From a virus: a stretch of DNA of 64,000 bases. The position numbers and the translations under genes were made by a program. Where the stretch lies: the IMG/VR virus record IMGVR_UViG_3300031841_004520, positions 1 through 64,000 of that record. One strand, 5' to 3'. Positions 1 through 64,000 of the stretch are shown in pieces. How positions within the stretch are numbered: position 1 is the first letter of the stretch; each line of letters begins with the position of its first letter. The notes beneath the pieces are model-generated. The model searched no databases, was not told the DNA's origin, and saw only the letters and a list, made by a program, of their open reading frames with translations.

Positions 1-346
1 CTGCACACAAGGCGTCGGCCATATCGTCAGACGTTTCTAGTGCATGAATAGCGTCGTGATTACGCTTGCGACTTTTGTAAGTATTGGTGAACAATACTTC
101 TTGACTAGCAGAGAAACAACGGAATTTTGTATCTGGCCCGTCCTTGATTCTGCGACTACCATCGGCCTGTTCTTCGGCTTGAGACTTGCACAGAAAAGCG
201 AAAGGACAGTCTACCCCCGACAAAATATCAAAGGAATAAACTTTGGCGGCAGACCGTCCTATCTTCTGGCCTAACCACCGCTTGAGCACAGTAGAGGCGA
301 GCTTGTATAGTTTCTTGAGTTTAGTATTGGCGGCTGAGAATTTCAT
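1..346 (-). CDS. Gp88-like phage protein (partial, runs off window)
   Basis: Missing from the ORF track because it is truncated. Translated by hand from ATG 346: MKFSAANTKLKKLYKL...VYSFDILSGVDCPFAFLCKSQA...DGPDTKFRCFSASQE. Has a GGAG RBS and an upstream promoter. Cys spacing resembles GP88-family proteins. Confidence 0.6.
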   Translation of the reverse strand, partial: MKFSAANTKLKKLYKLASTVLKRWLGQKIGRSAAKVYSFDILSGVDCPFAFLCKSQAEEQADGSRRIKDGPDTKFRCFSASQEVLFTNTYKSRKRNHDAIHALETSDDMADALCA

Positions 347-382
347 TGTGGTGTTCTCCGGTGTGATGTTGCTTGTCCCCTC

Positions 383-411
383 AGTATACTATAGTTATCG
401 TCCACTGTCAA
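383..411 (-). promoter_or_regulatory. sigma70-like early promoter TTGACA-N17-TATACT
   Basis: Minus strand reads TTGACA gtgga CGATA actatag TATACT, upstream of ATG 346. Confidence 0.8.
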
Positions 412-425
412 GCATAATCTTGAAT

Positions 426-548
426 CTTTTTTGGCTGACTATGCCACTAATGCCAGCCGGTAGGCTTAGGTGTGACAGAATAAGACTTTGGCACAGAACG
501 TGCGGGCACGACCGAACCTAAGTCATTGCTGAGCAACAACTTAGGCCG
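426..548. repeat. Composite intergenic element, copy 1
   Basis: Core ctatgccaNNNatgccagccggtaggcttaggt, TGGCAC...GC box (489-503), GCGGGC, and 25-bp dyad (519-543). Shared with the copies at ~1391 and ~2676. Confidence 0.9.
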
Positions 549-572
549 GTTCGCACACACCACGAGAGAGCG

Positions 573-956
573 TTACGCCACAATTCTACCGAATAGCGGC
601 TTGCGGCAATTCTTGACACGTTCGCAATAGAACTGTCGGATTTCACCGTCGTGCAATTCACACGTTACAATGTGATTTGTACGCTTGAACTCCGGATCGC
701 CTTTGCGATAGTTGGAAAGCCTATTCATTCTCTGAATAGTAGCGTCAGAAAACCTGAAAGGCTTGTCAAGAACCCTTGCAAGTACACGCTTTGGATCGCC
801 ATTCAATGGCTGCATGTACTCAAAATTAAAAACCTGTCCCGGTTTGGCTTCGCATAGATTAGCACGAAAACCACCGTAAACAGCGTAGATGCTGAAAGCT
901 ACCAATGCGATAGCAGCAGCAGCAACGATACCAACCGAAATCATCAAATTGTCCAT
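573..956 (-). CDS. Hypothetical protein with N-terminal membrane helix
   Basis: 127-aa ORF with hydrophobic N-terminus, GGAG RBS and its own consensus promoter. Confidence 0.75.
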   Translation of the reverse strand: MDNLMISVGIVAAAAIALVAFSIYAVYGGFRANLCEAKPGQVFNFEYMQPLNGDPKRVLARVLDKPFRFSDATIQRMNRLSNYRKGDPEFKRTNHIVTCELHDGEIRQFYCERVKNCRKPLFGRIVA

Positions 957-991
957 AATAAAAACTCCAAAGTGTGAAACTGAACCTAACC

Positions 992-1020
992 ATTATACCA
1001 TATGCTTGACACCGTGTCAA
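992..1020 (-). promoter_or_regulatory. Perfect sigma70 promoter TTGACA-N17-TATAAT
   Basis: Minus strand reads TTGACA cggtgtcaagcatatgg TATAAT. The -35 box is part of the palindrome TTGACAC-C-GTGTCAA (1006-1020). Confidence 0.85.
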
Positions 1021-1319
1021 GCCTTAATCGTCATTCCATCCTCAAAAGGTGTGATCCCATTCACATACCATTCCCAATTTTCTTGGCGTACATAAAAAGG
1101 ACTAAACTTATTGATTCTGTTTTTTGTTGTGTCTGTTTTGTGTCCACCATGTCTCAGCGTTACACTATTGTCAGGGTGGATCGTTACCACATCTGTACTG
1201 TACAGCCGAACAGCAATGCTGCCATTATGCAAAATTCTAGCGTATGTATTGTTTGCTACCTTGCGTTCCAGTTTGCAAGTTTTGCCGTGAACCAATTTTG
1301 TCAATTCTTTGTGTGTCAT
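1017..1319 (-). CDS. Conserved phage hypothetical protein (GG-x-x-T-x-TTK-x-RIN motif)
   Basis: 100-aa ORF with AGGAG RBS and upstream TTGACA-N16-TAGAAT. Confidence 0.75.
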   Translation of the reverse strand: MTHKELTKLVHGKTCKLERKVANNTYARILHNGSIAVRLYSTDVVTIHPDNSVTLRHGGHKTDTTKNRINKFSPFYVRQENWEWYVNGITPFEDGMTIKA

Positions 1320-1390
1320 AACTTTTCTCCTAAGTGTTATATCGACATTCTACCAGATAAACTTTAATTGTCAAGCGAAAAATTTGGCGT

Positions 1391-1512
1391 TTTTTCTCGC
1401 TGGCTATGCCACCTATGCCAGCCGGCAGGCTTAGGTAGGACAAATCAGCATTTGGCACAGCATATGCGGGCCCCGTCGCTGTAAGTCCTTATACAGCAAC
1501 GAGTTACGCCGA
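1391..1512. repeat. Composite intergenic element, copy 2
   Basis: tttttctcgctggctatgccacctatgccagccggcaggcttaggt, then TGGCACAGCATATGC (1453-1467), then 25-bp dyad (1482-1506). Confidence 0.9.
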
Positions 1513-1544
1513 TTTATAAAAAGTTAGGTGGAGCCGCTATCCCC

Positions 1545-1736
1545 TCAGTCAGATGTAGTAATATCGTAAGGGTAATTCCAGCTATAAGGGCTATTCCTAA
1601 CAGCTTCATTGTGTCTCTCTGTTGTCGACTCATCAAGTTCCTCCTCAAATAAAACGGTGTGTATACTCCACATTAGAGCAATACCAATACTATAACCAGT
1701 TACCACACTTAGAAAATCTAAATTAATAAAACTCAT
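1545..1736 (-). CDS. Small membrane hypothetical protein
   Basis: 63 aa with one hydrophobic helix. ATGA overlap with the upstream ORF and GAGGAG RBS. Confidence 0.65.
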   Translation of the reverse strand: MSFINLDFLSVVTGYSIGIALMWSIHTVLFEEELDESTTERHNEAVRNSPYSWNYPYDITTSD

Positions 1737-1960
1737 CCTGTATACTCCTCATAAGTGAAACTCTGAACCCCTCGACGATATTGTTCCTCTACAATACCTG
1801 AAATCGCTGCTAGATTTTCCTGTCTGTTCTCTGCTGTACTCAGATCAATCTTAGGTACTGCTACCATTATCGACAAATTGACCTGCTCTGTTCCAGTAAT
1901 TTCATCAACAATATTGTTGCAATCGTAGTATCGAAAATTTGGATCCATTGACTTATTCAT
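1733..1960 (-). CDS. Hypothetical protein
   Basis: 75 aa, GGAG RBS, tightly packed in the operon. Confidence 0.65.
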   Translation of the reverse strand: MNKSMDPNFRYYDCNNIVDEITGTEQVNLSIMVAVPKIDLSTAENRQENLAAISGIVEEQYRRGVQSFTYEEYTG

Positions 1961-1962
1961 GT

Positions 1963-2133
1963 TTATTCTCCGTTGATAAATCGTACTCGTAAAATGTTAG
2001 CGGCTACACTTACTCCGTCAAGTTCTTGTTGCTCCTGACATGCCAACAAATAGCATTGTAATCTAGGCGTGTCAAATTTGTCAAGTACTTTGTAAAGGTA
2101 TGCGTAAACAGATGTCGGTTTGTATTCGTACAT
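1963..2133 (-). CDS. Hypothetical protein
   Basis: Likely start is ATG 2133 (TGATG overlap with the upstream stop), giving MYEYKPTS... Confidence 0.55.
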   Translation of the reverse strand: MYEYKPTSVYAYLYKVLDKFDTPRLQCYLLACQEQQELDGVSVAANILRVRFINGE

Positions 2134-2369
2134 CACACCCCCCAATCTTCTGGATAGTCGAAAATATCATTCACGCAATCGTATTCGTTACCATATCCGT
2201 ACAGGTCAGCGTATTCCTGATCCATGTCTGGCTGCCCGTCATCATACGCATCTATCTCGTCTTGAAAGACATCACCATGAGCGACATATTCTTCTATCTG
2301 CTCAAGAACAGGATCAAGTCCGTCAACGTCGTCAAAATCTGAACGATAAATGTTTTCAGCAGGTGTCAT
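2133..2369 (-). CDS. Very acidic small protein
   Basis: D/E/Y-rich ~78 aa, GGAG RBS, promoter at 2405-2432. Confidence 0.7.
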   Translation of the reverse strand: MTPAENIYRSDFDDVDGLDPVLEQIEEYVAHGDVFQDEIDAYDDGQPDMDQEYADLYGYGNEYDCVNDIFDYPEDWGV

Positions 2370-2404
2370 AATCAATTCTCCAAGTGGTTAAGTGTTATAT
2401 TCCA

Positions 2405-2432
2405 AGTATACAGGTATTATCGACATTGTCAA
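2405..2432 (-). promoter_or_regulatory. sigma70-like promoter TTGACA-N16-TATACT with CGATA element
   Basis: Minus strand reads TTGACA atgt CGATA atacctg TATACT. Confidence 0.75.
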
Positions 2433-2441
2433 GAAAAATCT

Positions 2442-2600
2442 TTACTTTTTTTCTAAGATTGTATCCAAGTAAATTTCCTCCGGCGTGATAACGTATCCAT
2501 ACTCACAATTAGGGGTATAAACTCCCAAATATACTTTCCCGTTGTCATACCCTTCGAACCCTATCATCATCCCAAATATAGTGTAGATTGTCAACATCAT
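2442..2600 (-). CDS. 52-aa hypothetical protein (below ORF-track cutoff)
   Basis: MMLTIYTIFGMMIGFEGYDNGKVYLGVYTPNCEYGYVITPEEIYLDTILEKK. GGAG RBS, with CGATA-N7-TATAAG upstream. Confidence 0.65.
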   Translation of the reverse strand: MMLTIYTIFGMMIGFEGYDNGKVYLGVYTPNCEYGYVITPEEIYLDTILEKK

Positions 2601-2675
2601 TTTTCTCCGTGGGTTATTCTTTCCTTATACATATATTATCGGCTTGTCCTGGAGCTATCTTTAATTAAATACATC

Positions 2676-2792
2676 TTTTTTCTCGCTGGCTATGCCATCA
2701 ATGCCAGCCGGTAGGCTTAGGTGATACATATGTACACCTACGTTCGGCGGCGGGCTCCGTAGAGCTAAGTCCTTTCCTCACAAGGGTTTACG
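2676..2792. repeat. Composite intergenic element, copy 3
   Basis: Same core as copies 1 and 2. The sigma54-type box is replaced by the hairpin taggtg-a-tacatatgta-caccta. The right arm of the 25-bp dyad (2766-2790) supplies the stop codon of ORF 2788-3216. Confidence 0.9.
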
Positions 2793-3216
2793 TCAACAAT
2801 ACATATCGTTTCTTATTACCTCCCATTTTTTCCAGCTTTGAGATTTTATGTCGAAAAAATAACGCTGCTTTCCCTTGTATATGTCTGCTGCTTAGATGGT
2901 GATTCATTTCTTCGAATGATATTTTATCTTTACCCTCTACCATCTGATTCCATATAATATCTTTTTGCTCTGATGTAACATACTTAGGATTCATAGGAGT
3001 AGCAGTCATGCTGCTCATCTTCTGTTCAATTTGTTTCTCTAGAAACTCTGGCGATAGGTCACTCATAATATCAGAGTACTGTTCTTTTATATCCTTTACT
3101 CTCTGCTCATATCGTTGGTACTGCTCTATTATCAGTCGATTCTGTATTAGTACTTCTGCCATATCTCTGCACATATCATCTAATGCTGTCAATCTTGTTT
3201 CAAAATCCATGATCAT
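2788..3216 (-). CDS. Hypothetical coiled-coil protein, possible C-terminal winged helix
   Basis: 142 aa, heptad-like N-half, GGAG RBS. Confidence 0.7.
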   Translation of the reverse strand: MIMDFETRLTALDDMCRDMAEVLIQNRLIIEQYQRYEQRVKDIKEQYSDIMSDLSPEFLEKQIEQKMSSMTATPMNPKYVTSEQKDIIWNQMVEGKDKISFEEMNHHLSSRHIQGKAALFFRHKISKLEKMGGNKKRYVLLT

Positions 3217-3371
3217 TCTCCAGATGGTGATGTTTCTGTTTCCTCTAATAGCTTACGATTGAACTTGTGAACAGTACCATCCTGCTCAACACCCAACCAT
3301 ATCTTAGTGCATTCATCCCAGGCAGCTGATAGGATAGGGTACTGCCTCATAAGTGTTTCAGTGTCAGTCAT
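3213..3371 (-). CDS. Small hypothetical protein
   Basis: ATG 3371 with AGGAG RBS is more plausible than the ORF-track start at 3431. Confidence 0.55.
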   Translation of the reverse strand: MTDTETLMRQYPILSAAWDECTKIWLGVEQDGTVHKFNRKLLEETETSPSGE

Positions 3372-3714
3372 TATAACAATAGTCTCCTGTGTTAAAGTTA
3401 CGGATACGCTGTAGTCTGTCGGCAACTTCATAGAAGTCTAACCAGCCATCAACGTCTACAATACCTAATGCTGCATTCCATTCGGTATCATAGATCAGTT
3501 CACTTGTGATCTCTGGATCAGTACCGTGAGGATACTTTAACAACGCAAGTTCAAAATACCCTGCATGGCCACCATAAGTCCCATCATGACAAGCGACACT
3601 AGCCCCAAGTCCGTTGCTGAAATAGTAGCGTTTAACATATCGACCTTCCTTATTGTGAACGTCTGCTAGGAATCGTGTCTCATTTAGTTTCAGTGGGTTT
3701 ACTTTAGTTTTCAT
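3364..3714 (-). CDS. Conserved phage hypothetical protein (F-x-NG-x-GASV...YGG...FELA)
   Basis: 116 aa, GAGGAGG RBS, motif common in phage early proteins. Confidence 0.75.
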   Translation of the reverse strand: MKTKVNPLKLNETRFLADVHNKEGRYVKRYYFSNGLGASVACHDGTYGGHAGYFELALLKYPHGTDPEITSELIYDTEWNAALGIVDVDGWLDFYEVADRLQRIRNFNTGDYCYND

Positions 3715-3839
3715 TCTACATCCTCCTCAAATATAGGATCACCACACTCATCGACTGCTATACCGTCATCATTCATAAAAACATCGCCATTGGCTATACC
3801 CTCAACGATGATTTCTATTTTATCTTGTTCGCTAAACAT
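3711..3839 (-). CDS. 42-aa acidic microprotein
   Basis: MFSEQDKIEIIVEGIANGDVFMNDDGIAVDECGDPIFEEDVE. AGGAG RBS, ATGA overlap with the next gene. Confidence 0.6.
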   Translation of the reverse strand: MFSEQDKIEIIVEGIANGDVFMNDDGIAVDECGDPIFEEDVE

Positions 3840-3847
3840 TTTTACTC

Positions 3848-3940
3848 CTAACAAATTGGTGTGTAGCTATAGAATACTGACACAACAATAACACAACATA
3901 CAATAACAATCAACAACAATTCTTGATCTGACTCTTTCAT
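3848..3940 (-). CDS. 30-aa single-pass membrane microprotein
   Basis: MKESDQELLLIVIVCCVIVVSVFYSYTPIC. Strong AAGGAGG RBS. Confidence 0.55.
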   Translation of the reverse strand: MKESDQELLLIVIVCCVIVVSVFYSYTPIC

Positions 3941-3949
3941 AATGCCTCC

Positions 3950-4390
3950 TTATCGGCTTGCCTTCAGTATACCTTCCACTTTACGCTTGTCAACCATTTT
4001 CTCCAGACGGTTACGGATAATGCAACCCCTCACATTGGCTTGACGCCATGCCTTTACGATTGCTGTGAGCCTGACTATCTCTGATTGTCTGACATTAGCA
4101 AGTGTCTCTAAAAAGTCTGTTCTAGCTTGCATGATGTCGGCATAGTCACCGAATCCATCAACACTAGGACGGATTGCCAATTCGACTACGGTATTTTGTT
4201 TGCGATTATTACAGACACCGCACAGGGCTTGCAGATTGTCCAGACTTGTTTCACCACCCTTCGACTCTGGCACAATGTGGTCAGCTTGCAGGGCGTCACG
4301 GTCACCGATACCACAGGCACGGCAACGGCCATTGTCACGGTTGATCACTTGCAATCGCAGACTTGCAGGAATTGGTTTTTTGCGTCTCAT
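3950..4390 (-). CDS. HNH endonuclease
   Basis: RD-x3-CRAC...ADHIVPESKGG...DNLQALCGVCNNRK, a classic Zn-binding HNH. Confidence 0.9.
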   Translation of the reverse strand: MRRKKPIPASLRLQVINRDNGRCRACGIGDRDALQADHIVPESKGGETSLDNLQALCGVCNNRKQNTVVELAIRPSVDGFGDYADIMQARTDFLETLANVRQSEIVRLTAIVKAWRQANVRGCIIRNRLEKMVDKRKVEGILKASR

Positions 4391-4424
4391 AATGTGGTGT
4401 CCTTAGCGGGTGGTGAATAATCCG

Positions 4425-4453
4425 AGTCTAATATATATATCGACAGATTGCAA
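4425..4453 (-). promoter_or_regulatory. sigma70-like promoter TTGCAA-N17-TAGACT with CGATA element
   Basis: Minus strand reads TTGCAA tctgt CGATA tatatat TAGACT, upstream of the HNH gene. Confidence 0.65.
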
Positions 4454-4461
4454 GGGCAGCA

Positions 4462-4641
4462 TTAGCCTGCCCCGTAAAAATCCAGACTAGCCTGAAAATG
4501 TACAGACTCCGAATCCTCATAATCGACACGATCTTCAATCACTTCACAATGTTCTAAGCAATCGGGACAAATTTGTGCATCCGAATGAACGTATGATCCA
4601 CAGCAATCGGTAACATAATAGATTTCAAAATTCTTACTCAT
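4462..4641 (-). CDS. 59-aa Zn-ribbon-like protein (CC...CxxC-x3-C)
   Basis: MSKNFEIYYVTDCCGSYVHSDAQICPDCLEHCEVIEDRVDYEDSESVHFQASLDFYGAG. AAGGAG RBS. Below the ORF-track cutoff. Confidence 0.7.
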   Translation of the reverse strand: MSKNFEIYYVTDCCGSYVHSDAQICPDCLEHCEVIEDRVDYEDSESVHFQASLDFYGAG

Positions 4642-4688
4642 AATTAAAACTCCTTAAAGGTAAAACTTGTTTTGATACCTAATACATA

Positions 4689-4705
4689 TGCAATCGGCGT
4701 GCCAA
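4689..4705 (-). promoter_or_regulatory. sigma54 (RpoN) -24/-12 promoter
   Basis: Minus strand TTGGCACGCCGATTGCA matches consensus YTGGCACG-N4-TTGCW with exact GG-N10-GC spacing, ~50 nt upstream of ATG 4641. Confidence 0.75.
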
Positions 4706-4751
4706 AACTAAAAATATTTTTATACTTGTTTTATAGGTATATTGTGATTCT

Positions 4752-4840
4752 CATTTTAAGACATGATTTGCATTTTGCAAATAGTGTAGCATTTTGCATT
4801 GCATTTTGCAACACCCATGATATTGTGTATCATTTTGAGA
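4752..4840. repeat. Short iterated CATTTTGCA/CATTTTRAGA repeats
   Basis: cattttgca at 4771, 4790 and 4802; cattttaaga at 4752; cattttgaga at 4831. All lie in the longest non-coding gap. Confidence 0.7.
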
Positions 4841-4908
4841 TATTTCTGCCCCATAGGTTTAGATAGTACACTTATGTACAGTAGTGGGGTTTTTTTGTTT
4901 TGATATCG

Positions 4909-4931
4909 TTATTGAGAATCAGTCTCAATAA
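4909..4931. promoter_or_regulatory. Perfect 9-5-9 palindrome (Fur-box-like operator)
   Basis: TTATTGAGA-ATCAG-TCTCAATAA. Confidence 0.5.
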
Positions 4932-4988
4932 GCGGGGGTGGTATAGACACAATCCGACCCCCCATATTAAATTAACCGTTTTATATAA

Positions 4989-5189
4989 TTAGTTAATAGT
5001 ATCCTTCTTGGGTCTTCCTTTCTTTTTAATCACTTGCATCTTTCGTCTCTGTTGTCTTATCATATCCGACGTTATCTTCTCTCCACTAATTTCTCCCATT
5101 CTTATAGCTATTTGTTTGTCACTACATGTCCCGCAATTCTCCCTAATGAATTCCTTCTCTGCATTACTCCATCTCTTATAGTTAGCCAT
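4989..5189 (-). CDS. Small basic HTH-like DNA-binding protein
   Basis: W-S-x-x-E-x-x-FI...SDKQIA...IRQQRRKM, C-terminal KKKGRPKK AT-hook-like. Minus-strand GGTGTAT at 5241-5247 upstream. Confidence 0.7.
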   Translation of the reverse strand: MANYKRWSNAEKEFIRENCGTCSDKQIAIRMGEISGEKITSDMIRQQRRKMQVIKKKGRPKKDTIN

Positions 5190-5267
5190 TTTAGTAGATC
5201 CTTATTGACAAATGTGTATATCTTAATACTATAATACTAGATACACCGTTTTTTGCAAGGAGCAAAG

Positions 5268-5417
5268 ATGAGTAAACCAATTGACTCTACATTAAATGTA
5301 AAAGCTTGTGCCAGTTTGGATGTTTCAAAGGACCTGGAAAAATCCCAAGGAAAGTGCATTAATGAGCTACTAGATGAGCAAAAAGAAGACGACGAAGAAG
5401 AACACACTACCGAATAA
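5268..5417 (+). CDS. 49-aa hypothetical protein
   Basis: AAGGAG RBS. MSKPIDSTLNVKACASLDVSKDLEKSQGKCINELLDEQKEDDEEEHTTE. Overlaps the sigma gene start. Confidence 0.5.
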   Translation: MSKPIDSTLNVKACASLDVSKDLEKSQGKCINELLDEQKEDDEEEHTTE

Positions 5418-6018
5418 TGTAAGCGAAGCAGAATTTTTAGAAGTATTAGATAATATAAGTAGACGACTAGGTAATAAATTTAAATTTGGATATCATACTT
5501 TTGAAGACATGAAACAACAAGCCGCTATATTTGCTATAGAAGGCTTAAAACGCTACGACTCTAGCAGACCATTAGAAAACTTTTTATGGACGCATGTAAG
5601 AAATAGATTATTTAATTATAAAAGAGATCATTATCAACGACCAGATATTCCCTGCAACACCTGTCCTTTTTTCGACAAGCATTGTAAAAAAAGCCAGAGT
5701 ATGTGTACAGAGTTTAGCAATAGAAATGATTGCGAGCTTTATGACACATGGTATATCAGGAATAATGCTAAGAAAAACATAATGAAACCTGTGGATATAG
5801 AAAACACACCTAGCCACAGTAAATGCTTGGATGTAGAAGATATAGTTGACAATGCTGAGGTTCTTAATATAATAGATATTAAAATGCCTACTCAATATCG
5901 TGATCTGTATTTAAAATTACGTCATGGAGATAAAATAACCAAAAACGACCAGAAGAAAGTTATTAGTATAATCCAAACTATCCTAACACAACACTACGAA
6001 AATGAACAAGATACCTAA
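5374..6018 (+). CDS. Phage sigma70-family sigma factor (putative late sigma) with Cys-rich insertion
   Basis: Region-2-like EDMKQQAAIFAIEGLKRYDSSRPLENFLWTHVRNRLFNYKRD followed by CNTC...C...C...C. Heads the morphogenesis block. Confidence 0.7.
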   Translation: MSKKKTTKKNTLPNNVSEAEFLEVLDNISRRLGNKFKFGYHTFEDMKQQAAIFAIEGLKRYDSSRPLENFLWTHVRNRLFNYKRDHYQRPDIPCNTCPFFDKHCKKSQSMCTEFSNRNDCELYDTWYIRNNAKKNIMKPVDIENTPSHSKCLDVEDIVDNAEVLNIIDIKMPTQYRDLYLKLRHGDKITKNDQKKVISIIQTILTQHYENEQDT

Positions 6019-6808
6019 GAAGCGTGGACAGCTATCTCTAGATGAAGAAGAGTATATAAGAGATAATTTTAATAAATTAGATATTAAACAAATCGCCACC
6101 CACTTAAACCGTACTCCTGCACCAATCAAAAGATATATATCTGAATCTAAATTGGAGTATATGAATGATCCTGAAGGCTATGACACCCTTAAAAATAAAC
6201 TACACAGTAAAAGCTTTTGGAATGAAATAACTAGACAATTTGATGCTGATAGTGGAGAATTAGAATATTTTGAAAATACATGGATTAATTTAGTAAAACA
6301 ATTTCGTGAGGACGTACTTCCTGCAGAAGAATTACAAATTAAACAGTTTATCACTATTGACATTTTAATCAATCGTTCAATGAAAGAACGCAAAAGACAT
6401 ATAGCAGATACAGAGAAGCTACAGAAGCAAGTAGACTTTGAATACAGTTTAGCAGAAGAAGATAGAGACACGGCGAAACTCACTAATTTAGAAACTCAAT
6501 TAAGTTTTGCAAGGAACAGCATTAGCTCTTATACGAATGAGTATACTAAACTTTTAAATGAACAGCAGAAGATTAGCAAAGATTTAAAAGCGACACGTGA
6601 ACAGCGGATTAAACGTATAGAGGATGGTAAATCATCATGGGTGGGGCTTATCAGAATGTTGGAAGACGAAGAGATAAGAGAAAAAGAAGGTAGGCAGATG
6701 GAAATATTAAATATGGCTACAGAAAAAAGTAGAGAAAAATTAGCAGAATACCATACTTATGCAAATGATATTGTAGACAAACCCTTCTTAACACCAGATG
6801 ATGTATAG
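6002..6808 (+). CDS. HTH plus coiled-coil protein, candidate terminase small subunit
   Basis: N-terminal HTH (LDIKQIATHLNRTPAPIKRYI), long coiled coil, located upstream of TerL. The TerS role is inference. Confidence 0.45.
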   Translation: MNKIPKKRGQLSLDEEEYIRDNFNKLDIKQIATHLNRTPAPIKRYISESKLEYMNDPEGYDTLKNKLHSKSFWNEITRQFDADSGELEYFENTWINLVKQFREDVLPAEELQIKQFITIDILINRSMKERKRHIADTEKLQKQVDFEYSLAEEDRDTAKLTNLETQLSFARNSISSYTNEYTKLLNEQQKISKDLKATREQRIKRIEDGKSSWVGLIRMLEDEEIREKEGRQMEILNMATEKSREKLAEYHTYANDIVDKPFLTPDDV

Positions 6809-7067
6809 AAATTATAAAGATCCACAATATAAACAATGGAGAAAACAGGTCAAAAAATTAGACAATCATACATGTCAGTGGCCAGGGTGTAATATGAAAA
6901 AACAATTACAAGTACATCATATAAAAAGGTGGAGTGATTTTCCAGGGTTACGTTTTCATCCCAATAACGGTATAACATTATGCAGAAAACATCATTCGTT
7001 TATTAAGGATAACGAAGATGCGTATGCAGAAACTTTTTTTAAAATAGTTAGTAATAGGAGGAGATGA
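6798..7067 (+). CDS. HNH endonuclease (packaging-associated)
   Basis: CQWPGC...LQVHHIKRW...NGITLCRKHH, close to TerL. Confidence 0.85.
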   Translation: MMYRNYKDPQYKQWRKQVKKLDNHTCQWPGCNMKKQLQVHHIKRWSDFPGLRFHPNNGITLCRKHHSFIKDNEDAYAETFFKIVSNRRR

Positions 7068-7687
7068 TGCTTAATACAAAACAGCCATATATATGCAAGT
7101 TAAAAAATGCAGTAACATTATATAGATACAGAAATATTAAGGTTAATCCAGTTACTAAAAAAGAGCTGATTGTCGAACCTGCTACCTTTCATTTAGATGA
7201 ATTAGCTGTATTTTTTCAAGCTCATGAACAAGGCAAAATAGTTTTTGCTATTATAAAAGAGGTAGACACTCCTATTTTATTGTACAAAGAAGACGATTAT
7301 GTTAAGTGGAAAGCAGATGGAGGCACACTAGAAGGATTGCAACACAGATTTGAACAACTGCTTGGTAAACATCCAGAATTATTTTTACAAGCACATATGC
7401 CACGCACTTTGGATAGTGATCCTCATGGTCCAGGAACCATTCTTTCAGGCATGTTAGAAGCTGTAGGAATTAAGAGTTCTCCTACGTGTAGTTGTAAAAA
7501 ACGTGCCGTTCGAATGAATGTTGAAGGAAACGATTGGTGTGAAAACAACATGGAAGAAATATTAACTTGGTTATCAGAAGAAGCATCAAAAAGAAAACTG
7601 CCTTTTGTAAAGACTGTTGCAAAGTTAATTGTTCAAAGAGCAATCAAAAAGTCCCGTAGATTATTAAAGAAATATGGATCAACTTAA
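7064..7687 (+). CDS. Hypothetical protein with GPGT...CSC..RA..MN...WC domain
   Basis: 207 aa. The C-terminal domain resembles that of 56729-57184. Confidence 0.7.
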   Translation: MMLNTKQPYICKLKNAVTLYRYRNIKVNPVTKKELIVEPATFHLDELAVFFQAHEQGKIVFAIIKEVDTPILLYKEDDYVKWKADGGTLEGLQHRFEQLLGKHPELFLQAHMPRTLDSDPHGPGTILSGMLEAVGIKSSPTCSCKKRAVRMNVEGNDWCENNMEEILTWLSEEASKRKLPFVKTVAKLIVQRAIKKSRRLLKKYGST

Positions 7688-8132
7688 GATCATTATAGAT
7701 ACTAGGGAACAAAAACCTTGGGAGTTTCCTGGTCACACCACAGCGGTACAAAAACTAGACACAGGAGATTATTCTGTAGAGGGTCTAGAAGATATACTTT
7801 GTATTGAAAGGAAGCAGAACACATCAGAGTTTGCCAAAAACATTGTGGAGAAAAGGTATGACGATTGGACAGAGAGAATGTCAAAGTTTAAATATAAGTT
7901 CCTTTTGTTAGAATTTTCTCTATCAGACGTTTATCTGTTTCCTAAAAACTCTGGGATCCCAAAACATATGCTGAACAAAACAAGAATAAGTTCTAAGTTT
8001 TTAATTAAGAAACTTATAGAGTTATCTATGTTACATGATATTCATGTACTGTTTTGTGAATCCTCTTATACAGCATCTAAGTTTGCTGAAGCAATTATGT
8101 ACAAGGTTTATTCCAATGAACGAGAACAATAG
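7674..8132 (+). CDS. ERCC4/XPF-domain nuclease
   Basis: IIIDTREQ...LDTGDYS...IERK-x3-E, the ERCC4 signature. Confidence 0.85.
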   Translation: MDQLKIIIDTREQKPWEFPGHTTAVQKLDTGDYSVEGLEDILCIERKQNTSEFAKNIVEKRYDDWTERMSKFKYKFLLLEFSLSDVYLFPKNSGIPKHMLNKTRISSKFLIKKLIELSMLHDIHVLFCESSYTASKFAEAIMYKVYSNEREQ

Positions 8133-10149
8133 TTTAGAAGATGCTTGGTTGGGTTTAGGTGACCTATCTAAAATAGCAACACCAAACAATCCTATGATTG
8201 GTAGATCTAAACATGATATAGAACATCCAGACTACCATTTACTAAAAATATTAAGAGACCCAAAGTATCTTGCTACCACCTGTAAACTTCTATTCAACAT
8301 AGAGCTGCATCCGATACAGGTGGCAATACTGCAAGAGTTCTGGGTACGACCCTTTCCAATGTTCATAGCAAGTCGTGGTTTTGGAAAGTCTTTTCTTATG
8401 AGTCTTTATTGTATACTGAAATGCACCTTTGTGCCTGGAACCAAGATTGTTGTTGTGGGTGCTGCCTTTAGACAGAGTAAGATTCTTTTTGAATATATGG
8501 AAACTATTTGGCGCAATAGTCCTGTCTTAAGAAGTATTTTTAGTGGTAATGACGACGGACCCAGAAAAGATGTTGATCGATGTACACTCCGATTAGGCGA
8601 CAGCTGGACTATTGCTATTCCTATGGGAGATGGTTCTAAAATCAGAGGTCTAAGGGCACATATTATTATTGCTGATGAATTTGCTTCCATATCTCCTGAA
8701 ATATATGAAACTGTTGTTGCTGGTTTTGCTGCTGTTAGTGCAAGCCCTATTGAGAATGTAAAAGAAGAAGCTAAAAAACAGGCTATGAAAGATCTTGGTG
8801 TTTGGACAGATGAATTAGAAGTACTTACTAAGAAAATGGGAAATCAAGCTATAATAAGTGGAACCGCTGACTATGCTTTCAAACACTTTGCACAATACTG
8901 GAAAAGATATAAAGGTATTATAGAAAGTAAGGGTGACCACAATAAACTTCAGGATGTTTTTGGTGAAGAAGTTCCAGATAATTTTAATTGGAGAGATTAT
9001 AGCATTATTCGTATCCCTTATGAGTTAATACCCAAAGGGTTTATGGACGACAAACAAATTAGTAGAGCAAAAGCGACTATTCATACTGGCACATATCAAA
9101 TGGAGTATGCAGCAGTATTTGTAGAGGATAGCGAGGGGTTCTTTAAGAGAAGTCTAGTTGAAAGCTGTGTTGTTGATGATAAAAAGTCTATCGTAGATCA
9201 AGATGAGAATCTTATTATATTTGATCCTGTAACCAAAGGAAATCCTGGAGCAAAATATGTTTACGGTATTGACCCTGCTAGTGAAAAAGATAATTTTTGT
9301 ATTGTTGTTATTGAACTAAGGCCAAATCATAATAGAGTTGTATATGTATGGACTACGAACAGAACTAACTTTAAAGATAGACAAAAAACAGGTCTAGTAT
9401 CTGAGCATGATTTTTACGGTTTCTGCGCAAGAAAAATAAGAGACTTAATGAAAGTGTTTCCAGCAGAAAGGATAGGTATAGATGCTCAAGGAGGAGGTAT
9501 TGCTATAGAAGAGGCTTTACACGATCCTGTACGGTTACAGCCTGGAGAACACTTAATATGGCCACTTATAGATTATGATGGTAAAAGTAAAGAGACAGAT
9601 GTTCAACAAGGATTACATATTTTAGAAATGGTACAGTTTGCTAATGCCAATTGGACAGCCCAGGCCAATCATGGTTTACGAAAAGACATGGAAGATAAAA
9701 GGTTGTTATTCCCAAGGTTTGACAATTTTTCTTTAGGTCTAGCGATGGAAAGAGAAAGTCAGAATATATTAGAGGGTGATCTTAATCCTATATATGATAA
9801 TCTCAGTGAATGTATTTTAGAGATAGAGCAACTTAAAGATGAATTAACAACAATTGTCATGACGCAGACCAGTACTAGTGCTGGAGCTAGAGATAGATGG
9901 GATACTCCAGAAGTAAAGCTGCATGGGGGTAAAAAGGGCAGATTGAGGAAAGATAGATATAGCTCTTTAGTAATCGCCAATATGCTTGCACGACAAATGA
10001 CAAATGTTCTCAAACCTCCTACCTATGATGTTATTGGTGGAAATGCCAGAAACCATAGAGGTAAAGATAGTGGAGATATGTATAAAGGCCCAGAATGGTT
10101 TACTGGTCCAGCTAACGACGATATTTATACAGGTATTTACAGAGATTAG
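8116..10149 (+). CDS. terL: Terminase large subunit
   Basis: LHPIQ adenine motif, Walker A ASRGFGKS, IRGLRA, Walker B IIIADE, nuclease YGIDPA and D-x-YS-x-L. Probable start ATG 8116. Confidence 0.93.
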   Translation: MNENNSLEDAWLGLGDLSKIATPNNPMIGRSKHDIEHPDYHLLKILRDPKYLATTCKLLFNIELHPIQVAILQEFWVRPFPMFIASRGFGKSFLMSLYCILKCTFVPGTKIVVVGAAFRQSKILFEYMETIWRNSPVLRSIFSGNDDGPRKDVDRCTLRLGDSWTIAIPMGDGSKIRGLRAHIIIADEFASISPEIYETVVAGFAAVSASPIENVKEEAKKQAMKDLGVWTDELEVLTKKMGNQAIISGTADYAFKHFAQYWKRYKGIIESKGDHNKLQDVFGEEVPDNFNWRDYSIIRIPYELIPKGFMDDKQISRAKATIHTGTYQMEYAAVFVEDSEGFFKRSLVESCVVDDKKSIVDQDENLIIFDPVTKGNPGAKYVYGIDPASEKDNFCIVVIELRPNHNRVVYVWTTNRTNFKDRQKTGLVSEHDFYGFCARKIRDLMKVFPAERIGIDAQGGGIAIEEALHDPVRLQPGEHLIWPLIDYDGKSKETDVQQGLHILEMVQFANANWTAQANHGLRKDMEDKRLLFPRFDNFSLGLAMERESQNILEGDLNPIYDNLSECILEIEQLKDELTTIVMTQTSTSAGARDRWDTPEVKLHGGKKGRLRKDRYSSLVIANMLARQMTNVLKPPTYDVIGGNARNHRGKDSGDMYKGPEWFTGPANDDIYTGIYRD

Positions 10150-10194
10150 GTGTATGAAACTTGTAATCCCATTACAATAGAATTATAATATAAC

Positions 10195-12399
10195 ATGCCA
10201 AAAAAATATCCAAAAAGTGACGCTATTCAAAACGTAAGTCCCACACCTCCTGAAGAAGCATATATTTTCTATGGAGATGATGAAGCTAGTAAAAATGAAG
10301 CTATGAAAGCTTCTGCTGGAGCATTAGATGAATATACTCTGATAGACGGATATAGTAATAAAGCTACTGCTCATTCTAGATATCGTACTGATTTTTCTAA
10401 TTTAGACACAAACACATCAGGAAGACCAGGATTAACTCGTGGCGATTATGACTACTTTAGGCCAGATGAAGCAGTGCCTAGAAAAGTCAAAAATGTAATG
10501 TATAGAGCTGATGATATTTATCAGCGTGTAGGGTTGGTAAAAAATGTTGTAGACTTGATGGGAGATTTTGCTACTCAGGGGATTAGGATTGTACACAGAA
10601 ATAAAAGGGTGGAAAGGTTCTACAAAAGATGGTTTGAAAAATGTAATGGCAAAGATCGTAGCGAAAGATTTGTTAATAACCTTTATAAAACAGGCAATGT
10701 CGTTGTAGACAGACAAACAGGAAAGCTAACAACAAAAGCCACAGAAAAAATGTTTAAAGCTTTGGCTAAAGCTGATTTTGACATTGGCCCAGAAGAAAAA
10801 GTTGAAAAGAGAGTTATTCCTTGGAAGTATACTTTTTTAAATCCCTTATATGTTGATGTGGCTGCTGGGCCTTTGTCATCTTTTGTGCAAGATAAGCGTT
10901 ATGAGCTTGTCTTACCACCAAATTTGCGTAAGCTAATTAATGCTCCTAAGAACGATGCAGAAAAACAGGTTGTTGCACAGTTGCCAGACCAGATTATTGA
11001 AGCTGCTAAGTCAAAGATGAAATATCCATTAGATGCAAGCAGGACATCTGTATATCATTATAAAAAAGACGATTGGCAAACTTGGGCATATCCTATGATA
11101 TATGCAATCATGGATGATATTACAGTTATTGAAAAATTAAAGCTCGCTGATATGTCTGCATTAGATGGTGCTATTTCCAATATTAGAATATTTAAATTGG
11201 GTAATTTAGAACATAAGATTGCTCCTACAAAAGCAGCTACTTCTAAACTAGCACAAATTCTAGGAAACAATGTTGGTGGAGGTACAATGGATTTAGTTTG
11301 GGGTCCAGACATTGAATTGATTGAAAGTAAAACAAATGTACATCAATTTTTAGGAGAAGGTAAATATACCCCTCACTTAAATGCTGTGTATGCTGGATTG
11401 GGTATTCCTCCTACATTAACAGGAACCTATGGTGCAGCTGGAACTACAAATAATTTTATTAGTTTAAAAACCTTAACACAAAGACTACAGTACGGCAGAG
11501 ATGTTCTTATTAGGTTTTGGCAGCAAGAGATAGAGCTTGTTCAGAAAGCTATGGGCTTTAAATATCCTGCAAGGATAGAATTTGATAGAATGGATCTCAG
11601 TAATGAAGAGGCTGAGAAGTCTTTATTGATACAGCTAGCAGATAGAAATATTGTTAGTGATGAGATGGTTCGATCTAGATTTGGTCTTGATCCAGATATG
11701 GAAAAGCTAAGAGTCAATCAAGAACATAAAGAACATAAGAGAAAAACCAGTCCTCCTAAAGTTAGTCCTTATCATGATGCTAATTTTGAAAATGCTATTA
11801 AGAAATTGGGTGTCCAGCTAGGTATGTTAACTCCTAGTGAGGTTGGGGTAGAATTAAATAATAAAGATTCCGATCAGCAAAACTTACTTGAGCTTAAGGA
11901 TAAGTTTGAGAAGCAGAAGCCTAAGAAGCCTGTTATTACAGAAAAAACCCCTGGTCAGCCAGGAGAAGGAAGACCTATGAATTCAAAGGATGCAGAGAAA
12001 AGAAAAGAAAAAGAGTTTGCTCCACAAACAGGTGCAAGTTTATCTATTTGGGCTATAAATGCTCAAGAAGCTATATCTGAAATTGTTAATCCTATTATGC
12101 TGGATTTTTATGGAAAGAAAAATCTTAGAAGCCTATCTCATCTTGAGGCCAGTGAGCTAGAAGAGGTTAAATCTAAGGTATTATTTAATATTAAGCCATA
12201 TTCGATTATAGATAGGGATGCTGTGGAGTTGGTGTTTAATACTATTAATACTCAAGCAAATTTAGAACTAATGGGCCATTATATAGATTGGCAAAAATCT
12301 GTTCAGCAAGATCTTCCGCATACGATGTCTTTAGATGACCAAAAACAAGCAAAAGCATCTTTTTATTCCATGGTGTATACAATTTTACACAAAACATAA
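10195..12399 (+). CDS. Portal protein
   Basis: Directly follows TerL. Helical 734-aa protein with portal-like motifs (VKNVVDLMGDF, GLGIPPTL, IEFDRMDL) and a C-terminal extension. Confidence 0.8.
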   Translation: MPKKYPKSDAIQNVSPTPPEEAYIFYGDDEASKNEAMKASAGALDEYTLIDGYSNKATAHSRYRTDFSNLDTNTSGRPGLTRGDYDYFRPDEAVPRKVKNVMYRADDIYQRVGLVKNVVDLMGDFATQGIRIVHRNKRVERFYKRWFEKCNGKDRSERFVNNLYKTGNVVVDRQTGKLTTKATEKMFKALAKADFDIGPEEKVEKRVIPWKYTFLNPLYVDVAAGPLSSFVQDKRYELVLPPNLRKLINAPKNDAEKQVVAQLPDQIIEAAKSKMKYPLDASRTSVYHYKKDDWQTWAYPMIYAIMDDITVIEKLKLADMSALDGAISNIRIFKLGNLEHKIAPTKAATSKLAQILGNNVGGGTMDLVWGPDIELIESKTNVHQFLGEGKYTPHLNAVYAGLGIPPTLTGTYGAAGTTNNFISLKTLTQRLQYGRDVLIRFWQQEIELVQKAMGFKYPARIEFDRMDLSNEEAEKSLLIQLADRNIVSDEMVRSRFGLDPDMEKLRVNQEHKEHKRKTSPPKVSPYHDANFENAIKKLGVQLGMLTPSEVGVELNNKDSDQQNLLELKDKFEKQKPKKPVITEKTPGQPGEGRPMNSKDAEKRKEKEFAPQTGASLSIWAINAQEAISEIVNPIMLDFYGKKNLRSLSHLEASELEEVKSKVLFNIKPYSIIDRDAVELVFNTINTQANLELMGHYIDWQKSVQQDLPHTMSLDDQKQAKASFYSMVYTILHKT

Positions 12400-12408
12400 G
12401 GTAAAATT

Positions 12409-14001
12409 ATGAAAATATATAAACAAGAAATAGCTGATGGTATAGATGCATTAGTGGCTAGTCAAGCGTGTATTACCTATGCTTCTGTCGCTGAACCTTG
12501 CGAAGATACCAAAGCTTTTGCTTTTAATAATATTAAGAGCGTTGCAGCTATTGAGGATAAAGATTTATATTATGTTCAGTCTATTCTGGTTAGTAGTACT
12601 TGGAATAAAAACGACGATGTGTTTGATAGGGGGGAAGTTTGGAAAGCCAAAAGTACACCAGAAGATAAACCAACCAATCTAGAACATGATGAGAGTGTCG
12701 TTGTTGGACATATTACTTCTAATTATCCTATAGATGATAATGGTCAAGTTATTCCTGTAGAAACATTAGAAAACGATTTACCTGAAAAATATCATATCCT
12801 AACAGGCTCTGTAATATATAGGGCTTATAGTGATCCTGAGCTTAAAGCTAGGGCAGAAAATCTAATTAGAGAAATTGAAGAAGGTAGTAAATATGTTAGT
12901 ATGGAGTGTTATTTTAAGAATTTTGATTATGGTTTAAAGAACCAAACTACTGGTGAGTTTAAAGTTTTAGCCAGAAAAGAAGATACTGCCTATTTAACAA
13001 AACATCTAAGAGCTTATGGTGGCACTGGCCAACATGAGGGTTATTCTGTTGGTAGAGTATTAAGAGATATTACTTTTAGTGGTAAAGGTTTCGTTGACAA
13101 GCCTGCTAATAATGATAGTATAATTTTTAGTCGCACCATGTTGAATAAATTTTTAGAAGATAAAAACACTGATTTTGAAAAAAAGGGTGTAATAGACAAT
13201 AAGCCGTTTTCTAAGCCGGAGAAAAAAACTATGAATCTAGAAGAGACCGTCGAAAAGATGAATAAGAAATTAGAATCGCTTCTAACGTCTGAAGCATTCG
13301 CATCAACATACAGTAAAGCTTCAGATCTTGAAGTCAAGGTTTCTGAGTTGGAAACTAAGGCGGAAGAATCTGCTGAGGCTTTGACCGAACAAACTGAGAA
13401 GTTCACTGCACTTGAAGCTTCAATTGCAGAGAAAGATGAACTCGTAAAGGCCCTTGAGGAAGAAAAAACTTCTTTAAAAGAACAGCTTGACTCAGCTAAT
13501 GAAGTTCTTGCTGGCTACAAAGAAAAAGAAGAAGAAATGGCCAAGAAAGAAAAAGCATTAAAAAGACGGGCATCTCTAGTAGAAGCTGGTCTAGATGATG
13601 AGGCAGCAGAAGCTGCAGTAGCTAAATTTGAGAATCTTGATGACGAATCTTTTGATTCTATCGCTCTTGTTATCACTGAAGCAGCTAAAACAGCTGAGGC
13701 AAAGATGCCACCAGCTCTTAAAGAAGCTTTAGATAAGAAGAAAGATAAAGAAGAAGATGAAGAGGCAGTCATGAAGAAGAAGCCAAAGGCTTCTGAAGAA
13801 ATTGTTGCTGAAGAAACAGAAGAGACTGAGGCAGCAGAAGAAGAGGCAGACGAGGTGATTGCAGAAGCATCTGATCTTGAAACAGTTGAGACTGACGAAG
13901 AAGTGAGTCTTTCTGTAGCAGGTGAAGAGGAGGTTTCCGCAGTTGAAACTACTCGTGCAGCTTTAGTTGATTTTGTTAAGTCTAGACTTCAAACCAAGTA
14001 A
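12409..14001 (+). CDS. Prohead protease fused to acidic coiled-coil scaffold
   Basis: NKNDDVF, NLEHD...VGHI, VSMEC, FSGKGFVDKPAN (HK97/herpes-type protease pattern). C-terminal half is a Glu/Ala/Lys coiled coil. Confidence 0.8.
   Translation: MKIYKQEIADGIDALVASQACITYASVAEPCEDTKAFAFNNIKSVAAIEDKDLYYVQSILVSSTWNKNDDVFDRGEVWKAKSTPEDKPTNLEHDESVVVGHITSNYPIDDNGQVIPVETLENDLPEKYHILTGSVIYRAYSDPELKARAENLIREIEEGSKYVSMECYFKNFDYGLKNQTTGEFKVLARKEDTAYLTKHLRAYGGTGQHEGYSVGRVLRDITFSGKGFVDKPANNDSIIFSRTMLNKFLEDKNTDFEKKGVIDNKPFSKPEKKTMNLEETVEKMNKKLESLLTSEAFASTYSKASDLEVKVSELETKAEESAEALTEQTEKFTALEASIAEKDELVKALEEEKTSLKEQLDSANEVLAGYKEKEEEMAKKEKALKRRASLVEAGLDDEAAEAAVAKFENLDDESFDSIALVITEAAKTAEAKMPPALKEALDKKKDKEEDEEAVMKKKPKASEEIVAEETEETEAAEEEADEVIAEASDLETVETDEEVSLSVAGEEEVSAVETTRAALVDFVKSRLQTK
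13231..14001 (+). CDS. Nested in-frame scaffolding protein (256 aa)
   Basis: In-frame ATG 13231 with GGAG RBS (13218-13221) and GGTGTAA at 13186, located where the coiled coil begins. Confidence 0.65.
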   Translation: MNLEETVEKMNKKLESLLTSEAFASTYSKASDLEVKVSELETKAEESAEALTEQTEKFTALEASIAEKDELVKALEEEKTSLKEQLDSANEVLAGYKEKEEEMAKKEKALKRRASLVEAGLDDEAAEAAVAKFENLDDESFDSIALVITEAAKTAEAKMPPALKEALDKKKDKEEDEEAVMKKKPKASEEIVAEETEETEAAEEEADEVIAEASDLETVETDEEVSLSVAGEEEVSAVETTRAALVDFVKSRLQTK

Positions 14002-14021
14002 TTTTTAAGGGAGAATAAAAC

Positions 14022-14486
14022 ATGGCTCTTAAACCAGATCGTATCGAAACTCAAACAGACATCTCTTTTTTCTGCAATTCTGCAATTGACAGAGGTGGAT
14101 TAGTATCAGTTGTCACAGGTGGCTCAGGCGTAGCTATGGATGATGGCAATGCAGTTGTAAACTACGTTGCTAGTCCTAGTGGAGCAAAGCCAGTTGGCCT
14201 TTTGCTTAATGATGTTGTTAATAATGACCTTACGCGACAGCATATTAATTATCATCAGGATGAAGTACAGGTTGGCAGTAAGGTTGCTATCCTTAGAGTT
14301 GGTCAGGTAACTACCAACACTATCGCAACAGGTGTAGCAGACGCACCAGTAGCAGGCGCAGATGCTTATCTCGCAGCTAATGGTACTCTCAGTGCAGTTC
14401 AAGCTGCAGGAGCACCTAAGGTTGGTCAATGGCTAAGTGCCAAAGACGCCGAGTCTTATGCCAAAGTATCCATCAACATCACTTGA
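14022..14486 (+). CDS. Capsid decoration/cement protein
   Basis: 154-aa Gly/Ala/Val-rich beta protein between scaffold and MCP, GGGAG RBS. Confidence 0.7.
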   Translation: MALKPDRIETQTDISFFCNSAIDRGGLVSVVTGGSGVAMDDGNAVVNYVASPSGAKPVGLLLNDVVNNDLTRQHINYHQDEVQVGSKVAILRVGQVTTNTIATGVADAPVAGADAYLAANGTLSAVQAAGAPKVGQWLSAKDAESYAKVSINIT

Positions 14487-14509
14487 GATTAAAAAAGGGA
14501 GAAACAACT

Positions 14510-15526
14510 ATGTCAGATATGAGTAATAAAACTTTTCAACCAACTCCAGAGTTGACCGATCTTTTGGTCAGATCTGGTTCACAGCAAAAAGAGACCTCTC
14601 TTGCTGCTAATGCAGAATTTGCAAAAGCTCTTGAGCAGCCTCTTCGTCAGGGTGTCCTGAGTGGCAACATTCTTGATGGCATTTTTGAGCCAATTCAATT
14701 AGCTCCTGGTGCTAGTCCAGAATTTCCACTGGATTTCCTTGCTCCAGGCACCGAAAAAGATTTCGTTGCTTACACCATTCCTAATCACGGATATATTCCA
14801 GAACGTCATGTCGAAGGCGATTATGTCATGGTTCCTACTTATGACATCGGCTCCAGCATTGACTATCTTTTAAAGTATGCTCGTGACGCCCGTTGGGATG
14901 TTGTCGGTCGTGCTATGGAAGTTATGGAAGCTTCATTCGTTAAGAAGATGAATGATGATGGCTGGCACACACTTCTCGCTGCTGGTGTTGACCGTAACAT
15001 CGTTGTCTTTGACAGTGATGCTGCTGCTGGTCAATTCACGAAGCGTCTTGTGAGCCTTATGAAGACTGTTATGCGTCGTAACGGTGGTGGTAATAGCTCA
15101 AGTAATAACAGAGGTCAACTTACAGACCTTTATGTTTCTCCTGAAGCTATGGAAGATCTTCGCAACTGGGGCATTGATCAGGTCGACGAAGTTACTCGTC
15201 GTGAAATCTATGTCGCTGATGATGGTGGTGGAGCAGTAAACCGTGTCTTCGGTGTGAATCTCCATGATCTAGACGAACTTGGTGAAGGCCAAGAATATCA
15301 GCTGTTCTTCCAAAATGTACTTAGTGGTACACTTAGTGGAGATAGTGAACTTGTTGTAGGTCTTGATCTTCGCAAGAGAGACAGCTTCATCATGCCAGTT
15401 CGTGAAGGCGTTCAGATCTACGAAGACGATACACTTCATCGTCAGAAGAGAGCTGGATTCTATGGCTGGGCTGAGCAAGGTTTTGCTTGCCTCGATAATC
15501 GCAGAGTTATCCTTGGATCTCTGTAA
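14510..15526 (+). CDS. Major capsid protein (HK97 fold)
   Basis: Gene position, size 338 aa, codon bias of a highly expressed gene, terminator downstream. ATG 14510 has a GGGAG RBS. Confidence 0.85.
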   Translation: MSDMSNKTFQPTPELTDLLVRSGSQQKETSLAANAEFAKALEQPLRQGVLSGNILDGIFEPIQLAPGASPEFPLDFLAPGTEKDFVAYTIPNHGYIPERHVEGDYVMVPTYDIGSSIDYLLKYARDARWDVVGRAMEVMEASFVKKMNDDGWHTLLAAGVDRNIVVFDSDAAAGQFTKRLVSLMKTVMRRNGGGNSSSNNRGQLTDLYVSPEAMEDLRNWGIDQVDEVTRREIYVADDGGGAVNRVFGVNLHDLDELGEGQEYQLFFQNVLSGTLSGDSELVVGLDLRKRDSFIMPVREGVQIYEDDTLHRQKRAGFYGWAEQGFACLDNRRVILGSL

Positions 15527-15553
15527 GTCTTAATCATTATTTGGTTGAAACTG

Positions 15554-15582
15554 GGGCTGGCGTAAAAACCAGCCCTTTTTTT
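15554..15582 (+). terminator. Intrinsic terminator after MCP
   Basis: GGGCTGG-cgtaaaaa-CCAGCCC followed by T7. Confidence 0.9.
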
Positions 15583-15639
15583 ATATATTTATATATAAGG
15601 TGTATCTTTAAGTATACCCATAATTTTGAGAGGTAAGCC

Positions 15640-16053
15640 ATGGCAGCTAGTCAGTATGACTTCAAAATAGAACAAGGTTCTTCGTTCAGATTATCTATTA
15701 TCTACAAGGATTCTAATAATAGTCCTATAGATTTAGCTAATTATTGTGCTAGAATTGTGTGGAAAACCAATACTAATATTACTCAAACCTTTACAACAGA
15801 AACTTCTGATTTTTCTACATATAAGCTATTTATTGAGACTCCTACCACAGATGGTAAAATAACATTTTTACTACCAGCTTCAACTACTAATGGATATAGT
15901 TTCAGTAGTGCTAAATATGATTTTGAATTACAAGACAAAAATAGTGAATTGTATACGGGTGGTGGTAGCGAAACTTTCCGAATACTATACGGGAATATCA
16001 ATATAGATAAAAGATATAGTAAATCAGACGACCTTTTGGCTTGTACATCATGA
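15640..16053 (+). CDS. Virion beta-sandwich adaptor protein (BppU-N-like)
   Basis: IEQGSSF...PIDL..Y.AR...AKYDFEL...RILYG pattern typical of fibre-anchoring proteins. Confidence 0.6.
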   Translation: MAASQYDFKIEQGSSFRLSIIYKDSNNSPIDLANYCARIVWKTNTNITQTFTTETSDFSTYKLFIETPTTDGKITFLLPASTTNGYSFSSAKYDFELQDKNSELYTGGGSETFRILYGNINIDKRYSKSDDLLACTS

Positions 16054-16412
16054 GTTTCACTATAGAGGTAGAACCAATAGTCTCTAATTTTATAGGTATC
16101 GAAACATCATTTTCAGATACAATAGAGACAGTTTTGGAAGACAGTATAACAGACAGTAAGACTTTGGATATAATAAACAATAATTATTCTGATACTGAAG
16201 ATGTTAATTACAGTAAAAATATTATAGATATAGAAGCTACAAATACTAGCTCTACTACTAATTTTATAGACGTTGAGATTTATCAAACATTCGACCTTAC
16301 TGTACAAACAGGGTCAACGAGTGAATTTATTGGAAATATTCATCATAGTAGGGTTGATGGTTTAGAAGATTTTATAGAACACGGCAGACAATTTGACTGC
16401 GGCACACCATAA
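16050..16412 (+). CDS. Acidic virion protein
   Basis: ATGA overlap with the previous gene. Ends in FDCGTP, similar to the IDGGSP end of the next gene. Confidence 0.6.
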   Translation: MSFTIEVEPIVSNFIGIETSFSDTIETVLEDSITDSKTLDIINNNYSDTEDVNYSKNIIDIEATNTSSTTNFIDVEIYQTFDLTVQTGSTSEFIGNIHHSRVDGLEDFIEHGRQFDCGTP

Positions 16413-16424
16413 AGGGAGACAACA

Positions 16425-17708
16425 ATGCCAAGAGATACATTAATACAAGTAAGAAGAGGGACACTAGCTCAATGGTTGTCTACAAACCCTACTTTGGCTA
16501 ATGGTGAGTTGGGTTTTATTACGGATCAGTGTAGACTTGTTGTGGGTAAAGATGAAGTTAATTTTAGCGGACTATGGAATTCGGATTCTTGCGTAATTCC
16601 ACAAACAGGATTGACAGGTGGGGGTACTGGTAGCGTTAATGATGTTTTCAGATTTGTTAATGTTAGTGGTTCAGAAACCTTAATGGCTAGTGGAGAAGCC
16701 ACTCTTAGTTTAGTTGGAGGTAATAGGATTAATATAGTGGGTGTGTCTGGGACAAACACTATTACTTTTGATGTATCTGGTTTAGTCGCTGCTGATATTA
16801 GTGACTTTATACCTACTGTTACGGGCTTGGTGGCAAATCAGTTTGAGACAGATTTAGTCGCAGGAAATAATATTCAGCTATCGTATAATTCTATTAATGA
16901 CGATTTATCTATCAATACAACTGGTGTGGTTACGCATGATGGTGATGAGAATGTTTTAATAGGAGGTAATCTAAGTGTAGTAGGTGACTTGAACATTCAA
17001 GGATCCAGTTCTATATTTAATAGTACTAATGTAAATATTGGCGATAATTTAATTACTTTAAATATTGTTGATGTTGTGCCTAGTGGTGGTATTAGGGTTG
17101 TTAGGTCTGGCGTTACTCCTACAGGTTTTGCTGATTTCTTATGGCAAGAACATAGAAGTAGATGGGAAGCTCAATTTGGTTTGTATTCCCCACAACTTTT
17201 TGCTGATAGTATTAGTGCTACAACAATATCTGGGACATTAGTTGGTACAGCAGATTGTGCCACAAACGTTTTTGTTGCTGATGTAAATCATACTGGTACA
17301 CAGAATTCTTTACTTTTAACCAATGTGAATGAAACAGGCTGCAATCCTGTAATATCAGACACTTCTTTGTATTATGATTCTAGTGGTAATATTTTAGTTG
17401 CTCCAACTTTTAGTGGTAACTTATCTGGAAGAGCTACTGTAGCTACTACTATAGATGTACCTCACACTAATGCAGACACTAATTATAATATTGTATTAGT
17501 TAATCCACCAGGCTCTGGTAGCTCTTTAGTTGCAGAGTCAGGTCTTAATCTTTATTATAATCCATCAAACAATAAACTATATGGTTCATACATAAACTCT
17601 CCACTTATTTCAGGTGCTTCGGTTGGTCCAGGCAATGCTGGTATCAATAGCTTTATATTAACAAATTATTATATTAGAAGTTCAAAAATAGATGGTGGAT
17701 CTCCATAA
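16425..17708 (+). CDS. Fibre protein with Mtd_N-like N-terminus
   Basis: IQVRRGT..QW...NPTLA.GELG, beta-rich S/T/G/N composition. Confidence 0.75.
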   Translation: MPRDTLIQVRRGTLAQWLSTNPTLANGELGFITDQCRLVVGKDEVNFSGLWNSDSCVIPQTGLTGGGTGSVNDVFRFVNVSGSETLMASGEATLSLVGGNRINIVGVSGTNTITFDVSGLVAADISDFIPTVTGLVANQFETDLVAGNNIQLSYNSINDDLSINTTGVVTHDGDENVLIGGNLSVVGDLNIQGSSSIFNSTNVNIGDNLITLNIVDVVPSGGIRVVRSGVTPTGFADFLWQEHRSRWEAQFGLYSPQLFADSISATTISGTLVGTADCATNVFVADVNHTGTQNSLLLTNVNETGCNPVISDTSLYYDSSGNILVAPTFSGNLSGRATVATTIDVPHTNADTNYNIVLVNPPGSGSSLVAESGLNLYYNPSNNKLYGSYINSPLISGASVGPGNAGINSFILTNYYIRSSKIDGGSP

Positions 17709-17721
17709 GGACGACCGCTAA

Positions 17722-20700
17722 ATGGCTAGGAATAATTTAATACAATTTAGAAAAGGTACATTAAGTCAATTTAATAGTACTAACCCTACTCTTGCCAGTG
17801 GAGAGCCTGGATTTGCTATTGATGCGAATGTGTTAAAGGTAGGAGATGGTATCACTCCCTGGAGTGGTCTTCTGGGATTTAGTGTTGGTAGTGGAATAAG
17901 TAATATCAATGGATTAACCTCCTCATCTTTAGTTATAGACGGTGGTCGTAACATACAGGTTACTACTAGCGGTACTGAGATTATCAATATCTCCTATACA
18001 GGTTTGGATCACATATCAGTATCTGCCATATCTAATGAAACCAATAGTAATAATACTTTTATTCAGGATTTACTTTTTGACCAGTATGGCCATGTCACAG
18101 GCGTTGCTAGTGTTGCTGTTACAGGCATTGGAGACAGTGTTCCTAGCAATGTTTTGGTGTCAGGAGACAACATTAGTTTATTAACTAATGATGCTGACTA
18201 TGAGTCGATACCTCAGTATGCTTTGACGGCCTCTCCAGGTAATGCTAATTATACCTTTAATGGTCCAGGCTTATCTGGTGGTGGTAATGATCCAACATTA
18301 TATTTATATAGAGGCAGAACATATAAGTTTGTTAATAATATGGGTGCTCATCCATTTCAATTTCAGACTACTGCAGGAGTAGGTGGCACTGCTTATACAG
18401 ATGGTATTACTGGTAGTCCTGTTAGTAATGGTACATTGACTTGGGAAATCCAACATGATGCCCCTAATATTTTATATTATCAGTGTACATCACATTCTAG
18501 TATGCAGGGTGTTGTTTATATCTTAGACAAAGACTCTCATCCCACGATATCTACTATATCAAGTGTTGATAATAGCAATAATACTTTTGTTCAAGACTTA
18601 TCATTTGATCAGTACGGTCACGTTACTGGTGTTGTTAGTATTGGGGTTACTGGCATTGCAACTACAGAGGATCTTAGTTCTGTTTCTGGTTATCTACAAG
18701 GACAGATAAATGCCTTGCCTTCCGATACTAATACTTTTGTTAGTGGAATTGTATACAGCACAGGTTCAAGAGATTTAGTATTAACTAGAAATGATGGTGT
18801 TTTATTAACAGGTGATCTTAGTGTTGTTTTACAAAGTGGAGATAATATAAGTCTACTAAATAATAATCTTGGTTACATTACAGGGTTTACAGAAACTATT
18901 AGTTCTGGGGATCCTGTTAGTTTCTTAGTTAATGATGTACCTTACGCAATCAGTGGAACTCATATAGCCATAAGCAATGCTGCTTCTAATGTTAATAATA
19001 CTGATGATGATTTTGTTCAAGATCTTTTGTTTGATGAATTTGGTCATATCACAGGAGTTGTCTCTGCAAAAGCTTCTAGCGGAGTAGTTAACGCAGCATT
19101 AAACACACAAGTACAGGCTGGAGAACATATACTTTTAATCTATGATTCTGGTACAGGTACTGATCCTACAGGAACACTAACAATTAATGTTACTGGTATT
19201 ATAGATGGTGGAGCAACTGTTAATCATTTACCTGTGTTTAGTAATACCGTCACCCCTCTTGTTAATAGTATTATTCATCAAAGTGGAAACACTCTTGGTA
19301 TTAATGATATTGCTAGTGGTGGTAATATTACTTTACATGCTCACGGTATAAATAATACCGGTAGCTGGATAGTAAATGAAAATGCTCAGGGTAATTCTAT
19401 ATATAATACAGTATTCGAAACTAGAGAAAGCGGTACTAGGCTTGGTGCTATGTATAGCTATGGTACTGCCTATGGCGGTGGGTCATTAGCTAGCGTTGGA
19501 TCTGGAGGAACTGCCTTTGCTAGTATTACAGGACCTGTTGCTATTGGACCTGCTGATGCAACTAAAGATTTACTTTTTGGTGCTGGCAATGCCCAATACG
19601 CAAAGATGACAAGCACAGAATTTAGGATTAATCATGATGGACTAAATCGTGATTTTAGAGTTGAAGGAGTTACAGACCAAGATCTGATTGTTGCTGACGC
19701 TAGCACAGGTCGTGTCGGTATAGGAACAGGAGTTCCAGAAGTAAGGTTGCATGTTTCTGCAACAAATGGTGAAGGCACAATTTTATCTCAAACACATGAT
19801 AACAATAGCTGGGCAGGATTACTTGTTCGTAATGAGCACAATCAAAATGTTGCTAGTTTTCAGTATGGTAATAGTGGCGTTTCGCACACTCCATCACTAC
19901 AAAATACTCTTATAGTTGGGAGTAGACAGTCTGGAGTGCCGGTAAAATTCTATCAAGGAGCAGAACTTGATGGTGCGTTTAGACATAATAACGAAAGAAT
20001 AATTTTTGATACTAGTGGAAATACCACATTAACAGCAGCGTCTGGTCAGAACGTTGTGGTTAGTGGAAGCAATGATTTTATAGTTTATGGAATTGGTACT
20101 CATCCTTTAATCTACACAGATCCTGATAGTGGACCTGGTAGAGTTGGTATTGGGAGAATACCAGATAATTATGTTTTAGACGTTTCAGGTTCTCTTAGGG
20201 TTAGCCCTATTAGCACAGCAACTAGAATATTCACCGTTAACAATACTTCTGGAACTACAGCATTTGAAGTAGAGCCCAATTCGGTTTATACTAGATTGCC
20301 TCTTGGTGTTAATATTACCGGTTCTGTAAATACAGCCTATGGTATTGAAGTATATGACACAGGCATTATGTCAACCGGAACATTCTTTTTTGCTGCTGGT
20401 AATGGTATTGATGCTGTAGGGGCTTATGTCAAAAATATTAACCCCTCAGGAGACTCTTTTTATGCTTTAGGTATTGATGGTGGTGCTGTCAACTGGGTTT
20501 TGATGAATGATGCTAGTGGTCGTGGAACAGAAGACACTTTTGTTTTAATGAAAGGTAATGTAGCTAGTGATGATGTAAAGTTGGCTGTTACTGCTAGTGG
20601 CAATGTTGGTATAGGTACAGATAGTCCTAGTACTAAATTAGAAGTAGCTAATAATGGTAATACCACGATTAGAGCAAACAATACATCAGACAACATTATT

Positions 20701-23700
20701 AATATTTTGAATGTTGACTCTGATAAGGGTTACATAGGAACAATAACAGATCATGATCTGAGGATAGGTACAAACAGTAATGGTAGAATAATTATTTCCA
20801 ACACTGGAAATGTTGGAATTGGTGTTGATCCAGATGTATTTCTAAGTGGTATGCCTTCTCATCATCCTTCTTTTGTCCTTGGTGATGGCAATGGTCATAC
20901 TAGTCAAACTATCTATTCAGCTTCCACCAGTGCTGGAGTCATATACTTTGCAGATGGAGTTGACGAAACTTCACGTTCAAGAGGCTGGATATCGTATGAT
21001 CATAATTCAGGATTAGATCGTATGCGGTTTGCTACATCTAATGTTGCAAGAATGTTTATAGATTCTGTTGGTAGTGTTGGTATTGGTACAGATTCTCCAG
21101 TAACAAAACTAGATGTTAGTGGTACAATAACTGCTAGTAGCGGCAATTCAACTCAGTGGAATACTGCTTACGGATGGGGAGACCATTCACAAGCTGCGTA
21201 TATCACAGGACATCCTGTTATTAGTGCTGCTAACACGAGTTCAAATGCTGGTAATGTTTTTATACAGAATTTAACCCTAGATGCTAATGGACACATTCTT
21301 GCTATAGATGTTGCCCTACCTACTGGTGTTGGTGGCGGTGGTAGTGGTATATCTAGTTTATTAGAAGATCAAAATCCTCAGCTTGGTGGTAATTTAGATT
21401 TAAATAATAAAAATATAGATGGTGCAGGTAGTATCGATATTGATGGACCTATTACTGCTGAAGAACTTACCATAAGCAGTTCCGATCCTTATATATATCA
21501 ACGGAGTACAGACTCAACAGAGATAGTTAAGACATATCATTATGACACGGGAAGTCAGCTTGGAGGACTTCTTTCATATGGAAAATCCTCTAGTGCATTT
21601 ACAAGTTTCAATACTCTGCTGGGATTAGGTGCTGGCAGTTTTCATTTATTCTCTAGTTATGGACATTTAGGTATTAATACCTACGGAGTTGCTAAAGATA
21701 TTGTATTTGGAACAGACAATACAGAAAGAGCTAGAATAACTTCTGTAGGTGATATTGGTATTGGGACGAATTCTCCTGTTTCCAAACTTGATATTAGAGA
21801 TGGAGATATCCTAGTAGGAACTAAATTGGTGGTTGGTAGTGGAGTATATAGTCAAACTTCACCTGGAGCTTATTTCGGATTAAAACACACTAGTCTCACA
21901 GGTCCATCCGAATATATGATCATGAGCGCTGGTACTCACACTTATCTTAGCGCTAAAGAAGATAGCGATGTTATTATTAGAGGTGGTGGGAATAAAGTTG
22001 ATCATCAGGTTGTTGTATCTGAAAGTGGAGTTACTATCGGTAAGTATAGACCTGCAGCCAGTAGTGTTGTAGCTGAACATGATGTTGAGCTTGTGTATGA
22101 CGATGGTGGTTGTGTCAGAGTTGCTGATCGTGGTGGTAGTGGAGTTATGATTGGAGATTGCGCATACTCTCTTGGTGATACATATGCTGGCATGAAGCAT
22201 ACTCATCATAGTGGTAGTCAAGACTATATGATGATTAGTCAAGGATATTCTACATTGGTTTCTAGTAAATCTGGTTATAGTACATATCTACGAGCTGGCG
22301 GTAATGCTACAACTTATCAAACTATTATTGGGTCTGATGCCTGGGGAATTGGTCCTAATGCTAACAGATTAAGAGTTAATAGTCAGTCTGTTCTTGTTAA
22401 CAACGGTACGGGTAATTATGACTTTAAGGTTTATGGCCAAAATAATGCAACGCCATTAATTCATGCTGATGCTGCATTGAGCAGAGTTGGAATTGGTACA
22501 GCTACTCCTGCTTCTACGCTGGACGTTGATGGAACGATAACTGCTACGACCCTAGTTAAATCTGGGGGAACATCTTCACAATTCTTAAAGGCTGATGGGA
22601 GTGTTGATACTAGTACATACTTAACTGGAAGTAGTACTATTGGTAGTCTTACAGATGTCACACTAACCACACCCATAAACAATGATCAAGTGCTTTCGTA
22701 TTCATCTGTTGGTGGTTTTACAAATACTGATCTTGGTCTTAACTTAATGAAAAGAGGAAGCATTCCATTTGGTGGATATAGTGATTCTCAAATGGGTCAT
22801 TATTTCTTTTTTGATGGAAGTTCCGAAGCTGTTATAAATACAGATGGTGACGATATAAACTTTAGGGTTGAGGGTAGTGGTGGTACTAATTTATTATTTA
22901 CCGATGCTGGAACAGATAGAGTTGGTATTGGAAATAACTCGCCTACACATAAATTAGATGTTGCGGGTGAAACTAGGATTATGCCTAGATCTTCTCCAAG
23001 TGGCCACACTCTTTATCTTGGTAGACATCCATATCAAGCTAATATTAAAGCCGAAGGCTCTAATCAAGAAAACCAATGGATGATTATAGATAGTGCTGGC
23101 TCAGGCATGAGAACTGCCTTAAATTACTTTGTCGACGATGATGTATTATTAGCTTATGGCGGTGGTAATGTCGGCGTTGGTACTACTAGTCCTAACAATC
23201 AATTAGATATTTACGCAACTGGCGTACACGCTGGAGCAACTATTCGTGGCACTAATGCTCCCGGCTTAAAACTTTGGGATATGTCATATGGCACTTATAA
23301 TAACGGCGGATCAAAGATTGTAGAACAAGCTAGCAGTTTGCATAGCGGGGTTTTAATTATTGACGCTGATACCGATAATGTTGGTCATGGATCTTATATG
23401 TCGCTTCGCGTTGATGGCACTGAACGTGTTCAAATTACAGAACATGGAAATCTTGGTATTGGCGTTGATCCAGATTTATTTATACGCGACCTTCCATCCC
23501 ATCACCCTTCTCTTGTCCTTGGTGACGGTAATGGTCATACTAGTCAAACCTTTTACTCATCTAGCAGTAGTTCTGCTGTTATATATTTTGCAGATGGAAC
23601 AGGTATTAGTCATTACCCTGGATATATACAATATACTCATTCTGAAGACCATATGCAGTTTGCCACAAACAATCTGGTCCGTATGCGTATAGATTCTGCT

Positions 23701-25449
23701 GGTAATGTTGGTATTGGTACACCTTCTCCAGCACACAAATTAGATGTGGTTTATCCTGATAGTGGATGTGTGAGATTTGCTGATCCGTCTGGCAGTGGAA
23801 TTATGATAGGTGATTGCGCTTTATCATCTAATGCTACTTATGCGGGTATGCAGCACACCAAAATGGTTGGTAGTTACATGATGGTGAGCGATGGTGACGA
23901 CACCTATATTAGTGCCAGAGATACTCAAAGTGTGTTTATTAGAGGTGGTGGAAATGCTGCTGAAGCAGAAATTGCTATTCATGATGTCGGTGCTGGTGGA
24001 GTGGGTATTGTGTTCAACAGCCAGAGTGCTGATAGAGATATTAGAATAGCAGGCACTGGTGACGCGAATCTCTTTAGGGTTGATGCTGATGAGGATAGAA
24101 TTGGTATCGGCACGGCTACACCAGCTTATAAGTTACATGTACAGGGTACTGCATATATTTACAATGGAATTATAAGTCCAACAACAGCATTTAGAACTGC
24201 TGATATTCCATTATCTGGTCCTCCTATTTATGATGGGTTTATTGCTTATCAAAATAGCGATTGTTGGGGTTTAGGTAATAGTGCTAACGACGGTTTTGTG
24301 TTTGAAAAAACAGATGGTAATCAAGGCGGTGCTGACGGCGGCATATTTTTTAATATAAGAGGTAGCGGTGGCACTACTGAAACAGCGATGAGTATAAATG
24401 GACAAAAAGAAATCTTTATTGGACAAACAGGAACCTATGTACAACAAGGATATTCGTTAAATGTTAAAGGTGGAGCAACTCTAGATTCTCTTAATATCAA
24501 TAGTCAGTATACACTTCCTACGGCAGATGGTACAGCTGGACAGAGTTTGGTAACAGATGGTGCTGGCAATATTGTATTTAGTAGTATTAGTGGAGGGGGA
24601 GCAGGTGGTTCTGGTAATTTAGTAAGAGGATCTGAGGTAGTAACTGCTACTACGGGACTCTTTGATGTTTCAGGAGGTTATAGCGTTGGTACACTTGATG
24701 TTTATCAAAATGGCGTTAAATTATTTGAAGGAGCTGCTTATGACTATACTGCTACAAACGGCACATCCTTTACGTTAGCCAACTCAGCCAATAGTGGAGA
24801 TTTAATAGAATACATAGGGCTTAATACTTCTACAAATGCGGTGGGTAATACCTCTTTGGGTACTGTAACTGTTACAAGTAATCAAACCGTATTCAACACA
24901 AGCGACACATTTACTAGCTCTAACTTGGCTGTATTTCTAAATGGTGTTAAGTTAGTAGACGGTACTGACTATAACGTAACCAGTAGTTCTCAGTTTACAT
25001 TAACATCTACCGCAGTCTCTGGAGACATTGTTGAATATATAGCTTATGGAGCTACAGTAGCCAGCTCTAATCTGCAAAAAACTGGTGATACAATGACGGG
25101 CAACTTAACTGTCAATGCAGATCTTATAGTTAAAGGTTACAAAGAAACACATACAGATAATGGCAATACTGGTACTTCACAAACTATAGACATTAGTAGT
25201 AGTACTTTACAAACATATACATTAACAGGTAATTGTACGTTTACAATGCCTACCGCAGAGGCTGGTAGAAGTTTTACAATGTTTCTTAAGACAGGAGCTG
25301 GCAGCTTCAGTGCTACATTTACTGGTGTTAAATTCCCTTTAAATATTGCCCCTATAATTACTACTGATGCTAATAGAATGGATTTAATTACATTTTACTC
25401 TGATGGGACAAATTGGTACGGCAATACACAGCAGGAGTACCATATATGA
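17722..25449 (+). CDS. Giant (2575 aa) modular fibre/adhesin protein
   Basis: Mtd_N-like start, cupredoxin-like domain, repeated FxQDLxFDxxGHVTGV units, many G-x-VGIG-T-x-x-P repeats, two V(Y/F)xNGVKL modules, C-terminal SDGTNWYG domain. Confidence 0.85.
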   Translation: MARNNLIQFRKGTLSQFNSTNPTLASGEPGFAIDANVLKVGDGITPWSGLLGFSVGSGISNINGLTSSSLVIDGGRNIQVTTSGTEIINISYTGLDHISVSAISNETNSNNTFIQDLLFDQYGHVTGVASVAVTGIGDSVPSNVLVSGDNISLLTNDADYESIPQYALTASPGNANYTFNGPGLSGGGNDPTLYLYRGRTYKFVNNMGAHPFQFQTTAGVGGTAYTDGITGSPVSNGTLTWEIQHDAPNILYYQCTSHSSMQGVVYILDKDSHPTISTISSVDNSNNTFVQDLSFDQYGHVTGVVSIGVTGIATTEDLSSVSGYLQGQINALPSDTNTFVSGIVYSTGSRDLVLTRNDGVLLTGDLSVVLQSGDNISLLNNNLGYITGFTETISSGDPVSFLVNDVPYAISGTHIAISNAASNVNNTDDDFVQDLLFDEFGHITGVVSAKASSGVVNAALNTQVQAGEHILLIYDSGTGTDPTGTLTINVTGIIDGGATVNHLPVFSNTVTPLVNSIIHQSGNTLGINDIASGGNITLHAHGINNTGSWIVNENAQGNSIYNTVFETRESGTRLGAMYSYGTAYGGGSLASVGSGGTAFASITGPVAIGPADATKDLLFGAGNAQYAKMTSTEFRINHDGLNRDFRVEGVTDQDLIVADASTGRVGIGTGVPEVRLHVSATNGEGTILSQTHDNNSWAGLLVRNEHNQNVASFQYGNSGVSHTPSLQNTLIVGSRQSGVPVKFYQGAELDGAFRHNNERIIFDTSGNTTLTAASGQNVVVSGSNDFIVYGIGTHPLIYTDPDSGPGRVGIGRIPDNYVLDVSGSLRVSPISTATRIFTVNNTSGTTAFEVEPNSVYTRLPLGVNITGSVNTAYGIEVYDTGIMSTGTFFFAAGNGIDAVGAYVKNINPSGDSFYALGIDGGAVNWVLMNDASGRGTEDTFVLMKGNVASDDVKLAVTASGNVGIGTDSPSTKLEVANNGNTTIRANNTSDNIINILNVDSDKGYIGTITDHDLRIGTNSNGRIIISNTGNVGIGVDPDVFLSGMPSHHPSFVLGDGNGHTSQTIYSASTSAGVIYFADGVDETSRSRGWISYDHNSGLDRMRFATSNVARMFIDSVGSVGIGTDSPVTKLDVSGTITASSGNSTQWNTAYGWGDHSQAAYITGHPVISAANTSSNAGNVFIQNLTLDANGHILAIDVALPTGVGGGGSGISSLLEDQNPQLGGNLDLNNKNIDGAGSIDIDGPITAEELTISSSDPYIYQRSTDSTEIVKTYHYDTGSQLGGLLSYGKSSSAFTSFNTLLGLGAGSFHLFSSYGHLGINTYGVAKDIVFGTDNTERARITSVGDIGIGTNSPVSKLDIRDGDILVGTKLVVGSGVYSQTSPGAYFGLKHTSLTGPSEYMIMSAGTHTYLSAKEDSDVIIRGGGNKVDHQVVVSESGVTIGKYRPAASSVVAEHDVELVYDDGGCVRVADRGGSGVMIGDCAYSLGDTYAGMKHTHHSGSQDYMMISQGYSTLVSSKSGYSTYLRAGGNATTYQTIIGSDAWGIGPNANRLRVNSQSVLVNNGTGNYDFKVYGQNNATPLIHADAALSRVGIGTATPASTLDVDGTITATTLVKSGGTSSQFLKADGSVDTSTYLTGSSTIGSLTDVTLTTPINNDQVLSYSSVGGFTNTDLGLNLMKRGSIPFGGYSDSQMGHYFFFDGSSEAVINTDGDDINFRVEGSGGTNLLFTDAGTDRVGIGNNSPTHKLDVAGETRIMPRSSPSGHTLYLGRHPYQANIKAEGSNQENQWMIIDSAGSGMRTALNYFVDDDVLLAYGGGNVGVGTTSPNNQLDIYATGVHAGATIRGTNAPGLKLWDMSYGTYNNGGSKIVEQASSLHSGVLIIDADTDNVGHGSYMSLRVDGTERVQITEHGNLGIGVDPDLFIRDLPSHHPSLVLGDGNGHTSQTFYSSSSSSAVIYFADGTGISHYPGYIQYTHSEDHMQFATNNLVRMRIDSAGNVGIGTPSPAHKLDVVYPDSGCVRFADPSGSGIMIGDCALSSNATYAGMQHTKMVGSYMMVSDGDDTYISARDTQSVFIRGGGNAAEAEIAIHDVGAGGVGIVFNSQSADRDIRIAGTGDANLFRVDADEDRIGIGTATPAYKLHVQGTAYIYNGIISPTTAFRTADIPLSGPPIYDGFIAYQNSDCWGLGNSANDGFVFEKTDGNQGGADGGIFFNIRGSGGTTETAMSINGQKEIFIGQTGTYVQQGYSLNVKGGATLDSLNINSQYTLPTADGTAGQSLVTDGAGNIVFSSISGGGAGGSGNLVRGSEVVTATTGLFDVSGGYSVGTLDVYQNGVKLFEGAAYDYTATNGTSFTLANSANSGDLIEYIGLNTSTNAVGNTSLGTVTVTSNQTVFNTSDTFTSSNLAVFLNGVKLVDGTDYNVTSSSQFTLTSTAVSGDIVEYIAYGATVASSNLQKTGDTMTGNLTVNADLIVKGYKETHTDNGNTGTSQTIDISSSTLQTYTLTGNCTFTMPTAEAGRSFTMFLKTGAGSFSATFTGVKFPLNIAPIITTDANRMDLITFYSDGTNWYGNTQQEYHI

Positions 25450-26306
25450 TTTTTATACCAAAGAAAACCTTAATGACAAATAAGTTATTCCGCGCCGATG
25501 GGGGTAGTGTTGCATTTGATGGTGAGTATCGTGTTCACACGTTTACGTCTAGTGGAACATTTTCTACCACTCTAGATTTAACCGTTGACATATTAGTTGT
25601 TGCTGGAGGTGGAGGTGGAGGTCAAGGTGGTGGTGGTGGAGGTGCTGGAGGATTAATTTATAATACTAATATTTCATTAGCTGCTGGTAGTTATACTGTA
25701 ACTATAGGTTCTGGTGGAGCCAGAGCAGTTCAGATACAAAATGCTGTCCACCCAGTACTGAATTATCAGGGTTCTAATGGAGGTAATTCTACTTTTGACT
25801 CTCTATATACTGCAGTAGGTGGTGGAGGTGGAGGTTCTCATAATACTGGTAGTAGTTTTAGTTGGAGTAGTAATCCTAGTGGTCGATCTAGAGATGATGG
25901 AAGATCTGGCGGTAGCGGAGGTGGAGCTGCATTTAATTGGAATATTAGTTCTCTTGGAGGTTGTCAAAGACCAACAGGAGGAGCTGGTACTGCTGGTCAG
26001 GGTAATAGCGGAGGAAGCAGTTGTAGTGGTGGCAATTGCAATACTCCTAGAAGGGCTGGAGGAGGTGGAGGCGCGGGTGGCGCTGGTGTAAGTTGTGGTT
26101 CAGCAAATGGAGGGGTTGGATTACAGGTAAATATTACAGGGTCGTCAGTGTATTATGCTGGTGGAGGAGGTGGTTGGAGTGGTGGCACAGGAGGTCAAGG
26201 TGGTGGCGGAAACTATGCTGTAGTAGCTACGCCAAATACCGGAGGGGGTGGAGGATCTAGTGCTGATGGAGCAGATGGCATAGTAATAGTGAGGTACACA
26301 AGATGA
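25446..26306 (+). CDS. Glycine-rich domain virion protein
   Basis: HTFTSSGTF...VVAGGGGGG...GGAGG...YYAGGGGG...G.DGIVIVRY. ATGA overlap with the fibre gene. Confidence 0.8.
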   Translation: MIFIPKKTLMTNKLFRADGGSVAFDGEYRVHTFTSSGTFSTTLDLTVDILVVAGGGGGGQGGGGGGAGGLIYNTNISLAAGSYTVTIGSGGARAVQIQNAVHPVLNYQGSNGGNSTFDSLYTAVGGGGGGSHNTGSSFSWSSNPSGRSRDDGRSGGSGGGAAFNWNISSLGGCQRPTGGAGTAGQGNSGGSSCSGGNCNTPRRAGGGGGAGGAGVSCGSANGGVGLQVNITGSSVYYAGGGGGWSGGTGGQGGGGNYAVVATPNTGGGGGSSADGADGIVIVRYTR

Positions 26307-26656
26307 CAAGAGCAAGAGAAACAAGTGAAAACGCAAGACAAGCAAAGGCTTGGGTTAATTTTCAAGACGGTGGAACTATAACCAGCGCTTTCAATATAAG
26401 TAGTGTAACAGAATCGCCAAGTACTGCGCTTCCGGCTGGTCATTTTAGAGTAAATTTTGAAAACGCCATGCCAGATACTGATTATGTAACTTTAATAACT
26501 CAAACAGATAATGGATGGGGAAATAAAACTTCTTTGGTTCAAACTCATTCTACGGACTACACTGCAAATTCTTTTGCAATAGTTGCAGTACAAGGTCAAC
26601 AAAATGCCGTATCAGAATCGCCAGTAGCAACAATGGCTGTTTGTTTCCACGATTAA
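26303..26656 (+). CDS. Fibre-associated protein (AKAWVNF domain)
   Basis: Shares AKAWVNF...FNISS/T...G.(F/Y).VNF with 27536-28240. Confidence 0.7.
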   Translation: MTRARETSENARQAKAWVNFQDGGTITSAFNISSVTESPSTALPAGHFRVNFENAMPDTDYVTLITQTDNGWGNKTSLVQTHSTDYTANSFAIVAVQGQQNAVSESPVATMAVCFHD

Positions 26657-26669
26657 ACAAGGAGAAAAA

Positions 26670-26927
26670 ATGAAAAGAATAATTTATCCAAATGATGACG
26701 GTGGAGTGGCAGTAATTCACCCATCGCCTAACACAAAATATACAATAGAAGAACTTGCTCTTAAGGATGTTCCTGCTGGCAAACCTTACATAATTATAGA
26801 AGATACAGATATTCCTACAGATAGAACATTTCGTAATGCCTGGGAATATGATTTTGGAACTTTAGATAATGTAGATGGTTTCGGATTGGGCTCTGAAGAA
26901 TTTTTTAACCAAGGCTTAGGAGGTTGA
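26670..26927 (+). CDS. Putative tail-fibre assembly protein
   Basis: IIYPN.DGGVAVIHP...KDVPAG.PY.I...P.DR.FRNAW motif typical of fibre loci. Confidence 0.65.
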   Translation: MKRIIYPNDDGGVAVIHPSPNTKYTIEELALKDVPAGKPYIIIEDTDIPTDRTFRNAWEYDFGTLDNVDGFGLGSEEFFNQGLGG

Positions 26928-26928
26928 A

Positions 26929-27534
26929 ATGATTAATGTAAATATGGATAAAGCTAAAGAGATATGGAAAGATAAGATTCGTGAGGATCGAAAACCTTAC
27001 TTTGAATCTTTAGATGTAGACTACCTTAAAGCTACAGAAGCTCAGAATGTAACATTGAAAAGCCACATAGAGACAAAGAAACAACAGCTCCGTGATGCTC
27101 CAGAAGATTCTAGGATTAACGAAGCTGAAACCCCAGAGTTACTAAAGTCAGTAGATCCTGTATCTGAAATTATGTATATAACAGAATTAGATCAGGCTAA
27201 GTTAGACAAGCTTACAGAGATAGATGAGGATTGGAAAGTAATACTTAATACAGGTTTTGAAACACCAGAAGGTTGGAGCCTTGGTATTACTACAGATGAC
27301 GTAGCATTATTGAACGGAGCGTACTCTCTTGCAAAAGAAGCTGCTGCTCTTGGTTCTACAGACCCTGTTACTATTTTAGATACTAATGGAGAACCTCATT
27401 CATTAAGCGTAGCGGAAATGACACCAATTATGTTGGCGTATGGTGCTGCGAGAGCTAATCTAAGTGGCGCAGACGCTGCAAGAAGAAAACTGGTTAAAGA
27501 CGCAACAACAATAGAAGAACTAGCGGAGATATAA
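26929..27534 (+). CDS. Putative tail-fibre assembly chaperone
   Basis: VNMDKAKEI...IR..R...LDV.Y.KA.E...KQQLRD.P followed by a DUF4376-like C-half. Confidence 0.6.
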   Translation: MINVNMDKAKEIWKDKIREDRKPYFESLDVDYLKATEAQNVTLKSHIETKKQQLRDAPEDSRINEAETPELLKSVDPVSEIMYITELDQAKLDKLTEIDEDWKVILNTGFETPEGWSLGITTDDVALLNGAYSLAKEAAALGSTDPVTILDTNGEPHSLSVAEMTPIMLAYGAARANLSGADAARRKLVKDATTIEELAEI

Positions 27535-27535
27535 A

Positions 27536-28240
27536 ATGAGTATAGCTAGAGACATAAGCAGACAAAGCAGTAAACAGAATGCAACATTAACAGCGGATCA
27601 AACTGCAGTTACGGTTACAGGAGGATTTAGTGGCTCTAGCATACAGGTATATCTTAATGGCGTTAAAATTATACAAGGACAAGATTATAGCTTGAATGGT
27701 ACTAGTGGTATTACATTAACTCAGGGAGCTAGTGCTGGAGATATAATTGAGTTCGTAATCAGAAATACCTCTAATTCAGGATTTAGCGCTGCAAATACTG
27801 GACAAATTGTAGATCAAGCTGTTACTTTTGATAAATTATCAAATAGTGGAACTGAAGCAGATAATGTGCAAAAAAGAACTGCAAAAGCTTGGGTTAATTT
27901 TGATGGCACTTTTGCAAGTACTCCGTATACCGAAGCTAATGGAGGAATTAGGGATGCCTTTAATATTAGCACCATTACTGACGCAGGTACTGGAACTTAT
28001 ATAGTAAACTTTGATACAGCTTTTGCAAATGATGAGTGGTCTATGGCTGGTGCTGGTAGATTGGCTACATACACAGGAGATAGTAATTCTCCACAAATAA
28101 ATTTAGACAGAAAAGTAAGTCGTAATTTAGCTATAACAACTACTTACGCTAGAGTTTGCGCTACTTACCATTTTGGAAGCACTATTAATCTTGCTAATCC
28201 TGAAGAGATAATGTTAATATTTTTTGGAGAATTATCATGA
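27536..28240 (+). CDS. Short fibre protein
   Basis: VYLNGVK..GQDY module, as in the giant fibre, fused to an AKAWVNF domain. Confidence 0.7.
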   Translation: MSIARDISRQSSKQNATLTADQTAVTVTGGFSGSSIQVYLNGVKIIQGQDYSLNGTSGITLTQGASAGDIIEFVIRNTSNSGFSAANTGQIVDQAVTFDKLSNSGTEADNVQKRTAKAWVNFDGTFASTPYTEANGGIRDAFNISTITDAGTGTYIVNFDTAFANDEWSMAGAGRLATYTGDSNSPQINLDRKVSRNLAITTTYARVCATYHFGSTINLANPEEIMLIFFGELS

Positions 28241-28731
28241 CAAAAACACACAATAACGCAACACTATCATCTTCGCTTACTGGGTCTGTAGCTTTCTTCC
28301 CTTTATCAAGTGCGCCTATTGGTTGGATCAAAGCTGACGGTTCTGCTATATCTAGAACAACTTACTCAGATCTTTTTGATGTAATTGGTACAGAGCATGG
28401 CTCTGGAGATGGAAGTACGACATTCAATGTGCCAGATTTACGTGGAGAATTTTTAAGGTGTTGGGACGATGGAAGGGTAGTAGATTCTGGAAGGGCAATA
28501 AATTCTTCTCAATCACAAGATTGGAAGAGTTTTTATCAACATAATACAGGTCAGAATACTTACAGTTACGATCACACCCATGTAAATATGGGTAAAACCA
28601 TATATCCAACTTATACTGGCAGATTGTTTGTAGGAGGTTGGTCTGCTCCATCAGCTGCGATGGGTACAGCTTGGGATGAGTCAGAAATTAGGCCAAGAAA
28701 TGTGGCGTTGCTAGCCTGTATTAAAACTTAA
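28237..28731 (+). CDS. Phage tail collar domain protein
   Basis: AP.GWIKADGSAISRTTYSDLF.VIG...G.GDGSTTFNVPDLRGEFLR...RPRNVALLACIK. Confidence 0.9.
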   Translation: MTKTHNNATLSSSLTGSVAFFPLSSAPIGWIKADGSAISRTTYSDLFDVIGTEHGSGDGSTTFNVPDLRGEFLRCWDDGRVVDSGRAINSSQSQDWKSFYQHNTGQNTYSYDHTHVNMGKTIYPTYTGRLFVGGWSAPSAAMGTAWDESEIRPRNVALLACIKT

Positions 28732-28784
28732 AGAAGAAACATGCTTAATAGTGTATATATAACTATATAGATTACGGAGATACC

Positions 28785-29330
28785 ATGGCAGATTATTTCT
28801 TTCCATCACCTAGCGGTAACACTACTGATATCAGAGAATCTGGTACTATAGTTAAGATTATCAAAAAAAATAGTAAGTTTAAGGTTATAAAAACGAATAA
28901 ACCTACTATTGGTGATACAATATCATTAACAGCCACGCCTTTAGGCTCCCCAAATAATGTTACTCAGTGGTCATTATCGTACGACAACAGTGAAACCACT
29001 ACAGATGATAATTTAGACAGATCAGATACATCTTTACCAGACACAAATCCCACAATAAATATTTATGATACGGACTTATTATTTATTTCAGTTCTGCCAA
29101 AAACTTTTAGTAATGCTGGTGAAGTCGCAAATCTAATTTTAACTTCTAATGCTAGTTCACACCCTTATCAAAGTCTTAGTGTTGGTAGTGTTGTTAATAA
29201 TCCAGAAAATAGTGGTGTAATTAAATGGAATCCAGGAGTGGGTAACACTGGTACATTTTTTTATCGATGGAAAGATTCGACAGGCGTATCTTCTGCTGGC
29301 GGCACAATCAATGTTACCTCTACTCCTTAA
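28785..29330 (+). CDS. Virion protein, degenerate cupredoxin-like C-domain
   Basis: NPTINI...SHPY...G.IKW.P....GTFFY. GGAG RBS, AGTGTAT motif at 28750. Confidence 0.55.
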   Translation: MADYFFPSPSGNTTDIRESGTIVKIIKKNSKFKVIKTNKPTIGDTISLTATPLGSPNNVTQWSLSYDNSETTTDDNLDRSDTSLPDTNPTINIYDTDLLFISVLPKTFSNAGEVANLILTSNASSHPYQSLSVGSVVNNPENSGVIKWNPGVGNTGTFFYRWKDSTGVSSAGGTINVTSTP

Positions 29331-29347
29331 ACACTAGAAACTATATT

Positions 29348-29872
29348 ATGTCTACACAATGGATATTAGAAATACCACTTATTGTAAGAACTTGGATAAA
29401 TGATTTATCTGATAGTCCTACCTATAGTGACGATAGATTACAGCAAGTTATTATTGTTGCTGGACAATATGTAACTAGAGAAATAAATTTAGACATTAAG
29501 TATAATTGCGATATCGTAAATCTTTCTATTAGTCCAGACCCTTCCACGCCCAATAGAGATGAAACATTTATTGCTTTCGTAGCTCTAAAGGCAGCCTGTA
29601 TTTTAGATCAAAGTACATTTAGAACCAAAGCTGCCGGGGAAGGCATTAGAGCAGGTTTGGGTGCTGCCAGCGTTTCTGTCGCAGGGAACCTAAAAGGATA
29701 TAAAGAGATCTTGGACGTCGGCCCTTGTGCTATGTATGAAAAACTAAGGATGGAATATGAAATAGGTAATGCTAATGGTATTAAGGCTGTCCTTGGACCA
29801 TTTGTAGGCAATAATTTTGATGCTAGATATTTAAATAGAGAACACGGAAGATCTAGAGACTTCTTTTCATGA
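29348..29872 (+). CDS. Putative head-tail adaptor/neck protein
   Basis: VR.WI.D....TYSD..L pattern and gene position. Confidence 0.55.
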   Translation: MSTQWILEIPLIVRTWINDLSDSPTYSDDRLQQVIIVAGQYVTREINLDIKYNCDIVNLSISPDPSTPNRDETFIAFVALKAACILDQSTFRTKAAGEGIRAGLGAASVSVAGNLKGYKEILDVGPCAMYEKLRMEYEIGNANGIKAVLGPFVGNNFDARYLNREHGRSRDFFS

Positions 29873-31068
29873 TAGACTTAACTGCTGTTAAAAACCTATA
29901 TAATAATACTATAGATGACTTACTGTCTTCTAAAGGATTGGCTGTGCCTTGTAATGTTGTACACGAAGACCCTAGCGGATCAGGATGTCCAAACTGTGTA
30001 GTAAATCCTATTACGGGAAGATCTACCAGCAGGTACTCTCAGCCTACATTAGCTCCTGACCTTGAGATCAAAGCTTCTGGAGGTGTGCCAGAGGATATGT
30101 TTATATTTTATATAGATGAAAATAGTAGTTATTATAGTAGTGGAAATCAAGATATTCAGATGAGTGGAATGACTCTCTTTAGAGAAGCATTTCCTAGTAG
30201 CTTGGTGTTTTTTTTAGATGTAGAACATCCTCAAGGCTTTCAAACCTTATATCCTAGCGGTTTTTTTGACGACGGTCTCACTTTTTCTTCAAGAGAAAGT
30301 ATTGGTAAGCTTTTAGTAAGAGATAGTGGTAACCCAGCTTCTGCTGAAAACTCTTATCAGATATTACAAGACATTATTAGTAGTGGAGTAAGTTCTACTG
30401 CTAGTGGCATTTTTTATAATAGTAATACTGCACATATACTTAGAGATAGCTCTAATAGCTTGGTGCCTAGTGACGTATCCGCTACATTTAGTGGTTTAGT
30501 GTCTAGCTTTAATGGCTTAAGTATTGGTGTAAGAAACACTGACTCTATTTGGCAGCACGAGGAGCTGTTATGCGGTTTTGCTCATGATGCGTGTTTCAAT
30601 AGAACGGATGCTATAGACGCTTTTGTTGACACTCATTGTGACGGTCGTGTGCTCAGTTCATTTAGAGAAACATACAATACACACTGTTCTGGAGAAGATT
30701 ACTTTCCTGCTCCAGTTTCGGAAGAAGTTGCTTCCGGAGAATATATTTGGTTTCCTGAAGGCCATATATGTCCTGTTTGTAACGGAGCAGGTTCTTTCCC
30801 TGTTACTACTACAGAGTTAAAAAATATAGTGGTGATTTTTGATAATAAAAAATTTATTAATTTTGGTAATGTTAATGTACCTCAAGGAGACATGCAGACC
30901 ATAACTCCTATTACTATGTATACTACATTAACCACAGCAGATTATATACTTGTAGATACATCAGTCACCCCTTATGCACAAAACAAGTTTACTAGAGTTT
31001 CAGAACCACAGCCAGTAGGATTAGGAGAAAATAAATATATTTTTACTAATTGGCAAAGGAGTTCTTAG
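29869..31068 (+). CDS. Putative neck/head-closure protein with split Zn finger and large insertion
   Basis: CPNC...Y and FP.G..CPVC.G.G are separated by ~235 aa. C-terminus SEPQPVGLG...YI.T.W.R. Confidence 0.5.
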   Translation: MIDLTAVKNLYNNTIDDLLSSKGLAVPCNVVHEDPSGSGCPNCVVNPITGRSTSRYSQPTLAPDLEIKASGGVPEDMFIFYIDENSSYYSSGNQDIQMSGMTLFREAFPSSLVFFLDVEHPQGFQTLYPSGFFDDGLTFSSRESIGKLLVRDSGNPASAENSYQILQDIISSGVSSTASGIFYNSNTAHILRDSSNSLVPSDVSATFSGLVSSFNGLSIGVRNTDSIWQHEELLCGFAHDACFNRTDAIDAFVDTHCDGRVLSSFRETYNTHCSGEDYFPAPVSEEVASGEYIWFPEGHICPVCNGAGSFPVTTTELKNIVVIFDNKKFINFGNVNVPQGDMQTITPITMYTTLTTADYILVDTSVTPYAQNKFTRVSEPQPVGLGENKYIFTNWQRSS

Positions 31069-31703
31069 TGCAATTTACAGTAAACTTATTGGAGTCAGAC
31101 AACAAGATAACTACAGAGATATTAAAAAGCCTGTTATCAGACACTAAAAATTATATGAGTCAAGTTTCTAAAAAGCTGGAACCTAGCATTAGAGATATAG
31201 TCAAGCAGGCATTTTTGAATAGTCCAGAATACAGATCTCTTTTGTCTGGGCAGTTAAGATATGAGTTTGGATTAGATAATCCTGCAGCTAAAGTCAATCA
31301 AATACTATCAGTTTGGGATAATGTTGTAGTTAGTTTTGATTCTCCAAAAATTAAAGCAAATCAGATACACGGAAAATTAGTTATAGCTATGATTAATAGT
31401 AATTATAGTGATGTTCTTGCGTTAGATGCTAGTAGACAAGAGACAAAAAAGGGACAGTCTTTAGCTTGGTTAGAGTGGTTGTTGCTTATGGGTGACAAAA
31501 CTATTATCAAAGACTATGAGGTATTTTTGGGTTCTGGTCGTAATTCTAGAACCGGCGGTGCTGTTATGAAGAAGGTTGTAGGAGGTAAATGGAAAGTTCC
31601 TAGTGAATTTTCTGGTAGTTCTAAAAATAATTGGGTAACTCGTGTATTAGATAGTGTTGAAACAAAAATAGATGATGCTATTAAAAAAGCGGTTAAATTA
31701 TGA
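31068..31703 (+). CDS. Putative tail completion/neck protein
   Basis: GTG start with AAGGAG RBS, LxWLEWLL..G and SRTGGAVM motifs, position in the neck cluster. Confidence 0.5.
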   Translation: MQFTVNLLESDNKITTEILKSLLSDTKNYMSQVSKKLEPSIRDIVKQAFLNSPEYRSLLSGQLRYEFGLDNPAAKVNQILSVWDNVVVSFDSPKIKANQIHGKLVIAMINSNYSDVLALDASRQETKKGQSLAWLEWLLLMGDKTIIKDYEVFLGSGRNSRTGGAVMKKVVGGKWKVPSEFSGSSKNNWVTRVLDSVETKIDDAIKKAVKL

Positions 31704-32650
31704 GTACATTTTACGGCGTAGATAACATAGGAAATAATCTCCTAATCAATCAGCTAGAAACAAACATGAAGTCTTTTCTAGATTGGGGATTTCTGAATAC
31801 TGGAGGTTTTGTAAATATACACAGACCTGTGAAAAATATTCACGAGAATGGTTTATATAAGTTATATACAGTCAAAGATGCTAATTTTAAAGATGGTCGG
31901 GTTTGGCAGCCAGCAAGAAAAGATTGGGTGTATGAAACAGGCTTGGATGTAAATAATCATCAGCCTATTCCTATTAGCGGAATATATATCAATAATACTT
32001 TTTATGACACCACTACCTCAGGAACTTACGCTTATACTATAGATTATAAAAATAGTAGAATTATATTTAATAACAGACAATCTTCCAATCTAAATATAGA
32101 AATGAGTCATTCTTATAGGTGGGTTCAGATATACAACTTCGCAGACGCAAAATGGTGGCAAGAATTACAGTATAATCCAAATAATAATGAAGCTCATCAA
32201 AAAACTAAAGATAAGGGTGATTTTACTATTCCTGCACATCAAAGGGTACAGATGCCAGCTGTAGTCATAGAGACTGTTGCTAGAGGCACATCAGATCCAT
32301 TTCAAATGGGAGATAAATCTCAAAGGATTTCTCAAGACTTTTTGTTCCATATTATAGCTAATAATTATACGGATAGAAACAATATTATCGATATCCTAAG
32401 ATTGCAAGAAGATAAAGTACTATCTTTTTACGATATGGATAAAGTGGTTAAAGATGGCAAATACTGGTTAAATTTTGATGGAACTCTTAATCCCAATAGA
32501 CTTCAATATGATGTTTTATGTAAGCTTTCTAGCACATATCATTGGAATACATGTAGATTAAAAAATATGGTTATTTCGGAAGTGGAGTCGTTTAATGCTG
32601 ATCTTTTCGAGGCAAATATCAGAGTAACTGCTGAAATTATAATAGTTTAA
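31700..32650 (+). CDS. Putative tail terminator-like protein
   Basis: QMPAVVIE...FHIIA...RNNIIDIL, immediately before the tail tube gene. Confidence 0.5.
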   Translation: MSTFYGVDNIGNNLLINQLETNMKSFLDWGFLNTGGFVNIHRPVKNIHENGLYKLYTVKDANFKDGRVWQPARKDWVYETGLDVNNHQPIPISGIYINNTFYDTTTSGTYAYTIDYKNSRIIFNNRQSSNLNIEMSHSYRWVQIYNFADAKWWQELQYNPNNNEAHQKTKDKGDFTIPAHQRVQMPAVVIETVARGTSDPFQMGDKSQRISQDFLFHIIANNYTDRNNIIDILRLQEDKVLSFYDMDKVVKDGKYWLNFDGTLNPNRLQYDVLCKLSSTYHWNTCRLKNMVISEVESFNADLFEANIRVTAEIIIV

Positions 32651-32710
32651 AAAAAATGGTGTATAATAATTCAAGTCTACCGTCTAACAACAGAATAATC
32701 GGAGAATATT

Positions 32711-33658
32711 ATGGCAAATAAAAGAGTGTTTTACGCTTCTCAAGGCGTGGCCGTTGCTCAGTCTGGGGTTAGTAGCCCTACAACGGTTACTGGTGCCCAA
32801 AGCGTAACAATGAATACAAATTTTAATCTAGAACAGGTTTTCCAGCTGGGCCAACTGGCAGTTTATGACAATGTTGTTGGCGATCCTAGTGTAGAAGTCT
32901 CTATTAGTAAGTCTCTGGATGGACAGCCTACTATCTATAACTTAGCTTGTGGTAGCGGCAGCCTTTTAGAGACAGCTTCTACTGTTAGCAAGGTGGAGTT
33001 TTGTGTTGGGTCTGATACGGTAAATAAGGTTGGTGATAACGCTACTAGTATTCCTAAAATTACTTGTGACCCTATATATCTACAAAGTTTGAGTTACAAT
33101 TTTGCTGTTGATGGAGACTTTACAGAAGAAGTAACATTTGTTGGATTGAGTAAAGTTATTGGAACTGGTCTTGTTACAACTCCTGGTGACGGAAACGCTA
33201 CCAGACAAACAGTTCTTAGAAGACAGAACTTTGATCAACTCAGTTCTAGTCTTCCAAGTCAGGTAGATGGAAAAAATATTCAAAGCATTAGCCTTAGTGC
33301 TGACCTTGGTCGTGAATCTATGTACAAAATGGGTAGATTCAAAGAATTCCATAGATATGTTAACTTCCCGCTTGAAATTTCAATGGACATTGAAGTTATT
33401 GCAGATAGCCTTGATGACGTTGCTGTTGATATTCCTGATGCAAGTTGCTCAGGTCTTAACCTTCCAAAACAAGATTGTGTTTTGCAATTTTGCGACTCTG
33501 AAGGAAGCGGAAGCTACACATTCACTTTGGGTGATGCTACTTTAACTAGTGTTGCATTTGGTGGTGGCGATACTGGTGGTGGAAATGCCAATCTGACATT
33601 TTCATACGTTGTATACAATAGCTTTACAATTGCTAGTGCTGCTTCTCATGCTGGCTAG
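32711..33658 (+). CDS. Major tail tube protein
   Basis: GGTGTAT motif and GGAG RBS. Beta-rich with an internal two-fold repeat (QS.......E..(F/Y).(L/M)G), located upstream of chaperones and tape measure. Confidence 0.7.
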   Translation: MANKRVFYASQGVAVAQSGVSSPTTVTGAQSVTMNTNFNLEQVFQLGQLAVYDNVVGDPSVEVSISKSLDGQPTIYNLACGSGSLLETASTVSKVEFCVGSDTVNKVGDNATSIPKITCDPIYLQSLSYNFAVDGDFTEEVTFVGLSKVIGTGLVTTPGDGNATRQTVLRRQNFDQLSSSLPSQVDGKNIQSISLSADLGRESMYKMGRFKEFHRYVNFPLEISMDIEVIADSLDDVAVDIPDASCSGLNLPKQDCVLQFCDSEGSGSYTFTLGDATLTSVAFGGGDTGGGNANLTFSYVVYNSFTIASAASHAG

Positions 33659-33685
33659 TGTTTAAATAATTAATAGGATTTTTTG

Positions 33686-34645
33686 ATGGGAAACAAAAGA
33701 GTGTTTTATGCCTGTCAGGGGCTAATGCTTGATGGCAAGCCCCTGTATGGCGTACAAAACGTTTCTGTAAGAACAGAACAAAATACTAACGTTGTAGAAA
33801 ACTGGGGCTCTTTGCATATCAGTGGGGTGGCTGTTGACACACCTCGTTCTACCGTTACTATTAGCAGAATCATAGCATCACCTGCTACCGGCGTACCACA
33901 AGGTTCTGGTATATATGGATCTATTGTAAGTGGAGACTTATCTGCAGTAGCCACGAATCACAGTAGTCAATTGTGTTTATTTGTTACAAATGACACAGAT
34001 CCAGGAGTGAGCGATGAATCTACCTCTGTAAGAAACGTATCTTTTAAGGATTGTAGTATAAATAGCCTGTCTTACAGTATTAATGTAGACGGATATTTGA
34101 CAGAGAATACTGAAATAATAGCTTATAACAAAGTACATAATGGTAGTGGATGTCCAATAGGCAGTATGGATTTCAAAAAAAATCAGGCGCACCCAATACA
34201 GAGGCAGGATATAAACTCTTTTGATTTTTCAAATAAAGTTACTTCTTCTGGAGCTATACAAAACATAAGTATTTCTATTCCATTTAACATACAAACCGTT
34301 GATGAGTTTGGTACTGCAATGAGTAGGCACTCTAAGGGTTATCGCTTCCCTACTCTCCCTATAGCCTCCACTCTCTCTGTTTCTGTAATATATCAGAACA
34401 CCGACAGATTTGATAATTATATGTTTGCAGAACCAACTGGTACCACTAGCTGTGATTATATACCGCCAGACTTTCCTCAAGTTACTGGTCTTAGTTTTTC
34501 TGCTTGTGGTGGCTTTGGTGTTAGTTTAGGCAATTGTGTATTGCAAAGTATAGATTATGAGGGTGGTGATGTTGGTGGCGGAAATGCAACACTAACATAT
34601 GATTTTGTGTGCTATAATTCAGGAAGTATACATGGACAAGAATAG
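33686..34645 (+). CDS. Second tail tube paralogue
   Basis: Shares NKRVFYAxQG at the start and GGDxGGGNAxLTxxxVxYNS at the end with 32711-33658. Confidence 0.7.
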   Translation: MGNKRVFYACQGLMLDGKPLYGVQNVSVRTEQNTNVVENWGSLHISGVAVDTPRSTVTISRIIASPATGVPQGSGIYGSIVSGDLSAVATNHSSQLCLFVTNDTDPGVSDESTSVRNVSFKDCSINSLSYSINVDGYLTENTEIIAYNKVHNGSGCPIGSMDFKKNQAHPIQRQDINSFDFSNKVTSSGAIQNISISIPFNIQTVDEFGTAMSRHSKGYRFPTLPIASTLSVSVIYQNTDRFDNYMFAEPTGTTSCDYIPPDFPQVTGLSFSACGGFGVSLGNCVLQSIDYEGGDVGGGNATLTYDFVCYNSGSIHGQE

Positions 34646-35645
34646 AATTCTGTCAAGATTGCTCAAAGGCTATTATTTTGTTAAGGTGAAAAATTTTAAA
34701 CTCAAAGTTAAGCCCCCAACAGTATATGTAGAAAATAAGGCAGCGCTATACCACGATAAAATTCTAGAAGATCTAAAATTTGATGATAGTCAAGATTGGT
34801 TAGATGAAGACAAAAGGATGTTTATTTTAACTATAAATAAAATATGGGACAATAGTCAACAAAAAGAACTTGACACACTACTTGATGACATAATCATATT
34901 GAAGAAAGAGCTATTTAAAAACTTTAATTTGGTTGATACTAGAAAATTAATTAAAGAAAAAATCAAAGATAACGAGTCTAGAATAAACGTATTGCACAAT
35001 ACAAGATATACATACTTTGATCACACAAAGCAATCATATGCAAATGTGTTAAAAAATCATTATATTATTAAAAATACGGTGTATTTAAAAGACAGATTGT
35101 TTTTTAAGATTCAGAAAGAACAACATTTGTATTATCTACAAAGACTTTCTAACCTTATAACAGAATTAAATATTCAGGACATTAGAAGTATAATACATTG
35201 TGATTCTTGGAAAAGTTTATGGGAAAGTGCTAAAACAGGCGTTTTCGACAAACCTATAAAAGACTGTAATGTTGAACAAAGGATGGCTATTACAGCTAGT
35301 ATGATGTTGGATAATATTAGACAGCATCCTGATTGTCCAAGTGAAGAAATCCTGAAAGATTCCGATGCGTTAGATGGTTGGGTATTATTCCAAAACGATA
35401 AATTCGAAAAACAACAAAAGAAGCAAGCAATAGAAACTAATATAAAAGACAAAAATGCTGGAGAGGTTTTCGTTATGGCTAGTAGTCCAGAGGAGATAAA
35501 ATCTATAATGGAATTAAATGACCCATTAACTAAGTCTCAAATAAGAAGATCGATAGACCATGCAGCAAAGACAGAAGGTCCGACTAAATGGCAGGATATT
35601 CCTGGAATGAAAGAAGCCATAATAAGAGAGAATAAAAATGAATAA
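34632..35645 (+). CDS. Tail assembly chaperone-like protein (long paralogue)
   Basis: Position. N-half aligns by eye with 35939-36811. C-half carries HPDCP..E...D.D.LDGW. Confidence 0.55.
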   Translation: MDKNRILSRLLKGYYFVKVKNFKLKVKPPTVYVENKAALYHDKILEDLKFDDSQDWLDEDKRMFILTINKIWDNSQQKELDTLLDDIIILKKELFKNFNLVDTRKLIKEKIKDNESRINVLHNTRYTYFDHTKQSYANVLKNHYIIKNTVYLKDRLFFKIQKEQHLYYLQRLSNLITELNIQDIRSIIHCDSWKSLWESAKTGVFDKPIKDCNVEQRMAITASMMLDNIRQHPDCPSEEILKDSDALDGWVLFQNDKFEKQQKKQAIETNIKDKNAGEVFVMASSPEEIKSIMELNDPLTKSQIRRSIDHAAKTEGPTKWQDIPGMKEAIIRENKNE

Positions 35646-35946
35646 AAAATATCAGAGAGAATTGCTACGCAAAGCAGAAACTAGATTTAAGACTATCATG
35701 ATAGGCTCAATAGCTAGAGTAGAAGAATATTTTGGTTATTTGTGGGCACACGGCAAAGACAATCCCACAGAAAGAGAAGAAGAGTTTAGGGTCTTGTGGG
35801 ATGAACTAAGGAATGAAATTCTTAACCATGGTAATTATAACATTAGAAAAGGATTGGATGATATATACGAGACATTTGAACAAGGTGAGAGTAAGTACGA
35901 ATATAATTTTATTATGAAAGACAAAAGGAGCAATCAAGATGGATGA
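35638..35946 (+). CDS. Hypothetical protein (tail assembly region)
   Basis: 102 aa, overlaps both neighbours. Confidence 0.7.
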   Translation: MNKKYQRELLRKAETRFKTIMIGSIARVEEYFGYLWAHGKDNPTEREEEFRVLWDELRNEILNHGNYNIRKGLDDIYETFEQGESKYEYNFIMKDKRSNQDG

Positions 35947-36811
35947 AAATGATTTTAAGATAACTAAAGGCAAGGAAGAGATTGAATTAACGGTCAAATC
36001 GCCTTCACCTAAAAATCAAAGAGAAAGCCAAAAAATTTATAATAGAGCTTTTTCTGATGCTTTAAACTCTGGCTCTATAGTTAGAGCTAGGTTAGACGAC
36101 GTAATGAAAGAGCAAAAGTTATGGGATGATAAGAAAGAACAAGAGTATCAAGATATACAAAAGGGTGTTCTAGAAAATGAAAGAATACTGGCAAAAGGTG
36201 GGATTTCTTTGCAAAAAGCTAGAGAATGCGCACTTAAGATGCAGAAATTAAGAGAAGATTTAAAAAATTTAATATCTGAAAGGACAACGCTAGACTCACA
36301 TACTGCAGAAGGTCAGGCTGATAACGCTAAATTTAATTTCTTAGTATCTTGTTGTGTGGTGTATAAAGATACTAATAAGCCTTATTTTGAAGGATATGAG
36401 GATTACAATAAAAGGGCTATTGAACCAGCAGGTATTATTGGTGCTCAAAAGTTAGCCAATATGCTTTATGGTTTAGATGATGATTTTGAGAAAAATTTAC
36501 CAGAAAATCAATTTTTACATAAATATAAGTTTGTAGATGAAAACCTCCGACCTATCAATAGTGACGGTAAGCTTGTTGATAATGAAGGTAGACTTATTGA
36601 TGAGTATGGTAGATTCATTGATGATAAGGGTAATCGTGTAGATATTGAGGGCAATCCATTAGATGATGACGAAAATTATAAATTTGAGTTCTCTCCATTT
36701 TTAGACGATAGTGGAAAACCCATTATAGAAGATGAAGACAAAGATGAAGAAAAACCTAAACCTAAACCGAAGACTAGAGCAAAAGCAAAAAAAGATATTG
36801 AGTCTTCATAG
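35939..36811 (+). CDS. Tail assembly chaperone-like protein
   Basis: Directly upstream of the tape measure, AGGAG RBS, tandem (N/D)x(D/E)G(R/K)L(V/I) repeats. Confidence 0.55.
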   Translation: MDENDFKITKGKEEIELTVKSPSPKNQRESQKIYNRAFSDALNSGSIVRARLDDVMKEQKLWDDKKEQEYQDIQKGVLENERILAKGGISLQKARECALKMQKLREDLKNLISERTTLDSHTAEGQADNAKFNFLVSCCVVYKDTNKPYFEGYEDYNKRAIEPAGIIGAQKLANMLYGLDDDFEKNLPENQFLHKYKFVDENLRPINSDGKLVDNEGRLIDEYGRFIDDKGNRVDIEGNPLDDDENYKFEFSPFLDDSGKPIIEDEDKDEEKPKPKPKTRAKAKKDIESS

Positions 36812-36839
36812 TCAATTTTTATCTATTCATAACTTTAAC

Positions 36840-36875
36840 ATAGCCCTTTGTGTAATATCATTGGGCTATTTTTTT
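36840..36875 (+). terminator. Probable intrinsic terminator/attenuator before the tape measure
   Basis: ATAGCCC-N16-GGGCTAT followed by a T run, immediately before the GGAG RBS. The loop contains TGTGTAA. Confidence 0.6.
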
Positions 36876-36887
36876 GGAGTTTAAAAT

Positions 36888-39800
36888 ATGGCACAGCCTT
36901 TTAATCTTACAGCACAGCTTAACTTGCAAGGCCCTTCTAATGTAAAAAAAGTAGTTGCAGATATTAGAAGACAGCTTGGAACCATTAAAGCAAATGTAGA
37001 CCTTAACATTAAAGGGACTACAGCCAAGAATATTGCTGGAATTAATAAACAGCTGAACTCTTTAGCTGCTGCCGCTAAAAATGCTCAGGGTAATGTTACC
37101 ACTCTAGGTGCTGCTCTGAAAAGTTTAAATAGCGGATTTAATAGTGCTAATTCTACAGCTAAAACTTTTAATAAGACAGCAGCATCTACAGGCAAAAATA
37201 TACAAAATAGTGCTCAAAGTGTTCAACAAGCTACTACTGCTGTAGAAGAGTTTGGTAAACAATCCGCATTGGCCGTTAAGCGTTTTGCTGCTTTTAGTGT
37301 TGTTACTTCTGTGATAAATAGATTTAGTAGTGCTGTTAGTGATAGTTTTAAAACCTTTATTGCTTTTGATAGACAGCTAGTAAGAGTTGCTCAAGTTACT
37401 GGTGGTACTGCTGCGGACATAAAAGCATTGTCAAACGAGATAGGAAGTTTAGCCGCTAAGTTTGGTGTTGCTTCTACTGATTTGGCTGAAGTTTCTGTTA
37501 CTTTAGCACAAGCAGGTTTAAGTGCAAATCAGGCGAAGGTTGCTTTAGAAGCATTGGCCAAAACATCATTAGCTGCTACATTTACTAATATTAACAATAC
37601 AACAGAGGGCAGTATTGCTCTTATGCGTCAGTTCAAAGTTAGTGTGCAAGACCTAGAGAGTGCTCTTGGATCTATTAATGCTGTTGCTGGTGAATTTGCT
37701 GTGGAATCTAGTGATATCATTACTGCAATTTCTAGAGCTGGTGGTGTGTTTGCTGCTGCTAGTAAGGGAGTGAGTACTGGTACAGAAGCCTTGCAAGAAT
37801 TTGTTGCTGTTTTTACTAGTGTAAGATCTACTAGTCGTGAAAGCGCAGAAACTATTGCTACTGGTTTGCGAACTATTTTTACTAGAATTCAACGTGGCAG
37901 CACAATAAAGTTCTTAAAAGAGTTCGGTGTGGAGCTGCAAGATGTAGAGGGTAAGTTTGTTGGTCCATTTGAAGCCGTTAGAAGACTTAGCGATGCGTTG
38001 CAGGGACTTGATCCTAGAGATGTTCGGTTTACAAAAATTGTAGAAGAACTTGGTGGCTTTAGACAAATTGGTAAAGTTATCCCTTTAATTCAAGAGTTTG
38101 CAACTGCACAAGAAGCATTAGCAGTCGCACAAAGAGGTTCAGGATCATTAACCAAAGATGCTGTAACAGCACAGGCAGCTCTTGCAGTACAATTTCAAAA
38201 AACTCGTGAAGAATTCAACAATCTAATTAGAGATATTGGACAGAGTGCTACTTTTCAAACCATTACTAAACTTGTACTGGGATTAGCTAATTCCTTTATT
38301 AGTGTAGCTGGAGCTTTAAAGCCAATACTACCTTTGATTACTGCACTTACTGCAGCAAAAGGCTTTAAGTTTATTACTGAATTTATGAGTGGGTTTAAGG
38401 GAGGTCTTGGGGGTGGTGGCGGACTAGCTGGTGCTCTTGGTGGTGGTGGAGGTGCTCCATCTGGTGGCGGTGGCGGTGGCGCTGGTGGTGCAGTACAGGC
38501 AAACACTACAGCTTTAACCTCAAGCACTTCAGCAATACAGCAATTAACTACAGCTATAAATAATTTGGTTGGCGGTACTAAAACACAGCCTTTAGGAGCA
38601 TTGCAAGGAATAAAATTTGCTAGAGGTGGAGATGTTCCTGGCACAGGCAATAGAGATACTGTTCCGGCAATGTTACAGCCAGGAGAGTTTGTAATTCGTA
38701 AAAGTGCTGTAGACGCATTCGGTAGAGATAATCTTGCTAGGATTAATAAGTATAACAATGGAGGACCTGCTAAAAGGGCCGGTATTTCAGAAGTCAAAAG
38801 AATTACTAAAGTTTTAGATGGAGACACCTTCGATGCTGAAGTTGTACCAACTCGTGAGTCTTTTACCGCTAGATTTAGACCAGAGGGATATGATGCTTAT
38901 GAAACTAGTGGTATCAGTAGGGTCGCACAAGATAGGCTAGAAAGACTAAGAGAGCTTAATAGAAATAATGCACAAATAAGTGCAGCGTTACGAAATCCCA
39001 AAATCAGTGGCACTGACCCAGGTATTGAAATACCAGAAAATACCTTAATAGAACAGAATAGAACCGCTTTGGATGCAGCAAAGAGTGGGACAAAACAGTA
39101 CGCTGCATATCTTGAGAAGAACAAAGATATTCTTGCAGATCAGATACTTAGAGAAGATGGTGGTTTTGGTAGATATCTTATTGATCATGGCGGTGTTCCT
39201 ATTGGGCCAAGAAATGTAACTGGTAGATTTAGTAAGTTTGCTACTGGCGGAGCAGTTTCAGATACTGTTCCTGCTATGCTTACTCCCGGCGAGTATGTAA
39301 TAAACAAGAAGTCTGCCCAAGCATTTGGTTATGGTAATCTCAAGAAGATTAATGGTTATGCTCAGGGTGGTGTTGTTAAAAATGGAGTTCAGCATTTTAG
39401 TAATGGAGGTATGGCTGATAGACTTAGTGAAGCATTTTCTGATCAAAATATAGCCAAACAGCTTAAAGCTACCTCTATACAAGTAAGAAGATTTGGTTTA
39501 ACTTTACAAAGAGGAGCATCTAAAGCTAGTAAAAAAGTATCTGATAACTTTAGGGTTGCTAGTATACAAACTCAAAGATTCGGTCTTCGCATTGATGAAG
39601 CAAGTAAGTTTACAGGGAGTTTTGTTGGTACTTTTAGTGCTGGTCTTGCTGCTTTGACTCCGCAAATAGATAGCATGGTAGCTAGTTTTGATCAGCTAAA
39701 CGGTACAACCTTAGCAACTAGCGAAGAGTTTATGGGCTTTCGAAAAGGCTTGGAAGGAGCTACATCAAAAGGTTTAAGTGCTTCTATTGCAGCCCAGCAA

Positions 39801-42800
39801 GCTGGTTTTGGACGAAAGAGCACTGCACTAATCGCTGGTGGAGCCGCTGTATCTGGCGCAGTGTCAGGATTTATTGCAGGAGGATCACAAGCACGAGAAA
39901 GAGAGTTTAGGGCAGAGGGTGGCAAAGCTGATGTTAGACGTTCACAGGCTCGTGAAGATTTTAATTCAGCTGGTACAGAGAAGCAGCAATTACAAGCATT
40001 AGCAGATTTTACGGATGCGACTGTAGATTATAACGCTAGTATAGCAGCGGCAAATAAAGAATACATGAGCGAGACTGCTAGGCTTGGTAGAGCTATTGGA
40101 TCGGTTACTGATGGTATTCTTGGCGGACTAATGTTACTTGGTGGTATCAGGGGTGCTAGGGGTGCTATGGGGAGATCTGCAGGTGGTCCTGTTTATGCTA
40201 GTAAGGGACAGTATGTTAATTATGAGCCTAAAGGTACAGATACCGTACCGGCTATGCTGAGTCCTGGTGAATTTGTTGTTAATGCTAGATCTACTAAACA
40301 AAACAAAGGATTGCTAGAAGCTATTAATAAAAGTAAAGGCGGTACGATAAGAAGCCCAGTTTACTTGCGTAATGGTGGGATGTCTTACGACGAGGCTAGA
40401 AAACTAGGATATAGTCATAGTGAAGCTTATGCTATGAATAAGAAGAACATAGAGAGCTCAGGCTCCAAAAATGCTGGTTTCTTTGGTGGGATAGGTTATC
40501 TGGGGCAGCTGAGTCAGTTTTATAATCCTTTTGATAATACTAAAAGAGAAGGTAATGATTCTTTAGGTGAAGGAATTAGAAATACTGGTAGAGGATCAAT
40601 GGCTATAGCAGCTGCGGCAGGTACAGCCGCTGGTGGTCTAGCTCTGGCTCCTGGTCTTGCTGCTGGGGTTGGTGGTACTGGGGCTCTTGGTACTGCTTCC
40701 AACGTAGGTTTCGGCGCAATGGATGCTGCGGACTTTGCTGCAGATCCTTCACTTGCTACTGGAGCAATGTTAGCTACTAATTTTATACCTGGATCTGGTT
40801 TCATTAAAGGTGGTGCTAGAGGGGTAAAGGCTGCAAAGGGAGCAACTCAAGTCGCTAAGACAGCGAAGGCTTCAAAGACAGCATCAAAAGCTAGTAAGAA
40901 AGGTGGTGGGTTCTTTAGTAGACTGTTTGGTGGTGGTAAAAAAGCGACACCAGGTGCAGTAACTCCTCCACAGACACCTTTGCGTCGAACACCAGGAGCG
41001 TCTCCCGTAACTCCAGGGGCAGGCAAGCCTAGCAGCTCCCTGCGGCGAGACTTTATCGGACCTCCTGCTCCACCTCCTAAAGTCCCCAAAGCAACATCAG
41101 TAACTGGTAAAACCAGCAGAACACGAACAGGAATGAGAAGACGTGGATTTGGTAGAACCGGTAAGTTTGGAAGGGCAATGAATATGGCAGGCAATGCTGC
41201 TTCGCTAGGGATGTTTGCGCTTGGTGCTGCTGGTGGCATAAGTGAAGGCGTAAGTCAATATATGGGAACAGATGCTGAATCAGCCGCTAGAATGCAACAA
41301 GCTAGTCTTGACAGATTTGCAGGAACTAAAGAAGGAGCCATAAAGAGAGGTCAGATAGGTAGGTTAGATAGTCCTGTAAATCAAAGAGTGTTAGAAAACT
41401 TCGACAGAGTTAGAGCTGGCGGCGGAAGCGCAGAATTTCAAAGAAGACAATTAGGACAATCTGATGTTAATGATTTAACAACAGGAGGTTTATTAAGTGA
41501 ACAGCGTAGACAAGAAAGTATAAGACAAGCAACCAGTAAGATCGGTGCCGAGGGTGGCAGTTCTATCAATATTGCAGCAGACGAAACAGCACAAGAATTC
41601 ATGGCCAGTGATAGGTATGCTGCCTTAAAGGACGATGAGAAAAAAGCTATTGAAAAGGCCATAGTCGCTGGAGAGAGACAATTAACCAACGATGCTTATA
41701 GGGCTGCTAGAGCAAAAGAACTAGAGCGTGCAGGCATCTCTGCTGCAGATGCTCAGAAACAGATAACTAAAGAATTACATGAGAATACTGATGTCAATGG
41801 TAATCTGACAGGAGCTGTAGCCAGGCGAGCAGAATTAGAAAGAGGTATAGCTGAAGAGACAGCCTCCAAAGCACTTAAGGCTGCTATGGAGCAGAAGAAA
41901 TTTACCAGACAGACAGCAGATCTTACTGCAATTATGACACGAGCTAGTGCTAGTTTTAAACGGCTAAGTAGCGAAATGGATGTTGTTGTTGCGTCTACTA
42001 ATTCTATGGTGGGTGCAATAGGAGGTCAAGCGACCGCTGCTTCTGGTGTTCGTGGTAGTGCGGCTGTTAGAGATGCAGAAGTTCTTAAAAATCCTACAGC
42101 TTTCTCTACATCGGAACTTGATGCTACATTAGCTAGAGCCGTAACAGGCTTAGGGGGTAGTGAGCCAATACAACAAGCTGCAGATTTGACAAGAGCCCAA
42201 GCTGGATTCGACAAACTTAAACCTACCATTGAGGCAGCGTTAAAGGGAGAAGGCGGATCAAGTTTAGATCGTACCGATATTGTAGATATGCTGGAAAAAG
42301 GATTTAAAGATTTAAAAATAGAAGCTCCTGATGGATTTCTTGATGCTGCGGCAGAATCTTTGCAAGGAGGCGAAGGTGCAGGAAAAACTTTAAGCATGAT
42401 GTTGACAAAGTCTAAACAAGCCAACGAACTTCTTGCACAATATGCTGATCTTGCTGCTAAAGGTTTACAGCAACTAGCTGGTCAATCTGATTTACTTAGT
42501 GCTAGTTTGTCTAGAGTTAAAACTTTGCGTGGTGAAAAAGCTGCAATCGATGCTGAGGGTAACGTTAATTTGAAAGAAGCTTTAGGGTTTGATCCTTCTA
42601 AAGGTGAGTTAACGGCTGGTAGAGATGCCAGAATTGGTGCTTTAACTGGCGGAACCACAGATCCTAATGCTATATTTAATCAAATGCAATCGGATTTAGA
42701 TACTCGTAAAACTTTAGAGGGAGGCGGCACAGTAAATATTGGTGGCGAAGAGATGGACCAACAAGCTGCATTAGCTAGTGGAGAAATGGCTAAGTTAAAT

Positions 42801-43802
42801 AGTAGTATTAATGATTCTAGAAAAGCTCTTGAGATGTTGGCCAACGACACTACGGCTGCAGATGCCGCGTTGCAAAAAATTGCTGATAGAGATTCTCAGT
42901 TAAGAGAACAGTCTTCTACGGCATTAGACATGGTCGCTGATCCTAGCAAAGCCCTAGATTTTATTGGTCAAAGTCAATCGTTAAGCAGGGTGTTGAGTGG
43001 TCAGGGTGGTTTCCAAGATGTTGGGGCTGGCAAGGCTGCTTTAGGCCAATTAGAAGGCATGATTCCTCCAGAGATGTTTGCTAAATTACAAGAAAAATTC
43101 TTTAAGGGAGCAGGTCAAGGTACTGGGTTGGGGGGTGCCTTGCAACCATTTGCTGCTGGTGCTGCCAGTGGTATTGATGGCAAAAAAGATGATCCTGTTA
43201 TGGCTCGTGAAATTGCGGCTTTTGAAGAAGCTAACAAGATAAGAAAAGAAGCAACAGACAAACTAATCGCACTTGAGCTACAAGCTGGTGAAGCTATTCA
43301 GGGTAGTCTTACTACTTTAAATGATCAAATCACTAATCAGCTTGCTCCCATAATAGATCAAATCAATACCGAACTTACCACTTTCAAAAATAATGTTGCT
43401 GCTGCTAATGGTGGCGGTGCTGGTGGGGCCGGTGGGGCCGGTGGAGCTGGAGCTGGTGCTCCTCCTCCTCCTGAGGGTGGTGTAGCTGGTGCTGCTCCTG
43501 CTAACAATCCTTTGGCGGGCATACAGGCTCCAAATATTTCGAAGGAAGGCAGAGAAAACCTTGGTTATAAAGATTCTATGGCTGATGATATGGCGGCTCG
43601 TGGTGGAGGATCTGCAAACAACACCATGCAACTACAAGCACCATCAGAGCCAATGCAAGTATCCATAAGTCTAGACGCAGGATCACAAGCAGCTTTAGGT
43701 GCAGCTGGAACAGAAGAGATCAAGAAAGCCATGTCTAGGATAGGTGACTTAATATACGAAAAAACAAATAGCAGTATAGATATTAGAGGGGGATTGGCTT
43801 AA
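36888..43802 (+). CDS. Tape measure protein (2304 aa) with embedded SNase-like domain
   Basis: TP901-type TMP core (LAQAGL...RESAETIATGLRTIFTRI), Ala/Gly helical repeats, three DTVPAML.PGE(F/Y)V motifs, DGDT...GYDAYE...FGRYL. Confidence 0.9.
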   Translation: MAQPFNLTAQLNLQGPSNVKKVVADIRRQLGTIKANVDLNIKGTTAKNIAGINKQLNSLAAAAKNAQGNVTTLGAALKSLNSGFNSANSTAKTFNKTAASTGKNIQNSAQSVQQATTAVEEFGKQSALAVKRFAAFSVVTSVINRFSSAVSDSFKTFIAFDRQLVRVAQVTGGTAADIKALSNEIGSLAAKFGVASTDLAEVSVTLAQAGLSANQAKVALEALAKTSLAATFTNINNTTEGSIALMRQFKVSVQDLESALGSINAVAGEFAVESSDIITAISRAGGVFAAASKGVSTGTEALQEFVAVFTSVRSTSRESAETIATGLRTIFTRIQRGSTIKFLKEFGVELQDVEGKFVGPFEAVRRLSDALQGLDPRDVRFTKIVEELGGFRQIGKVIPLIQEFATAQEALAVAQRGSGSLTKDAVTAQAALAVQFQKTREEFNNLIRDIGQSATFQTITKLVLGLANSFISVAGALKPILPLITALTAAKGFKFITEFMSGFKGGLGGGGGLAGALGGGGGAPSGGGGGGAGGAVQANTTALTSSTSAIQQLTTAINNLVGGTKTQPLGALQGIKFARGGDVPGTGNRDTVPAMLQPGEFVIRKSAVDAFGRDNLARINKYNNGGPAKRAGISEVKRITKVLDGDTFDAEVVPTRESFTARFRPEGYDAYETSGISRVAQDRLERLRELNRNNAQISAALRNPKISGTDPGIEIPENTLIEQNRTALDAAKSGTKQYAAYLEKNKDILADQILREDGGFGRYLIDHGGVPIGPRNVTGRFSKFATGGAVSDTVPAMLTPGEYVINKKSAQAFGYGNLKKINGYAQGGVVKNGVQHFSNGGMADRLSEAFSDQNIAKQLKATSIQVRRFGLTLQRGASKASKKVSDNFRVASIQTQRFGLRIDEASKFTGSFVGTFSAGLAALTPQIDSMVASFDQLNGTTLATSEEFMGFRKGLEGATSKGLSASIAAQQAGFGRKSTALIAGGAAVSGAVSGFIAGGSQAREREFRAEGGKADVRRSQAREDFNSAGTEKQQLQALADFTDATVDYNASIAAANKEYMSETARLGRAIGSVTDGILGGLMLLGGIRGARGAMGRSAGGPVYASKGQYVNYEPKGTDTVPAMLSPGEFVVNARSTKQNKGLLEAINKSKGGTIRSPVYLRNGGMSYDEARKLGYSHSEAYAMNKKNIESSGSKNAGFFGGIGYLGQLSQFYNPFDNTKREGNDSLGEGIRNTGRGSMAIAAAAGTAAGGLALAPGLAAGVGGTGALGTASNVGFGAMDAADFAADPSLATGAMLATNFIPGSGFIKGGARGVKAAKGATQVAKTAKASKTASKASKKGGGFFSRLFGGGKKATPGAVTPPQTPLRRTPGASPVTPGAGKPSSSLRRDFIGPPAPPPKVPKATSVTGKTSRTRTGMRRRGFGRTGKFGRAMNMAGNAASLGMFALGAAGGISEGVSQYMGTDAESAARMQQASLDRFAGTKEGAIKRGQIGRLDSPVNQRVLENFDRVRAGGGSAEFQRRQLGQSDVNDLTTGGLLSEQRRQESIRQATSKIGAEGGSSINIAADETAQEFMASDRYAALKDDEKKAIEKAIVAGERQLTNDAYRAARAKELERAGISAADAQKQITKELHENTDVNGNLTGAVARRAELERGIAEETASKALKAAMEQKKFTRQTADLTAIMTRASASFKRLSSEMDVVVASTNSMVGAIGGQATAASGVRGSAAVRDAEVLKNPTAFSTSELDATLARAVTGLGGSEPIQQAADLTRAQAGFDKLKPTIEAALKGEGGSSLDRTDIVDMLEKGFKDLKIEAPDGFLDAAAESLQGGEGAGKTLSMMLTKSKQANELLAQYADLAAKGLQQLAGQSDLLSASLSRVKTLRGEKAAIDAEGNVNLKEALGFDPSKGELTAGRDARIGALTGGTTDPNAIFNQMQSDLDTRKTLEGGGTVNIGGEEMDQQAALASGEMAKLNSSINDSRKALEMLANDTTAADAALQKIADRDSQLREQSSTALDMVADPSKALDFIGQSQSLSRVLSGQGGFQDVGAGKAALGQLEGMIPPEMFAKLQEKFFKGAGQGTGLGGALQPFAAGAASGIDGKKDDPVMAREIAAFEEANKIRKEATDKLIALELQAGEAIQGSLTTLNDQITNQLAPIIDQINTELTTFKNNVAAANGGGAGGAGGAGGAGAGAPPPPEGGVAGAAPANNPLAGIQAPNISKEGRENLGYKDSMADDMAARGGGSANNTMQLQAPSEPMQVSISLDAGSQAALGAAGTEEIKKAMSRIGDLIYEKTNSSIDIRGGLA

Positions 43803-45691
43803 TGTCAAATTATTTTGAAAATACTAAAAGTAGTACTGAATATCATGTTATGACAGAAGAGGTTACTGCATCTGGCACTACGGTGACATTGGGCAGCATT
43901 GGCAAATTAGAGCCTGTTCCTTTTGTTTCTATATCTCTAGAAAAATATACAGTAGGAGACAAAACTCTTGGGGGTGTGTTAAATCTATCTTTAGAAGGTG
44001 TTTTCTATGGACAAAACTTTGATGATACAGCTTCTCAGTTGAAATCAAAAATAGACACCTTAGCAGATCAACATAGCTGCATGACAGGGATTAATATCAA
44101 ATGTGGCGATACAACAATTATCTCAAGCGGAATAGGGTATATAAGAAGTTATGCTTTTCCTCAAGGTCCGCAAAAAAATTGGATGAATATAATTCCTTAT
44201 AATATAGATGTTGTTATCACTCATCAAGGTACTGATCCTGTAGTGAAACCAGACGGGCAATTAAAACTTAAATATGATATAGATAACAATACAGCCATAA
44301 GAAGTATTAGAGAAAGTGTAAGTTGGTCATTAAATGAAAATACCCTTCAGATGTATAATCCAGATCCTAGTAAATATGACACGTATGTGTCAGCATATAC
44401 TAATGAGCATATAGTTGTTCAATATTCTTTAGATATACAGGGTTTTGGTGTTTGTGGAACTGGCTGTCATGATATTGCCGTTTTGAATGCGTTAGATTCC
44501 GCAAAACATGTTGCTGACTATAGAATACACAATATGCAAAACTTAAATACGTCGTCTTTTAGTTGCGATAGCTCAGGATTATTACCAAACAATTATGATA
44601 CCACTATTAGATATGATCATACAAGAGACATTAGCGTTAATGAACTAGAGGGCAGTTTAAGTGTTAAGGGGCAATATATCGTTAGACCTAGTGGCGCAAA
44701 GAAAGACACGCTAATGACAATGGAATCTTCTGCTGATTCTAGTTTAGATAGTGGAGAAAAAACAGTCACTCTTACTGGCAGTATTAGAGGTCTTGTTCAG
44801 AATGAGTATACAACATCTGGCGATGGCAATGGTAATCACTACAGCCCTAAGGATAGTGAAACTCTTATAGATAAAAAATCAACCGCTATGGATGCTGCTG
44901 AACTAGAAATGCAGAATATCATGGTTAGTGGTACCGGTATAATTAAGGAAATAGCTAAACATAATCAGTTGTTAAAATTTAATGCTGCCGTAGGAGATAA
45001 TACTGGTAAAACACTAGCAAACATTTCTAGTACCAACGCTAATACTTGGCAAGCCGGAGATTCAGATAATACTGAATTTAGACTATTGGGCAAAAGTATT
45101 AAAAGAAATTATCCTAATAGTACAATTGATTTTACTTTAACTTATTCTAATAAAAGCAGACATAAAATAGCTAATGCTTTATGGGCAGAGATTAGTATAG
45201 ATCACGAAATGCCTTCTAGAAGATTAGTTGAACATGTAATCCCTGGTAGAGGGTATCCTTTAATGCAAGATATATTGTGTGATACACAAGATGTGTTTAC
45301 TATAAATGTAACTGCACAATTTGAGCCAAACAGTAATATTAAAAACATTATTAATGCAGCTCGTGAAGAGATATTGGTTTTAGTATATAATACTGCTGTT
45401 AGTTTAGGTATAGGTGGATACATTCGCACAGGAGATAGTGAAAATATAGCAAACAATGGTAGTTATAAAAGAAGTATAAAACTAACCAGCCCAACGTGTA
45501 ACAATATAACAACCAGTAATACTACTTTGGATTACTTAGAGATGCCAGGTGATACATTCACTAATGCTGCACAATTAGATCTTACCACATTGAATCCAGA
45601 AGCTTTTGTGCAAGATGACTTTGAGACTGAACGGGGTATTATTCCAGCATCAATACCAGAGTTTGACAAAACAAGAGATAAGCCAGAATAA
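43802..45691 (+). CDS. Putative distal tail/hub protein
   Basis: TAATG overlap with the TMP stop, beta-rich 629 aa. Confidence 0.55.
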   Translation: MSNYFENTKSSTEYHVMTEEVTASGTTVTLGSIGKLEPVPFVSISLEKYTVGDKTLGGVLNLSLEGVFYGQNFDDTASQLKSKIDTLADQHSCMTGINIKCGDTTIISSGIGYIRSYAFPQGPQKNWMNIIPYNIDVVITHQGTDPVVKPDGQLKLKYDIDNNTAIRSIRESVSWSLNENTLQMYNPDPSKYDTYVSAYTNEHIVVQYSLDIQGFGVCGTGCHDIAVLNALDSAKHVADYRIHNMQNLNTSSFSCDSSGLLPNNYDTTIRYDHTRDISVNELEGSLSVKGQYIVRPSGAKKDTLMTMESSADSSLDSGEKTVTLTGSIRGLVQNEYTTSGDGNGNHYSPKDSETLIDKKSTAMDAAELEMQNIMVSGTGIIKEIAKHNQLLKFNAAVGDNTGKTLANISSTNANTWQAGDSDNTEFRLLGKSIKRNYPNSTIDFTLTYSNKSRHKIANALWAEISIDHEMPSRRLVEHVIPGRGYPLMQDILCDTQDVFTINVTAQFEPNSNIKNIINAAREEILVLVYNTAVSLGIGGYIRTGDSENIANNGSYKRSIKLTSPTCNNITTSNTTLDYLEMPGDTFTNAAQLDLTTLNPEAFVQDDFETERGIIPASIPEFDKTRDKPE

Positions 45692-45703
45692 TAAGGAAAT
45701 TAT

Positions 45704-46621
45704 ATGTTTAGGATTTACTACAATACAAAAGTAAGAAATTTTAATAAAGTATTACACAAGCCTAAGGTGTTACATAAGGCTTACAACTATATTTATTGTA
45801 GAGATATTGATCTAAATACTATACAGCCGGGACAAACTTTTAATATAGGTAATTTAGAGCAAACTATTTTAGAAAAAGATAGTGATGGTTTCTTTGTAGC
45901 TCCTGGATTACATATGCCAAATCCTTTATCAAAAGCAGACTTTGTGATTAACTTATTTGGAAATCAACACAATATGTCTTTTAATGCTTTTTCTTCTTAT
46001 AACTCTATGCTCGTTGGTTCTTTGATTTATCCTAGTTTTTATTCACATATAAACGTTGGAGATGAAGCCAGAGCAATAGACATACATGACAATATAGTAT
46101 ATATACAAAATTTAGAAATAACTAGTTTAGAAAATGTAGAAAGTGTTTATTTAAATGACACCATGACTACTGTAGCAAAATTTAATAAAAATTTAGAGTT
46201 GTGCGATTGGCTCAACAAAGCCTCCAACTTATCAATATATTCTTTAACTACTGTCTTAAAAAATTTAGATATGAATGTTTATTTTAGGTGTTATGGTGGA
46301 TCACCTAAGTCCAATTTTGTAGATAATCCAATGCCGCAGTATAAACTAGAAATTACTGACTTGGATACAGAAGAGACTGTGACAAAATATATTTATCAGT
46401 TTCATAGTGAGACTATTAGTGCAAAACATAGATATAAACTTATGGTTAAAGACGAGTTAAATAACATTCCTGTATTGGTTAATGATAGTAGTACTGATGG
46501 CAATATATATGTTGATTTTTCTAATATGGATAATTTTACTATGATGTCTCAAAAAACTACTACATCTAGAAAAACACTTGCAGAAATAGCAGAACCTTTG
46601 TTCCAAAGAAGAGTAAAATAA
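45704..46621 (+). CDS. Hypothetical protein (tail tip region)
   Basis: 305-aa AT-rich ORF in the operon. Confidence 0.65.
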   Translation: MFRIYYNTKVRNFNKVLHKPKVLHKAYNYIYCRDIDLNTIQPGQTFNIGNLEQTILEKDSDGFFVAPGLHMPNPLSKADFVINLFGNQHNMSFNAFSSYNSMLVGSLIYPSFYSHINVGDEARAIDIHDNIVYIQNLEITSLENVESVYLNDTMTTVAKFNKNLELCDWLNKASNLSIYSLTTVLKNLDMNVYFRCYGGSPKSNFVDNPMPQYKLEITDLDTEETVTKYIYQFHSETISAKHRYKLMVKDELNNIPVLVNDSSTDGNIYVDFSNMDNFTMMSQKTTTSRKTLAEIAEPLFQRRVK

Positions 46622-49600
46622 TGCCTATTAATGATCAATACGACAATAATTTACACATACAATCTCCTGGTAAATTTAATCAGGCAAGTAGCACAAACCC
46701 TATAACTTACCAGAGGTTCTTAAATTGTGATGTTAAGGGTTTTAATTTGAACTTAGGTTTTGGTGGTGCTGAAACTACTATGACTATGGATCTAGTAGAG
46801 TCTTTAGTAGGAAATCCGCCAGCTCATAAAGCGAATGAGACTTTAGCGACTTTTAGAGATCGGTGCAATACCAATCCTCCTGATTCAGATTGCAATCAAC
46901 TTCGTTACAGTGGGGAGTTAGGTAGAGTATATACATTTATAGCAACAAATGTGGATGATGATGAAGTCTTTGAATTTTCAGGAATACTGTCTGACCACGA
47001 TATAAAAATAGATAGTAATGGTCGAACTATAACCATACGGCTGACCGATGGTCGTGTTGCGTTAGAAAATGTTCAATTAGTTATAGGAAATAATTATTCT
47101 AGAAACTATACTTATAATTCTGCTGGAGAAAGTGTTAATGTTTTAAATATTTTATATGAAACTGAAAAAGGTGTTAGTCATAGTTTTGATAATCTAGGCT
47201 TCGACCTTCCGACAGACCCATCAAATCCATTAGCTACATATAGTAAGTGTGATTATTTTATGGATAGTGGATATGACGATGACGGCATACCTGTGACATA
47301 TGTATTAGGTCAATTTATGTCTAGCGATAGATATATGTCCTTACCTCTTAGCGATCAAACGATAAGGATTAATTTAGATAACATATATAATACAGCATTA
47401 AACAGAGTTAGTTACATGCGTATTAATGATACTAGCATTAGTTTAATGGATTTATTGCAGCAGGTTTGTGAAGAAGCGGCTGGAGAACTAGTTATAAATA
47501 CAGAGAGTACAGCAACAGGATATGAAATAGTTGCTTCATTTATTGACAGAAGTGTACCTATACCATCTGATGGATATGCTTTAGGAGCATATGTACAAAG
47601 CAAATTTCCTGTTTATAAATCTTTAAGCTACGGCCAAGAATCATCTTACGAAACTACGCAAAATCTTGTCTTTGGATCTAAGATGAGATATTTTGTAGAA
47701 GTCCAAAGACAAAAAATGCATAGTATACCCACTAAAGATGCTGGTGCGATTATTAATAATCCTCTAGATGTCGTGGTGCCTGATATGTCTAGCGATGCTA
47801 CAGCAGATCACGACAAAGTAAAATCACAAGATCTTAGTGAGCCTCCAGAAGAGAGTTGCTATGATCCGGATGATTTTACTCCACCCAACGGAACATTTTG
47901 TAATATTCCTACTGGCGGTGGCCGAATTGCTATGGTTTTGGGAGAAAAACTTAATGGAGCATTAACAGATCAAGGTATACCTGCTTATACTTTATACTTA
48001 AGTAATCTTTGTGGAGATTATATGGGTATAACTTATGATCTTACAGAGATATGTAGTATTTTAGGTGTTGCAGATCAAGGGTCTGCATTATTGACAGAAG
48101 AAGAATTGCTGTTTAGCCAAACATACGAATCATATATTAATTGGGCTACTATGCATCCTAATAGTATTGGTTCTAAAATGGGAGCTGTGATTTTTGGAGA
48201 TCTTTGGGGCAATTTCCAAGAATATTCATTAAAGATTTTTGCAGACATTGTGGAGAATGGTAGTTTCGACAGCTTCAAAGACCCTGCATTAGCTTTTCCT
48301 GATGTTGAAGTTAGTAAAAAACTTTTTGAGGTTGTTCATGCTTATGTAAAAAATATATATGATACATATTATGGTAAAGAATATGTAGCTTTATTAGACA
48401 CTAGAACAAATCAAACTCTTCCAAAAAATAATTTTCAGGTTTGTATAGGTAAAAGTTTTAACACATGGACCAATCAATCTCAGGGAGATATCGCATTTCC
48501 TCAAGCTAATGCTAACGTAACAATACCTAATAATGATCCATTGTTGTTTATACAACAGGGAGTTTTGCAAAATGTTATCAAAACAGCAGGTAAAGGATAT
48601 TTAAGTACTAGCGAGACCGTATGTAATGGAGCTTGGTTTGGTGGTACTTCTTCTAGCGAAAGAGGAGCAACTAAGATTCTCAGTGATGAGCTGGGTAATG
48701 GTGGTTTAGGTACAGAAGACGGGTTGGCTAGATTTTTAAACGACGACAACACGATAGGTTCTTTTGTAAAATACGGTCCTGTAGATAGTATTTGTAAAAG
48801 GATAGGTGGGACCACTTTTGTGTTTCGTGTAGACTTGAGTGCTTTAAATCCTAGTGATTTTGTTGTTAGGACAGAAATAGTAGGCACTAAGCCAACAGCT
48901 ATGTTATATCTCAGGGCTAGTGTAAGTGAAGAGATGTATTTTGGTAAAATATCACTTACTAATAGTATTGACGTTTATACTGGCTTGGGTGAGCTTCAAG
49001 ATGATTATACATGGGTTAGATTTAGTATACCTAGAGTAAAACTTATTCCGACAGTAGGACAAGAAGGAGCTGTTGGTAGGGCCGCCAGTAGGATGGCGCT
49101 AATTGCTTTACAAGTTATGACAGATATGGGCTCTCTGTCTGGTATAATTGAAGGAGATTTTACTTTAAGAGATGCCATTGCAGACAAATTAGCTGGTGGA
49201 GGAATCAATCCTGGTGTTTTTGATGGGATAGCTGCAAACTTAGCTGTAACAAATTTAGCAAAAATGTCCATACCGGCTATTGTTCCAGAGGCAGTTGCTA
49301 TTCCTTTGCAGAGTGAAATCAGAACCTATGGCCCATGGAAAGGTGTTAGCAATCCTAGTGGCGGAATGAATGTAGTTGAAATGGATTTAGCTCCGTGGCA
49401 ATTTGGTTTCGGTCCTAATGCTCCTGCAGATAGCTACAATAGATTGGAGGCTATTGGGTCATCTCATGCTCAAAATGGAACCTTCGGTCGTCTGTATCAA
49501 GAAAAAGCTAGCATTTCCTTAGCTGGAATTCCTGAGATAAATATTGGTGTTCCGGCGAGTCAACTTAATCAAGATGGTACTACGACCGGTGATCCATACA

Positions 49601-51456
49601 ATCTTCTTACTGACATTAGTTTTGGCTTCGGTGCTGATGGAGCTAGGACCACAATGACATATCAAACATATAGTCCTAAATTTGGTAATGCTCCTAAATA
49701 TTTAGAAGATACAGCCAAAAACACAATAGGACAGAAACTTGAATATATGAAACAGTTTAGGACTGAACGCATCAAAAATGCTGCTGCTGGCTTAAAACTA
49801 AAAGAAGATTTAACCAAGGTTCTTGTTGGTCGTAATATTGGTGGAGGTGGTGGAGGTGCAGGTGTAGAAAATAGTCAGGACAACAGTAGTTATGGGCATA
49901 CCCCCACTAAGTTTTTGATGTGTGGATATTTGAACAAAAATAAGACTAACGATTTAGTTAATTCTGATGATGGTAGAGATGATGACAGTCCTACTATCAT
50001 AACACACAATTTCACGGACAGCTGTGAAGAAATAGATGAAAATCCTTTTGGTTACACAGACACTGGAGCATCGACTAATGAGGGGAATGTTTGTAACAGA
50101 TATACTTCTGCAGAGATACACCCATCCTACCATTTTGATAGTTATCAAAAAGAATACTATAAAAATTTAAGTATGATGAGTATGGATGGAATATATTTAC
50201 CTATATCTATAGAGGGTGGTCCAAATAATAATTTAGCTAGATATACTTCTTATTCTACTCCGGCTGGTCTACCAAAAGGACGACCTATTACTATGATGCC
50301 TCCAGTAAACATTATTAGTAGTGCTGGAGGAGGAGCAGCATTAGATTTAGTTATAGATCAAAAATATACGAACCCTATTTGCAGTAAAGCTATTTTAAGC
50401 ACTTGGGATGATAGAAATTGTGATAGTGATCAAGGTTTTGTCATTATGAATGTGGCGCACGGCAGCGGTGCTGACGATAACTTTAATTTTGATACTGTTG
50501 GACAAAGCGGAACATCAGGTCCTTTAAAAGATAGACAGCAGGAAACAGATTTTAGATTTACCGCTATGAGAGGTCCGTTGGTTTTACAGGCTTGGGGTTA
50601 TGATATTAATGGCAAACCTATTCCTAACGCTAACGATTCAGCGACTGCTGCTGAGTCAGGTACATTTAGAAATAATAATTTAGAAGATAAGTTTTTGAAA
50701 AATTGGTTGAGTAATCCTAAAACCTGGCCTGCTGGCCCTATCGATCTTCGATGGGATAGACATAGAGGTATGTGGGTATCTCCACCATCTAGTAAAATTA
50801 TTGTAGGTAGACTAACATCTTCCTTGTCCGCTTTTGGATCAGCAACTGCAGAATTGTTAAACCCAAGTGCTGGTGGGGTAGACTTTTACGAAGATTACGA
50901 TTTCCATGGTGCTGACGGCACTACTCTTACTGCTAATGTTAGAAATTTAAATGTAACGGTTCATGATTATATTGGTTCTAGCATTTCTAAATGTGCCATT
51001 GTTTTATTGTATTATGCTGATGGCAAATATATGGTGATAGAAGAAGGCGGTAGTAGAAGTTTACAAAGAGCAAGGATTAGTAGTGATCAAACTTTGAGTT
51101 GCAATGGTCAATGTCAAGCAGAATTGTTTTCGGTGGGTGTAGGAGGAGGAATAACATATGGTGATATTGGTGGTATTACAGTGTCGGATACTATGGGTAT
51201 TGTTTCACAAACACTTGCTGGTTTAACGAGAGTTTGGGTGTATAAACCTTCAGATGCAGCTAATTATGAAGTAGTATACATAGGTACTAGAACTGACGCA
51301 GATTGTGGTAGTTGTGGAGGTTTTGGAGTTTATCAGGTTGCTGGAGTAGACTTTAATAGATTGCCAACAGTTGCTTCTGTGGGCAAAGTTGTAACGGTAA
51401 CAGATGGTGGGTGTTTAGCTTTAGTGGACACAAAGAGTTGTGATGGAACTGCATAG
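46621..51456 (+). CDS. Large tail tip/baseplate hub protein (1611 aa)
   Basis: N-terminus F.LNLGFG...T.TMDLVE, YGPW, L.DISF.FG..G..TT.TY.TY, RGPLVL..WGYD..GKP, W..GP.DLRWD..RG.W. Position after the distal tail gene. Confidence 0.65.
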   Translation: MPINDQYDNNLHIQSPGKFNQASSTNPITYQRFLNCDVKGFNLNLGFGGAETTMTMDLVESLVGNPPAHKANETLATFRDRCNTNPPDSDCNQLRYSGELGRVYTFIATNVDDDEVFEFSGILSDHDIKIDSNGRTITIRLTDGRVALENVQLVIGNNYSRNYTYNSAGESVNVLNILYETEKGVSHSFDNLGFDLPTDPSNPLATYSKCDYFMDSGYDDDGIPVTYVLGQFMSSDRYMSLPLSDQTIRINLDNIYNTALNRVSYMRINDTSISLMDLLQQVCEEAAGELVINTESTATGYEIVASFIDRSVPIPSDGYALGAYVQSKFPVYKSLSYGQESSYETTQNLVFGSKMRYFVEVQRQKMHSIPTKDAGAIINNPLDVVVPDMSSDATADHDKVKSQDLSEPPEESCYDPDDFTPPNGTFCNIPTGGGRIAMVLGEKLNGALTDQGIPAYTLYLSNLCGDYMGITYDLTEICSILGVADQGSALLTEEELLFSQTYESYINWATMHPNSIGSKMGAVIFGDLWGNFQEYSLKIFADIVENGSFDSFKDPALAFPDVEVSKKLFEVVHAYVKNIYDTYYGKEYVALLDTRTNQTLPKNNFQVCIGKSFNTWTNQSQGDIAFPQANANVTIPNNDPLLFIQQGVLQNVIKTAGKGYLSTSETVCNGAWFGGTSSSERGATKILSDELGNGGLGTEDGLARFLNDDNTIGSFVKYGPVDSICKRIGGTTFVFRVDLSALNPSDFVVRTEIVGTKPTAMLYLRASVSEEMYFGKISLTNSIDVYTGLGELQDDYTWVRFSIPRVKLIPTVGQEGAVGRAASRMALIALQVMTDMGSLSGIIEGDFTLRDAIADKLAGGGINPGVFDGIAANLAVTNLAKMSIPAIVPEAVAIPLQSEIRTYGPWKGVSNPSGGMNVVEMDLAPWQFGFGPNAPADSYNRLEAIGSSHAQNGTFGRLYQEKASISLAGIPEINIGVPASQLNQDGTTTGDPYNLLTDISFGFGADGARTTMTYQTYSPKFGNAPKYLEDTAKNTIGQKLEYMKQFRTERIKNAAAGLKLKEDLTKVLVGRNIGGGGGGAGVENSQDNSSYGHTPTKFLMCGYLNKNKTNDLVNSDDGRDDDSPTIITHNFTDSCEEIDENPFGYTDTGASTNEGNVCNRYTSAEIHPSYHFDSYQKEYYKNLSMMSMDGIYLPISIEGGPNNNLARYTSYSTPAGLPKGRPITMMPPVNIISSAGGGAALDLVIDQKYTNPICSKAILSTWDDRNCDSDQGFVIMNVAHGSGADDNFNFDTVGQSGTSGPLKDRQQETDFRFTAMRGPLVLQAWGYDINGKPIPNANDSATAAESGTFRNNNLEDKFLKNWLSNPKTWPAGPIDLRWDRHRGMWVSPPSSKIIVGRLTSSLSAFGSATAELLNPSAGGVDFYEDYDFHGADGTTLTANVRNLNVTVHDYIGSSISKCAIVLLYYADGKYMVIEEGGSRSLQRARISSDQTLSCNGQCQAELFSVGVGGGITYGDIGGITVSDTMGIVSQTLAGLTRVWVYKPSDAANYEVVYIGTRTDADCGSCGGFGVYQVAGVDFNRLPTVASVGKVVTVTDGGCLALVDTKSCDGTA

Positions 51457-54400
51457 TGAATCATTTAAATTATTTACAAGAACTTTCATACCTAATAAAT
51501 AAACCTGGTATTAGTGGGATACCTAAAGCTAGGGTTATGATTGCGTTGTATGGACTAACAGATCACTTGCTAAATAGTGCTAGCTATAGTTCAGGAGAAT
51601 TGGCTAATGAATTGCACTTAATGGGCGATTTGGGCATTTCTGTTTTAGATGAATACTCTGATTATTTTTATAATAAAAGAAAAAGCAATGACATTATTAC
51701 AGATTCTATTAAAGACCTTAATAAATTATATAAAGCGAATAAAGAACGTACTATTGCTGCTGCTAACAATAAAAAATTATACAATTCAATTCTAAATATT
51801 GACGAAAAAGATATTGATGAAATAGATGTGGTTTATAGTACAGCATCTTACGGAGATGGAGATCCTACTGACTGTTGCAATCAATCTGGCATTGTGCCTT
51901 GCGACGAACCCTTCACTACTTATGTTAAATATAGTGGAGAGAGCTTTGTGTTTAATACTCCCTTGATGGAATCTGGTGTGTTTGAACCTGGGGTTAATGT
52001 TGAGATTATTAAAGGCAGAAATAATATATTTGATATATACACAGTGGTTAGTGGTTTGGGTGTTGATGGCAGTGGCACTGTAGATCATCCTTTCAGTATA
52101 ATTAATTTTCAAACAATAGATTGCTCTAATGATTTATTAGATCCTACTATTAACACAAATGGTTTGTATACATCTGATGGGCTAATAATAATTACTCCTA
52201 ATTTAGACTCTCAATTGACGCAACTAAAATATACTTGTCATGATGGTGAAGAAGCTTTGAAGAGTGGAGATACTGAAACACATATTCATGGCACTGGCGA
52301 GAACATTAATGTAAGACATGAGAGAGGTAAGATAAAAGTATCGGATCCTTTTACAGCACATGTATTGCCTGTTAGACCTGAGTATATAATACAGTCTGGC
52401 ACTCATGACCATATTCCCAGTAAGTTTTGGGATTTTGATGAAGATATTCCATGTAAGTATGGTGGCTTGTCAAAAATAAAAGCTTTTACTAATAAGAAAG
52501 CTCATTGTTTTGATCAAAATAATTTTGTTTATGAGGTTGAAGGATGGCTTGGAGCACAGCAGTTTTATCCTGATTTACCTGATACTGTATCAATTCTTGA
52601 TTTTAGAGAGGGTTTATTATATCCTACCTCTAACACCAGCCAGATTATGGGAGGTCAACCTAATAAATTTTTACATAGCTCTAATTTACAAGATTTTGAT
52701 GACAAGTTTATTCTTAATATTGGGCAAAATATTGATCCAGACTTACGAATATATGACAGTAGAGGAGATGTCGATCATACAATATTAAGTACTAGATGGC
52801 CAGCAGAAAGAGTCAATTTAAGAATACGCCCTAACTACTTGACATTACCTGATGTGCAATGTCCGGCTACTGAAGAGGAACTACAAAAAGAAGTATATGT
52901 AGTTGATGATTATGGTTCTCCATTATGTTATCCTACTGGGTTTACTAGTTTTAGGAATATTAGTTTAGTAGACGTTAGAACAAATGCTTACATTGTAGAA
53001 AATACAACTCAAGCAGATAATTTTTCTGCATATACATCTATGTATAGCAAAACACTCACTCCTTTAGATGGTATATATTTAGACGAAAATTATAATCCTA
53101 TCTTGGTCAATGAGAATGGTGGTATATTTGGACGTGGGAATATTACGGCCAGAGCACGAGCAGGTTTAAAAACTTACGAATTTTATTATGCAAATTTCAT
53201 AGTAGAGAATAGAGAGTGGGACGCTAATGCTGGGCATGCATATTTACAAACAAATATATCTGTTAACGCTAATGCTGGTAATTTCTTTATAACGGATGTT
53301 GCTGAAATTAGTAGAAATGACTATGAGATTGGATCGGTGGATTGGTACATGGGTTCTGCTATACCTGCTGGCGGAAGTAATGTTTTTGAAGCTAGGGGTG
53401 GGATTAGTATTTTTAACCCTTTTAAACGCAGATGTCCAGGAAACGAAGACACTCCAGAGGGTAGGGCTGCTATTGCTGAGTGTTACCGACGAATAGTTGA
53501 GATTCCTGGATATGAACTGTGTAATGGTGATAGTGATCCAGGTTTTGTACAAAATGATATAATGACTTTTTTGCCCTATGATCTTAATTTGCCTCCTGGA
53601 ACTAAACTTAGTGACTTTATTCAACCTGGATACTTAGTAGAAGGACCTTATGTTTTGCCAGGTACTTATGTTGTGTCTGTAAGTGAGTGTGAATGTACTA
53701 GCTACTACGGTTATAATTATGGGGATTGTCTAGATTGCTGTGGGCCTGTTGTAACTTTGAGTAGGGGTTTTATTTTTAGCGATTATTCATCTACTTCTCA
53801 ATTTCCAGACACCAATTATTTTCCTTATAGATTTAGAGATCCTGCTGGCTTAACAACACAATCTGTAAATATAAACTATTTTGTTAGATCGAATAAAGCT
53901 GTATTATATAATTATGCTGTGTATGTAACTAGTCCTCCTCCTCCAGGGCCAGTGACAGTTTTTACTGCTTTTGAATATTTTGAAGTATGGCTGTCATTAT
54001 TTAGTTCTCCTCAACCAATTATATATCCTAAATACAAATTGCCGTCTCTTATTCCTACTCAAAGTTATGGTAAAGATAATTTTACTTTTAGTAATTGGAA
54101 CGTATGCTATAGACCAGTTTCATTGTCGGCTTATGAGTCAAAAGTTAGTCAACCTGGTGCTGGTGTTTCGTCTAGCACTTATCTAGCTTATTATGGTTAT
54201 AGCAGACTTGGTTGTCAAGGATTATTGCCTTTTTATGATTTAACAGCAATAGATGGAGGGCTTTGTCCTGATGAGCTAGATCCTTATTGCGTGTTGTGTG
54301 CAAGTGGGGGTGGTCACAACAATCCTTATAATATTGCTCCTTGTTTAGCTGAAGATGTATTAGATTATGAAAATAATTCTTTTTATAACCTACCCGTTGT

Positions 54401-56732
54401 AGAATCACAACAGGTCACAGGATCGGTTTATGACGGCCATACAGTACAGGTTTTAGGCTTTATTGTAATAGTAGAATTAAATTTTGCTCCAGGTTTTGGG
54501 CTTAGTGGAAATGTTACTGTAACAGGGAATCCTTCTGTACAGGTAAATTTATTTCCTGGTGGAGATACAGTAACTGTTCCGTATACACCAGGAGAAAGCA
54601 CTAGTCAACTTCTTAGATTTCAAATATCATTAACAGGTAGCGATTTGTATGATGGTGGGACAATAGTCGTTGATAGCAATGGTGAAATTGTTTTATCTGG
54701 TGGATCTATTTTAGACGAAACTGGATCTACCGTACTTCTTCAAGAGGGCACAATTATTGGTTCTAGATATGGTCCATCCTTTGATACTAGTGGAGATAGT
54801 ACTGGTCATGAAGGTAACAGTATTTTCCCAGCAGGGAAAGTTTCAGATCCAATCAGAAGATTTCCAGAAAGCGATTTGGGCATTTCAGCAGGTGGAATTG
54901 GCGATGCTGTAGAACAACAATATTATGGTTATATAGATCCGGTATCAGACATTGTAAATAATCATAATAGAACACATAGACCTAAAGATGTAGGTGGTTA
55001 TGATCTGCCTAATTTTAATACATTTTATACAGTACATCCTAAGTCTATAGAAATAAATGCTCCATCTTCTAGTGAATTATTTCGTGTTTATTCTTCTGAT
55101 GGTTATGCTAGCTTCCTTGTTGGTATGATAGGTGAGGTTGGCTTGATAGAACATAAATATTATACGCCTCCCTGCAGATTGGGTGGTCCAGACGGGCCTT
55201 GGTCCGATCCAGTAACTCCTGAAGATTATGAAGAATTAGAAATATGTACTTCAGAAATAGTACCATTATCTTTAGGCACACTCCATTTTGAGACTAAATT
55301 AAATAATTTGCATATTAATGTATCACAAGACCATGATCCTCTTGGCAGTGGTTCTTATCCTGATTCTTGGACTAGAAAATATATGGAAAATCCTGTTAAT
55401 TATACAGGAGCAGGCGTATTAGTGCCTCCTACTGGTTTTACTGTTATCAATAATGATTTAATTCTGCAACATAAGCCTTCATCTATGAGTTATGATGAAG
55501 CTGCTGGTAGTACTAATATGGGTCTGTTAAGCAACCAGCTAAGCTTTGAAGAAAATGCGGGTGAATATGTTGTTGATAAGAGAGTTAAACATAGTAATAC
55601 TAATGTTCAAACAATATTAGGTGGAGATGGAGAAATTACTGATTGGTATTGTTATCAGTTGCCAGAAAAAATAATATCAGATGATGGTTGTGGCAATTCG
55701 TATTTTGGTCCTCTCTCATACGATAGATTGCTGTTAGATGATCCTTATGAGGATTACCTCAGCATCTATCAAGATAAATGCTGTAAGACTAGAGGTTGCA
55801 GCTGTGCAGACGGCGACTATAATGCTTTTGGTATACATGACATAAGTACGGTTAATGGAGTAGGCGGTAGACCCGGTGATGAGTCAACACAAGCACTCTT
55901 ACATTTTAAGGTATTAGAACGTTTTTGTTACGAGTCTAAAACACAATGGGATTACAATGTTTTTATAAACGGGCCAGCGATTGATGATAGAAGGAGGCGT
56001 GATGGGACTTTAATTGCTCCCCCCGGCAATACGTTCTATGATATGGGTTACCTTATAGACCAATCAAATGCATTTCAAGTTTTTCCAGTATCTGGTGAAA
56101 GCTGTTGTGAGTTTCCAGCATCTACTCCTTGCCCTATTATGCAAACTTATATAGACATAGGGAGTACTCTATATAATAGTCTTCCAGGTTGTATAAATGC
56201 TTATGAGGCTTTGGACGGAAGGCATGTAACGTACAATTTAACTGTTCCAGGAAACCCCGACGGAATCGGAAGTACAGGAAAATCGCAAGGCACTTCAGGT
56301 CAGACGGGTCATCTGCAATATTACTTTGATAAAGATATTGATGGATATGGTTCAACGTTATATTTAAGAGCAGGGTATGGTATTGTATATCAGTTTCCAG
56401 AAATTTATGATACTAGTATTGGTGACTCCGTCCCAGGGGAATGGTACGTTGCCGATACCTGTGAGTCTGGTATAGTTCCTGGTCCTGGAGTTCCTGGTTC
56501 AAGCGGTCCATATCCGAGGTTGGAGATACCATATGATACTTACGATGTTTTTCAATACACACCATGGTTAGCCGTAGACTGTGATAGTGTAGACTCAAAA
56601 AGCAATCAATTTGTACTGGAAGCGCCTGATGGTGCTTGGACTGTTACTGTTAATATAGGTGGAGATTGCAAGGTGGGTTTTTTAAATAGTATGGCAAATT
56701 GTCTAATGGGAGATAAAAACATATATCCATGA
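51456..56732 (+). CDS. Large Cys/Tyr/Pro-rich virion protein (1758 aa)
   Basis: GTG start overlapping the previous stop, many CC and CxC clusters. Confidence 0.65.
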   Translation: MNHLNYLQELSYLINKPGISGIPKARVMIALYGLTDHLLNSASYSSGELANELHLMGDLGISVLDEYSDYFYNKRKSNDIITDSIKDLNKLYKANKERTIAAANNKKLYNSILNIDEKDIDEIDVVYSTASYGDGDPTDCCNQSGIVPCDEPFTTYVKYSGESFVFNTPLMESGVFEPGVNVEIIKGRNNIFDIYTVVSGLGVDGSGTVDHPFSIINFQTIDCSNDLLDPTINTNGLYTSDGLIIITPNLDSQLTQLKYTCHDGEEALKSGDTETHIHGTGENINVRHERGKIKVSDPFTAHVLPVRPEYIIQSGTHDHIPSKFWDFDEDIPCKYGGLSKIKAFTNKKAHCFDQNNFVYEVEGWLGAQQFYPDLPDTVSILDFREGLLYPTSNTSQIMGGQPNKFLHSSNLQDFDDKFILNIGQNIDPDLRIYDSRGDVDHTILSTRWPAERVNLRIRPNYLTLPDVQCPATEEELQKEVYVVDDYGSPLCYPTGFTSFRNISLVDVRTNAYIVENTTQADNFSAYTSMYSKTLTPLDGIYLDENYNPILVNENGGIFGRGNITARARAGLKTYEFYYANFIVENREWDANAGHAYLQTNISVNANAGNFFITDVAEISRNDYEIGSVDWYMGSAIPAGGSNVFEARGGISIFNPFKRRCPGNEDTPEGRAAIAECYRRIVEIPGYELCNGDSDPGFVQNDIMTFLPYDLNLPPGTKLSDFIQPGYLVEGPYVLPGTYVVSVSECECTSYYGYNYGDCLDCCGPVVTLSRGFIFSDYSSTSQFPDTNYFPYRFRDPAGLTTQSVNINYFVRSNKAVLYNYAVYVTSPPPPGPVTVFTAFEYFEVWLSLFSSPQPIIYPKYKLPSLIPTQSYGKDNFTFSNWNVCYRPVSLSAYESKVSQPGAGVSSSTYLAYYGYSRLGCQGLLPFYDLTAIDGGLCPDELDPYCVLCASGGGHNNPYNIAPCLAEDVLDYENNSFYNLPVVESQQVTGSVYDGHTVQVLGFIVIVELNFAPGFGLSGNVTVTGNPSVQVNLFPGGDTVTVPYTPGESTSQLLRFQISLTGSDLYDGGTIVVDSNGEIVLSGGSILDETGSTVLLQEGTIIGSRYGPSFDTSGDSTGHEGNSIFPAGKVSDPIRRFPESDLGISAGGIGDAVEQQYYGYIDPVSDIVNNHNRTHRPKDVGGYDLPNFNTFYTVHPKSIEINAPSSSELFRVYSSDGYASFLVGMIGEVGLIEHKYYTPPCRLGGPDGPWSDPVTPEDYEELEICTSEIVPLSLGTLHFETKLNNLHINVSQDHDPLGSGSYPDSWTRKYMENPVNYTGAGVLVPPTGFTVINNDLILQHKPSSMSYDEAAGSTNMGLLSNQLSFEENAGEYVVDKRVKHSNTNVQTILGGDGEITDWYCYQLPEKIISDDGCGNSYFGPLSYDRLLLDDPYEDYLSIYQDKCCKTRGCSCADGDYNAFGIHDISTVNGVGGRPGDESTQALLHFKVLERFCYESKTQWDYNVFINGPAIDDRRRRDGTLIAPPGNTFYDMGYLIDQSNAFQVFPVSGESCCEFPASTPCPIMQTYIDIGSTLYNSLPGCINAYEALDGRHVTYNLTVPGNPDGIGSTGKSQGTSGQTGHLQYYFDKDIDGYGSTLYLRAGYGIVYQFPEIYDTSIGDSVPGEWYVADTCESGIVPGPGVPGSSGPYPRLEIPYDTYDVFQYTPWLAVDCDSVDSKSNQFVLEAPDGAWTVTVNIGGDCKVGFLNSMANCLMGDKNIYP

Positions 56733-57184
56733 AAATTAAAAATAAAAAAGCAAAAATATTAGTTTTAGTATTACAGGCACTAGGTTGTCGTGTAACTTTT
56801 ACAGATGAAGATGCGACATTTAGTCCTATTGGTGTTGTTAACGAGAAATTAAAAGAAGAGATATTAGAACATAAGACTGAGATACAAGAAGAACTAGGTT
56901 CAGATATTAGACTTATGTCTATATCAGGTAGTAAAAATTGTGTAGGTCATGAATTACAATTGTTAATAAACAAATATTATCCAGATATATCCTGTGAAAG
57001 CATTCAGTCTAAATTAGATGAATATGATGCAAGAGGTTGCTTATGGTGTGAAACTAACAAAAGTATTGTTATTAGAGAAGTACAGCAATTTGCTCGCAAG
57101 CACGATATACAATCAACTTACGAGCAGATTAGAACTGTAGTAAAAAAGGCTATATCAAACGCTAAGAAAACGATTATTTCTTAG
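56729..57184 (+). CDS. Hypothetical protein, paralogous domain to 7064-7687
   Basis: VGHEL..LI...C......D..G..WCE.N...V...V...A.K. Confidence 0.65.
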   Translation: MKIKNKKAKILVLVLQALGCRVTFTDEDATFSPIGVVNEKLKEEILEHKTEIQEELGSDIRLMSISGSKNCVGHELQLLINKYYPDISCESIQSKLDEYDARGCLWCETNKSIVIREVQQFARKHDIQSTYEQIRTVVKKAISNAKKTIIS

Positions 57185-57503
57185 GAGGTTTATATTTGTA
57201 CCAGCCTCTATTTTCGAGCCAGTTACCTTCAGCATCTTTACGCTTAGGAAATAGTGTACCACCCTTTTTATGTTGTCCGAAGCCAAGAACAGCTCCACAG
57301 TCCATACAGCGCAGTTCGTAATATTCGTTGTCGTCTACAACTCTAACCACAAACCTAATGTTTTCAGACCCACATACGCCACACTTAGCTTCTCCAAAAA
57401 TTTCTTGGATATTTGCTATTTCTTTAAAAAGTTCTTTTTGACCAGCTCCGTCTAATTCAAACTCAAGCTTGTCTCCAACCTTATATTTAGCTTTCATCGC
57501 CAC
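57174..57503 (-). CDS. Zn-ribbon hypothetical protein
   Basis: CGVC...CMDC, GGTLFPKRKD. Confidence 0.7.
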   Translation of the reverse strand: MAMKAKYKVGDKLEFELDGAGQKELFKEIANIQEIFGEAKCGVCGSENIRFVVRVVDDNEYYELRCMDCGAVLGFGQHKKGGTLFPKRKDAEGNWLENRGWYKYKPPKK

Positions 57504-58201
57504 TCCTCTGTGTAACCTTTAATAAATTCAGGAACACTATCAGTATCTTGTTGATAACCAGATAGCTGTCTTATAATAGTCACACCTTCTCTATGAGTCA
57601 AATTTCTTATGTTATTATTATCTAATTCCATGTGCTCTGCTAAAGTTAAAGCATTAATATCTAGGCGTTTACATAATACATCCATAAAATTAATTTGAGT
57701 ATCACTAATCTTATTAACATTATCACCATCAATGTCTGCCACTTCTTCTGCCAGTTCTTCAGCAGCTACAACCTTTCTAAGCCTAAGTCCTCTGCGTAAT
57801 GCTCTACCTTCAGCCCTTGTTTCTGCTACGGCAACAGGGTGGTTACGAAAAATTTTATCACAATTGCCCCAAAATACGTCTGCTGCGCCATTAACGATCC
57901 TGGTTTTAATTTCTACTGGTGTCTTACTATCATTTAAAACATAGGTCAGAGAATGGACTACAGTGGCTCTATTGCCGTTTTCTGGGTCTGGAGACTGTGT
58001 TACTTCTGAAGTAGAGTTAATAACGGTGCAATCTAGAGCGATCTCAAAAATTCTACGCAAACCATCAGTAGTTGGATTGCCTTTAATCTTCTCATCATCT
58101 GATAATAATTCTAGTACATAATCAGTCCACCCTATATCATTAGGTGTTACTTGTTGTTGAGTTTCTGTTTTCTCTTCAGTTTGTTTTTTAACTCTTGGCA
58201 T
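57494..58201 (-). CDS. Putative single-strand annealing protein (Rad52/Sak-like)
   Basis: AVAETRAEGRALRR.L.L...AEE motif, in the same operon as SSB. Confidence 0.55.
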   Translation of the reverse strand: MPRVKKQTEEKTETQQQVTPNDIGWTDYVLELLSDDEKIKGNPTTDGLRRIFEIALDCTVINSTSEVTQSPDPENGNRATVVHSLTYVLNDSKTPVEIKTRIVNGAADVFWGNCDKIFRNHPVAVAETRAEGRALRRGLRLRKVVAAEELAEEVADIDGDNVNKISDTQINFMDVLCKRLDINALTLAEHMELDNNNIRNLTHREGVTIIRQLSGYQQDTDSVPEFIKGYTEEWR

Positions 58202-58995
58202 TATTCATCCTTTATAGTAAAAGTCTTGTCCTTGCTATTCTTTAAATCTTCTAATACTTTTTGCAGCTTATTGAAAATCAATTTTGCTCTTGTGGGAGTA
58301 AAATCTTTTTGTTGTTGAATTCTTATAAGCTTCATTCCTTTACCAATAATTAGTCCGGTCTTTTTCCTGTCGTATTGTTGATTTCTGGTGAGGGTTTCTT
58401 GGCCCCACACTGGCTCAAAATGAGAAGGTCCGTCAACCTCTATTGCTGTAGTAAGTTCTGGGAGATAAATGTCAATCTGCAGTTTGGTATTAGACAATAC
58501 TTGCTCTTTATGAAACTCTACCCTATAGCCATTGTCAATAAGGTGTTTGAGTAAAAATTTTTCTAGTTTTGATCCTGTTTTACTACTTTCTCTTACTCCA
58601 GCTAGTGCTGAGTTTAATATATTAGCTTTCTTATTGTCTGACAGTTTGTCCCAAGATTGCTTGGCCTTTAGTTTTCTGTCTGCCAACTCTGCTTCACTAA
58701 GGCTGTTCCAAGAATGATGAATACCTAGACCTATTTTACTTTTCTCTTCTGCTGTTCTTTGCTTTCCTTTTGTAGGGTGTTTATGTACACCTTTCTTAAG
58801 AGCATTGCTTTGAGCCTGGCTTTTATCTCTAATAGGTATTTCAAACTTATTGGCATCTCTTCTTATTTTATTAGCATAAGTATTTAGCTGTTTCGCTATA
58901 GCTGCAAAACTCAATTTGTCTTTTGTGTATAGTTTTTCAATAACGTTTTTTTGTTCTGTTTCAGAGAGTTTACTATATTTGGGCATAATCTGCAT
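58201..58995 (-). CDS. DUF559/Vsr-like endonuclease with HTH and basic repeats (homing-endonuclease-like)
   Basis: SKLEK...IDIYLPE...AIEVDGPSH...DRKK...G.KLIRI. N-terminal HTH and KGKQRT.EEK.KI NUMOD3-like segment. Confidence 0.75.
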   Translation of the reverse strand: MQIMPKYSKLSETEQKNVIEKLYTKDKLSFAAIAKQLNTYANKIRRDANKFEIPIRDKSQAQSNALKKGVHKHPTKGKQRTAEEKSKIGLGIHHSWNSLSEAELADRKLKAKQSWDKLSDNKKANILNSALAGVRESSKTGSKLEKFLLKHLIDNGYRVEFHKEQVLSNTKLQIDIYLPELTTAIEVDGPSHFEPVWGQETLTRNQQYDRKKTGLIIGKGMKLIRIQQQKDFTPTRAKLIFNKLQKVLEDLKNSKDKTFTIKDE

Positions 58996-59368
58996 ATTCC
59001 TTTTGATTTAAAATGTCTACTAATAACTTAACGCTATCTTCTGTGCTGGTTAGCTTTAAAAACGGTTCTATGCTATAGTGAGATACATTGCTAGCATTAT
59101 GTCTACAGGGCACATCTATACTTATAAATTTATTAGAAGGAAATATATGGGCTATATCATATACGGTATTGTCTGATAGCACCAGTTCTTTTGCAGCACA
59201 CAGGTGCCATGCATGAAAATTAGGAATTCCTGGCTTTAATAATATTGATGTTGTATCATAGAATACTTTCGGCTCTGATACTAAATTGGCATTAATTAAT
59301 GCTGTGTACATAGAAAAAATATTACATCTGTCGTGCAGTATTGTCGTATATACTGAAAGATTATACAT
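58973..59368 (-). CDS. Hypothetical protein
   Basis: 131 aa, overlaps neighbours. Confidence 0.6.
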   Translation of the reverse strand: MYNLSVYTTILHDRCNIFSMYTALINANLVSEPKVFYDTTSILLKPGIPNFHAWHLCAAKELVLSDNTVYDIAHIFPSNKFISIDVPCRHNASNVSHYSIEPFLKLTSTEDSVKLLVDILNQKEYADYAQI

Positions 59369-60044
59369 AACTCTCCTTTTTTTTATTAATTTGATGATAG
59401 TCTTTCATGTTGTTGATCAATGAAACACTGTTGTTTATTTCTTGATAATAAAATGGCTCATATTTTGATAATGTATTAATTGTTTCAAATAAGTACTTGG
59501 ATTGCCAGCTATCTTGCCATTGTTGTAAAAAATATCTTATATGATCACTTTGTAGTATATATATATTTGTAACTTTGTTCGGTAGCCCAAAAAATATATA
59601 ATTAACCTTGTCATTATTGATAGTGGCCCCTAAGTTCGAATTAAATCTTTTATTAGAGCTTATAATAACTATAGATTTTTTAATTCTATATTTTATCTTT
59701 AACCAAAATGACTTACTTACTATACAGTTTGTATTAAAAACTATACACTTCGTATTGGTACAGCAACTTAATCCTTGTTTTAAGCTTTGTGTTTCATTAG
59801 AGTGAGTATATATTTCATGTTGTGTAAATTTTACTCTCTTGTACTTATCTATAAGTTTTTGCATTTTTTTACTCTCAAATCCACCAACGACTATAATTTC
59901 TGCAGTAGGAAACACCGATGTGATGTTGATAATATGTTTCTCTATTATGGTTTGTTTTTTGTTTGCAGCTAGTAAACCAACATTACCTATTGATTTCATT
60001 CCTTTGGTAGGTAAAGAACTTATTAATATAAATGATAGATTCAT
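59361..60044 (-). CDS. Sugar/phosphate nucleotidyltransferase-like protein (NTP transferase fold)
   Basis: FILIS....GMKS.G...LL......IE..I......EIIVVGGF...N...SL..GL. The canonical GD motif looks degenerate. Confidence 0.65.
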   Translation of the reverse strand: MNLSFILISSLPTKGMKSIGNVGLLAANKKQTIIEKHIINITSVFPTAEIIVVGGFESKKMQKLIDKYKRVKFTQHEIYTHSNETQSLKQGLSCCTNTKCIVFNTNCIVSKSFWLKIKYRIKKSIVIISSNKRFNSNLGATINNDKVNYIFFGLPNKVTNIYILQSDHIRYFLQQWQDSWQSKYLFETINTLSKYEPFYYQEINNSVSLINNMKDYHQINKKKESYV

Positions 60045-60457
60045 GCTGTCTTACTGCAAATAAAGAGGTATTCAAATACATTTACATATTTCTGTGTCAT
60101 TATGATATAGTTATTATGTTCTAATATATCTTTAATGTTATTAGCAGTGTGTAAAAACAGTCTGCTTTTGTACAGAATGAGTTGGGCTATTTCTATTTTA
60201 ATTTTATCAAATGTCATCGCAATTGCTAATTGTTTTAAATCAGGGGCTTGTATATGTAGCATTCCGTTTGGTTTTAATTTATTAAAGATCACCTGTAGCA
60301 ATTCTGAATGCTGGTCTATAATAACAAAGTCTAAGCAGTCATGTAAATAGATATTATCTACAGAATTGTCTTCTATTTCCTTTACGTCTTGAAAGTATAT
60401 ATTCTGAGCGTTAGGTACTTCTATATTGTTTTTATGATATATGCTTATATTATTCAT
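60041..60457 (-). CDS. SAM-dependent methyltransferase-like protein
   Basis: DNSVDNIY..DCLDF...KLKPNG.L.I..PD. The glycine motif I is not evident. Confidence 0.6.
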   Translation of the reverse strand: MNNISIYHKNNIEVPNAQNIYFQDVKEIEDNSVDNIYLHDCLDFVIIDQHSELLQVIFNKLKPNGMLHIQAPDLKQLAIAMTFDKIKIEIAQLILYKSRLFLHTANNIKDILEHNNYIIMTQKYVNVFEYLFICSKTA

Positions 60458-60896
60458 ATTTATATATTAGTTTTCTGGTTGTGTCTATAAATTCTTGCCA
60501 AGTATTTTTATCAGAATTTTCGTTTAAAATTAATTCATGAATATCCCCCCAGGATTGTTTAATTTGTTTAGAAAACGCAATTTGTTTGACTATGGGGATA
60601 TTGTTGATCTTTTCTTGAAATTTATTTGAATCTATCATATCAGATTTTGGTTCGTGGTCAATCAATATCAATGGGCATTGATGATATTTCGTAAGTTTAA
60701 TAATTTTTTCTAAGTGTTTAGTCTTATCGTTTGATATAATTAACTCCGGAATAAAACTACCCAAATATATTTGGTCTAAAGCAAATAGACATACTCTTAG
60801 TGTTTTAAAAAACTCTTCAAACTCTCTGTTGTCACTAGGTATCCATAGTATATTATTTATGATGTTTGTTTCTCTTGCTAGTAAACTAGAAATCAC
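60450..60896 (-). CDS. Hypothetical protein (glycosyltransferase N-domain-like)
   Basis: NILW...P(E/D)LII....P.I.IDH, inside the GT cluster. Confidence 0.45.
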   Translation of the reverse strand: MISSLLARETNIINNILWIPSDNREFEEFFKTLRVCLFALDQIYLGSFIPELIISNDKTKHLEKIIKLTKYHQCPLILIDHEPKSDMIDSNKFQEKINNIPIVKQIAFSKQIKQSWGDIHELILNENSDKNTWQEFIDTTRKLIYKYE

Positions 60897-61957
60897 AATA
60901 TATACCTGCTGAAATTTGTGTTGTCAAAAATATTTATGTCAATCTTGCTTATCTTTTTTTGTTTTTCTGATGCAGATAAGGACACAGCTTTTCTCATTTG
61001 TGACTTAATAGATTGTATGTTTGGATTATTCCAAGTCTCATATATGTTAGATATATTATGTGTAGAATATTTACATGCAGATAATATATTCTCCCTATCA
61101 CTATCTACTAGAAAACCGTTGTCTTTTGTTACATAAGAAGAGTTTGCTGTTCCATTTGTAACTATACATAGCTTTTTATGTATCAGGGCTTCTATGCACG
61201 AAGCTGTAGTATATGATCCTTTTGAAACGTCTATATAACAATCACAATTATTAAATAATTGATGCATTTTATGTTCTTCCACATCTCCCACAACCACTAC
61301 AGGTTCGTTTACAGCCTCACTGCTTTTCTTGGTTATGCGATACGCATTATACATTAAATTTTTAATTTCTGTTTCATCATCCCCATTTGTTTTTATTATC
61401 AGTCTAGTATTATCCTCTTTGTCAAATTCCGTCATGTATGCTACTAGAAGAGATATTAGACTGTCTTTATCGTCACTAGATGACATTGTGTAGAAATTAA
61501 ATTCTTTATCTGTATCTAATTTTTTTTGGGTTTTTATATTGATGTCAAAGGGTTCAGGCAATACTTTAATCATTTTGACTACTCCAGATTCTCTCAATGA
61601 TTTTTCTGCAAAATAAGAGTTTACCCATACTTCGTCCATCATATTTATTTTTTCTATCCAGCCTGTATGCCTTAGGTTTCTAGAGATTATTTTTGGAACA
61701 CATATATTGATACCAAATCTGGCATTGTATTCATAATAATCAGGCATGGTATCCTGTATTACTGCGTCGTAGTAATCACTTTTATTGAGTTCATTTTCTA
61801 GTATTTTACCTTGTATGCCAAATGTTTTTGTTTGTAAATACAAAGGCCTAACAGATAATTTTATATTTTTTACATGTTGTAATGCTGAAATATATCTTCT
61901 AGAAGAGTGCCCTAGAGCAGAATCCTCTCTATAATGACCTAGATATAAAATATTCAC
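60893..61957 (-). CDS. Glycosyltransferase (GT-B, GT4-like)
   Basis: MNILYLG, MDEVWV.S, L..AY..EF....LIIK, CDCYI..S.G......EA. The first Glu of E-x7-E appears substituted. Confidence 0.75.
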   Translation of the reverse strand: MNILYLGHYREDSALGHSSRRYISALQHVKNIKLSVRPLYLQTKTFGIQGKILENELNKSDYYDAVIQDTMPDYYEYNARFGINICVPKIISRNLRHTGWIEKINMMDEVWVNSYFAEKSLRESGVVKMIKVLPEPFDINIKTQKKLDTDKEFNFYTMSSSDDKDSLISLLVAYMTEFDKEDNTRLIIKTNGDDETEIKNLMYNAYRITKKSSEAVNEPVVVVGDVEEHKMHQLFNNCDCYIDVSKGSYTTASCIEALIHKKLCIVTNGTANSSYVTKDNGFLVDSDRENILSACKYSTHNISNIYETWNNPNIQSIKSQMRKAVSLSASEKQKKISKIDINIFDNTNFSRYIL

Positions 61958-63588
61958 GAGTAATCTACTATATATTTAAGACCATCTGGAACTGGCGTTT
62001 TACCAGATCTGACTGATTCCCATAAGGTTTGATTATTCATGCTGTCTTCTAAAATCTTCATAGCTTGTTGAAAAGTAAACGGAGTAATATTTGTTCCATC
62101 TTGCTGATACCCTAAGTCTAAATTCCTAATTAATTGTTGAGCAGAAGCAGTTTTCATCATGTGTGGGTTTTTAATGATATTTTCTACTATAAATTGTATT
62201 ATTCTTCTGTGACTACCTAAAGGAGGTACTTTAATGTCATGTCTAGTTATTCTTTCTGCTGTTTCCCACTTGCCTTGTAGTCCTGTAAGTTTTATATTGT
62301 CAAAAATATTTTCGAAAGATTTTGCTGTTTTGTCCCAGTCATATTCCTTGATGCTTTTTTCTCTAACGGATTCCGCTAGTTTCATGCGATCAATAAAACC
62401 CAGCCCATTTATTTCTTTGTATTTATCTATTAAAATATCACAACACTTTTTATCATCAGGATACACTCTGTCTGCACCTGTTTCTAATTCTCTAAAGCTA
62501 CAGCTCAAAGGGACAATATCTGCACCTATAGCCCTACCTATCTCTGCCATAGCTCCATGGTCTATAGTAACTACAGGAACTCCGCATGCAGCTGCTTCTA
62601 CAGGAGGAATACCAAACCCTTCGCAGATAGCATATTGTATATATACGTCAAAAGCATTAAATATATTAGCAAGCTCTGGTTCTGATATTCCGTTAGCAAC
62701 ACTGCAGAAACCCGCTGAGTTTTTTTTGCAATGAGGGCAAGCTATTGGTGATTCAGAATATGTTCCAGAAAAGTTTTTGTGACATTGTGAACACTTGTAA
62801 GAGAAGTATACTAAATTCTCAGCACCATGCTCAATAAGTAAAGAAGGTAGATCCCAACCGTTCATATCAGGATAGCTGGTATGTAAATATAGTTTAGCAT
62901 TAGGTACAACCTTGGCAACATTTTTAATAATTTTAATTAGATTAGGTATCAATTTGCGTTTTTGATTACGCATCACAGAACCTATGATAAAATCATTAGG
63001 ATTAAGTCCTAATTGCAATTTAATGTTATCCTTACTCTGACTGCTTATCTTAAATGTATCGATGTTTACTGCATCATTTACTGGCTCTACTAGATTCATA
63101 GGAATCTGTGTAGACCTTAAGTAGTCTATGCCCCATTGGGTGTGTCCAGAAACCGTATCGGCATTAGAAAAAGTTTGTAGCCATTCTTTTTTTTGTGGCG
63201 CAGAGTCTATTGTTGGTGCTATCATCCAATGGTAAAAAGGTCTATATGGAGAATTTTCTGGAAAATTCAACATCCAATAATCTCTGACATCAAAAACAAT
63301 ATCTGGTTTGAAGTCTTGCACAGCAGTCTCAAAAGCCCAAGACCCAAATGCATGGTGCGGTTTGCTGGCGTATGTCTTAAGCAACTCTTGATCGCTTTTG
63401 GGAGGCACAACAGGATATAATTTCCATGAGACATTATTTTTCATATCAGGGGTTCTGTACGCAGACAGTTCAGCAATTTCGTACTTGCCTGTTGCGTACA
63501 GTCTGGAAAGAACATTTCTAGTATAATTACCAAAGCCTGAGTCAATGTGACTAGACTCTGCACACATAAATATTCTTTTTTTGCCCAT
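61954..63588 (-). CDS. Glycosyltransferase family 4 with Zn-ribbon insertion
   Basis: SGFG, FKPDIV, VMRNQKRK, FDVY......EGFGIPPVEAAACGVPVV, and inserted CSQC...CPHC. Confidence 0.9.
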   Translation of the reverse strand: MGKKRIFMCAESSHIDSGFGNYTRNVLSRLYATGKYEIAELSAYRTPDMKNNVSWKLYPVVPPKSDQELLKTYASKPHHAFGSWAFETAVQDFKPDIVFDVRDYWMLNFPENSPYRPFYHWMIAPTIDSAPQKKEWLQTFSNADTVSGHTQWGIDYLRSTQIPMNLVEPVNDAVNIDTFKISSQSKDNIKLQLGLNPNDFIIGSVMRNQKRKLIPNLIKIIKNVAKVVPNAKLYLHTSYPDMNGWDLPSLLIEHGAENLVYFSYKCSQCHKNFSGTYSESPIACPHCKKNSAGFCSVANGISEPELANIFNAFDVYIQYAICEGFGIPPVEAAACGVPVVTIDHGAMAEIGRAIGADIVPLSCSFRELETGADRVYPDDKKCCDILIDKYKEINGLGFIDRMKLAESVREKSIKEYDWDKTAKSFENIFDNIKLTGLQGKWETAERITRHDIKVPPLGSHRRIIQFIVENIIKNPHMMKTASAQQLIRNLDLGYQQDGTNITPFTFQQAMKILEDSMNNQTLWESVRSGKTPVPDGLKYIVDYS

Positions 63589-63613
63589 GATAATTCCTGA
63601 AGTTATTTAAAAA

Positions 63614-64000
63614 CTAAAATGCTAGAGATTCTTTGTCAGACTGACTTTTCTTACTAGCATTTCTAGTAATTTTAGCAAAGTTGCTGACACGAATCTTCAT
63701 AGTGGATTGCTTGATCTTTTCTCCGGACTCTAGCTCTTTTTCCCAGCTGTCTTTCCTTAAAGAACCTTCAAGCATGACCAGATCTCCTTTGCGAAAAGAC
63801 GATCCGATATTTTCTGCACCAGTATCCCATGCTTCACAAGGGACAAATGTTGTGACCTGATCGGTCTTACCATCAGCCTTGGTATACTCCCTAGACACCG
63901 CTACTGTAAAGTTAACCACAGATGTAGATTTGCCGTTAGAAGTATTAATATTACGCAATTCTGGATCTCTAGCTAAATTTCCCTTCAATAAAACTAAATT
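63614..64000 (-). CDS. ssb: Single-stranded DNA-binding protein (5' end outside the window)
   Basis: NLVLLKGNLARDPELR...VVNFTVAV...F..CEAW...AE......KG..V..EG.L....W. Confidence 0.92.
   Translation of the reverse strand, partial: NLVLLKGNLARDPELRNINTSNGKSTSVVNFTVAVSREYTKADGKTDQVTTFVPCEAWDTGAENIGSSFRKGDLVMLEGSLRKDSWEKELESGEKIKQSTMKIRVSNFAKITRNASKKSQSDKESLAF

Follow-up and report, generated by a model that had tools for sequence, protein, structure and literature searches.

Promoters used by RNA polymerase carrying sigma54 are characterised by GG and GC doublets 10 nt apart within the consensus TGGCAC-N5-TTGCW. At the enteric glnAp1/glnAp2 locus, the NtrC sites that serve the sigma54 promoter also overlap a promoter of the sigma70 type. 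Among phages, the sigma54 promoters of Pseudomonas phage YuA reportedly serve the region for particle formation and lysis. Host sigma54 is needed for some YuA promoters, according to a preprint (bioRxiv 10.1101/2023.10.13.562163, citing Ceyssens et al. 2008). In Vibrio, the qrr promoters depend on LuxO and sigma54, and one source gives a consensus for the LuxO sites, TTGCA-W3-TGCAA, together with a range of -89 to -120 for their position (PMC11443567). Intragenic and antisense sigma54 binding sites have been described in E. coli (PLoS Genet 2015, PMC4591121).

The locus compared here lies in the window, by which we mean the whole 64,000-nt stretch analysed, positions 1 to 64,000 of virus record IMGVR_UViG_3300031841_004520 (123,592 bp), which stems from a large, uncultured phage of marine origin. 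Its minus strand carries a sense -24/-12 core of sigma54 type at 4689..4705, termed type A. Judged from its sequence context, the element at 4704..4689 is probably a genuine enhancer-dependent sigma54 promoter heading a leftward group of small early-type genes, with two plus-strand sites, at 488-503 and 1452-1467, as decayed members of another class, type B. The observation itself is real, and partly new.

The core reads TTGGCACGCCGATTGCA, the reverse complement of 4689-4705 by direct reading: blocks TTGGCAC and TTGCA separated by GCCGA, with GG at 4703/4702 and GC at 4691/4690, a perfect match to doublets within TGGCAC-N5-TTGCW. A preliminary description had reported a perfect motif here, and both its coordinates and the GG-N10-GC spacing proved exact. 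Because this spacing is exact in all three sites, starts are predicted at 4678 (minus), 515 (plus) and 1479 (plus). The perfect form TGGCAC-N5-TTGC occurs once in the 64-kb window, where 0.11 would be expected, and at least one appeared in 11 of 100 shuffles, so the core is not significant on frequency alone and its context carries the weight. With up to two mismatches the window holds 57 matches against 28.3 ± 4.7, mostly within coding sequence. Over both strands of the whole record, 4704..4689 is the sole perfect core; the genome also has six sites with a single mismatch outside the GG and GC doublets, four of them in coding sequence.

Three palindromes lie upstream of this core. Two, at 4768..4780 and 4799..4811, read TTGCA-TTT-TGCAA, a perfect fit to the published LuxO consensus, and are centred at -96 and -127 from the predicted start; they thus fall within or slightly past the -89 to -120 given for LuxO sites (PMC11443567). 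They are the only two perfect TTGCA-W3-TGCAA sequences in the 123.6-kb record. The third, TAGCA-TTT-TGCAT at 4787..4799 (centre -115), has two mismatches and aligns with TAGCA/TGCTA-type sites of relatives. All three stand ~80-150 nt upstream, the distance at which sites for a sigma54 activator (bEBP) were sought. As at glnAp1/glnAp2, the proximal palindrome overlaps a sigma70-like sequence, TTGCAA-N16-TAAAAT at 4780..4753; unlike there, the sigma70 match is weak (9/12). The A/T-rich spacer between palindromes and core (4706..4767), with an A5-TA-T5 tract at 4711-4722, is likely to be a bend or an IHF-type element. In an alignment of nine homologous promoter regions (A3), TGGCA and TTGC are invariant at a mean column identity of 61%, and the AAAA and T-run columns of the spacer are conserved; AAAAATATTTTT, as found in this spacer, also adjoins the minus-strand site in divergent promoter pairs of relatives.

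This arrangement resembles that of the Vibrio qrr promoters, which have TTGCA-W3-TGCAA sites ~90-130 nt upstream of TTGGCAC-N5-TTGCA. In an alignment with two Vibrio loci, the proximal palindrome of the phage lies within ~10 nt of their qrr sites. A combined pattern of palindrome, 58-88 nt and core, run on bacterial genomes as a positive control, matches two Vibrio genomes, in both of which the start of the Rfam Qrr match lies exactly 12 nt past the -12 C. The pattern has at least 120 matches across many bacterial phyla, against about 4 by chance (an estimate that assumes uniform base composition); as the layout also occurs in many phyla other than that of Vibrio, LuxO itself cannot be named. 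Unlike qrr, the phage promoter heads protein-coding genes and not a Qrr sRNA.

The window contains no Rfam family match, and no Qrr sRNA gene was found downstream of the core. Instead, the -12 element gives way to an AT-rich stretch, then to a ribosome site (AAGGAG, 4656..4651) and then to a first gene on the minus strand (4641..4462; unit 4462..4656), which starts 49 nt past the -12 C and whose 59 codons specify a Cys-rich protein with no family match. An HNH endonuclease gene (4390..3950) comes next, before the following sigma70 promoter. Strong sigma70 promoters also serve most of the genes downstream, so the sigma54 promoter would be dispensable for most of the arm. Unstranded marine metatranscriptome contigs, which may be DNA carry-over, cover 1-5000; one of them (4286-4924) spans the promoter, and no start is visible in any. 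The RNA runs that contain the stretch are labelled marine.

Relatives were drawn from the best 80 of 597 TerL-related viral stretches (71-98% identity); the loci are related, with some duplicates, and unique contexts were counted, with genes called by a home-made codon-usage caller. Among these best 80 of 597, TGGCA-N6-TTGC occurs 113 times, against 6-31 times for each other spacer from 0 to 13. The 94 unique sites in the same best 80 have T at -27 in 78 cases, C/T after TGGCA in 88, A/G at the next position in 88 and T/A after TTGC in 83; the free positions therefore follow the extended sigma54 consensus. The motif clusters in the early region of relatives: nine of ten sites fall within 4.5 kb of a complete 200-kb genome, and eight of nine within 3.8 kb of a complete 224-kb genome, while the reversed-pattern control gave no match in the complete relatives. 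Spacing, flanks and clustering together indicate that sigma54-type promoter sequences, as the preliminary description had called them, are under selection in the phage lineage.

The promoter context is shared as well. Among the best 80 of 597, 24 of 112 unique sites have a ribosome site and start codon 28-92 nt downstream, and TATATA follows the -12 element in 19 of those 24. Of 34 unique palindromes in the best 80, 24 precede a site by 50-150 nt and none stands at the mirror position, and four control patterns placed 0/24, 0/1, 0/4 and 0/7 there. The same best 80 contain six divergent promoter pairs whose members share the palindromes that separate them; in four pairs the distance is exactly 164 nt. 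The layout of palindrome, A/T tract, core and gene is kept in diverged relatives. Some relatives carry the palindrome in the form GTAGC-N5-GCTAC, which is no commoner in bacterial genomes than chance (58 matches in assorted taxa against an estimated ~67). The likeness to YuA is that of a phage relying on host sigma54 at certain promoters; the sites here differ in lying in an early-type region, in having activator palindromes and, in relatives, in forming arrays that are mostly antisense.

The two plus-strand sites present another picture. TTGGCACAGAACGTGC at 488-503 and TTGGCACAGCATATGC at 1452-1467 had also been put forward as promoters, inside repeat copies and directed against the minus-strand genes. 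Their place, repeat context, spacing and direction stand, but they are the weak sites of the window, and each has a mismatch at -15: TTGGCAC-AGAAC-GTGC (488..503) has G there and is antisense to gene 573-956, and TTGGCAC-AGCAT-ATGC (1452..1467) has A and is antisense to the downstream minus-strand ORFs 1514-1648 and 1545-1736, with the minus-strand gene 1017-1319 (PHROG match, E 1.6e-10) upstream of it. Both lie in copies of a homologous repeat family, D4 (479-507 and 1443-1471), which adjoins a second family, D1. The first copy of D1 (416..477), with a minus-strand sigma70 promoter (411..383) on one side and the site at 488 on the other, forms a hairpin GCTGAC..GCCAGC around a tandem TGGCAT; the second is at 1381..1442, and beside the third, at 2667..2728, the sigma54-like motif has been lost. 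The tandem TGGCAT, once likened to a -24 box, is on the minus strand inside this hairpin and has no GC at -12 distance, so that the likeness falls. D1 is present in three copies here and in none of 96 loci from other records (relatives and six MAG contigs, some of them duplicates). No palindromes were found upstream of 488-503 and 1452-1467, where this genome-specific repeat stands instead.

Among the best 80 of 597 relatives, the GTGC form seen at 488 has 21 unique cases, mostly sense promoters, and the ATGC form seen at 1452 has seven, a background level without enrichment. Directly after the stop of gene 573-956 stands a hairpin (509..553; -26.6 kcal/mol on the minus against -18.5 on the plus strand) related to the first half of a double-hairpin element of relatives (TAAGT..ACTTA, alignment A2), and repeat copy 2 has one with GTAAGT (1474..1501; -18.2 minus against -10.8 plus); both thus fold better on the sense strand. 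A terminator scan found no terminator-like site at these repeat hairpins, and neither strand has a T run after them. In our view both plus-strand sites are probably weak or vestigial: their origin would lie in a second class of consensus sigma54 sites, spread through the family, and they are now, most likely, weak or inactive. In relatives, where sigma70-driven early cassettes follow one another, type B sites lie antisense in the junctions, past the 3′ hairpins of one cassette and ahead of the sigma70 promoter of the following one. They share with the E. coli sites (PMC4591121) that they head no gene, and differ in being intergenic, near consensus and clustered.

The protein side was examined by three Pfam searches, each covering this record and four or five of five complete relatives. 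Sigma54_DBD and Sigma54_CBD are absent from the record, which is 89% complete, and from the complete relatives. The search for an activator gene proposed at the outset, run in the record and the five complete relatives, brought up no canonical activator; the only Sigma54_activat signal was RuvB (RuvB_N E 1e-46). Since neither a sigma54 nor an activator gene occurs in the phage or its complete relatives, both factors would be those of the host. The sense site and its activator-type palindromes fit the earlier suggestion that early expression is tied to a host sigma54 signal. MAG labels of related contigs disagree (Rickettsiales, Alphaproteobacteria, Flavobacteriales, SAR202, Silvanigrellaceae). 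No relative turned up among cultured phages.

We propose that host RNA polymerase with sigma54 would form a closed complex on the core, and that a host activator of the NtrC/LuxO family, bound to the palindromes, would loop over the bent A/T tract and open the promoter at the expense of ATP. Transcription starting near 4678 would yield an mRNA that encodes the HNH endonuclease as well as the Cys-rich protein of 59 aa, possibly with read-through into the sigma70-driven cassettes. Part of the early programme would then hinge on the signalling state of the host, for example on cell density, should the activator resemble LuxO. Against a host activator, the palindromes could also be operators of a phage regulator; small HTH-like genes adjoin them, and the weak sigma70-like sequence runs into the proximal one.

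Three other readings bear on these sites. That the plus-strand sites here and the type B sites of relatives work, either as antisense promoters with transcripts opposing the sigma70-driven early cassettes or by docking sigma54 polymerase that does not fire, as an insulator or roadblock beside the next sigma70 promoter or as a sigma54 sink, is in our judgement unlikely; such roles have some indirect support in relatives. Among the best 80 of 597, the sites come close to a perfect consensus: unique perfect sites number 94, and no single-mismatch variant exceeds 25. Intergenic positions account for 88 of 96, with the gene that comes next downstream on the opposite strand in 56 cases and on the same strand in 29. 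The double-hairpin element follows 40 of 112 sites in these best 80, its RNA is more stable on the plus strand in 66 of 99 unique copies (minus in 31), and its outer stem has 176 G.U pairs against 60 A.C pairs, an excess in keeping with plus-strand transcription. In the divergent pairs of the same set, four type B sites stand opposite a type A site, with the shared palindromes in between. Complete genomes have 1 to 10 sites each, and sites abut an A/T-rich stretch just upstream of a divergent sigma70 -35. Orientation can flip at the same junction, a handful of sites in the best 80 pointing the other way, which fits binding more than directed transcription. However, both sites in the window have the -15 mismatch and lack palindromes, the third repeat copy lacks the motif, and the window's hairpins favour the sense strand. 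In the best 80 of 597, moreover, a site adjoins only 41 of ~150 elements, so the element can do without one, and a recognisable activator site accompanies only 16 of 110; the literature searched, seen in part, held no precedent for a sigma54 roadblock.

It is improbable that phage proteins read the motif and palindromes in place of host sigma54 and an activator, the candidates being a sigma70-like protein (5374-6018; Sigma70_r2 E 3.7e-4, below cut-off) and small HTH-like proteins (4989-5189, 6002-6808), whose conserved genes adjoin the control region. Also in favour of this reading, the palindrome half-sites have flanks that differ between phages, and the GTAGC form lacks enrichment in bacteria. 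Two blocks only 5 nt apart, however, do not match the -35/-10 spacing of the sigma70 family, the likeness to sigma54 extends to flanking positions, and the palindrome-plus-core layout is that of Vibrio qrr promoters and is widespread in bacteria. The sites also lie within a few kb, not across middle and late genes as the promoters of a phage sigma would. Least credible of all is that the three matches in the window are functionless chance look-alikes. The yield of the shuffles and the six one-mismatch sites, four of them coding, would allow it; against it stand the conservation of place and sequence in relatives, the location of the sole two perfect palindromes at enhancer distance and, in the best 80 of 597, a family-wide enrichment specific to one spacing.

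A wider extension of the host-activated promoter proposed here is offered tentatively, and we hold it to be rather doubtful: an aquatic family of uncultured phages of 120-230 kb might couple its early programme to host signalling of the LuxO/NtrC type, with antisense sigma54 arrays as a brake dependent on host state. If so, cell density or nutrient state would be read, and sense sigma54 promoters with palindromes would switch on chosen early genes. The arrays, of up to nine consensus sites, would fire antisense RNA through the double-hairpin element or hold sigma54 polymerase, and the phage of the window would retain a sense promoter, with the antisense sites left as relics. Beyond the palindromes, the plus strand has a weak hairpin, CCCCA..TGGGG followed by seven T (4848..4896), with a fold z-score of only -0.78; at its position four relatives (L033, L061, L006 and L043) carry CCCCACC..GGGGGG-T6, which there follows a plus-strand sigma54 site.

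The perfect sigma54 core, TGGCAC-N5-TTGC, occurs once in the 123,592-bp record, as the minus-strand element 4704..4689. This motif and the two plus-strand sites (488-503 and 1452-1467) lie exactly at the coordinates assigned to them in the preliminary description, and the plus-strand sites keep the GG-N10-GC doublet spacing, although position -15 is G or A. A tandem TGGCAT that had been likened to a -24 box cannot be read in this way, as it belongs to the minus strand, is enclosed in a hairpin and lacks a -12 partner. The 62-nt repeat D1 that carries it (416-477, 1381-1442 and 2667-2728) is a hairpin GCTGGC..GCCAGC around the direct repeat TATGCCA-NN-TATGCCA, and is positioned just 5′ of an A-run and of the sigma70 -35 element belonging to the next minus-strand gene. 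Three copies were detected, all in this genome; the relatives have none. A sigma70 promoter at the sense site and its homologues, with TTGGCA as -35 and TATATA as -10, was ruled out because the spacer would be only 12-13 nt.

The expectation that the motif exceeds a shuffled background does not hold for the window alone, where at least one perfect core appeared in 11 of 100 shuffles, so that frequency alone is no proof; it does hold in the relatives, as an excess specific to the spacing. A terminase search of viral contigs recovered 597 related stretches, of which the best 80 were kept (1.18 Mb). Within these best 80 of 597 loci, TGGCA-N6-TTGC occurs in 113 copies, whereas the other spacers from 0 to 13 yield 6-31 each. 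The free positions of the 94 unique sites fit the extended sigma54 consensus (TT-TGGCA-C/T-A/G, and T/A after TTGC). Single-mismatch variants number at most 25 unique cases each in the same best 80 loci, and two that seemed enriched represent conserved coding sequence. Clustering is seen in complete relatives: of the five (160-230 kb), one has 9 of 10 sites inside 57.8-62.3 kb, a second has 8 of 9 inside 39.0-42.8 kb, and the remaining three have 4, 2 and 1 sites; a reversed-pattern control gave 0 matches in all five. Together, the spacer excess, consensus flanks and clustering indicate that selection maintains the motif in the early region of this phage lineage.

The 112 unique sites that fit TGGCAY-N5-(T/G)TGC were classified by what follows them. 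Type A sites (24/112), the sense class to which 4704..4689 belongs, have a ribosome site and a start codon downstream, 28-92 nt past the -12 C, and in 19 of these 24 TATATA comes directly after the -12 element. Type B sites (40/112), the antisense-pointing class, are followed by an 85-nt double-hairpin element. The other 48 precede other hairpins, form pairs that face each other, or are coding-sequence matches attributable to background. Judged by codon-usage gene calls, 88 of the 96 unique sites with a perfect motif fall between genes, and the next downstream gene lies on the opposite strand in 56 cases and on the same strand in 29. As in the window, the early genes of the relatives lie on the minus strand and have sigma70 promoters. 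At several loci (L018:3215-3275, L018:4627-4687, L046:813-872, L047:3303-3352 and L036:205-270), two sigma54 sites face each other and share sequence at their -12 ends. The resulting long palindrome leads into a T run and then directly into a third site, which is on the plus strand; this arrangement would be a plus-strand hairpin-plus-T-run terminator made from promoter motifs.

The sense promoter is accompanied by conserved upstream sequence. Alignment of nine homologous type A regions revealed two or three palindromes, T(T/A)GCA-W3-TGC(A/T)A, placed some 75-120 nt ahead of TGGCAC. Between these and the core lies an A-run/T-run tract, and downstream of the core an AT-rich stretch; TGGCA and TTGC are invariant despite a mean column identity of 61%. 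In the window, the palindrome TTGCATTTTGCAA is present at 4768-4780 and 4799-4811, centred at -96 and -127 from the predicted start at 4678, and TAGCATTTTGCAT at 4787-4799 is centred at -115. No perfect palindromes other than 4768-4780 and 4799-4811 exist in the 123.6-kb record. Among the relatives, 24 of 34 unique palindromes precede a sigma54 site by 50-150 nt, none occupies the mirror position, and four control patterns scored 0/24, 0/1, 0/4 and 0/7 in the upstream position. A de novo count of palindromes upstream of sites put TTGCA-N3 at the top (12 sites); next came GTAGC-N5 (6 sites). Shared palindromes lie between the members of six divergent promoter pairs, in four cases at exactly 164 nt. 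As judged from its sequence, the sense promoter has a putative enhancer. A plus-strand hairpin, CCCCA..TGGGG with a seven-T run, also lies in the control region (4848-4896), with a weak fold z of -0.78; the equivalent place in relatives holds a plus-strand sigma54 site and then CCCCACC..GGGGGG-T6.

The palindrome TTGCAW3TGCAA is the published LuxO site consensus, reported to lie at -89 to -120 in qrr promoters (PMC11443567), and Vibrio qrr promoters resemble the phage sense promoter in their layout of palindrome and core. When one-per-species bacterial genomes were searched for the palindrome, 58-88 nt and the core, at least 120 matches were obtained across many phyla, where an estimated four or so would be expected by chance. 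In two Vibrio loci among the matches listed, the Rfam Qrr model starts exactly 12 nt past the -12 C, and the phage promoter region aligns with both; this control validates the layout and the 12-nt start rule. Because the layout occurs in many phyla and not in Vibrio alone, the activator is not assigned to LuxO. Rfam assigned no family in the window, in the five complete relatives or downstream of the listed non-Vibrio bacterial matches. The pattern GTAGC-N5-GCTAC plus core was discarded as a host lead, as its 58 matches in assorted taxa are at about chance level.

The preliminary description had suggested looking for an activator (bEBP) gene in the rest of the genome; the sole Sigma54_activat signal proved to be a RuvB homologue and was rejected as a candidate. 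This homologue is full-length (118665-119558, minus strand; RuvB_N E 1e-46, RuvB_C E 1e-18), and RuvB is also encoded by at least three of the five complete relatives (G001, G002 and G005), with a weaker match of similar length in G003. Sigma54_DBD is absent from this record and the five complete relatives, and Sigma54_CBD from this record and four of them. Since neither a phage sigma54 nor a phage activator was found, both factors would come from the host.

Type B sites in relatives are consensus sites that occupy the junction between two sigma70-driven cassettes, with the double-hairpin element at the 3′ end of the first on one side and the sigma70 promoter of the following cassette on the other; the majority face the double-hairpin. 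This element of about 85 nt is quasi-palindromic, with TAAG/CTTA-rich arms around a G+C-rich spacer, and has no match to an Rfam family. About 150 copies exist in the 80 loci (299 matches, both strands counted; for example L018:1355-1439 and L037:2691-2775), at nearly every early-cassette junction, and just 41 of them have an adjoining sigma54 site. Other lineages have the same layout with different sequence (in L033, CTGCCATTTTGGCAG twice; in L047, C/G-run hairpins). RNAalifold returned a weak consensus structure for 23 copies (-0.1 to -2.0 kcal/mol) and none for 99, and pairs were therefore counted for hand-drawn models, in which G.U exceeds A.C in the outer stem (176 vs 60) and is close to it in the inner stem (41 vs 37). 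The more stable RNA strand was plus in 66 and minus in 31 of 99 unique copies from the relatives. The plus-strand stability and G.U excess hint that the plus strand may be transcribed in relatives.

In the window only remnants of the element are left (509-553, 1474-1501 and 2766-2790), in which just the first of its two hairpins survives, and the window hairpins fold more strongly on the sense strand (-26.6 vs -18.5 and -18.2 vs -10.8 kcal/mol). Both plus-strand sites are mismatched at -15, no palindromes lie upstream of either, and the sigma54-like motif has been lost from the third repeat copy. The closest relatives with upstream DNA (L003, L004, L011 and L002) have only the type A site in that DNA, which in three of the four extends less than 1.5 kb beyond it. 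On these combined grounds we read 488-503 and 1452-1467 as probable relics. An antisense, insulator or decoy role of type B sites remains a rival to relic status, more so for the relatives than for the window.

Phages are thought to begin infection via sigma70 promoters or their own polymerases, and to our knowledge sigma54 dependence has been documented for very few of them; sigma54 promoters and LuxO/NtrC-type enhancers are themselves textbook matter. Here, a lineage of at least 597 related viral stretches has consensus sigma54 promoters and activator sites in its early region, without an activator gene. If this holds, a host signal-transduction protein would gate early phage gene expression and, were the activator LuxO-like, the quorum state of the host would be read directly through host DNA-binding sites. 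Known phages use a phage-encoded receptor for this purpose, as is reported for the VqmA homologue of phage VP882, whereas the present lineage would use a host protein. The signature could also serve host prediction, as the host needs rpoN and an activator of matching specificity. YuA is the one phage confirmed as dependent on host sigma54 in the text searched (bioRxiv 10.1101/2023.10.13.562163). Three features appear to be new: an enhancer-type sigma54 promoter heading a phage early-type arm, the conservation of this promoter throughout a large lineage of uncultured phages, and arrays of mostly antisense consensus sigma54 sites. Within open-access text we found no phage reported to have LuxO-type sites or arrays of sigma54 sites, and no description of an early-arm enhancer-type sigma54 promoter or its lineage-wide conservation.

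The record, IMGVR_UViG_3300031841_004520, whose initial 64 kb form the window, is linear with 36% G+C and an estimated completeness of 89%. A codon-usage gene caller made for this analysis divides it into a minus-strand block of small genes (573-5189), a plus-strand arm with a sigma70-like gene, terminase and giant ORFs (5253-57184), and a second, minus-strand arm (57174-123455). The small leftward genes have strong sigma70 promoters (TTGACA-N16/17-TATAAT; seven on the minus strand match 10-12 of 12 positions), which places the sigma54 finding in an early-type region, adjoined by the divergent control region 4642-5270. A DNA search with window 1-6000 matched no cultured phages, and TerL has just 22-29% protein identity to Bacillus, Clostridium and Microcystis phages, so that no cultured relative or host can be named. 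No tRNAs occur in the window or the whole genome. Of 81 long genes, 29 have a Shine-Dalgarno core ahead of them, which hints weakly that the host uses such sites. Labels of metagenome-assembled genomes (MAGs) for related contigs give mutually inconsistent taxa, probably through mis-binning, and host assignment by this route was dropped because the taxa disagree.

Several genes of the window merit mention. Two encode HNH endonucleases (3950-4390, minus strand, directly under the sigma54 promoter; 6798-7067, plus strand). The plus-strand gene at 5374-6018 encodes a 214-aa protein that matches Sigma70_r2 below threshold (E 3.7e-4) and might serve late genes as a phage sigma factor; relatives conserve it at the start of their terminase arm. 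The control region is flanked by a 66-aa protein (4989-5189, minus strand) and a 268-aa protein (6002-6808, plus strand), with weak matches to a 'D5-like transcriptional regulator' PHROG and to an HTH, which are candidates for binding the palindromes. The four giant plus-strand ORFs (17722-25449, 36888-43802, 46621-51456 and 51456-56732) encode 2575, 2304, 1611 and 1758 aa.

The RNA runs containing the window stretch are labelled marine, and two such metatranscriptome runs from one study contain 58% and 43% of sampled words of 1-6000. Near-identical metatranscriptome contigs, which are unstranded, define no starts or expression level and may include DNA, cover much of 1-5000, one of them spanning 4286-4924. 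One contig agrees with the window upstream of and up to the -12 element but has different sequence beyond it (loose end 4688), which suggests that the promoter is a mosaic joint made by recombination between strains.
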